Source: Fimicolochytrium jonesii (Eukaryota). From it: a DNA stretch of 64,000 bases. Of the stretch, positions 1-64,000 are shown one piece after another; within the stretch, counting starts at the first letter, position 1, and every line of letters starts with the position of its first letter. A program made the translations under genes and the position numbers. The notes under the pieces were generated by a model. The model was not told the DNA's origin, did no database searches, and saw nothing but the letters and a program-made list of their open reading frames with translations. The stretch spans positions 248,001-312,000 of the forward strand of contig NW_026515669.1 of the NCBI RefSeq assembly GCF_025526975.1. The letters are read 5' to 3'.

Positions 1-2734
1 CTGAAAGGCTGATTTTCAACGGATGCGCCAAAAGATTGCGTAGGATGCCTTTCGAACAAGCTTCTGCAAGGAGACACCTTTTACACGTTCAAATGCTCGG
101 TTTGCGGAAAAGGGCGGCAGGAGTATGAGCGACCGGCTATGAGTTGGTAAGGTGATCATTGTTCTCGAAGATGTCTTCAAGGGAGCCATACTGATAGAGA
201 GCCAGGCTGAATATCACGCATTTTGCGGTGTATACACTCTTACGGCAAAATCCAGCGAAGGAGTTTGTCCGGTGGAAGGAAGAGATATGCCTGTTCATTG
301 ACACGCACTGGGAGTATCTGAAACCTGGGAAGCCTCGTACGTAGGGCTTCGTAGCATTTGATCCCTCAAGGAATGCACCTCACCCCAGTGGGTTCGACTT
401 GTAGGTTCCCCAACGTGGCACAACACGGTCGCAAGTATATTGTCCACCTCGCATGGGAAGGACAAGGTCTTCAAATCGGGAACGGAGAAGTTTGGACAGC
501 CAGGTGCGTTCCTGACGTACTTCGGGCACCATCTGTGGCATGCATTGAGTCACGGCGTGTAGGATACTGGGGCCTGAATGTATTGAAACCTCCGGAAAGT
601 GGTACTGCCAAGTCTGGGGTGAAACCCAGGGTAAGCGGTTGCAAAAGATGCCAAGGGCATGTACGGGGTTCTGATGGTGATGCATGTCTCAGGAACTCAA
701 GAACACTCCGAAGGAGAAGGATTCTACGCCCACCAGAGTGTCGCAACCTCATGTTAGGAAGAAAAGGGACCGAAAGCCGATCGATGATGGAGCTGTTCGC
801 ACGGGACGGTTGAAGGCGGAGCCTTTCGACGAGAGTAAATGCACTCGCTCAGGCATTGCAGGTCCGTCGCTCAAGGTACATCGAACGTCATTACGTTATG
901 GTCAATGCTGCAGTGGCTCACTTATGTGCAACAGCGCAAACTTTCACTCGAGGACGTATCGGATGCGTCGCTCACGAAGAAAGTAAAGAGCGAGCCCCTC
1001 GATGTACGCACTGTCTGATGCCAAACTCTGTTTCTCTCTCCGATGTGACGTTCTTCCGCTCTTGTAGAATGAAAATGGTTCTGTCCCCGCGACCGCAAAC
1101 ACTAGTGGAAAGCATCTGCCCGCATCTAAGCCTATCCTCGCACCCAGGCAAAGAAATGACCGGCATAAACCAGTGTCAGAAGACGAAACAGACATTTTTG
1201 GGGACGATGACTCGGACCTCTCCTCGCTGTCGTCCATCGAAGACAGCGATGATGGTCGGGGCAACCCCTCACATCATGCTTCGGCTGAGAAGCAATCTAG
1301 AATTAGGTTTGGGGGTCTTGGCAAAGGAAAGGGAATAAGCCGCGTGGAGGCAGAGGGGTATGCAAACTCGTCAGACGTACGTCGGAGATCATACCCCTCT
1401 GTACTGTCGGCTGACGATGATGAGGAAGACGAGGAGCCGGAGGATTTCACCGATGATTTGGACGAAGAAGACCAGGATGACACAGATTCGGATACAGATA
1501 CGGATGAAGAGCTTGCCTCGGAAACGAGGCCATTGGCCCCAGAAGCGAATCATAAAGCACGCGATACCTCTTTTCCATCTGCGAAGCCGAAGGTAAGTGG
1601 TGGCTTGTGGGCCTCATTCCATTTTCCAGTTTGACTGTACTGACGACATTCATATTTTGCTAGTATCATACCTTTGTAACTCCCGAACAAGAATACAATC
1701 TCCTCCAATTGCTTTCCGATGCCGCAAACCCTCTCCCACCAGCGGCCGCGCGTCTTCGGCGAAAGATCCAACTCCGGCGACACAAACGCACGGTTGGCGC
1801 CCGGTTGTTTGATTTTGATTCCGTCGTATCGCGATCCCTGCGGGACCCGCACCATCGCAGGAAAGACTCAGAGCCAACGCACAATGCTCCATCTTCTGTC
1901 AGATTGACACCGTTAATCTACCGGGAGCCGGACGGCATACCATCGTTGGTTACCCTAGCCGACGGGCGCATCGCGAAACTCATTATTCGTGGTATGGACT
2001 CCAAGCTCGCTTTACAGCGATTCCGTGCGGTCCGCCATGTCTCTCATACGAAATATGAGCACTCGTTCCTGTCCCGCATTGAAGGCCAGCTCACTCCGAA
2101 GGTGACGGTGTCGCCATACTCGGGAAAGCCTCTTCCATCCTATGTCTGGCGTAGCTACCCCGACGGTCCTGCTGCCGCCACAGCTCCGCCTCAGCAACGC
2201 ATGTTGGAGATAATCTCCGGCAAGTCGCGGCCCATCGATTACAAACATCTCGACTCCGCCCATCTCAGTGCGGTGAATGACCTGCTTTCGAGGGTGTTCT
2301 GGCCTGGCATCGACGTCGCTGAAGCGCTCACATACCCGGAATACACGCTGGTCGCGTTGTACGGGCGTGTGGCTATAGGAGTAGCCGTCATGACTCCTGA
2401 GGGATATCTCAGTTACCTCGCTGTTAAAAGTGGATGGAACGGTGCCGGCATAGCAAGGTTTATGCTCTTCTATCTGATTCAAGCCGTATCAGGAAAGGAC
2501 ATTACACTCCACGTTTCCGCAAACAACAAGGCGATGGTAAGTCTGCCGCACGTTGTTTATGACTTTGTTTGCGGATGTTAACAAAGCCCGCTCACTTCAC
2601 TTTTCTTAATCCAGTTGCTGTATCAACGCATGGGTTTCAAGCCGGAGGAGTTCATAGTTGGGTTTTACGACAAGTACCTACCACCGGAAAGTACCGCCTG
2701 CAAGAATGCTTTTTTTGTCCGCCTAAGGAGATGA
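1..2734 (+). CDS. KAT14: Histone acetyltransferase KAT14/CSRP2BP (ATAC2)-like, multi-exon, 5' end outside window
   Basis: N-terminal CSVC zinc-finger remnant and 'FVRWKEEICLFIDTHW...SPTWHNTVASILST' segment, then an acidic linker. C-terminal GNAT domain 'VNDLLSRVFWPGIDVAEAL...YLSYLAVKSGWNGAGIARFMLFYLIQ...DITLHVSANNKAM|LLYQRMGFKPEEFIVGFYDKYLPP...KNAFFVRLRR*'. GT-AG introns; TGA at 2732-2734. Confidence 0.85.
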
Positions 2735-3047
2735 AGCCCGTTCGACCTGGTCGGTCGCGCTTCCTTTGGTTCCCATACATCATCCGTCATATACCCATTT
2801 CACTGGTTGACTTATTTATTATGCATATGCAATCTTTAATTCCTATTGTATCGGAGAGGAAACCTGTACGTAGTCCTTTAGCTTCATTCTGTGCATTGGA
2901 AATATCGGTCTGGAAGACCCAGCGGAGGAGTCGGAGCCAACGACTGGCCAACGAACGCGCTGTCATATTTCTCAGAAAGAGGCCGTTTTTTTCGAGAAAG
3001 AGGACGAAATCAAGCAGAGAGAGTTCCCAGCTGAGAACGACAACAAC

Positions 3048-4154
3048 ATGGGCAAACGTCTCAAAGCAGCGCTTGTCCACCAGCGCTATATGCAAGAAGT
3101 TTATGCGAAAACAAAGCAGAAGCAGGAGAACGCACAAGCAGCGGTTGGAGGTAGCAAAGGCCGGAATCCGAAAAAACCGCGGGTAGAACAACGACCCGAG
3201 GCCCTAGTGAAGGCAGGAGTCGCAACGGGAGCAGAAAAGGCTGCCAAGAAGAAACGACCGTCCGTATTTCCGTTTGAAGAGTGGGACTCGATACTTTTTG
3301 TTGGAGAAGGTTGGTTGAGCGGAGACTATTATCGAAACCTGCACATTTTTGGACATACGGGACTCATATGTTCATCTTGTGTTGGACAGGAAACTTCAGC
3401 TTCGCACATGCAGTCGCTGAAAAGCTTCATGGAGCATGCACGATTCTTGCCACGTCGTTCGACGATGAAGCAACCGTTGCCGAGAAGTACCCCGACGCTG
3501 CAGAACACATCCAGGCGATCGTTGAGCTGGGCGGTAAAGTAATGCACGGCGTGGACGCAACGGAATTAGATACCTGGAAGCATGCGAAAAAATTATCGTT
3601 TGCCAAAATCGTTTTCAACTTCCCCCATGTCGGTACGTCTCGTCTTCCATTTGAATGGAAGAGCCCTACGTTCCTTTCGGGGTGATCTGATTTGGTTCAT
3701 AGGCGCCGGAATCAAAGACAAACACCGTAACATCCTTGCAAATCAAACCCTCCTCTTCAACTTCTTCCATTCCGCTCTTCCCAAACTCGCACCATCAGGA
3801 GAAATCCTTGTCACCTTGAAGTGCGGCGATCCATATGATCTCTGGGACGTCAAAGCGCAAGCCAGAAAGACCGGGCAGCTGAACAGTTCGCGGTCATTTG
3901 CATTCGATGCGGACCTTTACCCGGAATACTCGCATAGGAGGACATTGGGATTCGTGGAGGGCGTCTCGGTTGGATCGAACGAGGAGATTCTAAAAGCAGG
4001 CGTTCCAAGAATGTATGGGTTCGTTCGGAAACCTGAGAAAGATGAAGAAGACGGAACAAGTGTGGCGGGCAAGGGAAAAGCTAAAAGGATTAAAGGTAAA
4101 GATGGGAAGGGTAAGAGAAAGCGCACAGAGAAGGATAGTGATAGCGATGAGTAA
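3048..4154 (+). CDS. BMT5: 25S rRNA (uridine-N3)-methyltransferase BMT5-like (DUF2431), 3 exons
   Basis: Motifs 'ILFVGEG|NFSFA', 'ATSFD...KYP', 'HGVDAT', 'IVFNFPHVG|AGIKD...NILANQTLL', 'GEILVTL..GDPYDLWDVK', 'YPEYSHRRT' join across two GT-AG introns. Confidence 0.88.
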
Positions 4155-4624
4155 ACCAGCGCTCGAGATTCCGGTCCCAATGTTCTTATATTAGATAGAT
4201 AGATTTTGTAGATATGTGCATGCAACTTGATATGGTTCTCGCGCGTTGCGCACAGAACCAGATGATTAAGTGTTGTTTGCCGCCCAAAATGCAGTTGTTC
4301 TCGACTTGATTGCTCATTTGAATGCTACACCTGCCGGTGCTCCCGCACAGGTCGCCGGTGGCGATAAGTAATTGCTGCTTGTCAAGGCCATTAATGCGGA
4401 AGCGAAAGTGAGCAGCTGTGCTCGCCACGGCTGCGCATTTGGTCGTCGTGAATCCTCGAACGAACAGAGTGCAAGGTCACAGCATATGGGTCTTGACGCA
4501 TGGACCGCTCGCCTTTCCTTCCACCAGGCCCGGGAAGACACGCACAGCAATGACGGAGCATTTCCCAATTCAAGCCCTAACGCGGGCTTTCGTCGCGCGT
4601 ATCCCAGGGAGGCCGTCCGCACGC

Positions 4625-5349
4625 TCATCCTCGGGCATATTTCACAGTTTGCTTCTTCTGCTTCTTGCCGGATGCTGCCGGCGTCGGTTGAAACCCGGAT
4701 CCTCCACCCCGGCCCAGCATTGGGGCGACCTTAGAGCCCAAGCGGATTAATCTACTATTATGAAAGTGCTTGGTAGCAAAGCTTCATCGTCCCTGTACCT
4801 TTTGCCAAATCTTGTAAACCGCGAAGAGAGGTATGATCAAGTATGTCCACCAAAATTCTAGTATAAGACTGATCAGTCCAAAGGCCAATGCATCGACTTC
4901 TTGGCGTTGTTGACTACTCACTCTCAGAGATGATTGCAGTGCTCACCAGCACGAACCATCCCACATAGATCACATCAAACATGTACGGCACCACAAGGCC
5001 GGACTCATCGTTCAAATCCTGTCCTGCGTGCTTCACAGCTCCCGTCTCGTCGACGCTCGGTTCAGCAGCCGACTTTAGCGATCCGTATAGATAGTAGAAG
5101 ATGCCATTGACGAGAAGAAACCCGATAGCGACGGCGATGCTGAAAGAACTCCAGCGGAATGCTATCCGGTATAACGAGTAAAGTGCGACAACGATAAGGT
5201 GGATCTGCAGCGTGCTTTTCAGCCGTGCCGCGTTGGTGACCAATAGTTTTTTGGCGGAGGAGTTGGCCTGCGGTGGGATTTGAGGTCAACTTCGTTTCTG
5301 AACGGGAGGATGGCAAATGCCGAAGCAGTGACACAAACGGGCATACCAT
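4625..5349 (-). CDS. SND2: SRP-independent targeting protein SND2/TMEM208 (DUF788), 4 exons
   Basis: ATG-only first exon (5349-5347) then a GTATGC intron. Protein reads 'ANSSAKKL...AGQDLNDESGLVVPYMFDVIYVGWFVLV...FWWTYLIIPLFAVYKIW' with basic C-terminus 'KKQKKQTVKYARG*'. Confidence 0.85.
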
Positions 5350-5738
5350 CTTCGCTATATGTGAACAAGGGTGGAGGATGCAGCTGGTAAAGTCTGCGGA
5401 CTCGGAGCGGAGTTATAACTAGTTCTGCGAAGACGGGTGGGCTTCACAGGCTGTGCACTTTTGGGAGTTTCGGAGTGCAATGTGGACAGAGGAGGGAGCC
5501 GGAAGAGCTGGGAAGCATGGAAAGCGACCCCAAAGTGACCGCAACAAGTCGTCAGGTCGCAATTGCCCGTCATTTCACCATTTCTGTTCAGTCCGAGTCT
5601 GCTCCGCCTCTGGCCCCGCACATTAGCTCATAGTATCCAGCTTACTTCGTTGCAAACAACCGATACTCCGTTGGACGTCTCATTTGTAGCGTAGCACCCT
5701 ACAGTCCTACACATTGTTGAACGCGACGGCCGGTCAAG

Positions 5739-7706
5739 ATGTTGTGCAGATTGGGAGCACCGGAGGCCAGAAAGGTGGCAAGCATAGGGGTAGGAGTGCG
5801 ACCGCTTTCACGAGCGTTGCGTCCGCAGGGTATATCAAGAGGCGGACTGCCACCCTCGAAACGGCGAGCGTTTGTCTCCCTCCCGCAAGCAACGCCAAGG
5901 GAGCGCACGCTTCTCTTCCACGGTACACAGTACGGAAGACGACGAGGATACACCAGCGCCAGTGGGCAGATGTCGGAAGAAGTGCTTACTCCAATTGCCA
6001 GTTTCCGGTCGCTCGTAGAATCCCTGCCTGTTTTTCGCTGCGATGCTAGCAAAGTGCACATTTTGGATGAACCTGCCGATTTCTACAGGGAACTGGAGGT
6101 GGGTGGTTACTGCAAGATACCCTGTTGAGGAGATTGGTTCGATTGATTTGTTTCCTTCAGAAAGGGATTCTGTCCGCGAAAACTCGGATAGTCCTTGCTT
6201 CTCTATATTTGGGAGAAGGGGAGAAGCGGGTAGCCGAAGCTCTCCACAAAGCTCTTGCGAATAACCCAGATTTGGAAGTGACGCTCCTTCTCGATTACTT
6301 TCGGGGGACCCGAGGATCAACAAACAGCGTTTCTTTGTTGGCCCCGCTTGTCGAAGCCTTTCGTGGGCGAGTCGCCTTTCGCCTATACCACACGCCCGCA
6401 CTTGGGACATTGTTGCAAAAAATCGTGCCGCCACGGTTCAATGAGGGGTTCGGACTGCAGCATATGAAGATTTACATATTTGATGACGATGTGATGCTGA
6501 GCGGGTGAGCACCCACCCTTTCGGACGGTTGCACCGGACATGCCGCATGCTGAACCACCTCCCCACAGCGCAAATCTGAACACAGACTACTTTGTCAATC
6601 GACAAGATAGATACGTGATCTTTCGAGATACCCGTCAGCTTACGGATTATTATGCAGACCTGGTCGACGTTGTTGGCAGCTTTTCCTTCAAAGTATCGCC
6701 CGATACGGTCGGTCCACCACAACTTCACCCTCCATTCGCTCGCTCAGATGGCCGTTTGGACCGCCCCGCATTGAAAGAGAATGCATCTCGATTGTTGCGG
6801 GCATTCTGCGAGAGGTGGCATGCCGCAACCGCCGCTTTGCGGAAAGACGTTCTGGAGGCGGTTCAGGCCGAAACAGCACGGGCAAGAAACACCCTGGACA
6901 CCCTGGTGTTACCTTTGATACAGGTTGGCCCGTTGGGCATTCGACAGGAAGAGGATACGTTGAACAAGCTATTGGCGGCATTGGGGAGTCGAGACCCGGG
7001 AAAAACCGCACCAGGGACGGACTTGTCTACCAAGTGGACGGTACACCTCAGCTCAGGGTATTTGAACTTTCCAAAGTTCATGGTGGAACTGCTGGCCAAC
7101 TCTGCAGCAGTTTTCAGGATCCTCACTTCTGCGCCAGAGGTGAGCGAGAGACGATAGTACTTACATTCTTACAGGTCATTCAGAGACTGACTGCATGTGA
7201 TTACGAAGGCAAACGGCTTCTTTGGCTCTAAAGGGGTCTCCCGACACCTCCCGGCAGCATATACGTACCTGGAAAAGAAGCTTCTACAATCCGTCACGGA
7301 GGTTGGACGGCGCGACACGGAGTTCCTGATCAACGAGTGGAAGAAACCTGGATGGACATTCCATGGGAAAGGGTTATGGTGCACGCCACCGAAGGAGTCT
7401 GATCCAGTATTGACGGTGATCGGGTCTTCGAATTTTGGTTATCGGTCGGCGTACCGGGATGTAGAGGCACAGGCGGTGTTGATCACGGCGAATAAGGAGT
7501 TGAGGGGCAGAATGAAAAAGGTTCGTGGTGACAAGTTAGTAGTGAGACGAGCTTGGAGGAAAACTCATTGCAATTCTCTCTTTCAGAATTTGGACGCCTT
7601 GTGGGCTCATTCTGATACCGTTACTCGTGATGATTTGAACAAGCCCGAGAGAGTGGTTCACCCTGGAGTGGCTATTACCACGCGCGTTATCAGGACGATG
7701 CTGTGA
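5739..7706 (+). CDS. PGS1: Mitochondrial phosphatidylglycerophosphate synthase (PLD family)
   Basis: Arg-rich presequence; 'RIVLASLYLG', 'LLDYFRGTR', 'RFNEGFGLQHMKIYIFDDDVMLSG|ANLNTDYFVNRQDRY', 'GWTFHGKGLW', 'IGSSNFGYRS..RDVEAQ'. Four GT-AG introns. Confidence 0.93.
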
Positions 7707-8014
7707 AAGGCCTTCGACAGCCCTTTTTAAAGCTAGGGCACTCCCTAACGGACACGGCGTATCCATTGCTTAAGAACGGGACTTACGGCGGTAGTCCTTA
7801 TCCATTTTTGGACCCTAAGCTTATGCGTGTTATCTCTAAAGCGTTGTTTATTTCAATATATATGGAGAACATATTTGACGGAAACTACATGTGGCAGGTG
7901 ATGGAAGGAACGATTCGTTCGGCATCCGCCTGCCATACCAGACGCAGAATATCCAAGGATCGAGCACAAATCAGCGGCCAAAACTAAAGAACACAACGCC
8001 AAGGAAACCTTCCT

Positions 8015-11000
8015 CTATAGGACTAACCGCTCCTTCGCCTGCACCCCGTCCTCCTCTGCGTCCGCGTCGTCCCCTGCGGCCAACGTGTTCTCCGACCTCG
8101 GCCTCGTTTCCGAACTCCTCCCCAGCTGACTCGGGCGTCTCGGCCCATAATCGTATCTTCCACTGCTTGTCCCTTTCGAAATGGACGACGCCCGCCCCTT
8201 CCCGGGCGCCGCGCCGTCCGACGGTCCAGTGGAGGCGACAGAGGTGTCGAAGGTGTCGTGCAACTCTTCCTGGAACGCTCCGCTGCGCCGGCGTAGCGTG
8301 TCGCGGATGTTGTTCACTTCGGCTCGGAGGAGATCTACTTCCTCGGACGTGGTTGGGAGGTCTTGTAGCGAGCGCTCGAGGTCGGCGAGGATTTGAGTTT
8401 CCAAGATCATGTCGACGGCAATATTGTCGCCGCTGGAAAGAGAAGCAGGATAAGTATGACACGAGGGGTAGCTCATGCATATGAGAACTCTGCGCCGCTC
8501 TCAATGGTAGCTGGACTAAAAGCGTTAGATCGCAGGATAAGTACTCACAAGAACTTTCGTAATTTCCGCATCTTCCTCTTCTTGCTCTCCTTATTCTCCT
8601 CCGGATTCTGCGCACCGCTCACAGATCCTCGTGGTGTCTTGTCGTAGGCACCTTCTGCCGCATCGCCAGCATCTCCAACCCTCTCCTCAGGCAAGGTGAT
8701 CTGGGTCAACGCATCTAGAATATCCACGGCATTCTTCGCGTTCGTTACCAAGAAGGACAACCCGACGATACTCCTCCGCACATGGTCTACCTCCTTCTGC
8801 TGAGCCCCGGATGGCAGCGTCGATATGATGGCCTCGACTGGGGGCAGGTGGCCCAATACGCGTTCAAGTTTGGATGCCTTCTTCTGGAAAGATTTCTTCT
8901 CATCGAGCGTCAAGGGGCGGTTGATGACCGGGGGCGTGTTGGTTACCGTCGCCTTGGCGGTTTGGATATCCGTGACGCCGATACGCTGGCCCATCAGGTT
9001 AGAGATTTTGTCGAGGCGACGCTTGTGTGCCTGCTTGGACTCCGGGTCGTCATCCTCGGACTCGGAAGCGTCTTTGTCCATACGTAGCATGGTCGATGAA
9101 TGCGATGCGGACACCTGCGTCGAGCCGATCCCTCCTGAAGCGGCATTATCTAGTGTGCCCGAGAGAGCTTGCGTCGAGGGACCAATACCGGTGGCCTTCT
9201 CCTTCTCCTGCCTACCATGAACGACCTTCTTCGAGATGGTCTTTTCGTCCAGCGATTCGCCCAACATGCTGGCAATCTTCTTGGTTCTCTTTTGCAGGAT
9301 CCGGCGTTCCTCTGGATCCAGCTCGTTTACGGTCTCGCCAGGCGCCAGACTTTCCGCCGCAACATGTACCTCCAACGGATCGCCCGCCTCCCAACTCGAG
9401 CTGGTCGGGTTGGTGGTTGCGGCCGCCGTGGACGAGTCCCGTACCAACTGCTGCACCCGTTTCTGCTGGCTGGGTAAACGATCTCCGAAGAACTCTTCCA
9501 GCTTCTCCTTCTTCTTCCGTCGTTGGCTCTGGCTCCTCGGGTCGCTCTCATCGACATCGCCATCGTCGCCGTCGGCAAGGTCTGCGTCGGAAAAGGCAGC
9601 TCCGACTAGATCCTCCAGCGACTCCCGCGTGATCCCCTGCACGGATCGCAAATAGGATGCGGAAGCGTACGCGATCTGCTGCTGCACCAGCTCCACGGAC
9701 GGCCGCTCGCCGAAGAACTTGGCAAGCCTCTTTTCCTTATTCATGCGCGTCTGCTTGCTACTCCATTTGTTGCGATTCATCTCGTTGAAGTACCCCTCAA
9801 CAGAGCGGGAGAAATGCGGGAAGTAGTTCACGAGGACGCGATTGAGCATTTGCTCGCGAAATTTGATGGTTGTCGCAGCGGCTTGTGGAGTCGCTGTTTT
9901 CCCCGGTGCGCTTTGGTTTTGCGAAGCGGTTTTTTCGAGAAGGGGAAGAACGAGCTTCAGGAGCTCGGGGCTTCCCTGGAAATGGTTCGCGAATGGGCCG
10001 GCAATCTTCCCTAGCTGATATGTGTCGCCATCTGGGAGGAAGTCCTGTCTAGATGAGAACGGGCCCGACAAATTTGAAATATTTCGAAGCATGGAGAGAC
10101 GTACCAGATTGCCTGGCGGCCATATAAATCTGATGCCTCGAATTTTCTTCGAATCGGACAAACGAGTGATTTTTCAACATCGAATACACCTGTTCCTGCG
10201 CTTCATCGAACACCGTGCGATCAACATTCCCAGCATTCACTCCAATGATGGTCTGCAGATCCCTGCATATCTCGGGTGAGAAGTTCACTTGCAAAGGCGA
10301 CCCAGGCGCGATGTAGTTCAAGTAGATGTATCGTGCGAAAGTAGGGCGTATTGACGCCTGCGAAGATTGGAAAACCTCCACATCAATCCAGAAGAGAAGG
10401 TTTTCGATCGTGTACTCCTCCAAACAAAACTCGGAAAGGTACTTCAAAGCCATTTTGTTGCGAAGGTACAATTGAATGCGGTCGTCCAGCGATGGCGGGG
10501 CCTCTCCTGGCTGGCGGCTCAGTGTATGGGCCGTGGCTGTGGACGCTTTACGAGCTGGTAGCGGGCTGTACGCATCTTCCGTTGCCAAGGTGGCTACTTC
10601 CGTTTGTGCGTTCACGGACTCTCCCGAGGTCGAGAGGGCTTTGTCGGTCAACTGAAGGGAACTTGACTCATCTCTCGGCGTCAAGTTGCGATAGACACTC
10701 TCGCCTATGAAAGTTGGATTGGTTTGCTGCGAAAAATATGGCTCGCAGCTTCCGTTTGCCCTTACCTTCGAAAGAATTGATAACGGACACCTTGTCCATG
10801 TACTCCAGAACGTCCCCCACCGTATCCGAAAAGCGCAAAGCAAGCTGGCCTGCGTTGTACATTTGGCCAATTTGCAACGGATCCGGTCGTCGTGAGTCGA
10901 CGGTTCTGCTAGGTCCGCCGTCTTCCTGATAGAAATATCTGTACGCATAGTCGGCCTCAATCATCCTTGCCAAGCCCTCCACAGTCTCAGCCCTACTTAT

Positions 11001-11486
11001 AATGATATCAAAGTTGATCGAGCTTCCAACGATGGTAACATGAATCTTGGCAAACAGCTGAATGTGCTCCGAGATCCGTTTCTGTTGCTTCGTCAAGACC
11101 CGTGCGATGCGGATGCGACGTTCATTTTCGCTTTCGGCTACCGCCTCCAAGGGTGTGCTTCGAGGTTGTGACTGCTGGAATATCGAAGTTCGACGGGATT
11201 GATCCCTTGACGTCCGAGACACTCTGTCCTCCTGCTCTTTTTGACACTCCCAAGGGAAAGTGTTGTCAGAGCCTGATTGCTGGCTGCCACTGCTGGACAG
11301 ACGACCGCGCTCCTGCTGTTGCTGGGAGGCGGCAGCTTCAGAGCCTCGGCGTTCAGAAGGGGATTTCGGGGAATCAGAATTGAGGTCGTTACCAGGCGAA
11401 CGGCTGCGGCCGAACTTCTGGCTGAAAGAGAGAGAACGGAGGCGGCCGGTCCTAGGCGCCTCATCGGCGCCCTGTTGCCCAGACAT
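8015..11486 (-). CDS. RGS-domain protein with N-terminal ubiquitin-like-looking domain and C-terminal repeated KLxxFFG motifs
   Basis: RGS signature 'LSEFCLEEYTIENLLFWIDVE...ARYIYLNYIAPGSPLQVNF...VFDEAQEQVYSMLKNHSFVRF'. ORFs 10668-11558, 10049-10960, 8545-10161 and 8015-8476 join through canonical introns. Confidence 0.8.
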
Positions 11487-12154
11487 AACCGCTTTTCTGT
11501 CGGCCGCTCTTACGAAAGGTGGCAGAAAGTGGGAGAGTATGGGAAAAGATACTGACACTGGCTTCTTATCGGGCCTGGATCTGGATGGTGTAGGATAATC
11601 GGAGAGAGTATGCTTGCGAAATGTAGAAATGCGACATACAACACTGAATGCAAATATGGCCCAAGAATTTCAATATAAACACAATGGATTTACGGCAGGG
11701 GGGTCTTACTACTACTGGTCATCAATCCGATCGGACTGGCTGTCTGTTTGTCCCGTCAGAATCGGACCCAGAAGTCGGAGAGACGCTGTTAAAAGGCGTG
11801 AGCCAATCAGCGTGCGTGCTTACGTTATAGAACAGACTCCTGTCCGCTTCTGATGATGTCCACGATGTGAGGAGTCGTGCCGTCGCCCTAAAGATTTTTT
11901 CCCACGGAGAACCCATTGCAGGAGGTGCGAGGATTCCCACGGGCACAACAGACGCAGAACACACATCGCTTCTCTTTCGCTCTTTCCAAAGTCAACCCCT
12001 AGGGCCTCGCGTCGGTAAGTGTCGTTGCGCGAAGTATATCGGTCGCATAATCGACTGTGCTACGATCTCTACGACCTTGGCGTGTCGACCTCTCCTCGAC
12101 GCAACTACTAACTTCTACTCACATCCCAGCAGTGACTCCCCTCTCTAAGTCGAT

Positions 12155-15100
12155 ATGGCGCAAACCATTGGCCCCGAGGGCTTGTCTCCAGAGGTCTTGA
12201 GCCAACTGGCAACGGTTTTGTTGCAGCTGTCTAGCGCAGACAATGCCGTTCGTACTGCCGCCGAAGCCCAGTTGAACCAGCAGCTCACCGCTCAATGTGC
12301 CCTACTTTTGTCTGCTCTGGCCAACCTTACCAAGCATCACCAGGACCAGCACGTGAGTCTGCCTTTCAGGGACTCTTCCCATTGTCCCATTGAATAAATC
12401 CTGAAACCATGTCAATGCAGCTCCGTTCGTTTGCGGCGGTCCTCTTGCGTCGCTTGGCTTTGAAAACTGCAGCCGGTGCTCCTGACGATGCTTCGTACTA
12501 TGTTTGGATCGGTGAGCCGACCAGGCAATACATCCAGACGGAGCTTCTATCAGCGTTGCGCGATGAGCAGGCTTCTAGCACTCGACGAAAGGTTGCGGAC
12601 ACCATTGCGGAGCTGGGCAAGCACATGCTTGCTAAAGGAAGTACGATCTATTCCAGGTTTTGCCCTTTCCATAAACCTGGATTCTGCTCACACTCAGTCA
12701 AATCAGGTACCTGGAATGAACTCCTACACGCCATCTTCGAATGTGGCAGATCTCCCGCTGCCGACCACAGAGTGAGCGCTTTCCAGATTGTCGCCCAGGT
12801 ACCGGGCCTCATCTCCGACACGGACAGCAATGCGATGAAAAGGTTCCTTGGAAGTGGACTGCAAGACGCCGCCACAGAGGTAGGCTTCCCTTGTGAGCAA
12901 GAAGATTGAGAGCGCGAGATTGAATTTCTGTTTTCATCTAGGTGAAATTGGAGAGTTTGCACGCCAGCGTCGCATATCTTCTGGAACTGGATGGCCCGCA
13001 GACAAACCCTTTCAGAGACTTTGTGCCAGAGATCTTGAATGTATGTTTCGCATTGTTTTGAACAATCATCTCGAGAATGAAACACGTTTACGAACGCAAT
13101 AATGCAGGTTTTACCGGCTCTGAGCGGCGAAGAACAAGACGTGGAAACTGCTCTTGGATACTTGATCGAGCTGGCGGACATACATCCGAAACTACTCCGC
13201 CCATTGGTTCCGCAAATAGTCCAATACAGCACTGGCTTGATGACAAATGATGGTCTCGAACTTTCGACCCGTCAATCAGCTTTGGAGCTGCTCATGACTC
13301 TGTCGGAGGCTGCGCCTGCAATGATGAGGAAGAACCCGCAGTTCTGTCAAACCCTGGTCCCCATTCTCCTGGATTGGATGTCCCACTTGGAGGAGAACGA
13401 GAAGTGGTTTGATTCTGAGGACGAGGAAGATGAGGACGATGATGGAGATGACATTATCGCGGGAGAAGCTTTGGATCGTTTGGCCCGTGCTCTTGGGGGC
13501 AAAACTGTATTGCCGGTCACTTTCACCCTGATTCCTTCAATGCTGGCCAATGAGGATTGGCGAAAGAGACACGCCGCTATGATGACAATCTCCGCCATCG
13601 CCGAAGGATGCGCGAAGATCATGGAGGCTGAGCTGGCCACGGTTCTGCAGCTGCTCACACCTCACCTCCGCGACCCTCACGCACGAGTGCAGTGGGCAAC
13701 CTGCAATGCACTTGGACAAATGAGCTCGGACTTTGCTGTAAGGAAACCTAAGTTGCACGCATACCTTTCTGCGATCCGTCATATCTTACATCCACACAAC
13801 AGCCAACCATGCAAACCAAGTATGCCGATGTGGTTCTGACGAACTTGATACCCATTTTGGACTTCAAGGACTGCCCCAGGTGGGTGTTTGTCACGCCATG
13901 CATTTGTTTCGGGGGTTGACATTGACCTGTTCAATTGCAGAGTACAAGCTCACGCTGCGGCCGCGTTGGTGAACTTCTGCCAAGAAGTTGAGAAAGACGT
14001 TATTGCCCCATACTTGCAACCCATCTTCGAAAAGTTGTTGATTTTGTTGAACACTGGCAAGATCTACGTCCAGGAGCAAGCCATCACATCTATCGCAACC
14101 GTGGCTGACAGTGCGGGCGATCATTTTGTCAACTACTATCCGGCGATCATGCCTCTACTTCTCAATGTCTTGCGACAAGCTACCTCGAAAGAGTTCCGGC
14201 TTCTCCGCGGAAAAGCTATCGAATGTGCATCTCTTATCGCTTTGGCCGTCGGAAAGGAAGTCTTCGCAGCTGATGCTGCTCAGTTCATCGAGCTTCTGCG
14301 TATCACACAGGAGTCTATCACGGACGCGGATGACCCTCAGAGCTCGTACCTCCTCGCGGCCTGGGCCCGTCTGTGCAAGGTCATGGAAGCGGACTTTGTG
14401 CCTTATCTCGACTTTGTCCTACCGCCACTCCTCAAGAGCGCACAACTGAAGCCCGATTTCGCATTGATTGACGCCGATGAGGACGAGGAGGCTCTGAGAG
14501 AAAAGTACGACGAAGACTGGGAGATGCTCGTTGTCGATGGCCAGCGCCTTTGCATCCGCACCACGGTGTTGGAAGAGAAATGCACAGCCGTGGAAATGTT
14601 GATCTGCTACGCCAGGGAACTCGGCGCTGGTTTCGCGCCCCATGTCGAGAAGGTCATGTCCATAGTAGTGCCTCTCCTGAAGTTCTACTTCCATGAAGGC
14701 GTCCGTCACGCTGCTGCGGGCGTCATTCCCTTGCTGTTCACTTCGATCATCAAGGCACAAGTCTGTAAGTCGTCAATACGCCCGTCAATGATGCCAGGTC
14801 TCCCTGCTGGTAGCTGATCTTGCCTCTCTCGTATAGCTCCAGCGCACTTCAATGTTCCAGCCGTCTGGAATATGGTGCTCACCAGTATTATCGAATGCAT
14901 TCAAGACGAAGTTGACAGCTCCTTCCTTGCTCAGCTCTACACAACAACGCAGGAGGTAGAGTGGGGGCTCAGCATGCATGAGTTGTCCTCGCGAACTTTA
15001 CTCATGCCATCCACCGTTGCTTGTAAATGTTTTTAGACTTTGGAGATTCTTGGCCCCAACAGTACTGGCGACGACCTCCGATCCGCATTCGTTGTGGCAA

Positions 15101-16361
15101 CAACGGGTCAGTTGAAGGGGTACTTCGAAAGGACCTCTGAAAGGAATGGTACGTCTAGTTTTGTCACGCTGTGGAGTCGGGGCGCGGGATGCAAATCGAG
15201 GAGCCTAAAAGAGGTCGACGGATTGTGTGGGTAACCATGCAGCTCTCCCTGATTGATGCGGCGTTTTACATTACACTTGAACTGATGCCCCATTGTTTGA
15301 GTGGAACATCGGTGATTCCTGGGAAAAGCCCAACTAACGGTTGTCTTCCCTACGATAGAATACCGTCAAGATGCCGATCACGACGCTGAAGACGAGGAAG
15401 CCCTGCAGAACGAGGAAGAGACGGATGATGCCTTCCTGGCGGAGCTAGCGTCTGCTTTGCAGCAGTTTTTCATACAGCATCGGGAGGCGTTCCTCCCTCA
15501 GTTTGACCAATTGGCACCCTATGTGCACACCTTCCTGGTGAGTGTAGAATTACGTTAAGGGATCGCTTACGTGAGTCTAACTGTTGCATATTTTTCAGAC
15601 AAGCAACCAGACCGCAATGCGCCAATGGGCCCTCCTCGTCTACGATGATGTGATTGAGTACGCCAGCCCCGCATCTGCACGGTATCAAGCTCAATTCTGG
15701 GAGCAACTCGCCAAATGCGTGGTCGACCCCGCTCCGGAAATCAGGCAAGCAGCCGCCTACGGTGTCGGTATCGCCGCGCAAGTAGGAGGCCCGGCATATG
15801 TTCAGGGTGTTGCCGCTGCTATTCCCAGCCTGTTTGCAGTCATCAACGCGCCCGGTTCACGCGATGAGGGCAATGTCATTCCCACAGAGAATGCGATTTC
15901 CGCTGTGGGCAAGATTTGCCACCACATGGGACAGTCTGGTGCTTTTGACGTCAACCAGGTTTTGAGCGCGTGGGTCGCTGCTCTGCCTATCACGGAGGAC
16001 ACAGATGAGGGACCTGCCACTTACTCGTACCTTCTGGAGCTGCTGCAACAGTACGTCAAAATACCGTTCGTTTCATTTGTACCGCATCATGATGTCTTGA
16101 GTCCTCATGCACTTCATCCATTGCAGAAATCACCCCTCCATCCTCGGCCCCAACAACGCTAACCTCCCCAAAGTCGGGCTCATCCTTGCCGAAGCCCTTG
16201 CAGTAAACGACATGCTGGGCGACAAGCCCGAACTCACCGTCAGCGTTGTCGGCACCCTCCGCCAGCTCATGAGCAACTCTGACGCGTCCGTTCGCGAGCA
16301 AATCTGGAACAATCTCACACCGGAGAAGCGGAAAGTCCTGGTCAACAAGGGCTACGTATGA
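12155..16361 (+). CDS. PSE1: Importin-5 / karyopherin beta-3 (Kap121/Pse1), HEAT repeats, multi-exon
   Basis: 'LSSADNAVRTAAE', 'RSFAAVLLRR', 'ALDRLARALGGK', 'RVQAHAAAALVNF', 'RLLRGKAIECASLIALAVGKE', 'IRTTVLEEKCTAVEML', 'LKFYFHEGVR', 'TENAISAVGKI'. Confidence 0.95.
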
Positions 16362-16755
16362 CGCCCAAAGAAGTGACGCGACACCACATTTTACTCCCTG
16401 CCATCTCATAGCGACTCATCCTCGATCAACCACACCCTCATCCCTTCTTCCCGTTCTCGGCCTTGTTCCTTGTAGCCTATGTTGATCTCATCTAATCGTC
16501 CGGTTTCGCTTACGCATCGCCGTATATGTAGACTTGTCCGATCGAACTGTTTTGTATAAGTAGCATCGGTCCGTAGTTTCTTTTTCTTGATTATGGAACC
16601 CATCTCAACTTTTGTCTTCTTATGAAAGGCAGTGAGCATGCTCATGCACTTCTCAATCACTTTGAGGGTATGAAATAAACAGCTCATACGCCGCCAGAAC
16701 GAGAGATGTACGAGATGCGCAAGGACACACCGAGAACCCAAATGCGCTCCTCCCA

Positions 16756-19700
16756 CTAGCCCGCCGAGTCATCCTGCGGCAGATACCTATATGAGTTCGA
16801 GCTAGCCCTAAGACCCCGCAACAGCGCCGGGCTAAGCGACATGGACTCGCGTCGGTCGCTATCCCTTACGCGATCGCGCTGCTGTGCGATGACGAGATTG
16901 TTTTCGGATCGCGAGGAGAGTGCGTTAGCGGCTTGCATGCGCTGGGTGGTAGCTGCGGCGGCGGCGGTGGCAGAGAGACTATTATCTATGGTGGAACCTG
17001 GAGCGTGCGAAGACCGGCGCCGTTTGCGTTTCTTTTTAGCGCTGTTAGAGCGGGAGACGGGGCTTGTTGGTTCGTCGTCCATTCTGTGAGATATACGAGG
17101 TGGAATCTCAAATGTAAGTCTCTGAGCCATTTGGCATCGTCCCGCATCGAAGATCGTACCTGGTTGGGCTTGGACAGGGCGTAACATCTAGCACCGACGT
17201 GTTAAGCTCGGCGTCCTCTGCTTCACCCGCCTGACGCTTCTCGATTTGCCCACATGGCACTACTGGGGGTGGAGTCTCAGTCCGCAACGGCGGTATCATC
17301 GCGACCTCGGGATGTATCCTCACAGCCAGCTTCTCCGGGTGCGTTCCAGGCGCAGTCGTCGATGTGATCTTGCCTGCTGTGTCTTCCCTCGGCTTTGTAG
17401 GCTCGTTTGGGATGAGGGATGCCGTGGAGACTTGTCTTGACGGCGGTGGTGGTTGCTGCTTTACAGCTGGCTTCCTTTTCCGGAACGAGATCATGGCGAA
17501 AAGGTTGGACAGAATCCAGCCGAGCGCGAAGGCAATGACTGTGATGAGAGCTTGAACCCCTATTTGGCGAGGGATCTGTGGACAGCTTGCGGTTTGAGAG
17601 GACACTCGGTGATTCAATACAGTATGACCGCCTGAGACTCTACCTGCTTTTCTAATACGGTGATCAAACGATCGACTTCAGCGATCTTGTCGCCCGCGTC
17701 CCGCTTCTGAGATTCGATCTCCGAGAACATATGTGACCAGGACGTAGTATACTCTGCATGCTGTTAATCCAATCCATGAACAAAGCTTTAGAAAGGACTT
17801 ACGCGGTGAATCATGGAGAGTAACTAGCCACTCACCAATTCATTGAAGATCCCATACAACGTGCGATTGAAGTGCGTAAACAGACTATCGAATCTCTCCC
17901 GCTCTCTCACCGCCGAGTGCCCGAAAATCTCATTGAGTGCTTTGCTTTGTTCCTCCAGGAATGCGTATGACAACGTGGCGTTGCGTTCCAAGACGGCGAG
18001 TCGTTTCATAATGGTCTTGAAGATGCTTTCTTGTGTGCCGCCCCCGGCGCTTCCGCCAGGGCTGGGGATGCCGCTATGTCCGCCATTGTTGATACTGCCT
18101 TGAGCACTCGCGCCGGAATACATATTCGCGTTTCCGTTCGGAATGGCAGGTAAACTCTGAGATGTGGTCGGTGCGCTGTCCTTTGGTTCGGTCAAAGAGG
18201 ATAGACGATCTTCCACACTGCGCGTCACTGATGCTTCCGATGGCGTGCTTTTGGTCACCGCCTCCATCGCGGTATTTGTTGCACTACTCCGCTTAGCCCA
18301 GCCTGAGGCGTCATTTGCCGCCTCCCCTTGCTCTCTGGACCCCATAATGGCATAAAACCTCTCCGGAACAATGATTTTCAGATCAGCATTCGATGATTCC
18401 ACCGCCGCTCGGCCTGCGGCCTCGTTGAACGGCGTCGCTGACAAAGGAAGTTCCATTGGTGCGCCACTGGGCTTTGGCGGAATGGATGTAGAACGACCCC
18501 AGTCAAATACTCGAGGCGGTTGTAACGCTGGAGAATGTGCGCGAGATCGCTGCTCGCTTTGCGCGAGAGTGGGAAAGCGGAGTAGTGAATTCATTGTAGT
18601 TTGCTGGTCTTCCAAAGCTGCGGCTACTGCGGCAGCAATGCGAGGTGGAGTCAGGAGGGGCGGTTTGGGCACTTCGAGGGTAGCAGCGCTTTCCGCGACG
18701 ATCGCCGTTTCGCTCTCGGCGGCGGAGGACGCCTTTTTGTCCTCCTCCGCTTTGACTTCCTCCATCATGGTTGTCCCGTATACTCTAAGCATACTCAACG
18801 GACAATAGTACTCATGACCGTATTCAGATAAAAAGGTGATGCGAAGGTATCGAGCCCAGATTCGTGGGTTCTCTACAGTGAAGTACTAGCAGGGAGATTG
18901 CGTAAGTAAGTGCCTTGCCAGCTTATGTAGGAGAAGCCACAATTATGCATCAGATTCATGTGTTTGTACCTGGAAATCCCGGACATCTTTCGCGCGGAAA
19001 ACGCCCAACGCGGTCCATTCGTTGTTCTTTGGAGGATACCTGTCGCTCACATCCAACCTAAAGTCCTTGAACATGGAACTGAAGAACTCAAAGTTGGCGA
19101 GCATGACGGTATCCACCAAGATATCTTCGCACAGCTCCACCGTAACAAATCGGTCAGCCGTGCATTTGTTCAGCATGTAAGCATCTTTGTTTTTATGCAA
19201 AATGGATGTTGCAGAGCTGGCCTCAGGATTCTGTGCAAGGATAAGAGCGCCGCAATCGAAGGAGGCGAAATTGAAGCGCCCTGACGTAGGTTTCCGTATT
19301 ATCGACGTGGGTGGAGGGACATCCGGAGTGGCAGAGGGAATAGTGGTTGAAGACGCGGATTCCTCGAAAGAGGTTGCCTGCTCACCGGGCCCTGTGTTAG
19401 CCGTTGACCTAGCAATCTCTGTCGATGTGGAAGTGGCAGAGGCTGCTGAAGAAGTCTTCAGGGTTGGTAAGGCGGAGGGCGCCTGAGATGCAACGGATGT
19501 TTCGATGATGTCGGCTTTCGCCTCTGGATCTGCTGACGACTCGAATTGCTCACGTTCACTTTGGGATCGTATCTCTTTTCCCGTCACTTCTGCAGAATCC
19601 GTAGACACGAACATCACTTCGATCGCTGGTGTGGGCAGTGGTGCGAACGTTGACGCCAACGGTTCGTCCCGTTTCACATGTAGCTCGGCGCTTGAAGGTG

Positions 19701-20298
19701 GAGGCACCCATATTGGCGTGGGCAGTATGTAGCCATGCAAAGTCGATTCGGAAGTTGATGAGGACTGCAAGATTTCACTGTCTCCATCAGTGTTGCACTC
19801 TTCACAGGCTGAGGATCCGACTATGGAGCGCCCAGAACTCAGGTTCGACCAGAGGGTGGGATTCGGCGGAGCGTCGAAAATAGGTAGCTCGGGGGTTGAG
19901 TCAAGTCTCGTAGTTTCAGAGACCAAGACACTTTTTATCCCCTCGGTTGGTGATCCCACCACCTTTCCAAGATCGTCGTCCGTTCGCGGTGTCTCGATGA
20001 CTTGCGGAGAGACAGACACCCCAAGAATGGCAGTCTCCTGCGCCGCTGGCCTCACATTCGAGCTGAGAGAAGGTACTGCTCCCTGTGCACAAGCGTCTGG
20101 TTGCTGCTCCAGGCAGGTATCACGCTCCCGTATCGGAGGGCACACTTCCTCGAAGGCTGTGTCGGAGCTGGCGGCCAGAGTTCTTGACGGCGCACCCACA
20201 TAGAGCAAGCATAGAAGGTGTAAGTTTGGCGGCACCGACAAAAGCTTTCCCAGTGAGAAGACCGGCAGATGGTCATTAGCAGGCTTTCGACGTGCCAT
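16756..20298 (-). CDS. SLP1: Mid-SUN domain ER membrane protein (Slp1/SUCO family)
   Basis: 'RFNFASFDCGALILAQNPEASSATSILHKNKDAYMLNKC...VELCEDILVDTVMLANFEFFSSMFKDF...RYP'; 'QESIFKTIMKRLAVLERNATLSYAFLEEQS'; late TM helix 'ALITVIAFALGWILSNLFAMI'. Start codon approximate. Confidence 0.9.
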
Positions 20299-20960
20299 TG
20301 GAGATGTAGCACTGTGTGCGTGTGTCAAGATCTGTCCCGGGATCACTGCTGTCGCATAGCCATTCGGAAGCACACTCCACAATCAGCCAAATTCGACAGC
20401 GCGCCGGAAACGAAGCGTTCCGCTCACGAATGACGGTTTTCAGCAGGCTTTTAAAGTTCCACCCATCCCTGCGATACATATACAATCCCGAAACCCCACT
20501 AAATATTCTGTGCCTTACTGGCTTGCGCTAAGGCGCATAGGTGCTACGGTGCATGAGGCTCAATAAGCAAGCGTCAAAATAAACGGCAGCCAACCGGAGG
20601 GCACGCCCCACTCAACATGTCCTTCGCGCCTGCCTAATGCGGCGTCTTCGAAAAGAAGCGCTTAATATGATACATAAAAGAGAAAAACTACTTGATTCTA
20701 ACCACCGGTTCTTCTTCGTTTTTATTTTTTCATTTGGGGCGCTGGTTTGGGGCGCTGAGCATGGGCGCGAATACGGGTTGGGCTGTTACGGTCTCTACGA
20801 ACTCGGTCCATGAAGCTTTCCTCTGGGAGATACAAGTCATTCTCCTCCCAGGTTTCTCAAGGCCCATCAACTTCACGCACTAAACAGTGACATCCTATCC
20901 ACTTCGTTGTGCCTCACCCATGCCAGTTGTAGTTCTTGAAAGTTAAGCATTCTGGACAAA

Positions 20961-22414
20961 ATGCAGATACCATCAGTAGGCTGCCACGTCCAGCCCTGGG
21001 AACGTTCCGTCCACATCCCCTCCGTATTTGGGATTTCTCGTAAGCTACGATGCAAATCCCCACCCTGTACCCTACTTTCTCACCCTCCCCACTCATGAAG
21101 CCCTTGATACCATCTCACTCACATACAGCGGGAATATGCCATGAACTCGCATGGGAAGCCGCCTACCAACGCAAGGCCACTTCTACCGCGGAAGACGCCC
21201 GCATCACCGTCCCGGGAGCCCGCGCACAGCCGGTGGGGCCACCACACAAGCTCGCGGCTGCTGAGGCTGCTCGGAACCGCCCGCCACCCACCCACAACGA
21301 TGATAATCCTGTCCTTGAACCAAAGCCGCCCCCAGTTAGACGCCAACAACGGCCCGATTCAGGCCGCACGGCGCGGAAGTTGTATCGCCCGGCAAAAGAA
21401 AAGGCGGAGGAGAGGGAGCGGAGACCGCCGGCGGGGCTGGCGGGGCCGATGAGGGCGGTCAATCCTGGGACAAGGGTGGGTGGATGGGTTGGGCTGCTTG
21501 CTGGGGAGGCGGGCCCGGCTCAGCATATTGCTAGGACGGTGGACGACGAGCTCGTACTTCCCAAACTTGTTGGTCGAAACAACGCCCAGGTGCAAGGCGC
21601 TCCTTATGATTATGACCGCCGGCAGCAGCAACAGCAGGCGAATGATGGGAATGCGATCCATCCGCCCCCGCGCCCTACAACCTCGAGATCCCGTACTCTC
21701 ACCCGGGCCAGAATCAACGATCCCAACGGCCTCGTCCGCTCCGGCACCGCGCAGTTAAGCGACCTGAAAAATATTTACATATCGCAACAGACCTCTTGGC
21801 GGAAGTACGGCGGTGATACGCACCAAGGCCGCTCTAGCAACCGCCAGCCGGAACCCCAATGGACCGAGACGACCCACAGGAGTATGCCGTCGTATACGTA
21901 CAGCGGGAACACGCCGTCGTTGTTCAGCATTGATCCGAATGCGAGCGTTTCGGTCCTGAATGCGGCGCTCCCGAGGGCTGTGGTGCCCGAAACTCCGAGT
22001 CAGAACTATTCTTCAGGTGCGGGTGCACATTATCAAACTCAGCCCCAATACGCATTAACCAACGGGACCGGTAACGCACTATACATCGCCAACCAACATA
22101 CCCACAACCGACCTCACGCTCTGCTCACCTCCGAATCGCCCAACCTCGCCCTCCAGCAAATGGACACCCGCAAGCTCCTAGAAGAGCCCTACAGCCCCAA
22201 TCTGATGCGGACGAGTTACCAGGACGCTTATGGTATCTTTGGCGGGCTTGAGGAGTCGATTGGACAGGGCGGTGAGGCGGGGGGAAACAAGGCTTGGAGA
22301 AGAGATGCGAGTAAGAGTGAGAAGTTCATGGCGGCCATCCCGACTTGGGCATTGGCTGCGCCAAAGCATCTGTTGTTGAGTGCTGGGTCTGGTGAGTTTT
22401 GGTGTGTCTCGTAA
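20961..22414 (+). CDS. Uncharacterised low-complexity protein
   Basis: ATG 20961 exon splices (GTAAGC...ACAG) in phase into a 430-codon open frame. No recognisable domain; 3' end uncertain, possibly a further exon to about 22534. Confidence 0.55.
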
Positions 22415-23174
22415 AAGCATGTTTTGCAGGAACTGACTGCTTCATCTGTTTCCCATTGGGATGAAGACCACCTGGCGGCATACGCCACGGGAATCTCGCC
22501 AAAATCCCATTTTACTACCCGTCTTCATGAATAGATCAAAACCTGCATGGGATTATCGACAGCATAGGTTAGGCAGCGATGTAGGGCGCATTTGGAATAG
22601 AAGATTTTAGCACTGGAAAGGAGACTAGGGCTTGATGAATTTGAATACACATAATGAGAGAGAATGTGCAGACATGGGAAAACTGGGGAGATTGCAATCA
22701 TCCCTTACCGGTCAAACCTGCGCATTAACCTCGTTGCACTTGGGGCACATTTCTCTGCACAGCCTGGGTCGAATCAACCACTGCAGGAGCTCATTCCACC
22801 GCCGAGCGGCACGTTGTCGGACTGCGTGAGCTCCTGCTAGGTCGAACCTTGAAGAAAACTTGTTTACTGCAAGGTCTCGACGCAGCCCTCCCGATCCATT
22901 TCCGGATGAACCGAGAAGAACTTGATTCATTGTGATGTACTTATCATTCATTGACGAGAAAACCTCATATATATACTATGGTTTACCCAAGAAACCCCCG
23001 CAATCCCACTCTTACAAAGATAACTGCTCATACGCCAAAGACTGATGGGCAGCTCCGTCAAAGTCATTCGTATCTGGACGACTTGGAGAGGGATGCACAC
23101 TTTGCTAAGATCTAGAGTAAATGGACGAATGGTGACTGCTCCTGCCACAAATACTTTCGTGTACAAGAAGTTTC

Positions 23175-23219
23175 CTCTACTTACCCATACTCTACTTACC
23201 CATACTCTACTTACCCATA
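23175..23219. repeat. Perfect 15-bp tandem repeat (CTCTACTTACCCATA)x3
   Basis: Read directly from the sequence. Confidence 0.95.
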
Positions 23220-23299
23220 GGACGCCTGTATGCTTTTCTCCGCTGCCAGCCCACTTTCAGCCCCTTCCTTCTCACCCGCTCTGTCCCCGTCGTATTGCA

Positions 23300-24430
23300 C
23301 ACTTCGTAATGTCGCGCTCTGATTCCAAATATGAAATCATCGAATGCCTCATCGGCCAAACCTAACGCCAGGATGAGGGGGATGGGTCCAGGCCTGTATG
23401 CGCGTCGCTTTGACTGTAGAGTAAGGTTTTTTCACTGTTGTGGAAAGTAAAGGAAGAATAAGCAAAACTTGGCGTCTCGCAAGCTGCAAGCTATCTTGCT
23501 CTCTAACTTACAACTTCAAATCGTTCATCCTGTGCCCTTTCAAGTTCCAACGTTTCAGCATTACAAACACTAACTGTCTCGTCGACGACGGTAGCGCAAA
23601 TACGCAAATCCTGCGTGTTTCGTTGTTCGCTCAACGACAGAACTAAGTGGGTGGATTGGAGAGGAAAAGGCAAATAACATACCTTCCACTTCAACGCGTC
23701 CTTCTCGTGGGCATATGCTTGCGTTACGATCATCTTGACAGGTCGGCCTCCGCGTAGATGGCCTCCAAGAAAAGGAGGTGCGTCTGCGTTTGGACCTTGC
23801 CGCCGCGGCGACCTATTCGAGTGCGGCTGAGGTTGGGGTCGGTTCGGTACCACATCCTTTCTTCCCGCCTAAACACCACTCTTCCCTCCTCATTAAGATC
23901 CCCGAAACCCTCACCGCCCCTTCACGCGGCGTCGATGTTGTCGTTGTCGTTGTCATCGTTGTGGTCGCGGAAAACGCACTAGCAATTGGATGTTGATGCC
24001 GATGTCCCACTGAAATCTCATCGTTTCTCCCGCCGAAAGTCCACCCTCCTCCTCCTCGTTCGCCCCGACATCCTCACTTTCTCCGTCGTCTTTCCCAGCA
24101 CCATCCCCTTTGACCTCTTGTTGACCTGGAACACACGATTGCTGAATTGGAAAATGAATCCTACCGCTTGCTCCGCGTGTCCAGGCTCAACGTAACGGAC
24201 TGGGGCAGACCAGGCGCAACGTAAACGTATCCTTGGAGGACCAATGCATGAGGCCTCTGCAAAGCCTTCGCACAGCGTCGGATTCATTGCAAGTGATCCA
24301 TTGAATGCCGGTCAGATCCATGGCGGCGGCCATGGTCATCCCTTTGTAGTCAATCGGTACATGTTAAACGGAAAGTCGGCTATGTCGCAAGATAATCAAC
24401 ATCTTCGCCATTGGGCACGCGATGACGAAT
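23300..24430. pseudogene. Decayed coding/mobile-element remnant
   Basis: Protein-like fragments broken by stops on both strands, e.g. + 'MSRSDSKYEIIECLIGQT*RQDEGDGS' and - 'HVPIDYKGMTMAAAMDLTGIQWITCNESDAVRRLCRGLMHW' plus an acidic stretch. No intact ORF; adjacent to the 15-mer repeat. Confidence 0.3.
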
Positions 24431-25587
24431 CGACAATATTTTCCAAACGAAATTTGGGGGGCGGCTATGGCTGTTATATAGTCCTTGGAGTGGTGTGTTA
24501 TGTGTTATGACGGTATGTTTGTATGTTGATGGCGTGTTTATGGTTGCATTGCAGAAAGCAACTTTGAGCAGTTTTCCGCCGGGTTAAGAAGTCTCTCGGG
24601 ACTCTTGTATATACCGCCCCGCGCCATGGTTTCAGTCCCTGGTATTCGTAGCTTTCAACAATAGTGGGAAAAAGGATTCCCCCACTCCCAAGTGCATTTA
24701 CCCACTTGGCAGAAGACCATCGTACTTCTTATCCACACACCATAGGCCTCCGCTACTGCATCGGGCAGCAAGATAATATCCCAGGTAGTGTGTGCAAATC
24801 AACGAGGTCAACTGCTCGTTCCGAGGTGTTGAGACATTCACCATCTCGTCCAAAGCCGTACCCTTCTGGTAAGAAGGTGGCGTGCTTCGGCGCCGTCATA
24901 CCGTCTGTCTTTATCAAACGGAAAAGTGAGGCTACAGAAACCTCACGACATGACCGCCATCTTGGCCAAGGCCCTTTGATCATGACCACCGGTTGCCTTC
25001 GCGTCCGTAGCTCCCTGGTGCTTTAGCCTCGCGTATGGAAGGGCGATGCCGACCGCTGCCAACCTTGGATTCGTCGCTATTCAGGAAGCAAGAAGAGGCC
25101 AGTGGAGAGGTTCGGGGCGGGCCTTCGATGTGAAACCGACCTGGGGGCCATCTCGACGAGGAGGACCGCCATCATATAGACCGCGGGATTCTTTTAACTC
25201 ATTCGACCGCCACGTGACTCTGAATAAACTTAAAGGTCAAGCCTCTCTTCGGTGCGCTTGCGGCCAATTTGCGGCCGCCTGCATGATCCCGCAGGCCGTC
25301 GCGGTATTGCAGGTTCCGAGAGGCAAGGCCGGCAGGACAGGCTTAGCGTACAGCTACGGACATACTCATATTCGATAGATACCCACTGAGGAAGTAGTAG
25401 TTAGTCTCTACGGCGAGCGTCTGGAACTTCGGGTAGAAAAGCAGTTCTGTGTCAGAGAAGAGGCCCCGTATCGAGTTGTCACATTTCGAACGACCTGCAA
25501 TCCTCCCGCTCTTCAATTCTTTCGACCGCTGTGCGCTCGAGGTAGTGGAAAGGAAGCCGTTAGTACATACGTGGAGGAGAGCACGTC

Positions 25588-27110
25588 ATGGACCTCGACG
25601 CGAGGTCACTCGAACGTGTCCCGAACTCAGGGTCCGCAGAGTACGCCCGGCCAGCAGCCCACAAACGGTCGGGGAAATGGGTAAGTTGGAAGATTCCAAC
25701 AAGCAGGGGTGGGTAGGGGTTTCGACGAAGTCGGCTCAAAGCGCTTATCTCTCGTAGATACCGAAGGACCCCTGGGCAAAAGCCGCGGTTATCTGGGCCA
25801 CCGTGCAGCTGTTAATCATCGTCCTTCTTGAAGCCATTGTGCTGAAGAAGCACGCGGACAATAACGATCAGTTGAAGCTTGCGCTGGGGCAAGACAAAAA
25901 CGCTATCGCCAACGCAAGTGCACTCACCATCTACCATGCTCTCTTCATGGTGGCGCAAGTGTTCCAATGGGTTCTTGCGGCAGATGCGGTAAGCCGTCAG
26001 ATGTAGAAAGATTTATCGACGAGAGGACACAAACTGATGTTGACGGTTTCAGGTGCATACATATTCGATGATCGAAATGGTGTCGACAACTCTGTTCAAT
26101 TGCGCCCTGTTTGCGTACGCTGGGATGCAGTATAAGCAGGCTAAGGATATTGCCGACGGTATATCACGCTCACCGAACTTTGAGGCCACCACGGGACTTC
26201 TGAATGCCCATCCCGCCTCGACTATGGAGATTATCATCGTGTGTGCCATGGGCTTTTTTGTCGTGGGATGGATCGTTCTCTCGCAACGCCTGTACAGAGT
26301 CTTCGGCTGGAGCATCTTCAAGGAGCTGGGAGCGGACATCTCCGTGCGAAGTGAGTGGATGCGTGCATTTACTGCGAAAGCGCTGTGCTGTCAAGAAGCC
26401 AATACTGATCGATGTCGCTGATCCAGACCGTCTCAAGCTGTATCACATCTACCTGATGCTGTTGAAGCTGGATGTCTTCTTTTTCATTGGATTCGACGTG
26501 CAGTACCTCATTCTGGTTATCCTGAGTGGCAATAGCGGCGGATCCCCCAACGAGAAGTGGATACATGGCTTTGGCGCCATACCGTTCACACTTGTTCTGC
26601 TAGTGATTGCGTACATGGCAGTGCGTCGGGAGAGCAAGATCCTGATGACAGCGACGCTGTTGGGACTGTCGGGAGGGATTGGATACCTTATATCGAAATT
26701 GGTGGACGTGCTGAGAAAAGGCGATCAACCAAAGTATTCAGGAAGCAAGAATTCTTTGACATTCTTCGGTATGTACAGCGTGTACAGGATGCCGGCTTCC
26801 TTACCCCGCTGGCGTGAGGTTTGAACTCACGCGACTCATGCTCATACAGAGGCGATAACGCTTGGCATGTGCGTGGCAACGTTCATATTCGCGCTGCTTA
26901 CCTTCCGGAACTTTGGGAAGGGTTTGAAAGAGCAGTGTAAGTAGTCGTCTGTGGAGGGCGAACGCGGGAAAGGTTTCATGTTGAACGGGATACTCACATG
27001 GCAACAATGTTGTAGTGAGCAAGTCGAGACGAGGGGACTTGGAGATGGACAACATGCAACGAGGACGGCAAGGACGGCAGAAGGATACGCCTCGATACAC
27101 CCTCGAGTAA
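25588..27110 (+). CDS. Multi-pass fungal membrane protein (UPF0658 Golgi membrane protein-like)
   Basis: Hydrophobic helices with 'LYRVFGWSIFKELGADI..R..LKLYHIYLMLLKLDVFFFIGFDVQYL', 'AVRRESK', 'SLTFF', 'NFGKGLK'. Six exons reconstructed in phase. Confidence 0.75.
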
Positions 27111-27745
27111 GCTCTGTGTTTGGCACACTGCCAAACTTTGTTGTCTCCCATATCAACCCGACCCGAGACGCTTTTGTGAGAAAAGGGCCGGATCGCCCTC
27201 GGGACCCACCTACTCCCGAAATGTCTACATCAAGCACAGCTGACACTCGCGATTGGAACACGGACTTCCCTACGGCCGTCATCACACACCCGCCTCTAAT
27301 CCCACATTTACACATAGAACAATCTGTATTTTCAGTCTATCCCTGGTGGATTATCCTTCCCGCTCCTTTTTGTTTCGCAGACTTTCTCTGTGTTTTGTAT
27401 AGCGGCGTAGCACGTGTTCCCGGCCTATTGTACCGGCCATTGACTGAGGCAGGGTTTGGATTCTGGGTTTTGCAAATGCGGCATGAGCCTCATCGGGCCA
27501 GAAGGACAAGACGGATGGACGCGTGAGTTATGGGCTCCGCGTCCGAAGTCCGAAATGACGTTTCTCGATCAGGCTCGATCGGGAAAAGCGTTCAACGTTG
27601 CGTTCAACTCTTTGAGGCACCTCAGGGTGGATTTTCCGCCGGTCGCTAATCGCAAACCAGCGCAGGCGGCAAACTCTGAGTGACAAGCCCGCCCCCTGAG
27701 TGCCGATATCTCCAAAGTCAATCCCATCGTCTGAAGTGTGCCAAA

Positions 27746-28910
27746 ATGCCCGTCGTCTCTACGCTGTTGGCGACGGCCGTAGCTGCCCTTGGGCTCCAAA
27801 CCGCGGTCGGAATTCCTTCCGTTGCACTCAAATCGGACATAGTATATGACCTCTCAGGGTACGTTATCAGTCAGTTCGCGATGCGGTTTGTCATGCATGC
27901 TCACACTGCGATTTTCAGGGCCATCACGTTCGGCATATGTACACTGGTGTCACTCTACTACCCAAACGTAAGGGCATTCGGTCTCAAACGCCTGCTCGAA
28001 AACCCCAAACTACTCTCTACATTCCCCAGCCCCCTCAACTTCCATCCCCGCCAACTAATCGCCAGCGGTTTGGTGTTCATCTGGGCCGGCCGGCTCGGTT
28101 CACACCTATTCATCCGCGCGCTCAAATCCGGCGGCGACCCGCGTTTCGAGCAAATCAAGAAGGATCCCATAAAGTTTTCCTTCGCCTTCCTCGGCCAAGC
28201 ATTATGGGTGACTCTCACGGCCCTGCCCGTGTATGCCATCAACGCCGTGCCAGCCGCGTTGCAGCCGGCGTTGGGATGGAAGGATTTCCTCGGCTTGGGG
28301 ATCTGGGCGTTTGGGTTTGCGTATGAGGTGATTGCGGATCGGCAGAAGACGGCGCATTCGCAGCGGGTGAAGGAGAAGAAGGCGGAGGATGAGCCGTTTT
28401 TGAGGACGGGGTTGTGGGCGAAGTCCAGGTTCCCGAAGTACGTGTGCGAGATTGTGGAGTATGCGATGTGTGTGATTCTACTTACCAACGTGATCCTGTA
28501 TGGTAGCTATTTTGGGGAGGTTACCCTTTGGAGTGGCCTTTACGTAACGTCCCTGGGACTCTTGACCTCGGCCAACCTCCCATCGCACGTTTACCCTCCC
28601 TGGATCGCTTTGGCCGCTGCCTCCGGACCTATCTTTGAGTACCTCCTTCTCACCAAGGTATGGTTCCTGATCCTTCTCCACCCAAATGTCGCGAAGATGT
28701 ACAACTTCTCACGTCGGGACCCTTTGATAGGCGTCTGGGATCCCGCCCATTGAGAAGCACCACGACAAAAAGCACGGAAAGAACCCTGAGTATCAGAAGT
28801 ACAAACGGTATGGATCTATCCCCCTCGTTATGAGCAGTAGTGCGTGGATTCAATTTCCTCATCGCTATATTTTTAGAGAAACGCCCCAGTTCTTCCCGAA
28901 GTTCTTCTGA
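27746..28910 (+). CDS. DUF1295 / steroid 5-alpha-reductase-like membrane protein
   Basis: 'SDIVYDLSG', 'IWAGRLGSHLFIR...GGDPRFEQIK', 'QALWVTLTALP', 'EVIADRQK', 'RTGLWAKSRFP.YFGEVTLWSG', 'VSGIPPIE', 'ETPQFFP'. Confidence 0.85.
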
Positions 28911-29241
28911 GACCATCAGCTCTAATGGTGTCGTGCATCAAATGCACATTATTTCTGGCACCTCCCTCATTACCTCAGGATTGCTAGTCCTCTCCCATTC
29001 GCGAACTCTCTCGTACCCACCTCGTAGCAGCAGAACTTCTGGCTGGGAAAGAGATGTTGTGTATCCCCTTGTACTGTACATAATGAATTCTACCGCAAAC
29101 ATCATATCACATTTTCCTCTGGTTGACCGTGTGACTGCCTTCCTTATTTTTGGACGTTCGAAGTGATAAGTGCACACGGAAGCAGGTGCGCGAGCCTTTC
29201 CTACTTTTTCCAGTTTCCGCAAACCCCAAGACACCGCCACA

Positions 29242-30671
29242 ATGCCAACGATAGAAGAACTCTCAGACAACATTGAGCATCAATATGCGCAACACCAGGC
29301 CGCAGGGCCCCAGGCCAAGCACCAGGATGCTGACAAGTTTATCGACGACCTCATGAAGACACCCTTGTTCATGAAGACCATGCCGACCGAAAAGGACCTG
29401 GAGGAGAACGAGACGTTGGCAGCTATACACTCGCTTATTTACGACGGGACGCCTGAAGGTTCGTTTTGCCTGAGTGGGCTTTTGGTATTGGGTTGAGCTC
29501 ACATAAGTGTTTTCGGGTATAGAAATTGCAATGAATTTCAAGAACCAAGGAAACGAGAGTTTCAAGGCGGGCAAGCGGGAGTACAAACATGCTATCAATT
29601 ACTACACAAAGGGACTGGAGCAGAAGGCCGACAATGCGGAACTGAATGCGACGCTTTACTCTAATCGTGCGGCTGTGAATTTGGAGCTGGGTATGTGCAT
29701 TAGGGAATTGTCGAGAAAGCTTCAGGGGTTGTGGAGCAACCTGCTGACTCTCCAGTGATTTCTTTTGGGTAGGCAATTATCGAAAGGTCCTGAACGACTG
29801 TGCGGAAGCGATAACATTGCGTCCGGAAACTATCAAGGCATATTATCGGTCGGCAAAGGCTCTCATTGCGCTCGACAAGCTTGCCGAGGCGATAGATTGT
29901 TGTGACATCGGTTTGAAGGTTAGTCGATTAGCTGGTCAGTCGGATACTCCTATGTCGTGGCTCACCGTGGGCCCTCACTCCTATAGATAGATCCCAATAA
30001 TGCGGCGTTGAGTGTAGAGAGGAAGAAGGCCGTAGATAGGAAGATGCTGCAGGAAGAGACTGATAGGAAGAGGAAGGAGCGAGAGGAGAGAATCAAACGA
30101 GAGGAAGGGGAAGTCCAGCAAGCTATTCTGGTACGTTACACCCCCAGTGCTTTTGTATTTATGCATGCCGGTCATTGACAATGCAACTTACGCCATACAA
30201 CAGTCCAAAGGTATTAAGCCGATAAGAAGCAACAAGCCCAGCAAGGACACGGAGCAGCCCGCGATTGTCAACTCCCTACACTCCGACCACAAGATCAAAT
30301 ACGATGCCCAAACCAACATCCTCACCTTCCCCGTCGTGTTCCTCTACCCGGAACACTCGCAATCAGATCTCATCGCTGCGTTCAACGAGGACGACCTGTT
30401 CCAAGCCCATCTGGAGATGATGTTTGGCGACGAAAGTCCATCGTGGGATACGGGGAAGACATATAAGCCGGACGATCTCGAAATCTACTTTGAGGGATTC
30501 CCAAACAATGGACCGGCAAAGTTGTTGCGGGTTGGAAAGCGGATGACGTTGGGTGATGTGCTGACGCATCCAGAGTTCCGAGTGGTAGACGGCGTGTGCA
30601 CATTCGCGGTGGTACCGAAGACATCGCCTTACAAGAAGATCTTGAAGGCGAAGTATAAGCAACGATCATAG
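29242..30671 (+). CDS. CNS1: Hsp70/Hsp90 co-chaperone Cns1/TTC4 (TPR plus wheel domain)
   Basis: 'KTPLFMKTMP...ENETLAAIHSLIYDGTPE|EIAMNFKNQGNESFK..K..YKHAINYYTKGL', 'LYSNRAAVNLEL', 'LTFPVVFLYPEHSQSDLIAAFNE'. Confidence 0.92.
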
Positions 30672-31825
30672 GACGTAGAGCTAGACTAGAATCGGGGTAG
30701 GGCAAGCATTCCGTAGAACGTGCAGCGATTCCCCCTCCACATTGCGACTCATTTTCGAGCACCCTAGGCGTTTTCGTGTCCAAGAGACACTTGCAATCAA
30801 TCAAATTCCCCACCGGCAGACAGGCTCCAGAAGACATGGCCCTGCAGTAATCTCAATAAGGGATGGTGGTATTTTATTCTATTTCCTCAGCAATCGACAA
30901 GATGTCTAATCCTTCTTTTGGGCGGCCTCGAGCTTTTCCTTCCAGTATTCACCAACGACGGGGATATTTTGGAAAATGTCGGTCCTTGCGAGTGGCTGTT
31001 AAGTTAGAATCAACGGATGGGTGGTAAGTGAGTTGCACATTCGGTTGCACATTCGGTAGCTGAGCAGATGGGTTTGCTCAAAAGTCCCCACGTCCCTCCG
31101 AATCATGGCCCCGACGGCCGCGGCTGCCATTCCTTCCAACCGGCTCCCCTTAGAGCCCTCCGTAATTGTCCGGGAATTGTGAATATTTTCCGACATACCG
31201 TAGGTTCAAGGAAGTAAAGAGCCGCAATTCCACCGAACGCTCCCCAAGCAGCAAGAGTAGGTGTGCTACGAAGTGAAGGACACCATGTGGGGTATGGTTA
31301 GTTATTGCTTTGTAGTTCCCATCCAGCGGCCAGGACTATATGCCGCCTAGATTCCACCCAAGGCCGTTTCGGTATTGACAGAGCCCCAAGAGCGTTAAAA
31401 ACTGTACTTACTAGTGGACAACCTTCTTGAATTGCACAAAGGGCCTGGCTTTGCGGAGCCATGGAGCGACGGTAATCCACTGTTGAGCCAACATTTTGTG
31501 TGTTTCTTGCAGCGAACTGACAGATTTTGTAATGCCGGGAATGCTCGGGTGCGGATGCTTGGGTTGTGTTGTTCGTTCATGCGCTGACATTTAAATGATA
31601 AACACGTGCATTGCATTGGAATTACGCGCATATCAAGCATCGGCTCAGCGCTCACATACGTCCGCGCAGTTGCGCCGCGACAACCTCGACAACTCCGCCG
31701 ACGCTTTTTCCACAGCTCCTTTTTTCAACATTGCTTTTGCCAATGGCAAAACCACACACACCCAACTGACCTGAGACTTTGTGGGATAACTAAAACAGGT
31801 ATGAGGAGCAACTCCAGCTGGTCTG

Positions 31826-34800
31826 TTGGAGAAAGTAATTACTTACCGCGAACTTTTACCAAGCAGAACTCCTCAACCATGCCAACCCTCAAACAACGTG
31901 CTACTAGGAAAACCTTTGGACCTCTGGATTCTACGTAACGGCTCTTCCCATTCTCAATGCACAAAGGTATGGAAAAGCTGGCCTTCTAATCTCAGAATGA
32001 GGTCACACAAAGTGACTTGAGGATTGCAGATGCAGACCAGGACGCAAACTGCCGAGTTGCTGTGTAAGGCTGAGGATGACCGGAAAGACTATGTGTACTG
32101 TGATATCTGGAATACAGCAGCAGATAAGCCCTGCTCCAAAGCTCGAGTGCAACGCCGTCGTGTTGAAGCAAAGGGCATTCACCGCCAATTCACGCTGTTG
32201 AGCACGGATATGCGCTCCTGGCTTGGAAGTTCCAACGGTAGTTTCTGTTTGCAGGCTCCCACGGGTGACCTTCCCAATACCGTCAAGCTGTATGGATGCA
32301 AAACATGCATGAAGGCAGTGAGAGCAGAGAGACAGCACAGGGTAGCCAGTGCCAGGCCTTCTGCCAGTGACAATGAGGACGGCACTCTTCCCCCCAGCGG
32401 CGACAGCACTCCGCCCCCCAGCAGCGACGCTGCCAACCTGCCCCTGCCCACTGTGCGCACTCAGTCTCACGTTGATATTCGCCTCCCAAAGCGACTCATG
32501 CGCCCGCTTCAGTCGAAGTTTCAAGGTGTTGCCCCTCCTGATGCCGAAGCTCGCCGCAGCCGGTCCCGCACAACATCTGGTGTCCTCGAGGGTTCATCAG
32601 CAAAGCCGTGGGACAAACTGGAGATGTTGTTTTTCCTCAGACTCACGGATGAGGTTGAAGATGAAGATGAGGGGGATGACAGGATTGACGAACCAACAAC
32701 GCCGGGGCCTGAGGGGAGGACCTACGCAGCAAAGCTGCAGATGCTCATGGAGAACCCACTTGTGCACAAGCATGGGCAGCTTCTTTTCCCTATTGGAAAC
32801 ATGGAACGGTTTATTGATCATATGAATACCACATGCGTTGGGCTGTTTGACATGAAGATGACCATGGTCGTTGGGGACGTGCCTCTGAAGCGCAGCTCAA
32901 AGTGGAGTGAGAAACACCATGATAGGATCCGCCGCAGAGTGTTCATCGCGATCCTGCTCGATCTCAGCACACGACACCTTCGTGCAAACTACCTTCAGTG
33001 CTGGATGTCCACCCAGCTCCAGCTTTCCAACGTCAGCACCGATCAGCAGACAAAGATCGCCAGGGTTGGCCTCTCCCTTGTCCCGCAACACAACACTGTC
33101 CGAGCGCAGGCTGCCATTGCCGCTCACGAAGGGGATGTGTCCGCGCGACTTGCGCTTCCCAACACATCCGCTGTGGTTCTTGTTGATGATTTCAATTGGC
33201 ATCAGGGGAGAGGCACGCCAAATGAGCGGGGAAAGCGATCAATCACCCGGACAACAGCAAATGTTGGAGTGCGTACTTGGGATGTCTCGGAGATGCCTCG
33301 CCTACCCTCTGGGCTGGGGCCGTTGCGCCCCAATTTTCACACAATCGGGTTTGCAGAGGATCAACATGTTCCTTTGCAGTATTGTCAGCTGTTGGATCGG
33401 ACACTGACATCCTACATTGTCAAACGTGGGAACGGAGGGGAAATACGCCAGATGTATGACACCCGGCGCTTGGATCGGGTGTGCTCCATCAAAAACTTTG
33501 TGGCGTTGGCAAGCGAAGACAACCCGATAAAGTCTGATGAGGATATGGTGAAGCTTTATCAGGAGACAATCATCCTGAAACTTCGGCCATATATCGATGA
33601 ATCGCCAATCGTTGTATCCGGAGACTTCTACGTCTGGATGGGAACCCATAAGTTCCTCACGGGCTCTGCGGAGGGGCAGCAACACTCCGGAAAATTCTTG
33701 GATTGGCCTGGATCGTTTCACATTGCCTTGAACATGCAGGAAGCAGCATACAAGCACTGGTTCCCCCTTCTTAAGATCCTTTACAAAGCGGCATTTCCGG
33801 GTCTCGTTTGTCCACAGGTCAATCTGCGTCCCATTCAACGTGTTCTCCTGCTGTCTCTCGCACTTCAGGCATGGCAGCTTGCTCACACGCCGACGTCGAC
33901 AGCCCCGATGGCGCATGACTACAGTTGGGGCGGGAATGTTATCCGTACCTTCTTCAAGGAGCATCTACCGCTCATGCTCGACGCACCAGTGATTATCACA
34001 TCCCTCAACTACGATCACTTTGAGGAATTCCTTGTTTGCCGCCTCCTGTTCTTCATACAAATGGGGAAGCAGAACTACGTGACAATCATCCTTTGCATTC
34101 TTGGGCGCATGGGCTTCTACCGTGCGCACAACATCCCGCTTTACAAATGGATCCAAAACAACTTCCGGTATCTCAGCGAGGAGGCCATCGAACTCTGGCA
34201 TTCAGTCATCCGTCCCCTTATTCATCCGACGATGCAGCAGAATCAAGCCGAGCAGCGAGTCATGTTCAAAGCTGCCCTCCAAGAAGCCGATGCTCAGGAA
34301 GCGGCAGTACTGAATCTTCGCCAAGGCAAGCTACAGGGAGCAAACGCTGGGACGTTGTTGTTCCAATTCCGCAAAGACCAGGAGTGCAACCTCCAGGCTG
34401 CGGCGGATAAGCTTCTCAGCATTCTTGACCAGATAATCGTCTACAACAGAGACCATGGCGGCCCAGCCTATGAGAGGGAATCAAGGACAGCTGGCAAGAA
34501 TCCGGTGACCACGCGGTTGTATCGTTTCACCACAGAGCCTGACGGCCTGCTGCTAGGTGAGGCAGTCATCCCACTCACCCAGCGACGCCCAAATGCACAA
34601 GGCCACACCGTAGTCAAGGTTGGAAAGCATGTTGACATTACTCGATATGCATTCCCATGCGACAACGCTGGTCATAACACCCCCTGCCAGCCCCTTTCCT
34701 GCGGTTGTTGCTGTCACCGCAGCAGTGTTCGAGCGATGTTCAAGCAGAGCAAGTGCCCAAACTGCTTTTGCTATCACGAAGGAAATCATGCAGGCCGTTG

Positions 34801-34904
34801 TCGCATATCGTAACAGCAAGGTGCAAGAGTGGAGTCAGGCTGGCGTTGCGGGAGAGGAAAGCGATGAGGAGCCCTCTGTCTTTGACGTTGATGAAGCAAG
34901 TTAA
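31826..34904 (+). mobile_element. Decaying intronless DDE-type transposase-like gene (main ORF 32024-34813, 929 aa) with Cys-rich N- and C-terminal regions
   Basis: Candidate catalytic residues 'VVLVDDF' (~33185), 'IVVSGD' (~33623), 'PGSFH' (~33710) and 'LSEEAIELWHS' (~34175), with a long helical insert between the second D and the E. RING-like Cys cluster at the C-terminus. In-frame TGA at 32018 and a 1-nt frameshift at ~34766. No TIR or TSD found. Confidence 0.6.
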
Positions 34905-36467
34905 AGTAGGCATTTATCTGTTTTTAAGAGAAAATATAAAAAATGTAATGGAACAGTTTTGAAGAGCGGCCTCTGGCGCACATATCCTACTACAATACTT
35001 GGGGTGGCCGTTGCGTGTGTGCAGAGGCCGTGGGGTTGCGACAAGAGATGTCTGTTTATTCTGCGCGGAAGACCGAACGACACGCTTGCCGAAGACGTAT
35101 GTGAGCGCTGAGAGCATCGGCATTGATTCGGCAAGATCTTCAATGCTCAAACATCGGAATGTCCAGATGTGGCCAACACCCGTGTTGTAGTGAGAGCGAC
35201 GTTTTGCCTCGATCAACGGCCGCGACCTCTCTGGAAGAAGCAGAGAAGCAGCCGTTCCCTTGGACCATCTGCCGCCATTCATCTCTTCAACTGCCCGGAA
35301 GTCTGGGGACACAAGACGCAATTCAGTACCAGCCAATCAATGAGAGGAACCCACTGCGGAACGAAAGGTTGAAAGGCCCAGGGACAGGATGCACTGATGC
35401 ACCCTTCCGGGCCAAACCCGCTGGCTGGATGGTTCGCTTCACACATAGGACGCGCCGCCATACACAAAGACACTGCCTCATTATTCATACCCTCAACGAG
35501 CACACGCATGAAAAGATTTGAGGCAAGGAGCACGTTGTCACTTTGGGGTTCGCAAATTGATGATCGATATTGGACACCCATACTGCGTTCTTTCCAGCGG
35601 CGGGGATTGTGCCCGAGCTCTCCCATGTTTCCATGTCATAGAGCGATGACACCCATTTGCATAGGCACACCGCGGAACGCAGATAATCTTAAGTCAAACA
35701 CAGCCGTTTGCGGACGGCGGCTGTGACTCGCCAGTGACCCTGAACCTTTCAAGCAGAAATTTCCTATGGTGTTGGTGGCGCTTGTGGCGTCCCTTGGGGC
35801 GACAGTGCGTAGCGACTACCGTACAGCCTACAACTTGACCGGTTTCGAAGTTCCACTGGCGCGAAGTACCTGTGAAACCGTACAGTACTGTACTACATAG
35901 AACGCTTCACGCGTGCGCGTCCAGCGGACTTTCTGGCCGATTTGCGCCATGGCAGAGACCGCTTTCGGGCCATTCTTTTGTCCAATTCGCGCCTCTTTCG
36001 AGCGCTTTGAGCTTTTTGAGACGCTAGGGTACCCGGCCGGCGACATCTTTTACGTAGGAGTGGGCGGCCGTTTGCACAGCCCAAGTGCGGCCGACTCAAT
36101 CACAAGTTGTTGACCGTCTCGTGACCTTTACTGCATGGACAGCAAACATGCGCTTCGCTGAACGTTGGTTCCTTTTGGACGACGGATGCTGCGTACAGCA
36201 CAGAATCTGGCCCGGTCCATTTTTCTTCGCGGTTTTGCTAGCAGCCAGCCAGTAGAGGCATAGAGCGGTACCAGCAGCGGCAACAGCATGGGATTTCCGA
36301 TGGACGCGCTACCAGGATAGAAGGATAGGGTTCGACCGGCGAATATAAAAGGGAGGCCCTTCTCCGGGACTCCCAGGTTCTCACCATCACATCAGCAACA
36401 GTCTTATTTCGCAGCAATCGCATTCTCTTTCGTACTCCGCACATCACAGTACCCTCGTTCTCTGAAG

Positions 36468-37319
36468 ATGTACGCCTCCCTCGCCCTCCTGGCCCCTCTC
36501 TTGGCCACTCTCGTCGCTGCCGCGCCAGCTGCTCCGGCTACTGCTGCTGCCTCTGCCCCTGCCACGCCTAGCTGCGTAGCCGACTGGACTATTTACCAGA
36601 ACAAGGACCTGAAGGTGTGATTTTGAGTTTCTTGCCACCCAGCCTGTCGTGCATCCTTCAAATCTTCCTGTTCGAATACTGACCTTCCCTGCCATTTGGA
36701 ACCCTACAGGACCTCGGAGACCTCAAGTCCCACCCCGCTTATAAGAAGAAGTTCAACAGCGCCTGCGAATGTGGCAACGCAGTGAACGCAGTTACATCGC
36801 CCGAGGCCGCCTTCTTTGTCTGGAACACCTCCACCAAGGAGTGCTTCCCCAAGGGGATGACTCCTTTCGACCAAGAAAATGAACAGATCCTCAGCCTCGG
36901 CTGGCAGACCAGCGCTAACTCTATCCCAGCTCAACGAGGTCTTCTGGGCACCGATGCTCAGGTATGCTAATCACCACGTCGGCGTGACCTACGGACATAT
37001 CGCGTAAACTCACACATTGGTACACCCATCAGCTCGCCAAGGTCTGTAAGCCCAAGTTCCGTGTGCCTGGAGACTGGAGCAACACATTCACCGCTTGCAG
37101 CGAAATCTGCAAGAACAACTATGGGATTGAGGGCTGCGACTTTGCCATCACCGTGGCGGGCCACGCCGGTAAGTCATTGCTCGCGAATTGCCTGTTTTAC
37201 TGAGTCTGCTTTGTATTGACTGTTCGTTTTCTTGCCGCATCGTAGGCCAAACCTGGTGCGACCTCTGCAGCTACGGCACCAACCAAGGGCAGGTGCTCGG
37301 AGCTCGCACCAAATGGTAG
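36468..37319 (+). CDS. Small secreted cysteine-rich protein (possible PAN/apple-like modules), 4 exons
   Basis: Signal peptide 'MYASLALLAPLLATLVAA', then an Ala/Pro linker and Cys pattern 'SACECGNA...AFFVWNTSTKECFPK' and 'ACSEICKN...GCDFAI...WCDLC'. TATAAAA at 36344; three GT-AG introns. Confidence 0.75.
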
Positions 37320-37894
37320 AGCTTTTCATCTGCCCGCACTTTAAGTTGTTTGCATAGCCATGGTCATTTGAAAAGATGTCCTCATAGTATATCCGTCGGA
37401 CTGTTACAATTGTATGAAGAATGGACTCGTGAAGTATCGGAATTGAATGTATTATCGTTTGTACCTGTGATCGCGCAACATGGAGGTCTATGGCTCGACG
37501 AGTTCAGTTCGGAAGGCTCCCGAGTCCTACCTGGCCAATCTGAACTTGTTACGAAGCCTAACTATATTACGAGCGGTCTCTAACATATGTTCAAAGCAGA
37601 GGTCTCTCTCCACTGACCCAGGGGCCAGAAGGCGGAAATTGACATGATATGGTTTTCGTGTTTTTCGTTTCTCCAATGTATAAGATTTCAGTTGTATTTA
37701 CAGGAAACTTAGTATCCATCACGGCGGTTGGCGTTGCGTCGGCATGTACAGGATGGACTGATCCCGTCCACAAATACATGTCGGAGCTGTTCCAACGACC
37801 TTCTACGGTATACCCCTCTATATGTCTAGTCAATCGCGCGGACTTGGGCTACGAGGTGCGATTACTCCGTCTTCGTTGTCCGGAGTGTTAAGGT

Positions 37895-39181
37895 TCAGCC
37901 GTCGGCGTTTGTTGCAGGTGCAGCATCGCCCGCTACTTGGAACGTTGTGATCTGCGGAAGGTACGCGCTTGCACCCAACTCCAGCACCCAGCAGTCCCCA
38001 AACACATTGCCGCCGTCATATCCGCCAATCACCCACAATCGAGAGTCACAGAGGACGGCGGTGTGGTAGCCTCTCCCTGCTGGTCTGTCCTTCCCGCAGA
38101 CAGAACGCGTTTCCCAGCTCATGGTCACCAGGTTGAGTAGGAGGATGGTGTTGTTGTAATGCGATCCATCGTGGCCGCCGAGCACGAACAAGTAAGATCC
38201 GATCTGGGTCGCAGTATGCGATAGTCGTGGTGGAGATGCTGCCAAGGTCGGCGTTGACCACGTGAGGGTCTGCAAGTTGAGCATGTGGATGGAGGAGAAG
38301 CATTCATGCCCGTCTGAACCGCCGTACAGGACGAGATGCGGGGTATTTCGAATAAGGTTCGTGGTATGGTATCCGCGACTTTCCGGTTGTGTGCCTGATG
38401 TTGTCAGCTGGGTCCATGTCAGTACGGGAGCCGGGCCGACAGTCAATATCGACGTGTTCAGCTTGTACAGATCGGCCAAGGCTCGGATGCCGTCTCCGCC
38501 GGCGTAGATGTACACGTCTGAACCGTACACAAACGCTGAATGTGCACGGCGCGGAGAAGGGACAGGTCCGGTGGTCTGAGGGGCATACCACACCAGAGTG
38601 ACGGTATCGAGATAGTGCAGGGTATTGAAATAGTTCGGACCGTCTCCGCCCGCGAAAACGACCAAGAACCGATTTTGAACTAATGAGGCAGAATGTGCTC
38701 TGCATGGCGCGGGTATGCTGCCCTGAGTCCTCATCTTCGTCCACCAAAGAGTTTCCGTGTCCAAAATGTGGAGATCTGCATAGCAAGTATCCGCATCGCA
38801 CCCTCCAAACACGTACAGCTTGGAGCCTACGACAGTCGTGGTGTGCGCTCGAAGAGGTGGAGGTTTCCCACTTCCTTTTGGGCGGATTTCGGCCCAGTGC
38901 ATAGCCGCGGCAGGTTCCGACACTGCCTCTTTCTTCTGTGCCTGTTGGCCGCTCTGGCCTTGGATATGCTCCTGAGCTGCTTGCCCCGTGTTCTGTGAGG
39001 AGTTGTAGCTAGCCGTTGCTTTCAGCGAGGTGTTCCGATCCCGAGAGTTAGGCGTGGGAGGCGCTTGCTGAGCTTGGGCAAGCCGTGCGACCGACGAGCC
39101 CCGCGCTGAAGCGGAGGGTGAAGAGACAGCAGAGCCAGCTCCTTGGACATCCGCGAAGGCGGCAGTCGGCGGTATGGTCAT
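37895..39181 (-). CDS. Kelch-repeat beta-propeller protein, intronless
   Basis: Six kelch repeats with the 'P.PR.AH....V...LYVFGG.D.....D...L...T..W' pattern. Confidence 0.9.
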   Translation of the reverse strand: MTIPPTAAFADVQGAGSAVSSPSASARGSSVARLAQAQQAPPTPNSRDRNTSLKATASYNSSQNTGQAAQEHIQGQSGQQAQKKEAVSEPAAAMHWAEIRPKGSGKPPPLRAHTTTVVGSKLYVFGGCDADTCYADLHILDTETLWWTKMRTQGSIPAPCRAHSASLVQNRFLVVFAGGDGPNYFNTLHYLDTVTLVWYAPQTTGPVPSPRRAHSAFVYGSDVYIYAGGDGIRALADLYKLNTSILTVGPAPVLTWTQLTTSGTQPESRGYHTTNLIRNTPHLVLYGGSDGHECFSSIHMLNLQTLTWSTPTLAASPPRLSHTATQIGSYLFVLGGHDGSHYNNTILLLNLVTMSWETRSVCGKDRPAGRGYHTAVLCDSRLWVIGGYDGGNVFGDCWVLELGASAYLPQITTFQVAGDAAPATNADG

Positions 39182-39514
39182 CGGCGAGAAGGTGGTCCGT
39201 GTCGGAGAGAGTTTTGCGAGTTCTCACTTATACTGCAGCCTGGGAAGCTTCACAGCGCAGACACAAGTATGAGGTGCCCAGCGAGGTCAAGACGTTTGCG
39301 GTGCTATATATATGCGTCTCAAGCTGTCTATGTTGTAATCCTCCTCGTTGACGGTAGCTCAACTGTAATGGTTATGGCGGTTCCCGAATGGTTGGCGAAG
39401 GAGGTTCTGAGGAAGTCTGAGGAGGTTCTTATCGCTCGCGTTGTGGACATTTTGACGAATCCTTCGTTTCCCGAGAGCATACCACCCACTTTTTCCTCTG
39501 CTAACCGTTATACC

Positions 39515-40475
39515 ATGTCCAACCAGCGAAACGTGGTGCTGGAAACCTCGGCAGGGACCTTCACCGTCGAGCTATACTGGAACCACGCTCCACGGACTTG
39601 TGAGAACTTTTACCAATTGGTGAGTTGCGACAGCTTTTATATACTGGGAAGTCTAAAGGCTAATCCCCAGATTTCCAGGCAAAACGGGGATATTACAACA
39701 ATGTCAAGGTATGTTATAAATGGGAGTCGTGGAGCGCTGTCCATGTGCGCTAACGATCGGTCTCTTTCATAAAGTTTCATAGAATCATACCGGTAAGTGG
39801 AAGTCTGGCCGCTCGAGCGCATCTTCGTTGAGTCGTTAACTGACTGCTGTGATGTTACAGGACTTCATGATACAAGGAGGTGGGGCATGGAAAAGGAGTG
39901 CATTTCGCTTTTGAAATGTATTGAGATGCATCCTCTTGCAGGCGATCCAACTGGAACTGGGCGAGGAGGGACGAGCATATATGGGTATGCTTCCGACACT
40001 TTCCGTTCGGCATCATATTCGGAAACATCAGAGTAACAGCATCAACAGGGACAAATTCCCAGACGAGATACATCCGCAACTGAAGCACACTGGAGCAGGC
40101 ATTCTGTCGATGGCCAACAGGTTCGAGTACTTCTGGCGACGTGGTCTCGAGTTGTCGTCGACTTAAGCAAATTGGATTTCAAACAGCGGACCAAACACGA
40201 ATGGATCACAGTTCTTCATTACGCTGGCGCCAACGCCGTGGCTTGATAACAAACATACGATTTTTGGGAGAATCAGTGAAGGAATGACGGTCATCAAAAG
40301 GATAGGACTGGTATGCAAATGGGGTCTGGCGACACGACTGTTGCAGTTGATACTCACAGGGCTCTTCTCTCAGGTCCCAACGGACGCCGCTGATCGCCCG
40401 AAAGATGACATCGTGATTTTGCGGACTCAAACTAGGGCATCCTGTGATGGGACCGAGACCGATTCCGCCCCATAG
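39515..40475 (+). CDS. PPIL1: Spliceosomal cyclophilin PPIL1, 8 exons
   Basis: '[103 protein letters not shown]'. Confidence 0.93.
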
Positions 40476-41170
40476 CAAACGAGGGCTGTAGAGCCAGGCC
40501 GGACGATGTACAGCTCAGTTCGCTTGGGGATGGATATCAGCTGCATCACGGCGTATATAGTCCTGGCGTAAAGCAAGCTGGTCATATATGTAGCCTAGAA
40601 GTAGGTGGCACAGATCTTTCGCTTTGGGCGAGATATTTATCAGACTCCCTTGCCTGTGCACGTTGTGTCGTTGGACGTTGGAGATCAAGGGGTCGTCGCT
40701 CATAAAGAAGAAGGGATTGAGCTGCAGGTTGCTTCTTTTTACCACGGCGGGCCATTCGGATAACGCCTGTCCGCGGATCTCCTTTCGCTATGCTCATAGC
40801 AAACGGAGATCTAATATCAAGGCTCCCATATCACCACCGATTCCTGTCTCCACGCACAAAACCACGCCTTGTGGTGCAGAACCTCCTCCAGAATACCAGC
40901 AAGCACTATCCCCTCCAGCTCCCCCAGTCGATGATTGTTTCCGCAAACTGAATGTGTTGCAGTGTGCTCAGCATGCAAAAGCCCCCTCGCCGTCTCCATC
41001 CTTCGTCAACTTCTGCGCATGTTTCGAAATTGATGCTGTGCGAAATGAACAAATGCAGAGGATCTTTCAATCGGTATATTCGTATCCAGCGTTTATGTTC
41101 TCGTGAGCCAGTCGGTCAAGGGTCGCTCTCTAACGTAGCCTCAGGGATGCAAGGTAGGAAAGGGGACAAT

Positions 41171-41576
41171 CTAGATGCTGGCACGGCCGGTGAAAGGCTG
41201 ACGGAGAAGCTCGGGCTTCTTGAGCTCCTCCTCCATGTATGCGACGTATCGCTTCACGTAGTTCTCCTCCTCCTTGGATTGGTACTGAATTGGTGCCGGG
41301 GGTTGCATTTTGCGGTATTGGACGAAACCGGTGATGAGGACGACGTAGGCGAGCATACCGTAACCGGCCATCTGAAGAAGAGTCGGTGAGAAACACAGTG
41401 AACATGAACGACACTCAAAGACACTCAAAGACCCAGCGTTGATTTGCGATAGTTCTTTGGCAGCGGATTGGCAGCCTCAGCACTCGAAGTTTCGGGGTCA
41501 TGCATGCACGAACCTTGTAACGGGGAATCTGCTTTCCAAAGACCGTGTAGGCCTCATAGGGGTTTCCTCCAGCCAT
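41171..41576 (-). CDS. ATP19: Mitochondrial ATP synthase subunit k, 2 exons
   Basis: 'MAGGNPYEAYTVFGKQIPRYK|MAGYGMLAYVVLITG...SKEEENYVKRYV' matches the Atp19 pattern Y.(I/V).G+.IP, TM helix, then EE.F/Y(I/V). Confidence 0.7.
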
Positions 41577-41705
41577 CTTGTCGGCGTTTCGTTATGCGAG
41601 TGTCGATGGGAGTGGGTGGGTGTTGCGACGGTTTACGCTGTGGGAAATCTCAAGCGTTTGAGCTTGACCGTCGTGCAATTGCGTTGCCCTCGGCCGATTC
41701 CGGGG

Positions 41706-41715
41706 GTCACGTGAC
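41706..41715. promoter_or_regulatory. Palindromic E-box GTCACGTGAC in the 226-bp divergent ATP19/RPB12 promoter
   Basis: Perfect 10-bp palindrome (Cbf1/USF-type site) between two head-to-head start codons. Confidence 0.45.
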
Positions 41716-41802
41716 TCGCCAACTTTCTAAGCTCATCGTCAACTCTCCTGCAGCTGGAGATTTGACAAAAGCGTTCTCGCAAACGGCAAACGACCCTTCA
41801 AA

Positions 41803-42143
41803 ATGGACCAACCAGGCGCACAACAACCTCGTGTGGACGTCACTTACGTCTGTGGTGGTAATGTCTTGCATGCTTTGAGTCCGTCAGGACACCTGATCTC
41901 TGCGTGACCATCCCTGAAGTTGACAATGTCTGACAAGCGTTCTTTTCCAGAATGTGGGGCGGATAACACAATCAAACCCCGCGAACCGATACGGTGTAAG
42001 GACTGTGGTTACAGGATCATGTATAAGAAGCGGACGAAGAGGAGTAAGTTCGACTGATATAGGAAGCCTATGCGGCTTGCCCAAGTGGACGAACTGTAAC
42101 CAACTCTTCTCCACTTGCAGTGGTGCAATTCGAAGCTCGTTGA
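41803..42143 (+). CDS. RPB12: RNA polymerase I/II/III shared subunit RPABC4 (Rpb12), 3 exons
   Basis: '[44 protein letters not shown]'. Too short and fragmented to appear in the ORF track. Confidence 0.95.
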
Positions 42144-42564
42144 GCATCGAGGTCTCGCATTAGTCGAAGTCGAGGGAAGGAGAATCCACTGGGGAGGAGT
42201 GCCGAAGATCTGCTAAAAAGACCGGAATGGAGAAGGGCTGAAACGCAGCCAATGGGCTCCCCACATATCCAGCGTACTGAGTGTTTGTACATACCAAGGG
42301 AGACGACAAATTTTGAGAGTAAGACTCTAGTCAATAATGATATTTATTCGTTGAGGGAAAACGACGTCTGAAAAGAATAAAAGGGATGCCGGTTGTATGT
42401 GGTAAGAGGGGAGAGGTATTTGTCATAGATGTTACGAAAACAAAATCTTTCGACTTTCGTTCGAGAAAGTAGTGTCCGCGAGTGGGCACGTAAGGATAGC
42501 AAACGAAGATAAACACATAAGGTAACAAAAACGGGAGAAACCAAGATTTTCTGCCAATGGTTGT

Positions 42565-44336
42565 CTACATCAGCATGCTTCCGAGGCCAGCGTACTGCAT
42601 GGCCTTGACCGGTGGGTGCTAGAAAGGCAAGAACGGTCAGAATCCGATACAGCGGGACAATTGCAAAACGCGCAAGAACTTACCTCTACAGCACTGTATT
42701 GATTGTATTTGAGCTTCAAGTCGGGTGTGATATGGATATATGCTCCTTTGTTCCCAACACTGTCGCAGTAGTTCGGTGCGCTGAAAATGGTGATACCTGC
42801 GTTGCAAATGATTACGTTAGTCTGCTGCACCTCGATAGTGTATGACAAGACGAGCAATAATCTTACATCTGCCGTTGTGATCAACTTGATAGCCATCCTG
42901 TTTCACTTCGTGACTTCGGATGATCATGTCAAGGTTGTTAAGCTTACAGAAAGCTTCTGTCACGTCCGGTCCGAACTGTATTCCCACGCCACGCTTGGAT
43001 GGCGAACGCCCAGGCTCGTTTTGCGGGTCTGACCATAGAAGTTCGCACATGAGACCTTCCGATCCGGGTTGCTTGAAACGATCGATCTTGCGAATTTCAT
43101 CCATCGTCACGTCGTCTCTACTGAAGAGTCCTCCGTGAATCACAAAGATCTTCTCATTGATAAGGTTTCCGATGGGAATCGCGTTGAAGATCTCGCTAAA
43201 TAGCTTGAACGTGGCGTCGCTGTACTTTGCTTTCACTTCTCCCTCGAACCCGTAAGTCCTGTTCATATCGTTTGTCTCGTGGTTTCCTCTGCTCAGGAAG
43301 ACGCTGTTTGGGTACAACAGCTTGAAGGCAAACAACGTCGTGACACACTCCACACTGAACGACCCGCGATCCACAAAGTCGCCGTTCCACAAATATGCGT
43401 TCGTCTCGGATGGGAGGCCGTTCACGTCCAGAACATGGAGGAGGTCGTAGAACTGGCCGTGGATGTCTCCGCACACGGTAATCTTTCCCTCCTCCGGAAT
43501 CGTCACGTCGATAATGGGCGGTTGTGCTTCGAAGTACTCTTTAACGGCGAACAGGATTTTGTACAGGTATTTGCGATGCAACTTCTTTTGCTTCCTCATG
43601 TGCTCTAACATGTCCTTGACGAACTCCAACGTGACGCCGGTTTCAGGGAGATGTGGTCCATCGTACGAAGAATCAACGACCATAGAATCAACGTCGCCGA
43701 TCATGTCCTTTATGGATCGCTTAACCTCGTCAAACGCGATCGCTGCTTCGAATGTGATCCGCTTCAGCTCCTTTTCACAGTCCGCTAACTTCTTCCGGGC
43801 ATCGGCGTCCTTCGGTGCTACCTTGCACACTGCACGGAAATCCTTCACAGCTTCCTTCAGCTTGCCCAAGGCCATGTTCCCCGTCGCCCTCCGGTAATAT
43901 CCCTTCACATAGGTGGGGTCCAGCTCGATAGCTTTATCGGCGTCCCTGATCGCGGCCGCGTAGAATTCCGAGCGAATGTACGCTGTAAGGATGACCCACG
44001 CGTTAGCCGTACGTGATCAAGATTTCTAAACCATTGCCCCGCTGCATCGTACCAAAGCCACGGTTGGCATAATATGCTGCTACATTCGGATTGTGCGAGA
44101 TTGCCTCCGTGTACTTCTCTATAGCTTGTTCATAGTTCTTCGCCGCGAAGAGCTTGTTTGCCGCGTCTTTCGCCTGAGGGGACACGGGTATACATCTTAT
44201 GATAAGACAAGGGGGGTCCGTGGGTTCCATTCACCCAACGTCAAGCAGGCTTTGACCGACTCACCGCTTCTGCCTTGGCCTTGTCAGCATCGGTCACATT
44301 CAGAGGGGCAACGTCGACGGGATCTCCGGAAGCCAT
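42565..44336 (-). CDS. PPT1: Serine/threonine protein phosphatase 5 (TPR plus PPP domain)
   Basis: TPR segments 'KDAANKLFAAKNYEQAIEKYTEAI' and 'KGYYRRATGNMALGK'; PPP motifs GDIHGQ, GDFVDRG, RGNHE, HGG, RSHE, SAPNYCD; C-terminal 'HPPVKAMQYA'. Confidence 0.95.
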
Positions 44337-44720
44337 GGTTGAAGCGACGGGCGACAAGCAACGAGTCCAGTCAACGAGTAAGCTCGACAATAAGGATGCA
44401 CTACAAACAAGGGAAGAAGTTTCAGAGACAGACTGCTGTGCCGAGTTTGTGAGGCAATACGTCGGAGGAGGAATTGGCAGGCTTTGGAGTTTGGGAGCAG
44501 GTTTGGGAGGCCAGCGTTCGAACACGTGATGATCCAGTCAGATTAATCGGTTTTATATGATTCGTGGGCGGTTTGCATGTGCAAGATGTACATTTATGGT
44601 CATACTGTATAATACATGTGGTGATTCGTGAAGGCGGAAGCAAAGCGGAATACCCGTAAGCGACAGCGAGAAGGAAGGAGCGTCAGCAACGGAACGGATC
44701 GAGAGGGCGTTTTGATGAAC

Positions 44721-46614
44721 TTAGTAGGCGCTTGCTTGGCCATTCTTGCGAGGGTCGCTAGCAGCGGCATACGTGCCGTTGGGAAAGAGCGTCACGATTT
44801 GAACGTTTGATGTTCTTGCGCCGTTTGCAGAGAAGGTTACGTTGTGCCCTCTGTCGCGGAGAGCTTGCGCGAGAGTCTTACTATAGTCGAAATCCAAGTT
44901 GGCCTAAGATGAACAAAAGGAAATGACAATCAGTATGCTGGCCAGGAAATGACCTTGACTTCTGCAAGTATTCACTTACGATGTTGGGAATGAGCTGGTG
45001 GTGAGCACGAGGATCCGCGACAGTTTTGAAAACATCCGCTCCGAAATCGTATGTATCGAGGATAGCTTGCGCGGTAGCTGTGATGATCCGCGAGCCGCCA
45101 CTGGCTCCGACGACCGTCTCCAGTTTACCGTCGCGCAAAATGATGGTCGGAACCATGCTGGACAACGGGCGCTTGCCCGGCCGGATAAGGTTGTTTGGCG
45201 AGGGCGGAAACCCGAACGCATTCGGTACACCGGGGGTGGCGAAATCATCCATCTCGTTGTTAAAGATGATGCCGGTCACATTATCGCGGACTTGCGATCC
45301 GAAGATCAGATTGACGGTCGAGGTCAGTCCGACGGCTAGACCGTGCCGGTCAATTGCGCTGATGTGAGCCGTTCCTGGGGTCTCTTCCCCGTCATACTTC
45401 GGTCGGTAGTATCCCGGCTCGAACGTCCTTGTGTCCGAAATGTTGGCACGGATGTTGGCCGCCGTCTCCTTATCGATGAACTCTTTCACGCGCGCCTCAA
45501 TGTCCTTAACGAATTGAGGATCGCCTAGCTCCGTTCTCTGCGCATAACCGAACTTGAAGGCCTCAATGAGACGGTGAAGGTTCAGGCCTGTGAGACCGTC
45601 CTTTGCGAAATTGTATCGTTCTACGATATTCAGAACGCTCAGCAGAATGGCCCCGGACGACGGGGGCGGCGGCGTGATGATCTCAAGTCCTTGGTACCAT
45701 CCTTTGAGGGGCTTGCGGAGTTTTGCAGAGTAGTTGGCCAGATCGCGAGTGGTAATAATCCCTCCGTTTTGTTGCACGGCCTTTGCGATGGCTTTAGCAA
45801 TGTCACCCTATCATAGCAACGTTTCAGCACCTCAGAGAAGAACATGCCGTCTTGCTTCCATGCCTACCTTGTAGTACGCTGACGCGCCCTTCTTCGCGAT
45901 TGTCTCCAAGGTCTTGGCAAGCACCGGATTCTTGAACTCCTCTCCTTCCTTCAAAAGCGCACCTTTGGGTGCGTAAATGGCGGCGAAGTTTGTGTTGTTG
46001 AGAATCCAGGGGGAGACGGAGAGGCGGTAGGCCAACTCGGTTGTTACGGGGAATCCATCACGGGCCAGCTTGATCGATGGGTCGAACAAACGAGCCCAAG
46101 GGAGCGTCCCGTAACGCTTGTGTGCCAACTCGAAGCCCCTGATCTCCCCAGGGACACCCACGCCCAAACCGCCGATCTGAGAGAGTTTAGGGTTGGGAAC
46201 GAACAGCGTTTCATTCGCAGACGCCGGTGCCGTCTCCCGGAAGTCGATGATTTCTGCATGTCCCTTCGGCGTACGAACGATCATAAACCCACCACCCCCA
46301 ATGCCGGAGGAGAATGCATTTACCACTCCCGTGCACAGAGCAGATGCGATGGTTGCATCGACGGCGCTGCCATTCGCCTTTAGAATCTCAACTCCGACGT
46401 TGGAGCAGATTCCAGACTCGGTGGCCACCGCACCATGGCTCCCATACGCCGGACCGTACTTCGTGACTGGAGCCGAACTAACTTCATTGCGCCTGAAAAG
46501 CAAAGGAAGAGGCGTTGCTTGGACAGGTTGCGCGGAAATCAAGGCTACGGTCGCTATTATGAATAGGCTCCAGGCCCTGTAGTTCCCATCATTGGCGCCC
46601 CGCGTCTCGGTCAT
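44721..46614 (-). CDS. GGT: Gamma-glutamyltranspeptidase
   Basis: 'GAVATESGICSNVG', 'SSGIGGGGF', 'IDFRETAP', 'VGVPGEIRG', autocleavage site 'GTAHISAID', 'NNEMDDF', 'PGKRPLSSM', 'GASGGSRI', 'ASDPRKNG'. Confidence 0.95.
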
Positions 46615-47844
46615 GATACTCTATTCGGATCTGTGGAGCAGAAAGTGGTGTTAGAGAGCGGTAATTCGAGATGACGAGGCTTTAGCATGATGCAAGTAAC
46701 GTACCTGATGAATGCTGCTGTGGAGGTGCCTTTGACTCTGCCCTTGCCTCTGCGAAGAACTGAGGGACCTTTCCAAATCTGGATTTGACACCGCCGGGGT
46801 ACGGCCTTTATATCCTCCGCCGATCACATTCCTGGGGGAAGTAGAAAACCGTGGGGTCCTGCTGCCACTGTGAGGTGTGCTGAGAAGAGCGTGTCAAGGC
46901 GTTCGTCGGCTAGCCATACGAATTGCGCCATCAAGTCCCACGCGTCCTAGTGGCACAACAACCACAACTGAGGGCTCCGACTGGAGAAAAACCCTTCCTT
47001 CCGCTCGGGATCTTATTCTACCGCGAACCCTGAACATGAACATTACAAATGCTCGCAAAGATTCCAAGTTCATCGATATCATCAATAGCAGCATGAGCCT
47101 GCGGCGATGCTTGTGCTGCAGGGACGCGGAAACATTGGCCAAATCTGTCCTGATTGACAGTATTCGACTCGCTGTCGTTTTGAAACGCATGCTGTCACCA
47201 CCACAAAACAACTCCGACTCCTCCGAGCTCCGTGTACGGCAGAAGCAAGTGCATGTGCTTCATGTGGTGCATGACAAAATTGGAGCTTCCCGTGGAGACA
47301 TTGGAGAAAGTTCAGGAGGCCGTAGCAGTCGAAGACAATTTGCGTTGTAACTTCCAGCAATCAGTACATAGGGATAATCAAGGCACGTCTCTGCCATTAC
47401 AGTGTGGGTTGGGCCAGGTGTTGGCGTGGGCTGGTGATCTCCTTCCCGGTTCTGTGCCCATGCAGCCTTGTCAACAAACTGGTGGATCCGCGCCCCGGGC
47501 CGCATAGCGAGAGGGTCATTTGGGAGAGCCAGAGCAAAAATGTCGTCTATAATACATAGGTGAGTGTGCTGTGTCAATGCATGCGGGAACACGGTCCGGT
47601 CGCCTTACCTGGAGACAGCTTCTGCCCCTTTTTGCGCCACTTGAATTCCAGGTAAGGGGCATACATTCCCCACATGTCTCGCTGACCTTGATCCATTTTT
47701 GCTTTGGCCAGCGCGGCAAAGTATGGATGATATGGCGGACACCCGCTCGCATATGGGTATCCCTCATGGAAGGCCGATATCTCGCGAAAACGTGTTCGTT
47801 GACACTCCTTCACGAATGCCTGATTGTAGCGTTCTTTCACAAAC

Positions 47845-48375
47845 TGTTATGAATGGGCGGAGCCGACGGAAATAGAGGCGACTTGTGGTGCAGGTTGTTG
47901 ACAGGTAATGGTATTCAGACCAAAACAAGAACTAGAACAAGACTAGGAAGAACTGGTGTTGATCTGCTGGGGGATCAGGAAGTGGGGAGCTCAGGGGAGG
48001 CGGCTATTTATGCTTTTCTGGGAAGGCTGGGGAAGCGTGGGGAAGCAGAAGGGTACGGAATGGGAGGGAAGCCAAGAGAAGCGCCAAGGGTGGGGGAAGC
48101 ATAGAAACAGAAGACTGGGGATGGGGTGGCTACGCTGAGGCTGTGGGCGGGTACGTGGGGAAGTATGGAGAAGGGTTTGTAAGCGCCGAGTGTTGGGAGG
48201 TGTGGCTACGTGCGGCTGCGTGGAGAAATGAAGGCAGTGGCAGGTGTGGGGTAGCGCGGCTGCGTGCGGCTGCAAGGTTTGGCAGATGTCAGGTTTTGAC
48301 AGGGAATTGACATTGACTGACTGTTGGGATGCTGTCATGAGGTAAGCGCATGGTATGGACGCGTCGTCCATAACA
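47845..48375 (-). repeat. 3' LTR of element 1
   Basis: Direct repeat of 53194-53724; PPT adjacent. Confidence 0.97.
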
Positions 48376-48387
48376 TCACCCCCTCCT

Positions 48388-51300
48388 TTAGCCACGGCGT
48401 CCGGATGTTGTTTTGATGTTGGCAGGCTTTGGTCGGGGTTTGTCGGGGTACTTTTGGTGGAACTGGGCAACAAGCTCTTGACAGCGGGCAAGGTGTTCCA
48501 CTGGCTCCCATGTGTTCTCCGAGCTTGGCCAACCCTGCCACTTGATGAGGTACTGAAGGTGCGTGCGTCGAATACGGGAGTCAAGAATGTCTTCCACAAT
48601 CCATTCCTCCTTTCCTTTGACTTCTTCTGGTGGGGTGGGTTCTGGCTCAGTTCGCTCCGGAATGGTGAAACGTGGTTCAAGAAGGGAGACATGGAAGACG
48701 TTGTGAATTTTGTAGGATGGGGGAAGCTTGAGGCGATATGTGACCGAGTTGATCTTCTCCGTGATTGTGAAGGGGCCAATCTTACGGTGATCAAGTTTCT
48801 GGGAAGGTCGGAGAGTCTTGAGATTCCGCTGTAAGAGCCAGACACTGTCCCCGGGTTTCATGTCTGGGCCAGGTGCCCTCTTAGCATCGGCAAAGCGCTT
48901 CATGCGTCCTTGGGCCTCCTTGAGCTCAGTGGCAAGCTGTTCATGGATTTCCTTGAGATGGTTGGCACGAGCTTCGGCTGCAGGATTAAGGGATTCGGTT
49001 GTGGTGGCGGAAGCCAGACTGAATCGAGGATGGAACCCATAGTTGGCATAGAAGGGGGTTGTCTGGGTGGCGGAGTGGATGGTGTTATTGTAAGAGAACT
49101 CAGCAGAAGACAAGAGTTCCTTCCAGTTATCTTGTTGATAGTTGCAAAAGCAGCGAAGGTATTGCTCAAGAATCTGATTGGTCCGCTCGGTTTGTCCATC
49201 GCTCTGGGGATGGAACGCCGATGAGAGGTTGACCTTGGTTCCCAGGAGAGCGAAGAGGACGTTTCCAGAAGTGGGAGTTGAACTGTGGGCCACGGTCAGA
49301 TACAATATCGTCGGGGAGTCCATGGAGCCGGATGACATGGTGCCAGATCAGATCTGCAGTTGACTCAGCGGTGGCAGTTTTCCTGCACGGTACAAAGTGC
49401 GCCATCTTGGTGAACCGGCAGATGACAACGAGCACAGAATCAACCCCATCACTGGCGGGTAGATCCGTGATGAAGTCCATAGAAATTGACCCCCAGGGGC
49501 GGTCAGGGACCTGCAGGGGTTGGAGGAGTCCGTAGGGCTTGTGTCTGCTGGTCTTGGCGTGAGCACATACGTTGCAGGACCTGATGTAGGACTTGACAAA
49601 ACGCCACTGGCTAGGCCACCAGTAGTTGCGTGAGATGAGCTCCAGGGTCTTTGACATGCCGTAGTGTCCTGCCAAATGCGTGTCATGCATGTCCCGGCAG
49701 ATCTCAGCACGGAGCTTGTTGGTGGGGACGTAGACAAGGTTGTCGTACAGCAGAACCCCATTTTCCTCGGAGAATTGCTTTATCCGTTCTTGGTCTTCTT
49801 GAGATTGCTGGGCAATGGGGGCCCTAAGCTGTCGCCGGATGGTTCGCGCAAACACATCGGATGCCAGGGCAGCTTTGATTTGGTCAAGGAGCGAGGAGTC
49901 CAGTGGGGTCAGATAAGTGGCGGCCAGGCGGAGATGGTCAGGGGTGAGGATCGTGGTTTCCTGGGAGCGGAATGCTTCTTCCCCCTCCCTTAGCTCGTAT
50001 TCAGAGCAACGAGAGAGGGCGTCAGCTTGGTGTTGCTGGGTACCAGGGCGGTATGTGATGACAAAGTCGAAATCAGCAAAGAAGATTGACCAGCGGGATT
50101 GGCGGCAGTTGAGGGTACGGGTAGTCATGAAGTACTGGAGGTTCTTGTGGTCACAGTAAACGATGACCTTGTGGCGGGCGCCAATGAGGTGGTGTCGCCA
50201 TTGAGCAAATGAGTCTTGGATAGCCAGGAGTTCCTTGTCGTAGATCTCATAGTTGATTTCCTCAGGAGTAAATTTGCGGGAGTGAAAGGCCACGGGGTGG
50301 AGTTGATCTGTGTCATCGGGTTGAAGGAGGACGGCGCCAAGGGCAAAGGCGGAGGCATCGGATTCAACAATGAAGGGCATGTCAGGGTCGGGGTGAGTCA
50401 GGATAGGTGCGGAGGTGAAGGCTTTCTTGAGGGTTTCAAAAGCTAGGTGTGCAGCGTGGGTCCATTTGAATGGCAAGTCTTTGCGAGTGAGCGTGGTCAG
50501 GGGTGCAACGATCGCAGAGTACCCTTTGATGAATCGCCGGTAGAAGTTGGCAAAACCAAGGAAGCGCTGGATGCCTTTGACATTTGTCGGGGGTTCCCAT
50601 TCAGTAATGGCAGCCGTCTTCTTTGGGTCCATGGAAATGCCTTGCTGGGAGATGATAAACCCCAGGAACTCAACAGAGTCACGGTTGAATTCGCATTTTT
50701 CCGGTTTCGCGTACAGCCCGTGCTGGCGGAGTCGTGAGAGCACCTCTCGGACGTGGTTGGGGTGGTCTTCTGGGTTTTTTGAGAAGATCAGAATGTCGTC
50801 AAGGTAGACCACAACAAAAACGTCAAGAATGTCACGGAATATGTCGTTCATGAGGTGTTGGAATACTCCAGGGGCATTGGTGAGCCCAAACGGCATGACA
50901 TTATACTCGAATAGGCCGTAGTGACATCGGAACGCTGTCTTCCATTCATCCCCTGGCCGGATCCGAAGAAGGTTGTAGGCTCCCCGGAGGTCAATCTTGG
51001 TGAGCCGGCGTGCCCCTCGAAGACGATCCATGATGCTGTTAATCAAGGGCAAGGGATAGCGATTCTTGATGGTGATATTGTTGAGTCCACGATAGTCGAC
51101 GCACAGACGGAGGGAACCGTCCTTTTTCTTGACAAAGAGGACTGGGGCACCGGCGGGAGACTTGGAGTGCTTGATGAACCCCTTAGCTAGGTTCTCTTCA
51201 AGGTAGTCACAGAGTGCCTGCATTTCAGGCTCGCTGAGACTATAGATCGGGCCGAACGGTGGCTGTTTGCCCTCTTCTAAGTCGATGGGACAGTCGTAGG

Positions 51301-52243
51301 GTCGGTGCTCTGGGAGGGTATCCGCGTTCTTCTTGGCGAAGACGTCCGCAAAATCTTGGTATTCTTCAGGAATGATGGCCTTCGGATCTTTTGGAGGAGT
51401 GGTCGCCAGGGCTTGGGAATCTGACTTGGTCGGATTGGCGTAGGCAATGAATGCCTGGTCATGCCTTGCCGCCACACGGAAAGCTGGGGCGCTGATAAAC
51501 GATACGTGGATCGGTGTGGGTGCTGGGTCCAGTGTGTTGGGTGTCTGGGCTAGGGAGACTGAAATCTCGTCTTGATGGATACGGATCAGAGGTTCAGGGG
51601 TTCTTGAGGGCTTCGGGCTAGGTTCTGTTGGCAGGGCATCCCAGGAGGCGTATTGTCCAAAACCGCAATGGCAGCGGACGCAAAGAGTGCGAGTCTTCCA
51701 GTGTAGCTCCACATCATGGAGCTCAAACCAGGGAAGCCCCAGGATGATTGGCGCATGCGGGGAACATGTCACATGGAATACCACCTCCTCAAAATGGTCG
51801 TTGACCCACATGCCCAAAGGTTGGGTGTGATGGGTAATGGAGCCCGCATGGCTGGGACGTCCGTCAACCAGTTCAAGCGCAATGGGGTCCTCCTTCTTGA
51901 CAAGTGGGATGCGGTGCTTGCGGGCATAACTTTCGTCGATGAAGCACGACATCGCACCGGTGTCAAGTAGTGCTGAAAGCTGAACTGGAGCTCGCTGGGC
52001 CGATATCTGCAGGGTAACAGGGTACTCGAATGGTGAGGATGGGCCCAAAATCCGCATGGGTGAGGGTATCTCAGATCGGAGATTGACATTGTTGGTGGTC
52101 AGGAGAAGGGTGTTGCTGGAGATGCCAGGATCGGAGCAAGGTTTTGTGGCTTCTCCCTTGGCAGTACTTGCGTGGTGAGAAGGCCCAGGACAGGTGTTGC
52201 CCAGCTGCTCGGCCTTTACTGCAGCTGGACTTGGGCAAAATCC
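48388..52243 (-). CDS. pol: Pol (PR-RT-RNase H-integrase-chromodomain) of element 1, -1 frame to gag, with a 1-nt frameshift in integrase at ~49260
   Basis: PR 'LLDTGA'; RT '[11 protein letters not shown]' and 'YLDDILI'; RH 'SDASAFALGAVL'; IN HHCC, 'SMDFITDLP', 'SDRGPQF', 'PQSDGQTER'; chromodomain 'WIVEDILDSR...YLIKWQGWPSSENTWEP'. Confidence 0.95.
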
Positions 52244-53142
52244 TGGATGGGTGCAGGTTCCTTAACCGCGACATTCGCCGTGCGTATCTTGTTTGGGCAG
52301 AGTTTGGCTATGTGGCCAGGTTTACCACAATAGAGGCAAAGTTTGTTTGTGATGCGGTGTTGGCGCTCTAGCGGTGTGAGGGGTCCTCGCGGACGAGCAG
52401 CGTCAATGACCATAGGGTCGTCTGGGCGGTTGTCGGGGCTCATGAGGGTGGGGCTAGTGGTAACTGGCACATATGGCTGTCGGTTCCTGCTTCGCTCTAG
52501 ACGGCGCTCAAACAATCGGTTGTCACATTGGATGGCCTGTTCCATCACGGTGTCGATTGAGGCGGTAGGGGGCATCGTGAGCATTAAGTCCTTGACGTCT
52601 TCTTTGAGGCCGCGACGGAAGGTGGCAATCAATGCCTGGTCATTCCACGACACATCGCATTGCAGCTGTCGGAATTCAGCTACATACTCTGTTGCTGCAC
52701 GGGTTTGTCGAAGGTTCTGGAGCTTGTTTTCGGACGTGCGGATCCTGTCGCTGTCTCCAAAGACTGCTTGCATTTGCTGGATGAAATCATCCAGGTTCGT
52801 AAGGGAATGATGGTCTTGTTCGACAAGGGGCGCCAGCCAGGCCTGGGCGGTGCCAGTGAGGTAGGTGCCAATAGTTCGTATCTTGGTCTGATTGTTGGGG
52901 TAGCGCCTGGGTTGGAGGGCGAACATGAGCCGGATCTGGTTGAGGAACCCACGGAACTTGCTTCGGGTGCCATCAAATTTGTCTGGGAGACTGATTTTGG
53001 GTTCGGGGGCGTGAGTGGCAGGGGCAGTGGTCTGGGTTTGCGCTAGTTCGGCTTGTAGGGTGGTATTCTGCGCTCGAAGTTCGTCAATCGCATTGCACAT
53101 GGCTTGCCAGGCTTCGGCCGTGAGGGGAAGGGCGTCGGACAT
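52216..53142 (-). CDS. gag: Gag of element 1
   Basis: 'PDKFDGTRSKFRGFLNQI', 'LRQTRAATEYVAEFR', 'FRRGLKEDVKD'; CCHC knuckle 'CLYCGKPGHIAKLC'. Confidence 0.95.
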   Translation of the reverse strand: MSDALPLTAEAWQAMCNAIDELRAQNTTLQAELAQTQTTAPATHAPEPKISLPDKFDGTRSKFRGFLNQIRLMFALQPRRYPNNQTKIRTIGTYLTGTAQAWLAPLVEQDHHSLTNLDDFIQQMQAVFGDSDRIRTSENKLQNLRQTRAATEYVAEFRQLQCDVSWNDQALIATFRRGLKEDVKDLMLTMPPTASIDTVMEQAIQCDNRLFERRLERSRNRQPYVPVTTSPTLMSPDNRPDDPMVIDAARPRGPLTPLERQHRITNKLCLYCGKPGHIAKLCPNKIRTANVAVKEPAPIQDFAQVQLQ

Positions 53143-53193
53143 GGTGATTTGGCGTGGAGGCACAGCGGCTGGGGGTTGTTGAGCAGATCAAAC

Positions 53194-53724
53194 TGTTATG
53201 AATGGGCGGAGCCGACGGAAATAGAGGCGACTTGTGGTGCAGGTTGTTGACAGGTAATGGTATTCAGACCAAAACAAGAACTAGAACAAGACTAGGAAGA
53301 ACTGGTGTTCATCTGCTGGGGGATCAGGAAGTGGGGAGCTCAGGGGAGGCGGCTATTTATGCTTTTCTGGGAAGGCTGAGGAAGCGTGGGGAAGCAGAAG
53401 GGTACGGAATGAGAGGGAAGCCAAGAGAAGCGCCAAGGGTGGGGGAAGCATAGAAACAGAAGACTGGGGATGGGGTGGCTACGCTGAGGCTGTGGGCGGG
53501 TACGTGGGGAAGTATGGAGAAGGGTTTGTAAGCGCCGAGTGTTGGGAGGTGTGGCTACGTGCGGCTGCGTGGAGAAATGAAGGCAGTGGCAGGTGTGGGG
53601 TAGCGCGGCTGCGTGCGGCTGCGAGGTTTGGCAGATGTCAGGTTTTGACAGGGAATTGACATTGACTGACTGTTGGGATGCTGTCATGAGGTAAGCGCAT
53701 GGTATGCACGCGTCGTCCATAACA
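53194..53724 (-). repeat. 5' LTR of element 1
   Basis: Direct repeat of 47845-48375. Followed on the minus strand by the primer site GTTTGATCTGCT. Confidence 0.97.
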
Positions 53725-54901
53725 CAAACGCGACAACATCCTCCCTGGAGGTAAAGTACATGCGGCGTTTGGGGGGGCATGAAGCGGTTTCTATAATATC
53801 CCTGATTAGCGGCCGAGGACAGACACACGGAGCATGAGGACAATGGCATGTAACTTACGTCCAAGTGTGCGAAAATGGGTCTCGATTCGCTGACAAACAT
53901 TATCAGCCTTAGCCGACCCGTCACTAAGCATCGCACACAGCATCGGAGATGTCCCTGTTGCTGTTGCACACTCCGTAGTGTGATCAAAGGTAAACAATCC
54001 AAATTCGATACTGGAATCGGCGTAAGTGAGGAGATGTTTCGCGGTGCTCAGTAATGCGTCAAGGGCATGGGCTGGTGTTGGAGTTGGAGTTGGTGACAAC
54101 CGAATCCCTTCGATCGCCTCCTTCTCTCCCGCTCCGAGCTGGTCATATAGATGTTTTCGTCGGGCGTTTACCCACCGGATACAGCTTGTGTCGGGGTGCG
54201 CAATTGCTGTGGCATATTCCTCCGCGGATTCGACGTTGAGATTGAAGCGTGAGATGGTTCCGACTCCATCTTGCTTCAGAAGTGTATTAAAATGACTGAA
54301 TCCGTGTACCGCTGTCGCCCGCTTTGTCCGTTTCCCCTCCCATTCAGATTCGTTTCGTTGCTTAGTCTGTAAAACAAGAGACCAGCGTGAGGATGTGCGT
54401 GGGGATGTGCAAGTGGGAATGTTCTGCAAGTGCGGGAGTCCTGGAGTCCCGGCACGACCTGCCAGCTACCTCTCCTCTCCTCCACCATCACTCTCCTCCC
54501 GTGTGCCACAGTCTCACTTTCATATCAGACAGAGGGATGCCTGCAGCAACAAGGTGGTAGTTCCGCATCCCATCCTTGCGTCTCCCGTTTCCGTCCAACC
54601 ATCCCGTTACCGTGCGACCATCCATCCTGTTTCCCTTCCATCTCCGGTTTGTCGCAAAGCCTCCTCAGTGATCACCCACCATATCTCATCTCCGGTTCGA
54701 ACACGAACACTGCACATGTACTGTACATCTATCGGTATCTGCATAAGCGGAAGAAGGAGAGTTGAGTGCCCTATGTTGCAGGACTCGAGCCATGATTCGT
54801 TTTTTGGATGATGAGTATTTGTGGGAAATGAATGCTGGGGTAGTAGTACCCCCTACGTACCAGCCGTACCAAATGGCAAACCACGGCGCTGAGAGCGTGG
54901 A

Positions 54902-55020
54902 GCTGTAAGGCCGAGCGTGAAGGCTGTAAGGCCGAGCGTGGGCGTAAGGCCGAGTGTGGGCGTAAGGCCGAGTGTGGGGGTGAGGCCGAGTGTGGGCGTA
55001 AGGCCGAGTGTGGGCGTAAG
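54902..55020. repeat. 18-bp minisatellite (GGCGTAAGGCCGAGTGTG), six copies plus a partial
   Basis: Read directly; no unique spacers between units. Confidence 0.95.
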
Positions 55021-55023
55021 AGT

Positions 55024-55140
55024 ACCCTAACCCTAATGTTACCCTAACCCTAATGGCGCCTCAATTTGACCGCGACTCTGTTGAACCTAACCCCAACCCT
55101 AACCCTAACTTTAACCCTCACCCGAACCCTAACCCTAACC
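55024..55140. repeat. Interstitial telomere-like (CCCTAA)n tracts
   Basis: ACCCTAACCCTAA twice at 55024-55053 and a degenerate CCCTAA run at 55085-55140. Confidence 0.9.
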
Positions 55141-55174
55141 GTGCCCTCACGTGCCCATATATTAGTTGCATAAC

Positions 55175-55227
55175 CCTACTCTTTGTCGTCGGACTCTTTG
55201 TTGTCCTACTCTTTGTCGTCAGACTCC
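55175..55227. repeat. 15-bp tandem repeat (CCTACTCTTTGTCGT-like), three copies plus a partial
   Basis: Read directly. Confidence 0.9.
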
Positions 55228-55882
55228 GTCGATAGTTACATTTTCTAGAACTACGTTGAATATGTACATTGAGGTTCCCATCACGTGTATGGAACAAGCG
55301 TGTACTGTACGGCCTCCGACGTTGACGCTTTCACGTTTGTCGACGCTTTCGCGTTCCTGAACTGTATACAATACGGGACACGCGTGTTTGAATAACTCAT
55401 CCGTAACAGATGCATACTTATCTGTATGCATGCATACGCACCCGTTTATGCATGCATATGGTCCATCACGTATTGCAGATCCATAATGCACATCTGTATG
55501 CATGCATGCGCATGCATAAACAGAAATATACTGATGCCCATGCCCCATTCCCCATTCCGTGCATTCCCCGTTCCCCAACACAATCACGAAACAAGGAAAA
55601 TGCTGGTCAAAAGTTCGCGTACGTCGATGACTCAATGACTCGCTTATTGACGTGCCTTCTGCAGCATTTATTGATCCGCAATTAGGCATCCGCAATCTGG
55701 CTCATCTGCTGAAACATCGATATCACAATCACGTCCTTGCCCGCCATTATTTTCTGCCACTGCCGCACCTTCCTACCCTTCCTACCCTTCTTCCGCCGTC
55801 ACCGGGTCTGTCCCTCATCCGGCACATCGGCAGCAGCTACCCACAAACCAACCCTCCCCACAAACCATATTGTGCTGCTGTC

Positions 55883-56903
55883 ATGGATACCATGGAACCA
55901 ATTTCAATGATTCCAATTCCTGATGGTATGTGCCGAAAGACATTACTAGTATTAGAAACTGTCAAATTCCGGGGACAGTAAGCCAATTATTGACGTGCCT
56001 TCTGCAGGATTCGTCAACGCAATTATGCGAGGAGTCCGCTCAGCACTTGCTTCGGTTTTCTGCGTCTCCGGTGCATCAAAGCAAGGCAGCACCGCTGAAT
56101 CGCCTGAATGCACCGCTGAATCGCCGGAATCGCCTGAGCCGCCCGTCATGCTTGGCAACAAGCAATTCAAACGCAAAGCGGAATCGCCTGAACCGCCCGT
56201 CATGCTTGGCAACAAGCAATTCAAACGACCCCATTTGGGTTTGGGCAAAACTAGACCCCATTTGGGTTTGGGCAATTACGATACTGGTAGCCCAGTTCCG
56301 CAACGTACCCGACTCTACTGTCAATCTACTCCTACTTCGACGGCCGGCCAGAAGCTTACCCGTGCCGACTCGAAACAGCTCCTGCAGGAACAACAGGACA
56401 ACTTTAGAGCCATGTTCGACAACTTTCTATCATCGCTTGGTGATACCATCGGTCCGCTCGTGAGGGATATCATTCAGGATGAACTACGTTCGCAATTGGG
56501 CAGGACTCCGGTGGACCTCACCGACATGACAGCCAGCACTTCAGCCACTTCAGCGGCACGACCAAATGCAACCAAACCCGCCAGGAGAGTACCGAAGGGG
56601 CTCAATCAGTTAGTCAAAGAGTTCCTCAACGGCTTTATACCTGGGTATTCAAGTCTCACACCCGCCAACGTGACCAAGTATGGCGCTGGAAACACCAGGG
56701 CCAGGCAGCTGTTGACCGACCTCACCGATCCTCATCGAACGAGGCCACAGTTTGCGGCAGTAGAGGACGCCATCTTGAGCTTCATGGAATATGAGCCCCA
56801 GATACACCAGCATAGTCTCGCCAAAGTGACGGAGGAACTCCTCTCGGTCATCCGCAACCGAATCACCAATATGAAAGCTGGGCGAATCAAGGTGAATTCT
56901 TAG
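55883..56903 (+). CDS. Unknown protein (ORF-X), probable accessory gene upstream of the Fanzor-like gene, 2 coding exons
   Basis: Exon 55883-55925 (MDTMEPISMIPIPD) splices GTATGT...TGCAG in phase into 56008-56903. Internal duplications of 21, 54 and 27 nt all keep the frame; predicted helical C-terminal half. Confidence 0.6.
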
Positions 56904-57657
56904 TCAAGGAGACGATGTTGATGACGAGTAGGCCTCATCTACAAACAGGTATGTAGTAAGACAGACGACTCCGTTCTCAGCTTTTATTCACTGGTGTGGT
57001 TCATCTAGGCAATTGGTGCAGGAATCGTATATATTCCGTTGTGAAAACTTCTATCCCCACTACTACCACAAGGTTGGCGGTCCATGGAATCTACGTCAAG
57101 TGGCTCGGAGGCGTCGATGTCAAACAACTCAACGTCGACAAGATAAGGCATTCCACGTTATTGACCGGATGCCTTTTTAGATGTAAATGAACATGTACAT
57201 AGCGCTTGTGGGTCTTTACAATGTTTTGTTTTTTCATGCATATGGGAACGTTTATGCATCAATATATGCGTAAATATACGTAAGTTCGTTCTAAGTGCGC
57301 AGTTTGCATTATGCATGCATAAGCGCATGCATAAATTGGAACGCGTAGCCGCGGGCTGATTAAACAGAAGCAGGAGAGTTTCAATTATACCCACAACAAT
57401 GCTTTCACTTCCCATGCCACATATGTACACATTCCTTTCAACGTCCGCGTCTCTAGCCTCTCTATCCATATCAACGTACGCCTTCCGCTATGCATATACG
57501 GGGAAGCAATGTGAATTGGAAGGTATGGTTGGCACAGTCTTTGACAGTGTCACTTGCAATGGCACCCACGTGTCGCTTGCAATGGCACCCACTCGTTTGC
57601 TTAGTGCCCACTCTTTCTCATTCGTCTCATTCTGTATACCTTTCGCAGCCAGCAGCC

Positions 57658-58518
57658 ATGGTCAGATATACCATCACGCGACCTGTGGGTCGGTTGAAAA
57701 ATTTCATTCAACGGCCCAATGGGACAGCGGACGAGGACTGGGACAGTACCGTCAGGACCGTAGTAGAGGTGTTTCAAAGCCGTGCCAAGTTTGTGTCTGA
57801 CACGGTCTTCTGTGCCTGGCATTTACTTGGCATCTATCTGAGGAGTGAGGCGGATACCTTCCTGGACCTTCTCAATGACAATCCCTCAGTCATGCCACCA
57901 AATACCGATCATCGTTATCGGAAGGGGCTCACATCAATGTGCGTTGATGCCTGTCGCATCATTGCAATGGATGGCAACCGGCATATGGAGGATCAAAATC
58001 TTTGGAACACCTACATCCAAAAGCTCAAGCCCACCATGATGAGTGGGTATCAATTTCCTGAGGACGCCCTGCTCCCAAACCCACCTGTCCCAGGTGCCAC
58101 CTTCATCTTTTGCAACAAGGTCTTGCGTGTTCGCGGAGCTGAGGTTGGGGATCGCTGGACAGATCATTTATCACAAATTACACTGGTCGCATACACCCTG
58201 GCAGCGAATTTCAAGACTCATATCAGTGAGAATCTAAACAGGTTCATGCTGAGGGTACTCGAAGGGCAAATCAATCTTGTGAATGGTGTAGAATTGCTGT
58301 CAGAAGAAGAAAAGAAGTCTTTCTGTAAATCCGTTGTTTGGACGCATCTGGGCTCACATATGTGTATGAATATGTGCAAGTGTACTGATAACCTCTGAAC
58401 GTCAACAGTCGAACGTCTGACACGATGGTTGGAACCCCACAGATCAAGGGCAATAGTCCAAACACACGCTTCACTCCAACGGGCACCGCGCGTACCTTCC
58501 TGTTTGGCGGGATGCAGC
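57658..58518 (+). CDS. Probable Fanzor1 (TnpB-derived RNA-guided endonuclease) N-terminal WED/REC portion, interrupted by element 2
   Basis: 'YTITRPVGRLKNFI', 'VFQSRAKFVSDTVFCAWHLLGIYLRS' and 'LSQITLVAYTLAANFKTHISENLNRFMLRVL' follow the order and pattern I recall for Fanzor1 N-terminal motifs. Likely short intron ~58362-58408. No RuvC motifs in the window. Confidence 0.6.
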
Positions 58519-58594
58519 TGTTATGGACGACGCGCCCATACCATTAAGCTTACCTACTGACAGCCGCCAATGTCAACCGCCAAATGTCAAACGC

Positions 58595-58657
58595 CAATGT
58601 CAATGTCAATGTCAGTGTCAATGTCAGTGTCAATGTCAGTGTCAATGTCAATGTCGA
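58595..58657. repeat. Hexamer microsatellite (TGTCAR)n in U3 of the element 2 LTR
   Basis: About ten TGTCAA/TGTCAG units. Confidence 0.9.
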
Positions 58658-59138
58658 TGCCACTTCCCCTCTCTCCTCTCATTTCGCCAATCCTCTTGCA
58701 ATATCGCCACTCCTCCTCTCTCCTCTCATTTTGCCAATCCCCCCTTGGCTTCTCCACACCCCCCACTGCTTCCCCATAGCCAGCAGCTGTAGCAATGCTC
58801 TCTACGCTCGCCACGCACGCTCTAGGAGCATAGCGGGCGCCCCCCAGTCCCCTCTTGTTGTTGTTGTTCTCTGATCTGCTGGGTTGCCTATCTATAAATA
58901 GCCGGCCTCTCTTCGTCCCTTCCCTTCCTCCCCAGCAGATCAACACCAGTTCTTCTCATCTCCTGTTCTAGTCCTTGTTTCTTGTTTTGCCAATACAATC
59001 TCTTGTCGCCTATCACTCTCGCCTTGTCTTCTCTACTTCGCTTCCGCCTCAGTCGTCGAGATCATAACAGTTTGATCTGCTCCAACACTGCGAAGTTCAA
59101 AACCTGTCCAGCCCTGCATCCGACAAACCTTTTTCGCC

Positions 59139-60137
59139 ATGTCCCAACCCGAATCCGTACCTTTCACCGCCAAGCAATGGAACGATATGTGCCAAGCCTT
59201 CGCCGCCTTGCAAAGCCAAAACGCCAACTTGCAGGCCAACCTAGCGCAAGCCCAAGCCGACGCACAAGCTGCCCAGAGCATCGCCGCCCAGGTTCAAGCC
59301 GATACGTACACCCGTCCTCAAGTCGCCAATCCTGCTCTGGAGCCAAGAATTAGCTCGCCCGAGAAGTTTGATGGTACCCGCAGCAAATTCCGTGGGTGGT
59401 TGAACAACATCCGGTTGATGTTTGCTCTCCAGCCCGACCGCTACCCCAGCGACATCACCAAGATCCAAACTATTGGCACCTACCTCACCGGCACTGCGCA
59501 AGCCTGGATGGCGCCCCTAGTCAAACGCCAAGATCACAGCCTTCAGGACTTCAATAGTTTTATCAGTCAGATGCAATCGGTCTTCGGAGACAGCGACAGG
59601 GTCCGCACCTCTGAAAACAAGCTCCAGAACCTTCGCCAAACCCGTGCAGCAACCGAGTACGTCGCTGAGTTCCGCCAGCTACAATGCGATGTCGCCTGGA
59701 ACGACCAGGCCCTGATTGCTACCTTCCGCCGTGGCCTCAAAGAAGACGTCAAAGACCTGATGCTCACAATGCCCCCTGCGGCCACCATTGATGTGGTGAT
59801 GGAGCAGGCTATCCAGTGCGATAACCGGCTGTTTGAGCGCCGCCTGGAGCGAAACAGAAGCCGCCAGACCTTCCCGGTTCCCCACACCTCGTTTACTACT
59901 ACCACCACTGTCGACCACAGCGAGCCTATGCAGATTGACGCCGCTCGTCCCCGCGGCCCTCTGAGCCCTCAGGAACGCCAACGCCGCATTTCCAACAACC
60001 TCTGCCTTTACTGCGGTGGCGCGGGGCACATTGCAAAAGTCTGCCCCGTCAAGAACAAGACCACCACCCGTGCCGCCAACGTCGACATCAAAGAACCCTC
60101 CACCGAACAGGGTTTTCCCAAAGTCCAGCCGCAGTAA
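59139..60137 (+). CDS. gag: Gag of element 2
   Basis: Paralogous to element 1 gag; CCHC knuckle 'CLYCGGAGHIAKVC'. Confidence 0.95.
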   Translation: MSQPESVPFTAKQWNDMCQAFAALQSQNANLQANLAQAQADAQAAQSIAAQVQADTYTRPQVANPALEPRISSPEKFDGTRSKFRGWLNNIRLMFALQPDRYPSDITKIQTIGTYLTGTAQAWMAPLVKRQDHSLQDFNSFISQMQSVFGDSDRVRTSENKLQNLRQTRAATEYVAEFRQLQCDVAWNDQALIATFRRGLKEDVKDLMLTMPPAATIDVVMEQAIQCDNRLFERRLERNRSRQTFPVPHTSFTTTTTVDHSEPMQIDAARPRGPLSPQERQRRISNNLCLYCGGAGHIAKVCPVKNKTTTRAANVDIKEPSTEQGFPKVQPQ

Positions 60138-63100
60138 AGCCCCAGCGACTGGACAACACACACCGCCCCGGGCCTCCTAACCTCGCAGCTCCTGCAACGG
60201 GAGAGGCCACCCCCCTGGTTCCCGACTCCGTTATAGCCAACACAACCCTCCTAGCCGCTGCCCATGTCGAAAACTCCGAAATTAACCCCCGCGCCATGCT
60301 TGCGCTGGGTCCCGTCGAACCCTTCAACTACCCCGTTATCATCATGGTATCATCCAGCCGCGCCCCGATACCTACCTCAGCCATGATCGACAACGGTGCC
60401 CTGTCCTGCTTCATCGACACAGACTTTGCCCGCAAACACCGCATCGCCCTAGTCCCGCATCAGCGTCCACTGACGATCGAACTCGTTGACGGTCAACCCA
60501 GCTCTGCTGGGCCAATCACCCATCACACCCAACCAGTAGGCATGTGGGTCGACGACCACTTCGAAGAACTCGTCTTCCATGTCACCAAATCACCCCATGC
60601 TCCAATCCTCCTTGGTCTCCCCTGGCTCCGCCTCCACGACATTAACCTTGACTTCAAGAACCTTTCGGTCGGTTTCCGTTGCGACTGTCAGTACCATGAA
60701 TTCGCGAATTGGGACAACTTTCCAGCACCCCCGAGCCCAGCACCCGCCAGAACCCCCGAGCCCTTGATCCGCATCCCCCAGGATGAAGTCCCCGTCGACG
60801 AAACATGGTCGATTCCAGTACCCAAGGTATCTCGCTCCAGCACCCCAGAACCGGCTCCCTCGCCGCTCTGAGTCTCGTTCATCTCCGCCCCAGCCTTCCG
60901 GGTCGCAGCAAGGCATAACCAGGTCTTTGTCGCCTACGCCAACCCTGCGAAACCCGATCTCCCGGCCTCGCCTAGCCCCAGTAACCCCCCGACACCCGAG
61001 AAAGACATCAAAGACTTCCTGCCCCCCGAGTATCAAGACTTCGCCGACGTTTTCGAAAAGAGAAATGCTGACACTCTCCCCGATCACCGGCCCTACGACT
61101 GTCCAATCGATCTGGAAGAAGGCAAGCAGCCACCTTTCGGCCCGATCTACAGCCTCAGCGAACCAGAAATGAAGGCACTCTGCGAATACCTCGAAGAAAA
61201 CCTCGCCAAAGGATTCATCAAACCCTCAAAGTCCCCTGCCGGTGCGCCAGTCTTATTCGTGAAGAAAAAGGACGGTTCTCTCCGCCTCTGCGTGGATTAT
61301 CGAGGCCTGAACCGCATCACGGTGAAGAATCGCTACCCCCTGCCCCTGATCAACGGTATCATGGATCGTTTGCGCGGCGCCCGCCGGCTCACCAAGATCG
61401 ACCTCCGCGGCGCTTATAACCTCTTACGCATGCGCCCGGGCGATGAATGGAAGACCGCCTTCCGCTGCCGCTACTGCCTATTCGAATACAATGTCATGCC
61501 CTTTGGACTCAGCAATGCTCCTGGCGTCTTCCAGTACCTGATGAACGACATCTTCTGCGACATTCTCGATGTGTTTGTTGTCGTCTACCTCGACGATATC
61601 CTGATATTCTCCAAGAACCCCGAAGATCACCCCAAACATGTCCGCGAAGTCTTGTCCCGCCTCCGACAGCATGGGTTGTACGCCAAACCAGAGAAGTGCG
61701 AATTCAACCGCGAATCCGTTGAGTTCCTAGGCTTCATCATCTCCGAGAAAGGCATCCAGATGGACCCAAGAAGATCGCTGCCATCACGGATTGGGAGCCT
61801 CCCAAGACTGTCAAAGGCGTCCAGCGGTTCCTCGGCTTTGCCAACTTCTATCGCCGATTCATCCAAGGTTATTCCAAGATCGCTACCCCGCTCACAGCCC
61901 TGACCCGGAAAGACATCCCGTACGCCTGGACACCCGCCGCAAACACCGCCTTCGAGAACCTGAAGAAAGCATTCACCACGGCCCCCATCCTTGCTCACCC
62001 TGACCCAGAGAAGCCCTTCGTCGTCGAAACTGACGCCTCCGACTTCGCTCTTGGCGCAGTTCTCCTCCAACCTGACCAGGACAATCAGCTCCACCCCGTG
62101 GCCTTCCACTCTCGCAAATTCACGGCCGAAGAGATCAACTACGAGATCTACGACAAGGAACTTCTGGCCATCCAAGACTCCTTTGCCCAGTGGCGACACC
62201 ATCTCATTGGCGCCCGTCACAAGATCACCGTTTACTCCGACCATAAAAACCTTCAGTACTTCATGACCACCCGCACCCTGAACCGCCGCCAAGCCCGCTG
62301 GTCAATATTCTTCTCGGATTTTGACTTTGTCATTACCTATCGCCCCGGTTCCCAGCAGCACCAAGCCGATGCCCTCTCCCGACGCTCCGAACATGAGCTA
62401 AAAAAGGGGGAAGAAGCGTTCCGCTCCCAGGCAACCACAATTTTGACTCCCGAACGCATTCGACTCGCCGCGGCCTACCTCACACCCATGGATACCACGC
62501 TGCTTGACAAGACCAAGGCCGTTCAGGCCTCTGATCCCCTTGCTAAGACCATTCGCGAAACGCTCAAGATACCCCTCGCCCAACGAACCGAGGAAACCCA
62601 AGATCGTATCAAGCGGTTCTCAGATGAAGATGGGATCCTGCTGCACAATAACCTGGTCTATGTCCCCACCAACGAGCTCCGAGCTGAAGTCTGCCACGAC
62701 ATGCACGATACACCCCTAGCCGGCCACTTTGGGATGTTCAAGACGCTCGAACTCGCCTCCCGCAACTACTGGTGGCCCAGCCAGTGGCGCTTCGTCAAGG
62801 CCTACGTCAAGTCCTGCGATACCTGTAGCCAAGCGAAATCCAGTCGACACAAACCATATGGCCTACTCCAGCCCAACAGTATCCCTACCCGCCCTTGGGG
62901 ATCTTGGTCCCTGGACTTTATCACCGGTCTGCCTCCCGTGGACGGGTATGACTCCATCCTGAACGTCAACTGTCGCCTCACCAAGATGGCCCACTTCATC
63001 GCCTGCAGCGAGTCGGAATCCGCCGAGTCCACCGCCGACCTGGTCTTCCACAACATCATCCGTCTCCACGGCCTCCCCGACGACATCATCTCTGACCGAG

Positions 63101-64000
63101 GACCCCAGTTTAAGTCCCGGTTCTGGCGTCGACTTCTCGAACTCCTTGGGGCAAAAGCCAACCTCTCCTCGGCCTTCCACCCCCAGAGCGATGGCCAGAC
63201 GGAACGCACCAACCAGATCCTGGAGCAGTATCTCCGATGCTTTTGCAACCACCAACAGGACAACTGGAAACAGCTTCTGTTGTCCGCCGAGTTCGCCTAC
63301 AACAACACCCACCAGTCCGCCTCCCAGACCACCCCCTTCTACGCCAACAAGGGTCTCCACCCCCGCTTCAGTTTCGCGGCCTCTGCTACCTCCGAATCCG
63401 TCAACCCCGCCGCTGAAGCCCGCGCTAAACAAATCAGGGAAGTCCATGAACAGCTCGCCCTCGAGCTCAAGGAAGCCCAAGATCAAATGAAGCGCTACGC
63501 CGACGCTAAACAAATTCCTGGACCGGACTTCAAGCCTGGCGACCACGTCTGGCTCCTCCGCAAAAACCTCCAGACAACCCGGCCCTCTCAGAAACTCGAC
63601 CATCGCAAGATTGGGCCATTCCCCATCGTTGAGAAAATCAATCCCGTCGCCTACCGGCTCAAGCTCCCGCCTACGTACAAAATCCACGATGTCTTCCATG
63701 TCTCGCTCCTCGAACCCCGCTTCACCATCCCCGAACGACACGAACCCGAACCCGCGGCCCCAGAGACCGTTGAGGGTCAAGAAGAGTGGGTTGTCGAAGC
63801 CATCCTTGACTCTCGCATCCATTGTCGTCGCCTTCAGTACTTGGTCAAATGGCAGGGCTGGCCTGACTCCGAGAACACCTGGGAGCCCGTGGAACACCTC
63901 ACCCATACCGACGCACTCCTCCAGGACTTCTACAGCGCGTACCCCAACAAGCCTTCCTCTGTCCCCGTAGCACCTCCTCTGCGGCCACACCAAACTCGAC
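60110..64000 (+). pseudogene. pol: Pol of element 2, with a premature TGA (60869-60871) and a frameshift at ~61768
   Basis: PR 'MIDNGA', RT 'YLDDILI', RH, IN and chromodomain collinear with element 1. The two lesions are seen by comparison with element 1. Confidence 0.9.

What the first reader, a model, noticed from the sequence alone, without database searches (positions are those of the whole stretch)
57658..58518. Hidden Fanzor1-like RNA-guided nuclease gene, probably intron-containing, cut by a chromovirus
Seen: an unannotated frame from ATG 57658 that runs into a likely short intron and is then cut by the element 2 LTR at 58519. From recalled family knowledge: its three conserved-looking blocks match the order and spacing of Fanzor1 N-terminal motifs. 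These are the WED strand 'TITRPVGRLKNFI', the first REC helix 'VSDTVFCAWHLLGIYL', and 'ITLVAYTLAANFKTHISENLNRFMLRV', comparable to the 'INYL...M.TNLK.NVQEHF...LLRYI' helix of Spizellomyces SpuFz1. It carries extra insertions relative to SpuFz1, which suggests a divergent lineage. Inference: the RuvC/zinc-finger half and the omegaRNA lie beyond the 3' LTR, outside the window.
Basis: partly seen in the sequence, partly recalled or inferred. Interest (0 to 1): 0.9.

Follow-up and report, generated by a model that had tools for sequence, protein, structure and literature searches.

The report
Broken divergent Fanzor1-like gene in chytrid
A soil-fungus gene that likely encodes the front half of a very divergent RNA-guided DNA-cutting enzyme (Fanzor1) is cut by a retrotransposon, so this copy is probably dead, and its cutting domain and guide RNA, if present, would lie outside the window.

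Summary
The frame from ATG 57658, a 45-nt GT-AG intron candidate (58364-58408) and the chromovirus LTR at 58519 are there; spliced, 272 stop-free codons reach the LTR. It is not unannotated: an NCBI model from the chytrid Fimicolochytrium jonesii covers it as 'uncharacterized', fused to the upstream gene. One paralogue (50%) was the only relative among 1.84 billion representatives. Pfam, PDB, PHROGs, NCBIfam, Atlas and unbiased folds gave nothing. Against a Fanzor1 set chosen by its RuvC half, gene and paralogue match Fanzor1 N-terminal blocks in family order (joint z 5.2, 0 of 2000 shuffles; 0 of 74 real protein pairs as high), the four best of 1853 targets are Fanzor1 at one helix, and the best-matching of 38 splice options is the consensus intron. 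The signal is weak and setting-dependent (hhalign probability 5-25%; z 1.8-2.6 with shorter blocks). Verdict: likely (about 0.8) a divergent Fanzor1 N-terminal half with about 45 extra REC residues, inactivated by the insertion. RuvC and omegaRNA were untestable. Upstream lies a BEN-like gene (lead only) sharing a 110-nt repeat module. The scan had not noted this DNA; it noted similar broken fungal Fanzors elsewhere.

The parts
57658..58363 (+). Exon 1 coding part of the Fanzor1-like gene (235 codons): likely WED strand 1 and REC helices, with about 45 residues of extra REC sequence
   Evidence: paralogue P0004 50% identical
58364..58408 (+). Predicted 45-nt intron (GTATGA ... branch-like CTGAT ... 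CAG), holds the in-frame stop
   Evidence: best of 38 stop-free splice options; not shown by RNA
58409..58518 (+). Predicted exon 2, 36 further codons, cut at a codon boundary by the LTR
   Evidence: matches the next two Fanzor1 blocks, 23 of 2000 shuffles and 15 of 504 window peptides as high
58514..58518 (+). Candidate 5-bp target-site duplication GCAGC (partner copy outside the window)
   Evidence: element 1 has a 5-bp duplication
58519..59069 (+). 5' LTR (551 nt) of Ty3 chromovirus element 2
59070..64000 (+). Internal part of element 2 (gag, pol with chromodomain; one in-frame stop at 60871 and one frame break near 61750); runs off the window just before its 3' LTR
57476..57648 (+). Candidate 5' UTR intron (GTACGC ... 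pyrimidine tract ... CAG) ending 9 nt before the ATG
   Evidence: same junction as in NCBI model P0003
57224..57335 (+). ATGCAT-rich module, copy 2, about 320 nt upstream of the Fanzor-like ATG
55418..55520 (+). ATGCAT-rich module, copy 1 (direct repeat of copy 2), upstream of the neighbouring gene
   Evidence: (score 65 vs null 27 +/- 4, max 42)
55883..56903 (+). Upstream gene (predicted intron 55926-56007): low-complexity N-terminus, helical middle, C-terminal domain with a BEN-like lead
   Evidence: (feature score 0.82, lead only); no Pfam, PDB, PHROGs or NCBIfam match (9, 54, 99, 119, 120)
54905..55226 (.). Repeat cluster left of the upstream gene: 18-mer x6.3, telomere-like TAACCC tract (55023-55140), 15-mer x3.3; possible element end

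Best explanation
This is likely the 5' part of a highly divergent Fanzor1 gene, predicted to carry one short intron, that is interrupted after codon 272 by a Ty3 chromovirus LTR and is therefore probably dead. Shown: the frame, the paralogue, the LTR junction. Inferred from block matches: residues 5-21 are WED strand 1; 35-62, 88-127 and 167-204 are REC helices (R108, kept in the paralogue, falls on the conserved REC-loop arginine column); exon 2 continues the late REC part. Inferred from family knowledge: in an intact copy this half would grip the target-adjacent motif and the guide-target duplex, while a C-terminal RuvC plus zinc finger would cut DNA under an omegaRNA transcribed from the element's 3' end, helping the host transposon persist. 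Here translation would run 13 residues into the LTR and stop, giving a product without nuclease; the rest of the gene would resume about 600 nt past the window end.
For: Fanzor1 reference set built from tool-fetched loci and verified against SpuFz1/PpFz1/GtFz1, selected by the RuvC half only (186 full-length candidates, 40 representatives). (1) A profile of gene plus paralogue ranks four Fanzor1 rows first among 1853 proteins and ORFs, all at the alpha4 helix (E 0.04-0.12; two of the four are the same protein); pairwise 32% over 111 aa to L064, E 2e-5 for one comparison. (2) Seven automatic family blocks: P0002 z 3.8, 0 of 600 shuffles, 1 of 761 real-protein segments as high by z; paralogue z 2.4; joint z 5.2, 0 of 2000 shuffles, best of 74 real homologous pairs 2.0, reversed 0.3. 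Blocks for helix 1, helix 3 and helix 4 have their best site anywhere at the family-ordered place by wide margins. (3) hhalign P 0.0008 to the L064 clade and 0.003 to the diverse set vs 0.19 reversed. (4) Of 38 stop-free splice options the consensus intron scores best against the next three blocks, 10.1 vs 2.3 bits; 6 of 1000 shuffles. (5) Same order of fungi as SpuFz1. (6) A model folded with a Fanzor1 alignment reaches pLDDT 72 and its top match of 48161 chains is GtFz1, Z 6.3, 156 residues, rmsd 4.2: compatible, but circular.
Against: No hit in Pfam, PDB sequences, PHROGs, NCBIfam or Atlas features. No Fanzor among phmmer hits in 1.84 billion representatives. The main viral Fanzor1 clade gives no significant match and an alpha4 register one turn off. 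hhalign probabilities are 25%, 9% and 4.5%. On raw scores 17 of 761 real segments equal P0002 and 199 of 761 equal the paralogue. With blocks trimmed automatically to 12 or 16 columns the spliced product gives z 1.8 (34 of 406 nulls as high, most blocks misplaced) and 2.6 (8 of 406). The exon-2 blocks were trimmed by hand after seeing the peptide; untrimmed blocks did not score. The L064 clade was picked after seeing its match. Foldseek on the Fanzor-guided model ranks SpuFz1 only 36th and 47th, E about 8-9. The paralogue's model stops at 211 aa. No RuvC-like hit anywhere in the window.
Confidence: 0.62

Rival explanations
1. An unrelated, lineage-specific helical protein family (two paralogues in one species) whose amphipathic helices resemble Fanzor1 REC helices by chance.
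For: All standard searches are blank; probabilities 5-25%; signal shrinks with other settings; many analyses were tried.
Against: Order and register of several blocks agree in both paralogues, joint z 5.2 against a real-pair maximum of 2.0; exon 2 continues the pattern in the frame fixed by the consensus intron; true divergent Fanzor1 proteins (L108, L111, L093) score as low or lower when left out of the profile.
Confidence: 0.18
2. Fanzor1-derived, but the nuclease half is not waiting behind the retrotransposon: the family was already cut down to the WED/REC half (relic or nuclease-less DNA/RNA binder), or the 3' part was lost.
For: The only paralogue is annotated as 211 aa, ending just after alpha4; partial Fanzor copies are common in S. 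punctatus (42 loci, 19 full-length; PMC10432273 passage).
Against: This copy is stop-free up to the LTR and keeps post-alpha4 blocks; the paralogue's end may be a missed intron (its DNA could not be fetched).
Confidence: 0.15
3. One fused gene as in the NCBI model: the upstream BEN-like protein joined in frame to the Fanzor-like half.
For: Model P0003; a good donor at the end of the upstream frame and a strong acceptor 9 nt before the ATG.
Against: The linking exons run through the AT-rich repeat module and give low-plausibility peptide; the paralogue starts at its own Met at the same place; each gene has its own copy of the upstream module; the model ends with a 29-nt intron, shorter than any other candidate seen here.
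Confidence: 0.05

Closest known systems
SpuFz1 of Spizellomyces punctatus (PDB 8gkh, 9ceu-9cez; PMC10432273, PMC11423790)
   Same: Same fungal order; N-terminal block order; alpha4 helix aligns with 5 of 19 identities and mostly conservative changes (by eye).
   Different: No detectable similarity by phmmer or profile; about 45 extra residues between helix 1 and helix 4; predicted intron; no 30-nt inverted repeat end could be assigned; broken copy.
Metagenomic Fanzor1 clade of L064 / P0126-P0130 (685-715 aa, intact D-E-D triad; profile hits SpuFz1 at E 7e-16)
   Same: Best sequence match: 32% over 111 aa around alpha4, including a Trp and H-L-S-Q before the helix.
   Different: That clade has an N-terminal Cys/His knuckle and is intron-free; similarity outside alpha4 is weak; host unknown.
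GtFz1 of Guillardia theta (PDB 9cer)
   Same: Top structural match of the alignment-guided model, residues 35-239 on 20-222; conserved REC-loop arginine (PMC11423790 passage) has a candidate in R108.
   Different: Match is circular and Z 6.3 is below the level that stands out for helical proteins.
Intron-bearing and CMC/EnSpm-, Crypton- or hAT-associated Fanzors (PMC10530073; PMC3627910)
   Same: Introns in Fanzor genes and capture by many DNA transposons are reported.
   Different: No transposase is seen here; the neighbour is a BEN-like gene (lead) sharing a repeat module, a pairing that one three-term search did not find.

Membership tests
Fanzor1 | C-terminal motif D-X(125,275)-[TS]-[TS]-X-X-C4 zinc finger-X(5,50)-RD with RuvC triad (PMC3627910 section 6) | not testable with these tools
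Fanzor1 | N-terminal WED strand plus REC helices in family order | tested here: met
   Joint z 5.2, 0 of 2000 shuffles, 0 of 74 real pairs; weak and setting-dependent. The WED strand block alone is not specific (2.0 vs 1.9 bits).
Fanzor1 | Significant profile or sequence match to known members | tested here: inconclusive
   hhalign P 0.0008-0.003 but probability 5-25%; none by phmmer/hmmsearch on PDB.
Fanzor1 | REC fold | tested here: inconclusive
   Unbiased model pLDDT 42, no Fanzor among listed rows; guided model matches GtFz1 at Z 6.3 but is circular.
Fanzor1 | Conserved REC-loop arginine that binds the TAM duplex | tested here: inconclusive
   R108, kept in the paralogue, is placed on that column with a low block score (0.8 and 3.6 bits); not the block's best site.
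Fanzor1 | Structured omegaRNA at the 3' end of the element | not testable with these tools
   3' end outside the window; Rfam blank for 47000-64000; no RNA run listed.
Fanzor1 | Carried by a mobile element with definable ends and several copies | tested here: inconclusive
   One paralogue; repeat cluster and twin modules on the left; no right end, no transposase in the frames scanned.
Fanzor1 | RNA-guided, TAM-dependent DNA cleavage | not testable with these tools
   Needs an intact copy and a bench assay.
Ty3 chromovirus, Tf1/sushi type (element 2) | TG...CA LTR, gag-PR-RT-RH-INT-chromodomain order | tested here: met
Ty3 chromovirus, Tf1/sushi type (element 2) | Primer-binding site complementary to the start of its own transcript (self-priming; PMC6317226 passages) | tested here: met
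   10 nt after the LTR are complementary to 58934-58943, about 40 nt after a TATA-like box; transcript start inferred.
BEN domain (upstream gene) | Profile or structure match | tested here: inconclusive
   Atlas feature score 0.82 (under 0.9, lead only); Pfam blank.

The most novel reading that the evidence does not exclude
An undescribed two-gene mobile element of chytrids: a BEN-like DNA-binding gene and a deep-branching, intron-bearing Fanzor1 with an enlarged REC lobe, each driven by its own copy of a palindrome-rich module and bounded on the left by tandem and telomere-like repeats, with intact RNA-guided copies elsewhere in the genome that RuvC-seeded surveys missed because of splicing and divergence.
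Probability: 0.17. Interest if true: 0.55.

Novelty: new member of a known kind. Interest (0 to 1): 0.27.

Why it matters
If right, it marks a Fanzor1 lineage so divergent that its N-terminal half has no detectable relative among 1.84 billion representatives except one paralogue, and that was not found in the supplements of two main surveys. The REC/WED half sets TAM choice, so a lineage with about 45 extra REC residues could widen the range of compact eukaryotic editors. But this copy is broken, chytrid and intron-bearing Fanzors are already known, and the decisive half is unseen; its value is as a pointer to look for intact copies.

Tried and rejected
Whole genome: not held. Sequencing runs: none was listed, no RNA holder listed. 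Pfam, PHROGs, NCBIfam, PDB sequence searches of P0002, P0003, P0004 and alignment A1: nothing significant. P0005 (E 1e-4) is a repeat-rich spurious frame and was dropped. Related loci of A1 in viral and metagenome contigs: 55 and 199 pattern matches, none confirmed. Atlas on P0004: no usable feature hit, TM at most 0.36. Unbiased AlphaFold model (pLDDT 42): Foldseek and VIA lists hold no Fanzor, uninformative. Main viral Fanzor1 clade (10 and 130 sequences): no significant match. Full-family HMM on spliced vs unspliced product: no gain from exon 2 (0.5 vs 0.7 bits). Untrimmed post-alpha4 blocks: no frame scored. Head-to-head telomere junction at 55022: score 31 vs null 33 +/- 7, rejected. GCR1_C/Crypton reading of the upstream gene (recalled resemblance): no Pfam support, dropped. 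Rfam 47000-64000: blank. Supplements of PMC10432273 (9 files; one scanned PDF not readable) and PMC10530073 (2 files): no 'Fimicolochytrium'; the latter also lacks 'Spizellomyces', so its blank says little. Other Fanzor surveys were not read. No complex prediction was sent.

Full report
Observation. The frame from ATG 57658 is open for 246 codons. Near its end lies GTATGA...CAG (58364-58408, 45 nt); without it the frame has 272 codons and ends at the first base of an LTR at 58519. Read on, it would add 13 LTR-coded residues and stop. The LTR is 551 nt and belongs to a Ty3 element with a chromodomain integrase that runs off the window just before its 3' LTR. A sister element (47845-53724, minus strand, LTRs 526 of 531 identical) has a 5-bp duplication, which makes GCAGC a fair candidate here.

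Source and annotation. A search for longer relatives returned one protein among 1128 candidates, P0003, an NCBI model of Fimicolochytrium jonesii (Spizellomycetales) that maps piece by piece onto 55540-58251 of this window. So the frame is annotated, but as an uncharacterized fusion with the upstream gene. phmmer over 1.84 billion representatives gave two hits: a paralogue from the same species (P0004, 211 aa, 50%, E 2e-49) and a spurious repeat. Identity to the paralogue is 53-65% in the Fanzor-matched blocks up to helix 3, 50% in helix 4, and 23%, 52% and 36% in the three linkers.

Standard searches. Pfam, PHROGs, NCBIfam, PDB sequences and Atlas features gave nothing. The two-sequence fold had pLDDT 42 and its fold searches were uninformative.

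Building a reference set. Short RuvC motif patterns (recalled) fetched 364 loci; two protein searches added 125 proteins. Representatives match SpuFz1, PpFz1 and GtFz1 (E 1e-40 to 2e-22 for L006; 7e-16 for the L064 clade). Of 1853 distinct proteins and ORFs, 400 hit a RuvC-half profile, 186 were full length, and 40 representatives at 60% identity were aligned. Selection used the C-terminal half only.

Tests for. The two-sequence profile ranked Fanzor1 rows first to fourth of 1853, all at helix alpha4 (two rows are one protein). P0002 vs L064 gave 32% over 111 aa, E 2e-5 for that single comparison, chosen after the fact. Seven blocks defined automatically from the family were chained in order: P0002 z 3.8 (1 of 761 real segments as high), P0004 z 2.4 (13 of 761 reached 2.6), and on the 201 shared columns z 5.2, 0 of 2000 shuffles, reversed 0.3, best of 74 real homologous pairs 2.0. 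Helix 1, helix 3 and helix 4 blocks had their best sites at the ordered places by 10, 5 and 11 bits; the first-strand block was a near tie, and swapping it with helix 1 kept z at 4.4. hhalign gave P 0.0008 and 0.003 against 0.19 for the reversed query. As a separate test, 38 stop-free splice options were scored against the next three family blocks; the consensus intron won, 10.1 against 2.3 bits, 6 of 1000 shuffles; exon 2 alone 23 of 2000 shuffles and 15 of 504 window peptides. By eye against SpuFz1, residues 183-201 pair with 141-159 at 5 identities of 19, and the helix 1 to helix 4 distance is 128 against 83 residues.

Tests against. The large viral clade alone gave no significant match and a shifted register. 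Raw chain scores were reached by 17 of 761 (P0002) and 199 of 761 (P0004) real segments. hhalign probabilities were 25%, 9% and 4.5%. With blocks cut automatically to 12 or 16 columns the spliced product scored z 1.8 (34 of 406) and 2.6 (8 of 406); 3 of 14 true divergent Fanzor1 left out of the profile scored 2.1 or lower in both settings, so the test is also insensitive. The exon-2 blocks were trimmed by hand; untrimmed they failed, and the full HMM gained nothing from exon 2. A fold guided by 47 Fanzor1 rows reached pLDDT 72 and matched GtFz1 best of 48161 chains (Z 6.3, 156 residues, rmsd 4.2), but this is circular, and Foldseek ranked SpuFz1 low. No RuvC-like frame was found among 1366 window ORFs. 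Overall I put Fanzor1 ancestry at about 0.8.

Context. The upstream gene (55883-56903) has no family match; Atlas features point to BEN-type domains at 0.82, a lead only. A module of about 110 nt rich in ATGCAT is directly repeated upstream of both genes (55418-55520, 57224-57335; score 65, null 27 +/- 4; no other tile of 850 above 35 outside these regions); 14 of the window's 34 ATGCAT lie in 55410-57490. Part of that likeness may be low complexity. Left of it are an 18-mer array, a telomere-like TAACCC tract and a 15-mer array. This looks like one end of a mobile element, but no right end or transposase is visible. Earlier scan notes on BEN genes in CACTA-type elements gave this lead and were not checked.

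Mechanism. Family knowledge (PMC11423790 passages; PMC10432273 passages): WED and REC hold the TAM duplex and guide, RuvC cuts, and the omegaRNA comes from the element's 3' end. This copy would give a truncated protein without RuvC and is probably inert. Which came first, decay or insertion, cannot be dated without the 3' LTR; the stop-free frame suggests that the insertion itself broke the gene.

Literature. Seen: PMC3627910 abstract and sections 6 and 12; passages of PMC11423790, PMC10432273, PMC10530073, PMC13533422, PMC6317226; supplement searches of PMC10432273 and PMC10530073. Intron-bearing Fanzors and links to CMC/EnSpm, hAT and Crypton elements are in print. Searches for Fimicolochytrium listed no Fanzor paper on this species, and a search for BEN domain plus transposon plus Fanzor found none. 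bioRxiv supplements and one scanned file could not be read and other surveys were not checked, so absence from print is not established.

Verdict. Likely a new, very divergent member of a known kind, in a broken copy; interest 0.27, higher if intact copies or the two-gene element turn up.

Noticed in passing
window 58934-58943 and 59070-59082: Element 2's primer-binding site is complementary to 10 nt inside its own LTR about 40 nt after a TATA-like box: Tf1/sushi-type self-priming in a chytrid chromovirus; element 1 has the same site.
   Followed up: partly
window 47845-53724 (minus strand): Second chromovirus, full length, LTRs 526 of 531 identical, 5-bp duplication CAAAC, pol split over two frames near 49200-49350; 73% identical to element 2 inside. 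The two flank the BEN-like/Fanzor-like island back to back.
   Followed up: partly
window 55644-55664 and 55987-56007: Two predicted introns of the upstream gene (46 and 82 nt) share the same 21-nt 3' end, as if one was copied from the other.
   Followed up: no
window 54905-55226: 18-mer array, interstitial telomere-like TAACCC tract and 15-mer array side by side; not a head-to-head fusion by alignment.
   Followed up: partly
window 32021-34813 (+) and 8545-10173 (-): Long frames of 930 and 542 codons without a Pfam match; the second likely continues the RGS-domain gene.
   Followed up: no
L064:1018-3105 (-), P0126-P0130, L093:499-2706 (+): Metagenomic Fanzor1 proteins with an N-terminal Cys/His knuckle ahead of the WED strand and an intact-looking triad; only 5 relatives found at E 1e-10.
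   Followed up: partly
L037, L042, L043, L048 (one giant-virus contig): Four long (about 960 aa) Fanzor1 copies on one 188-kb contig with large REC and RuvC insertions.
   Followed up: no
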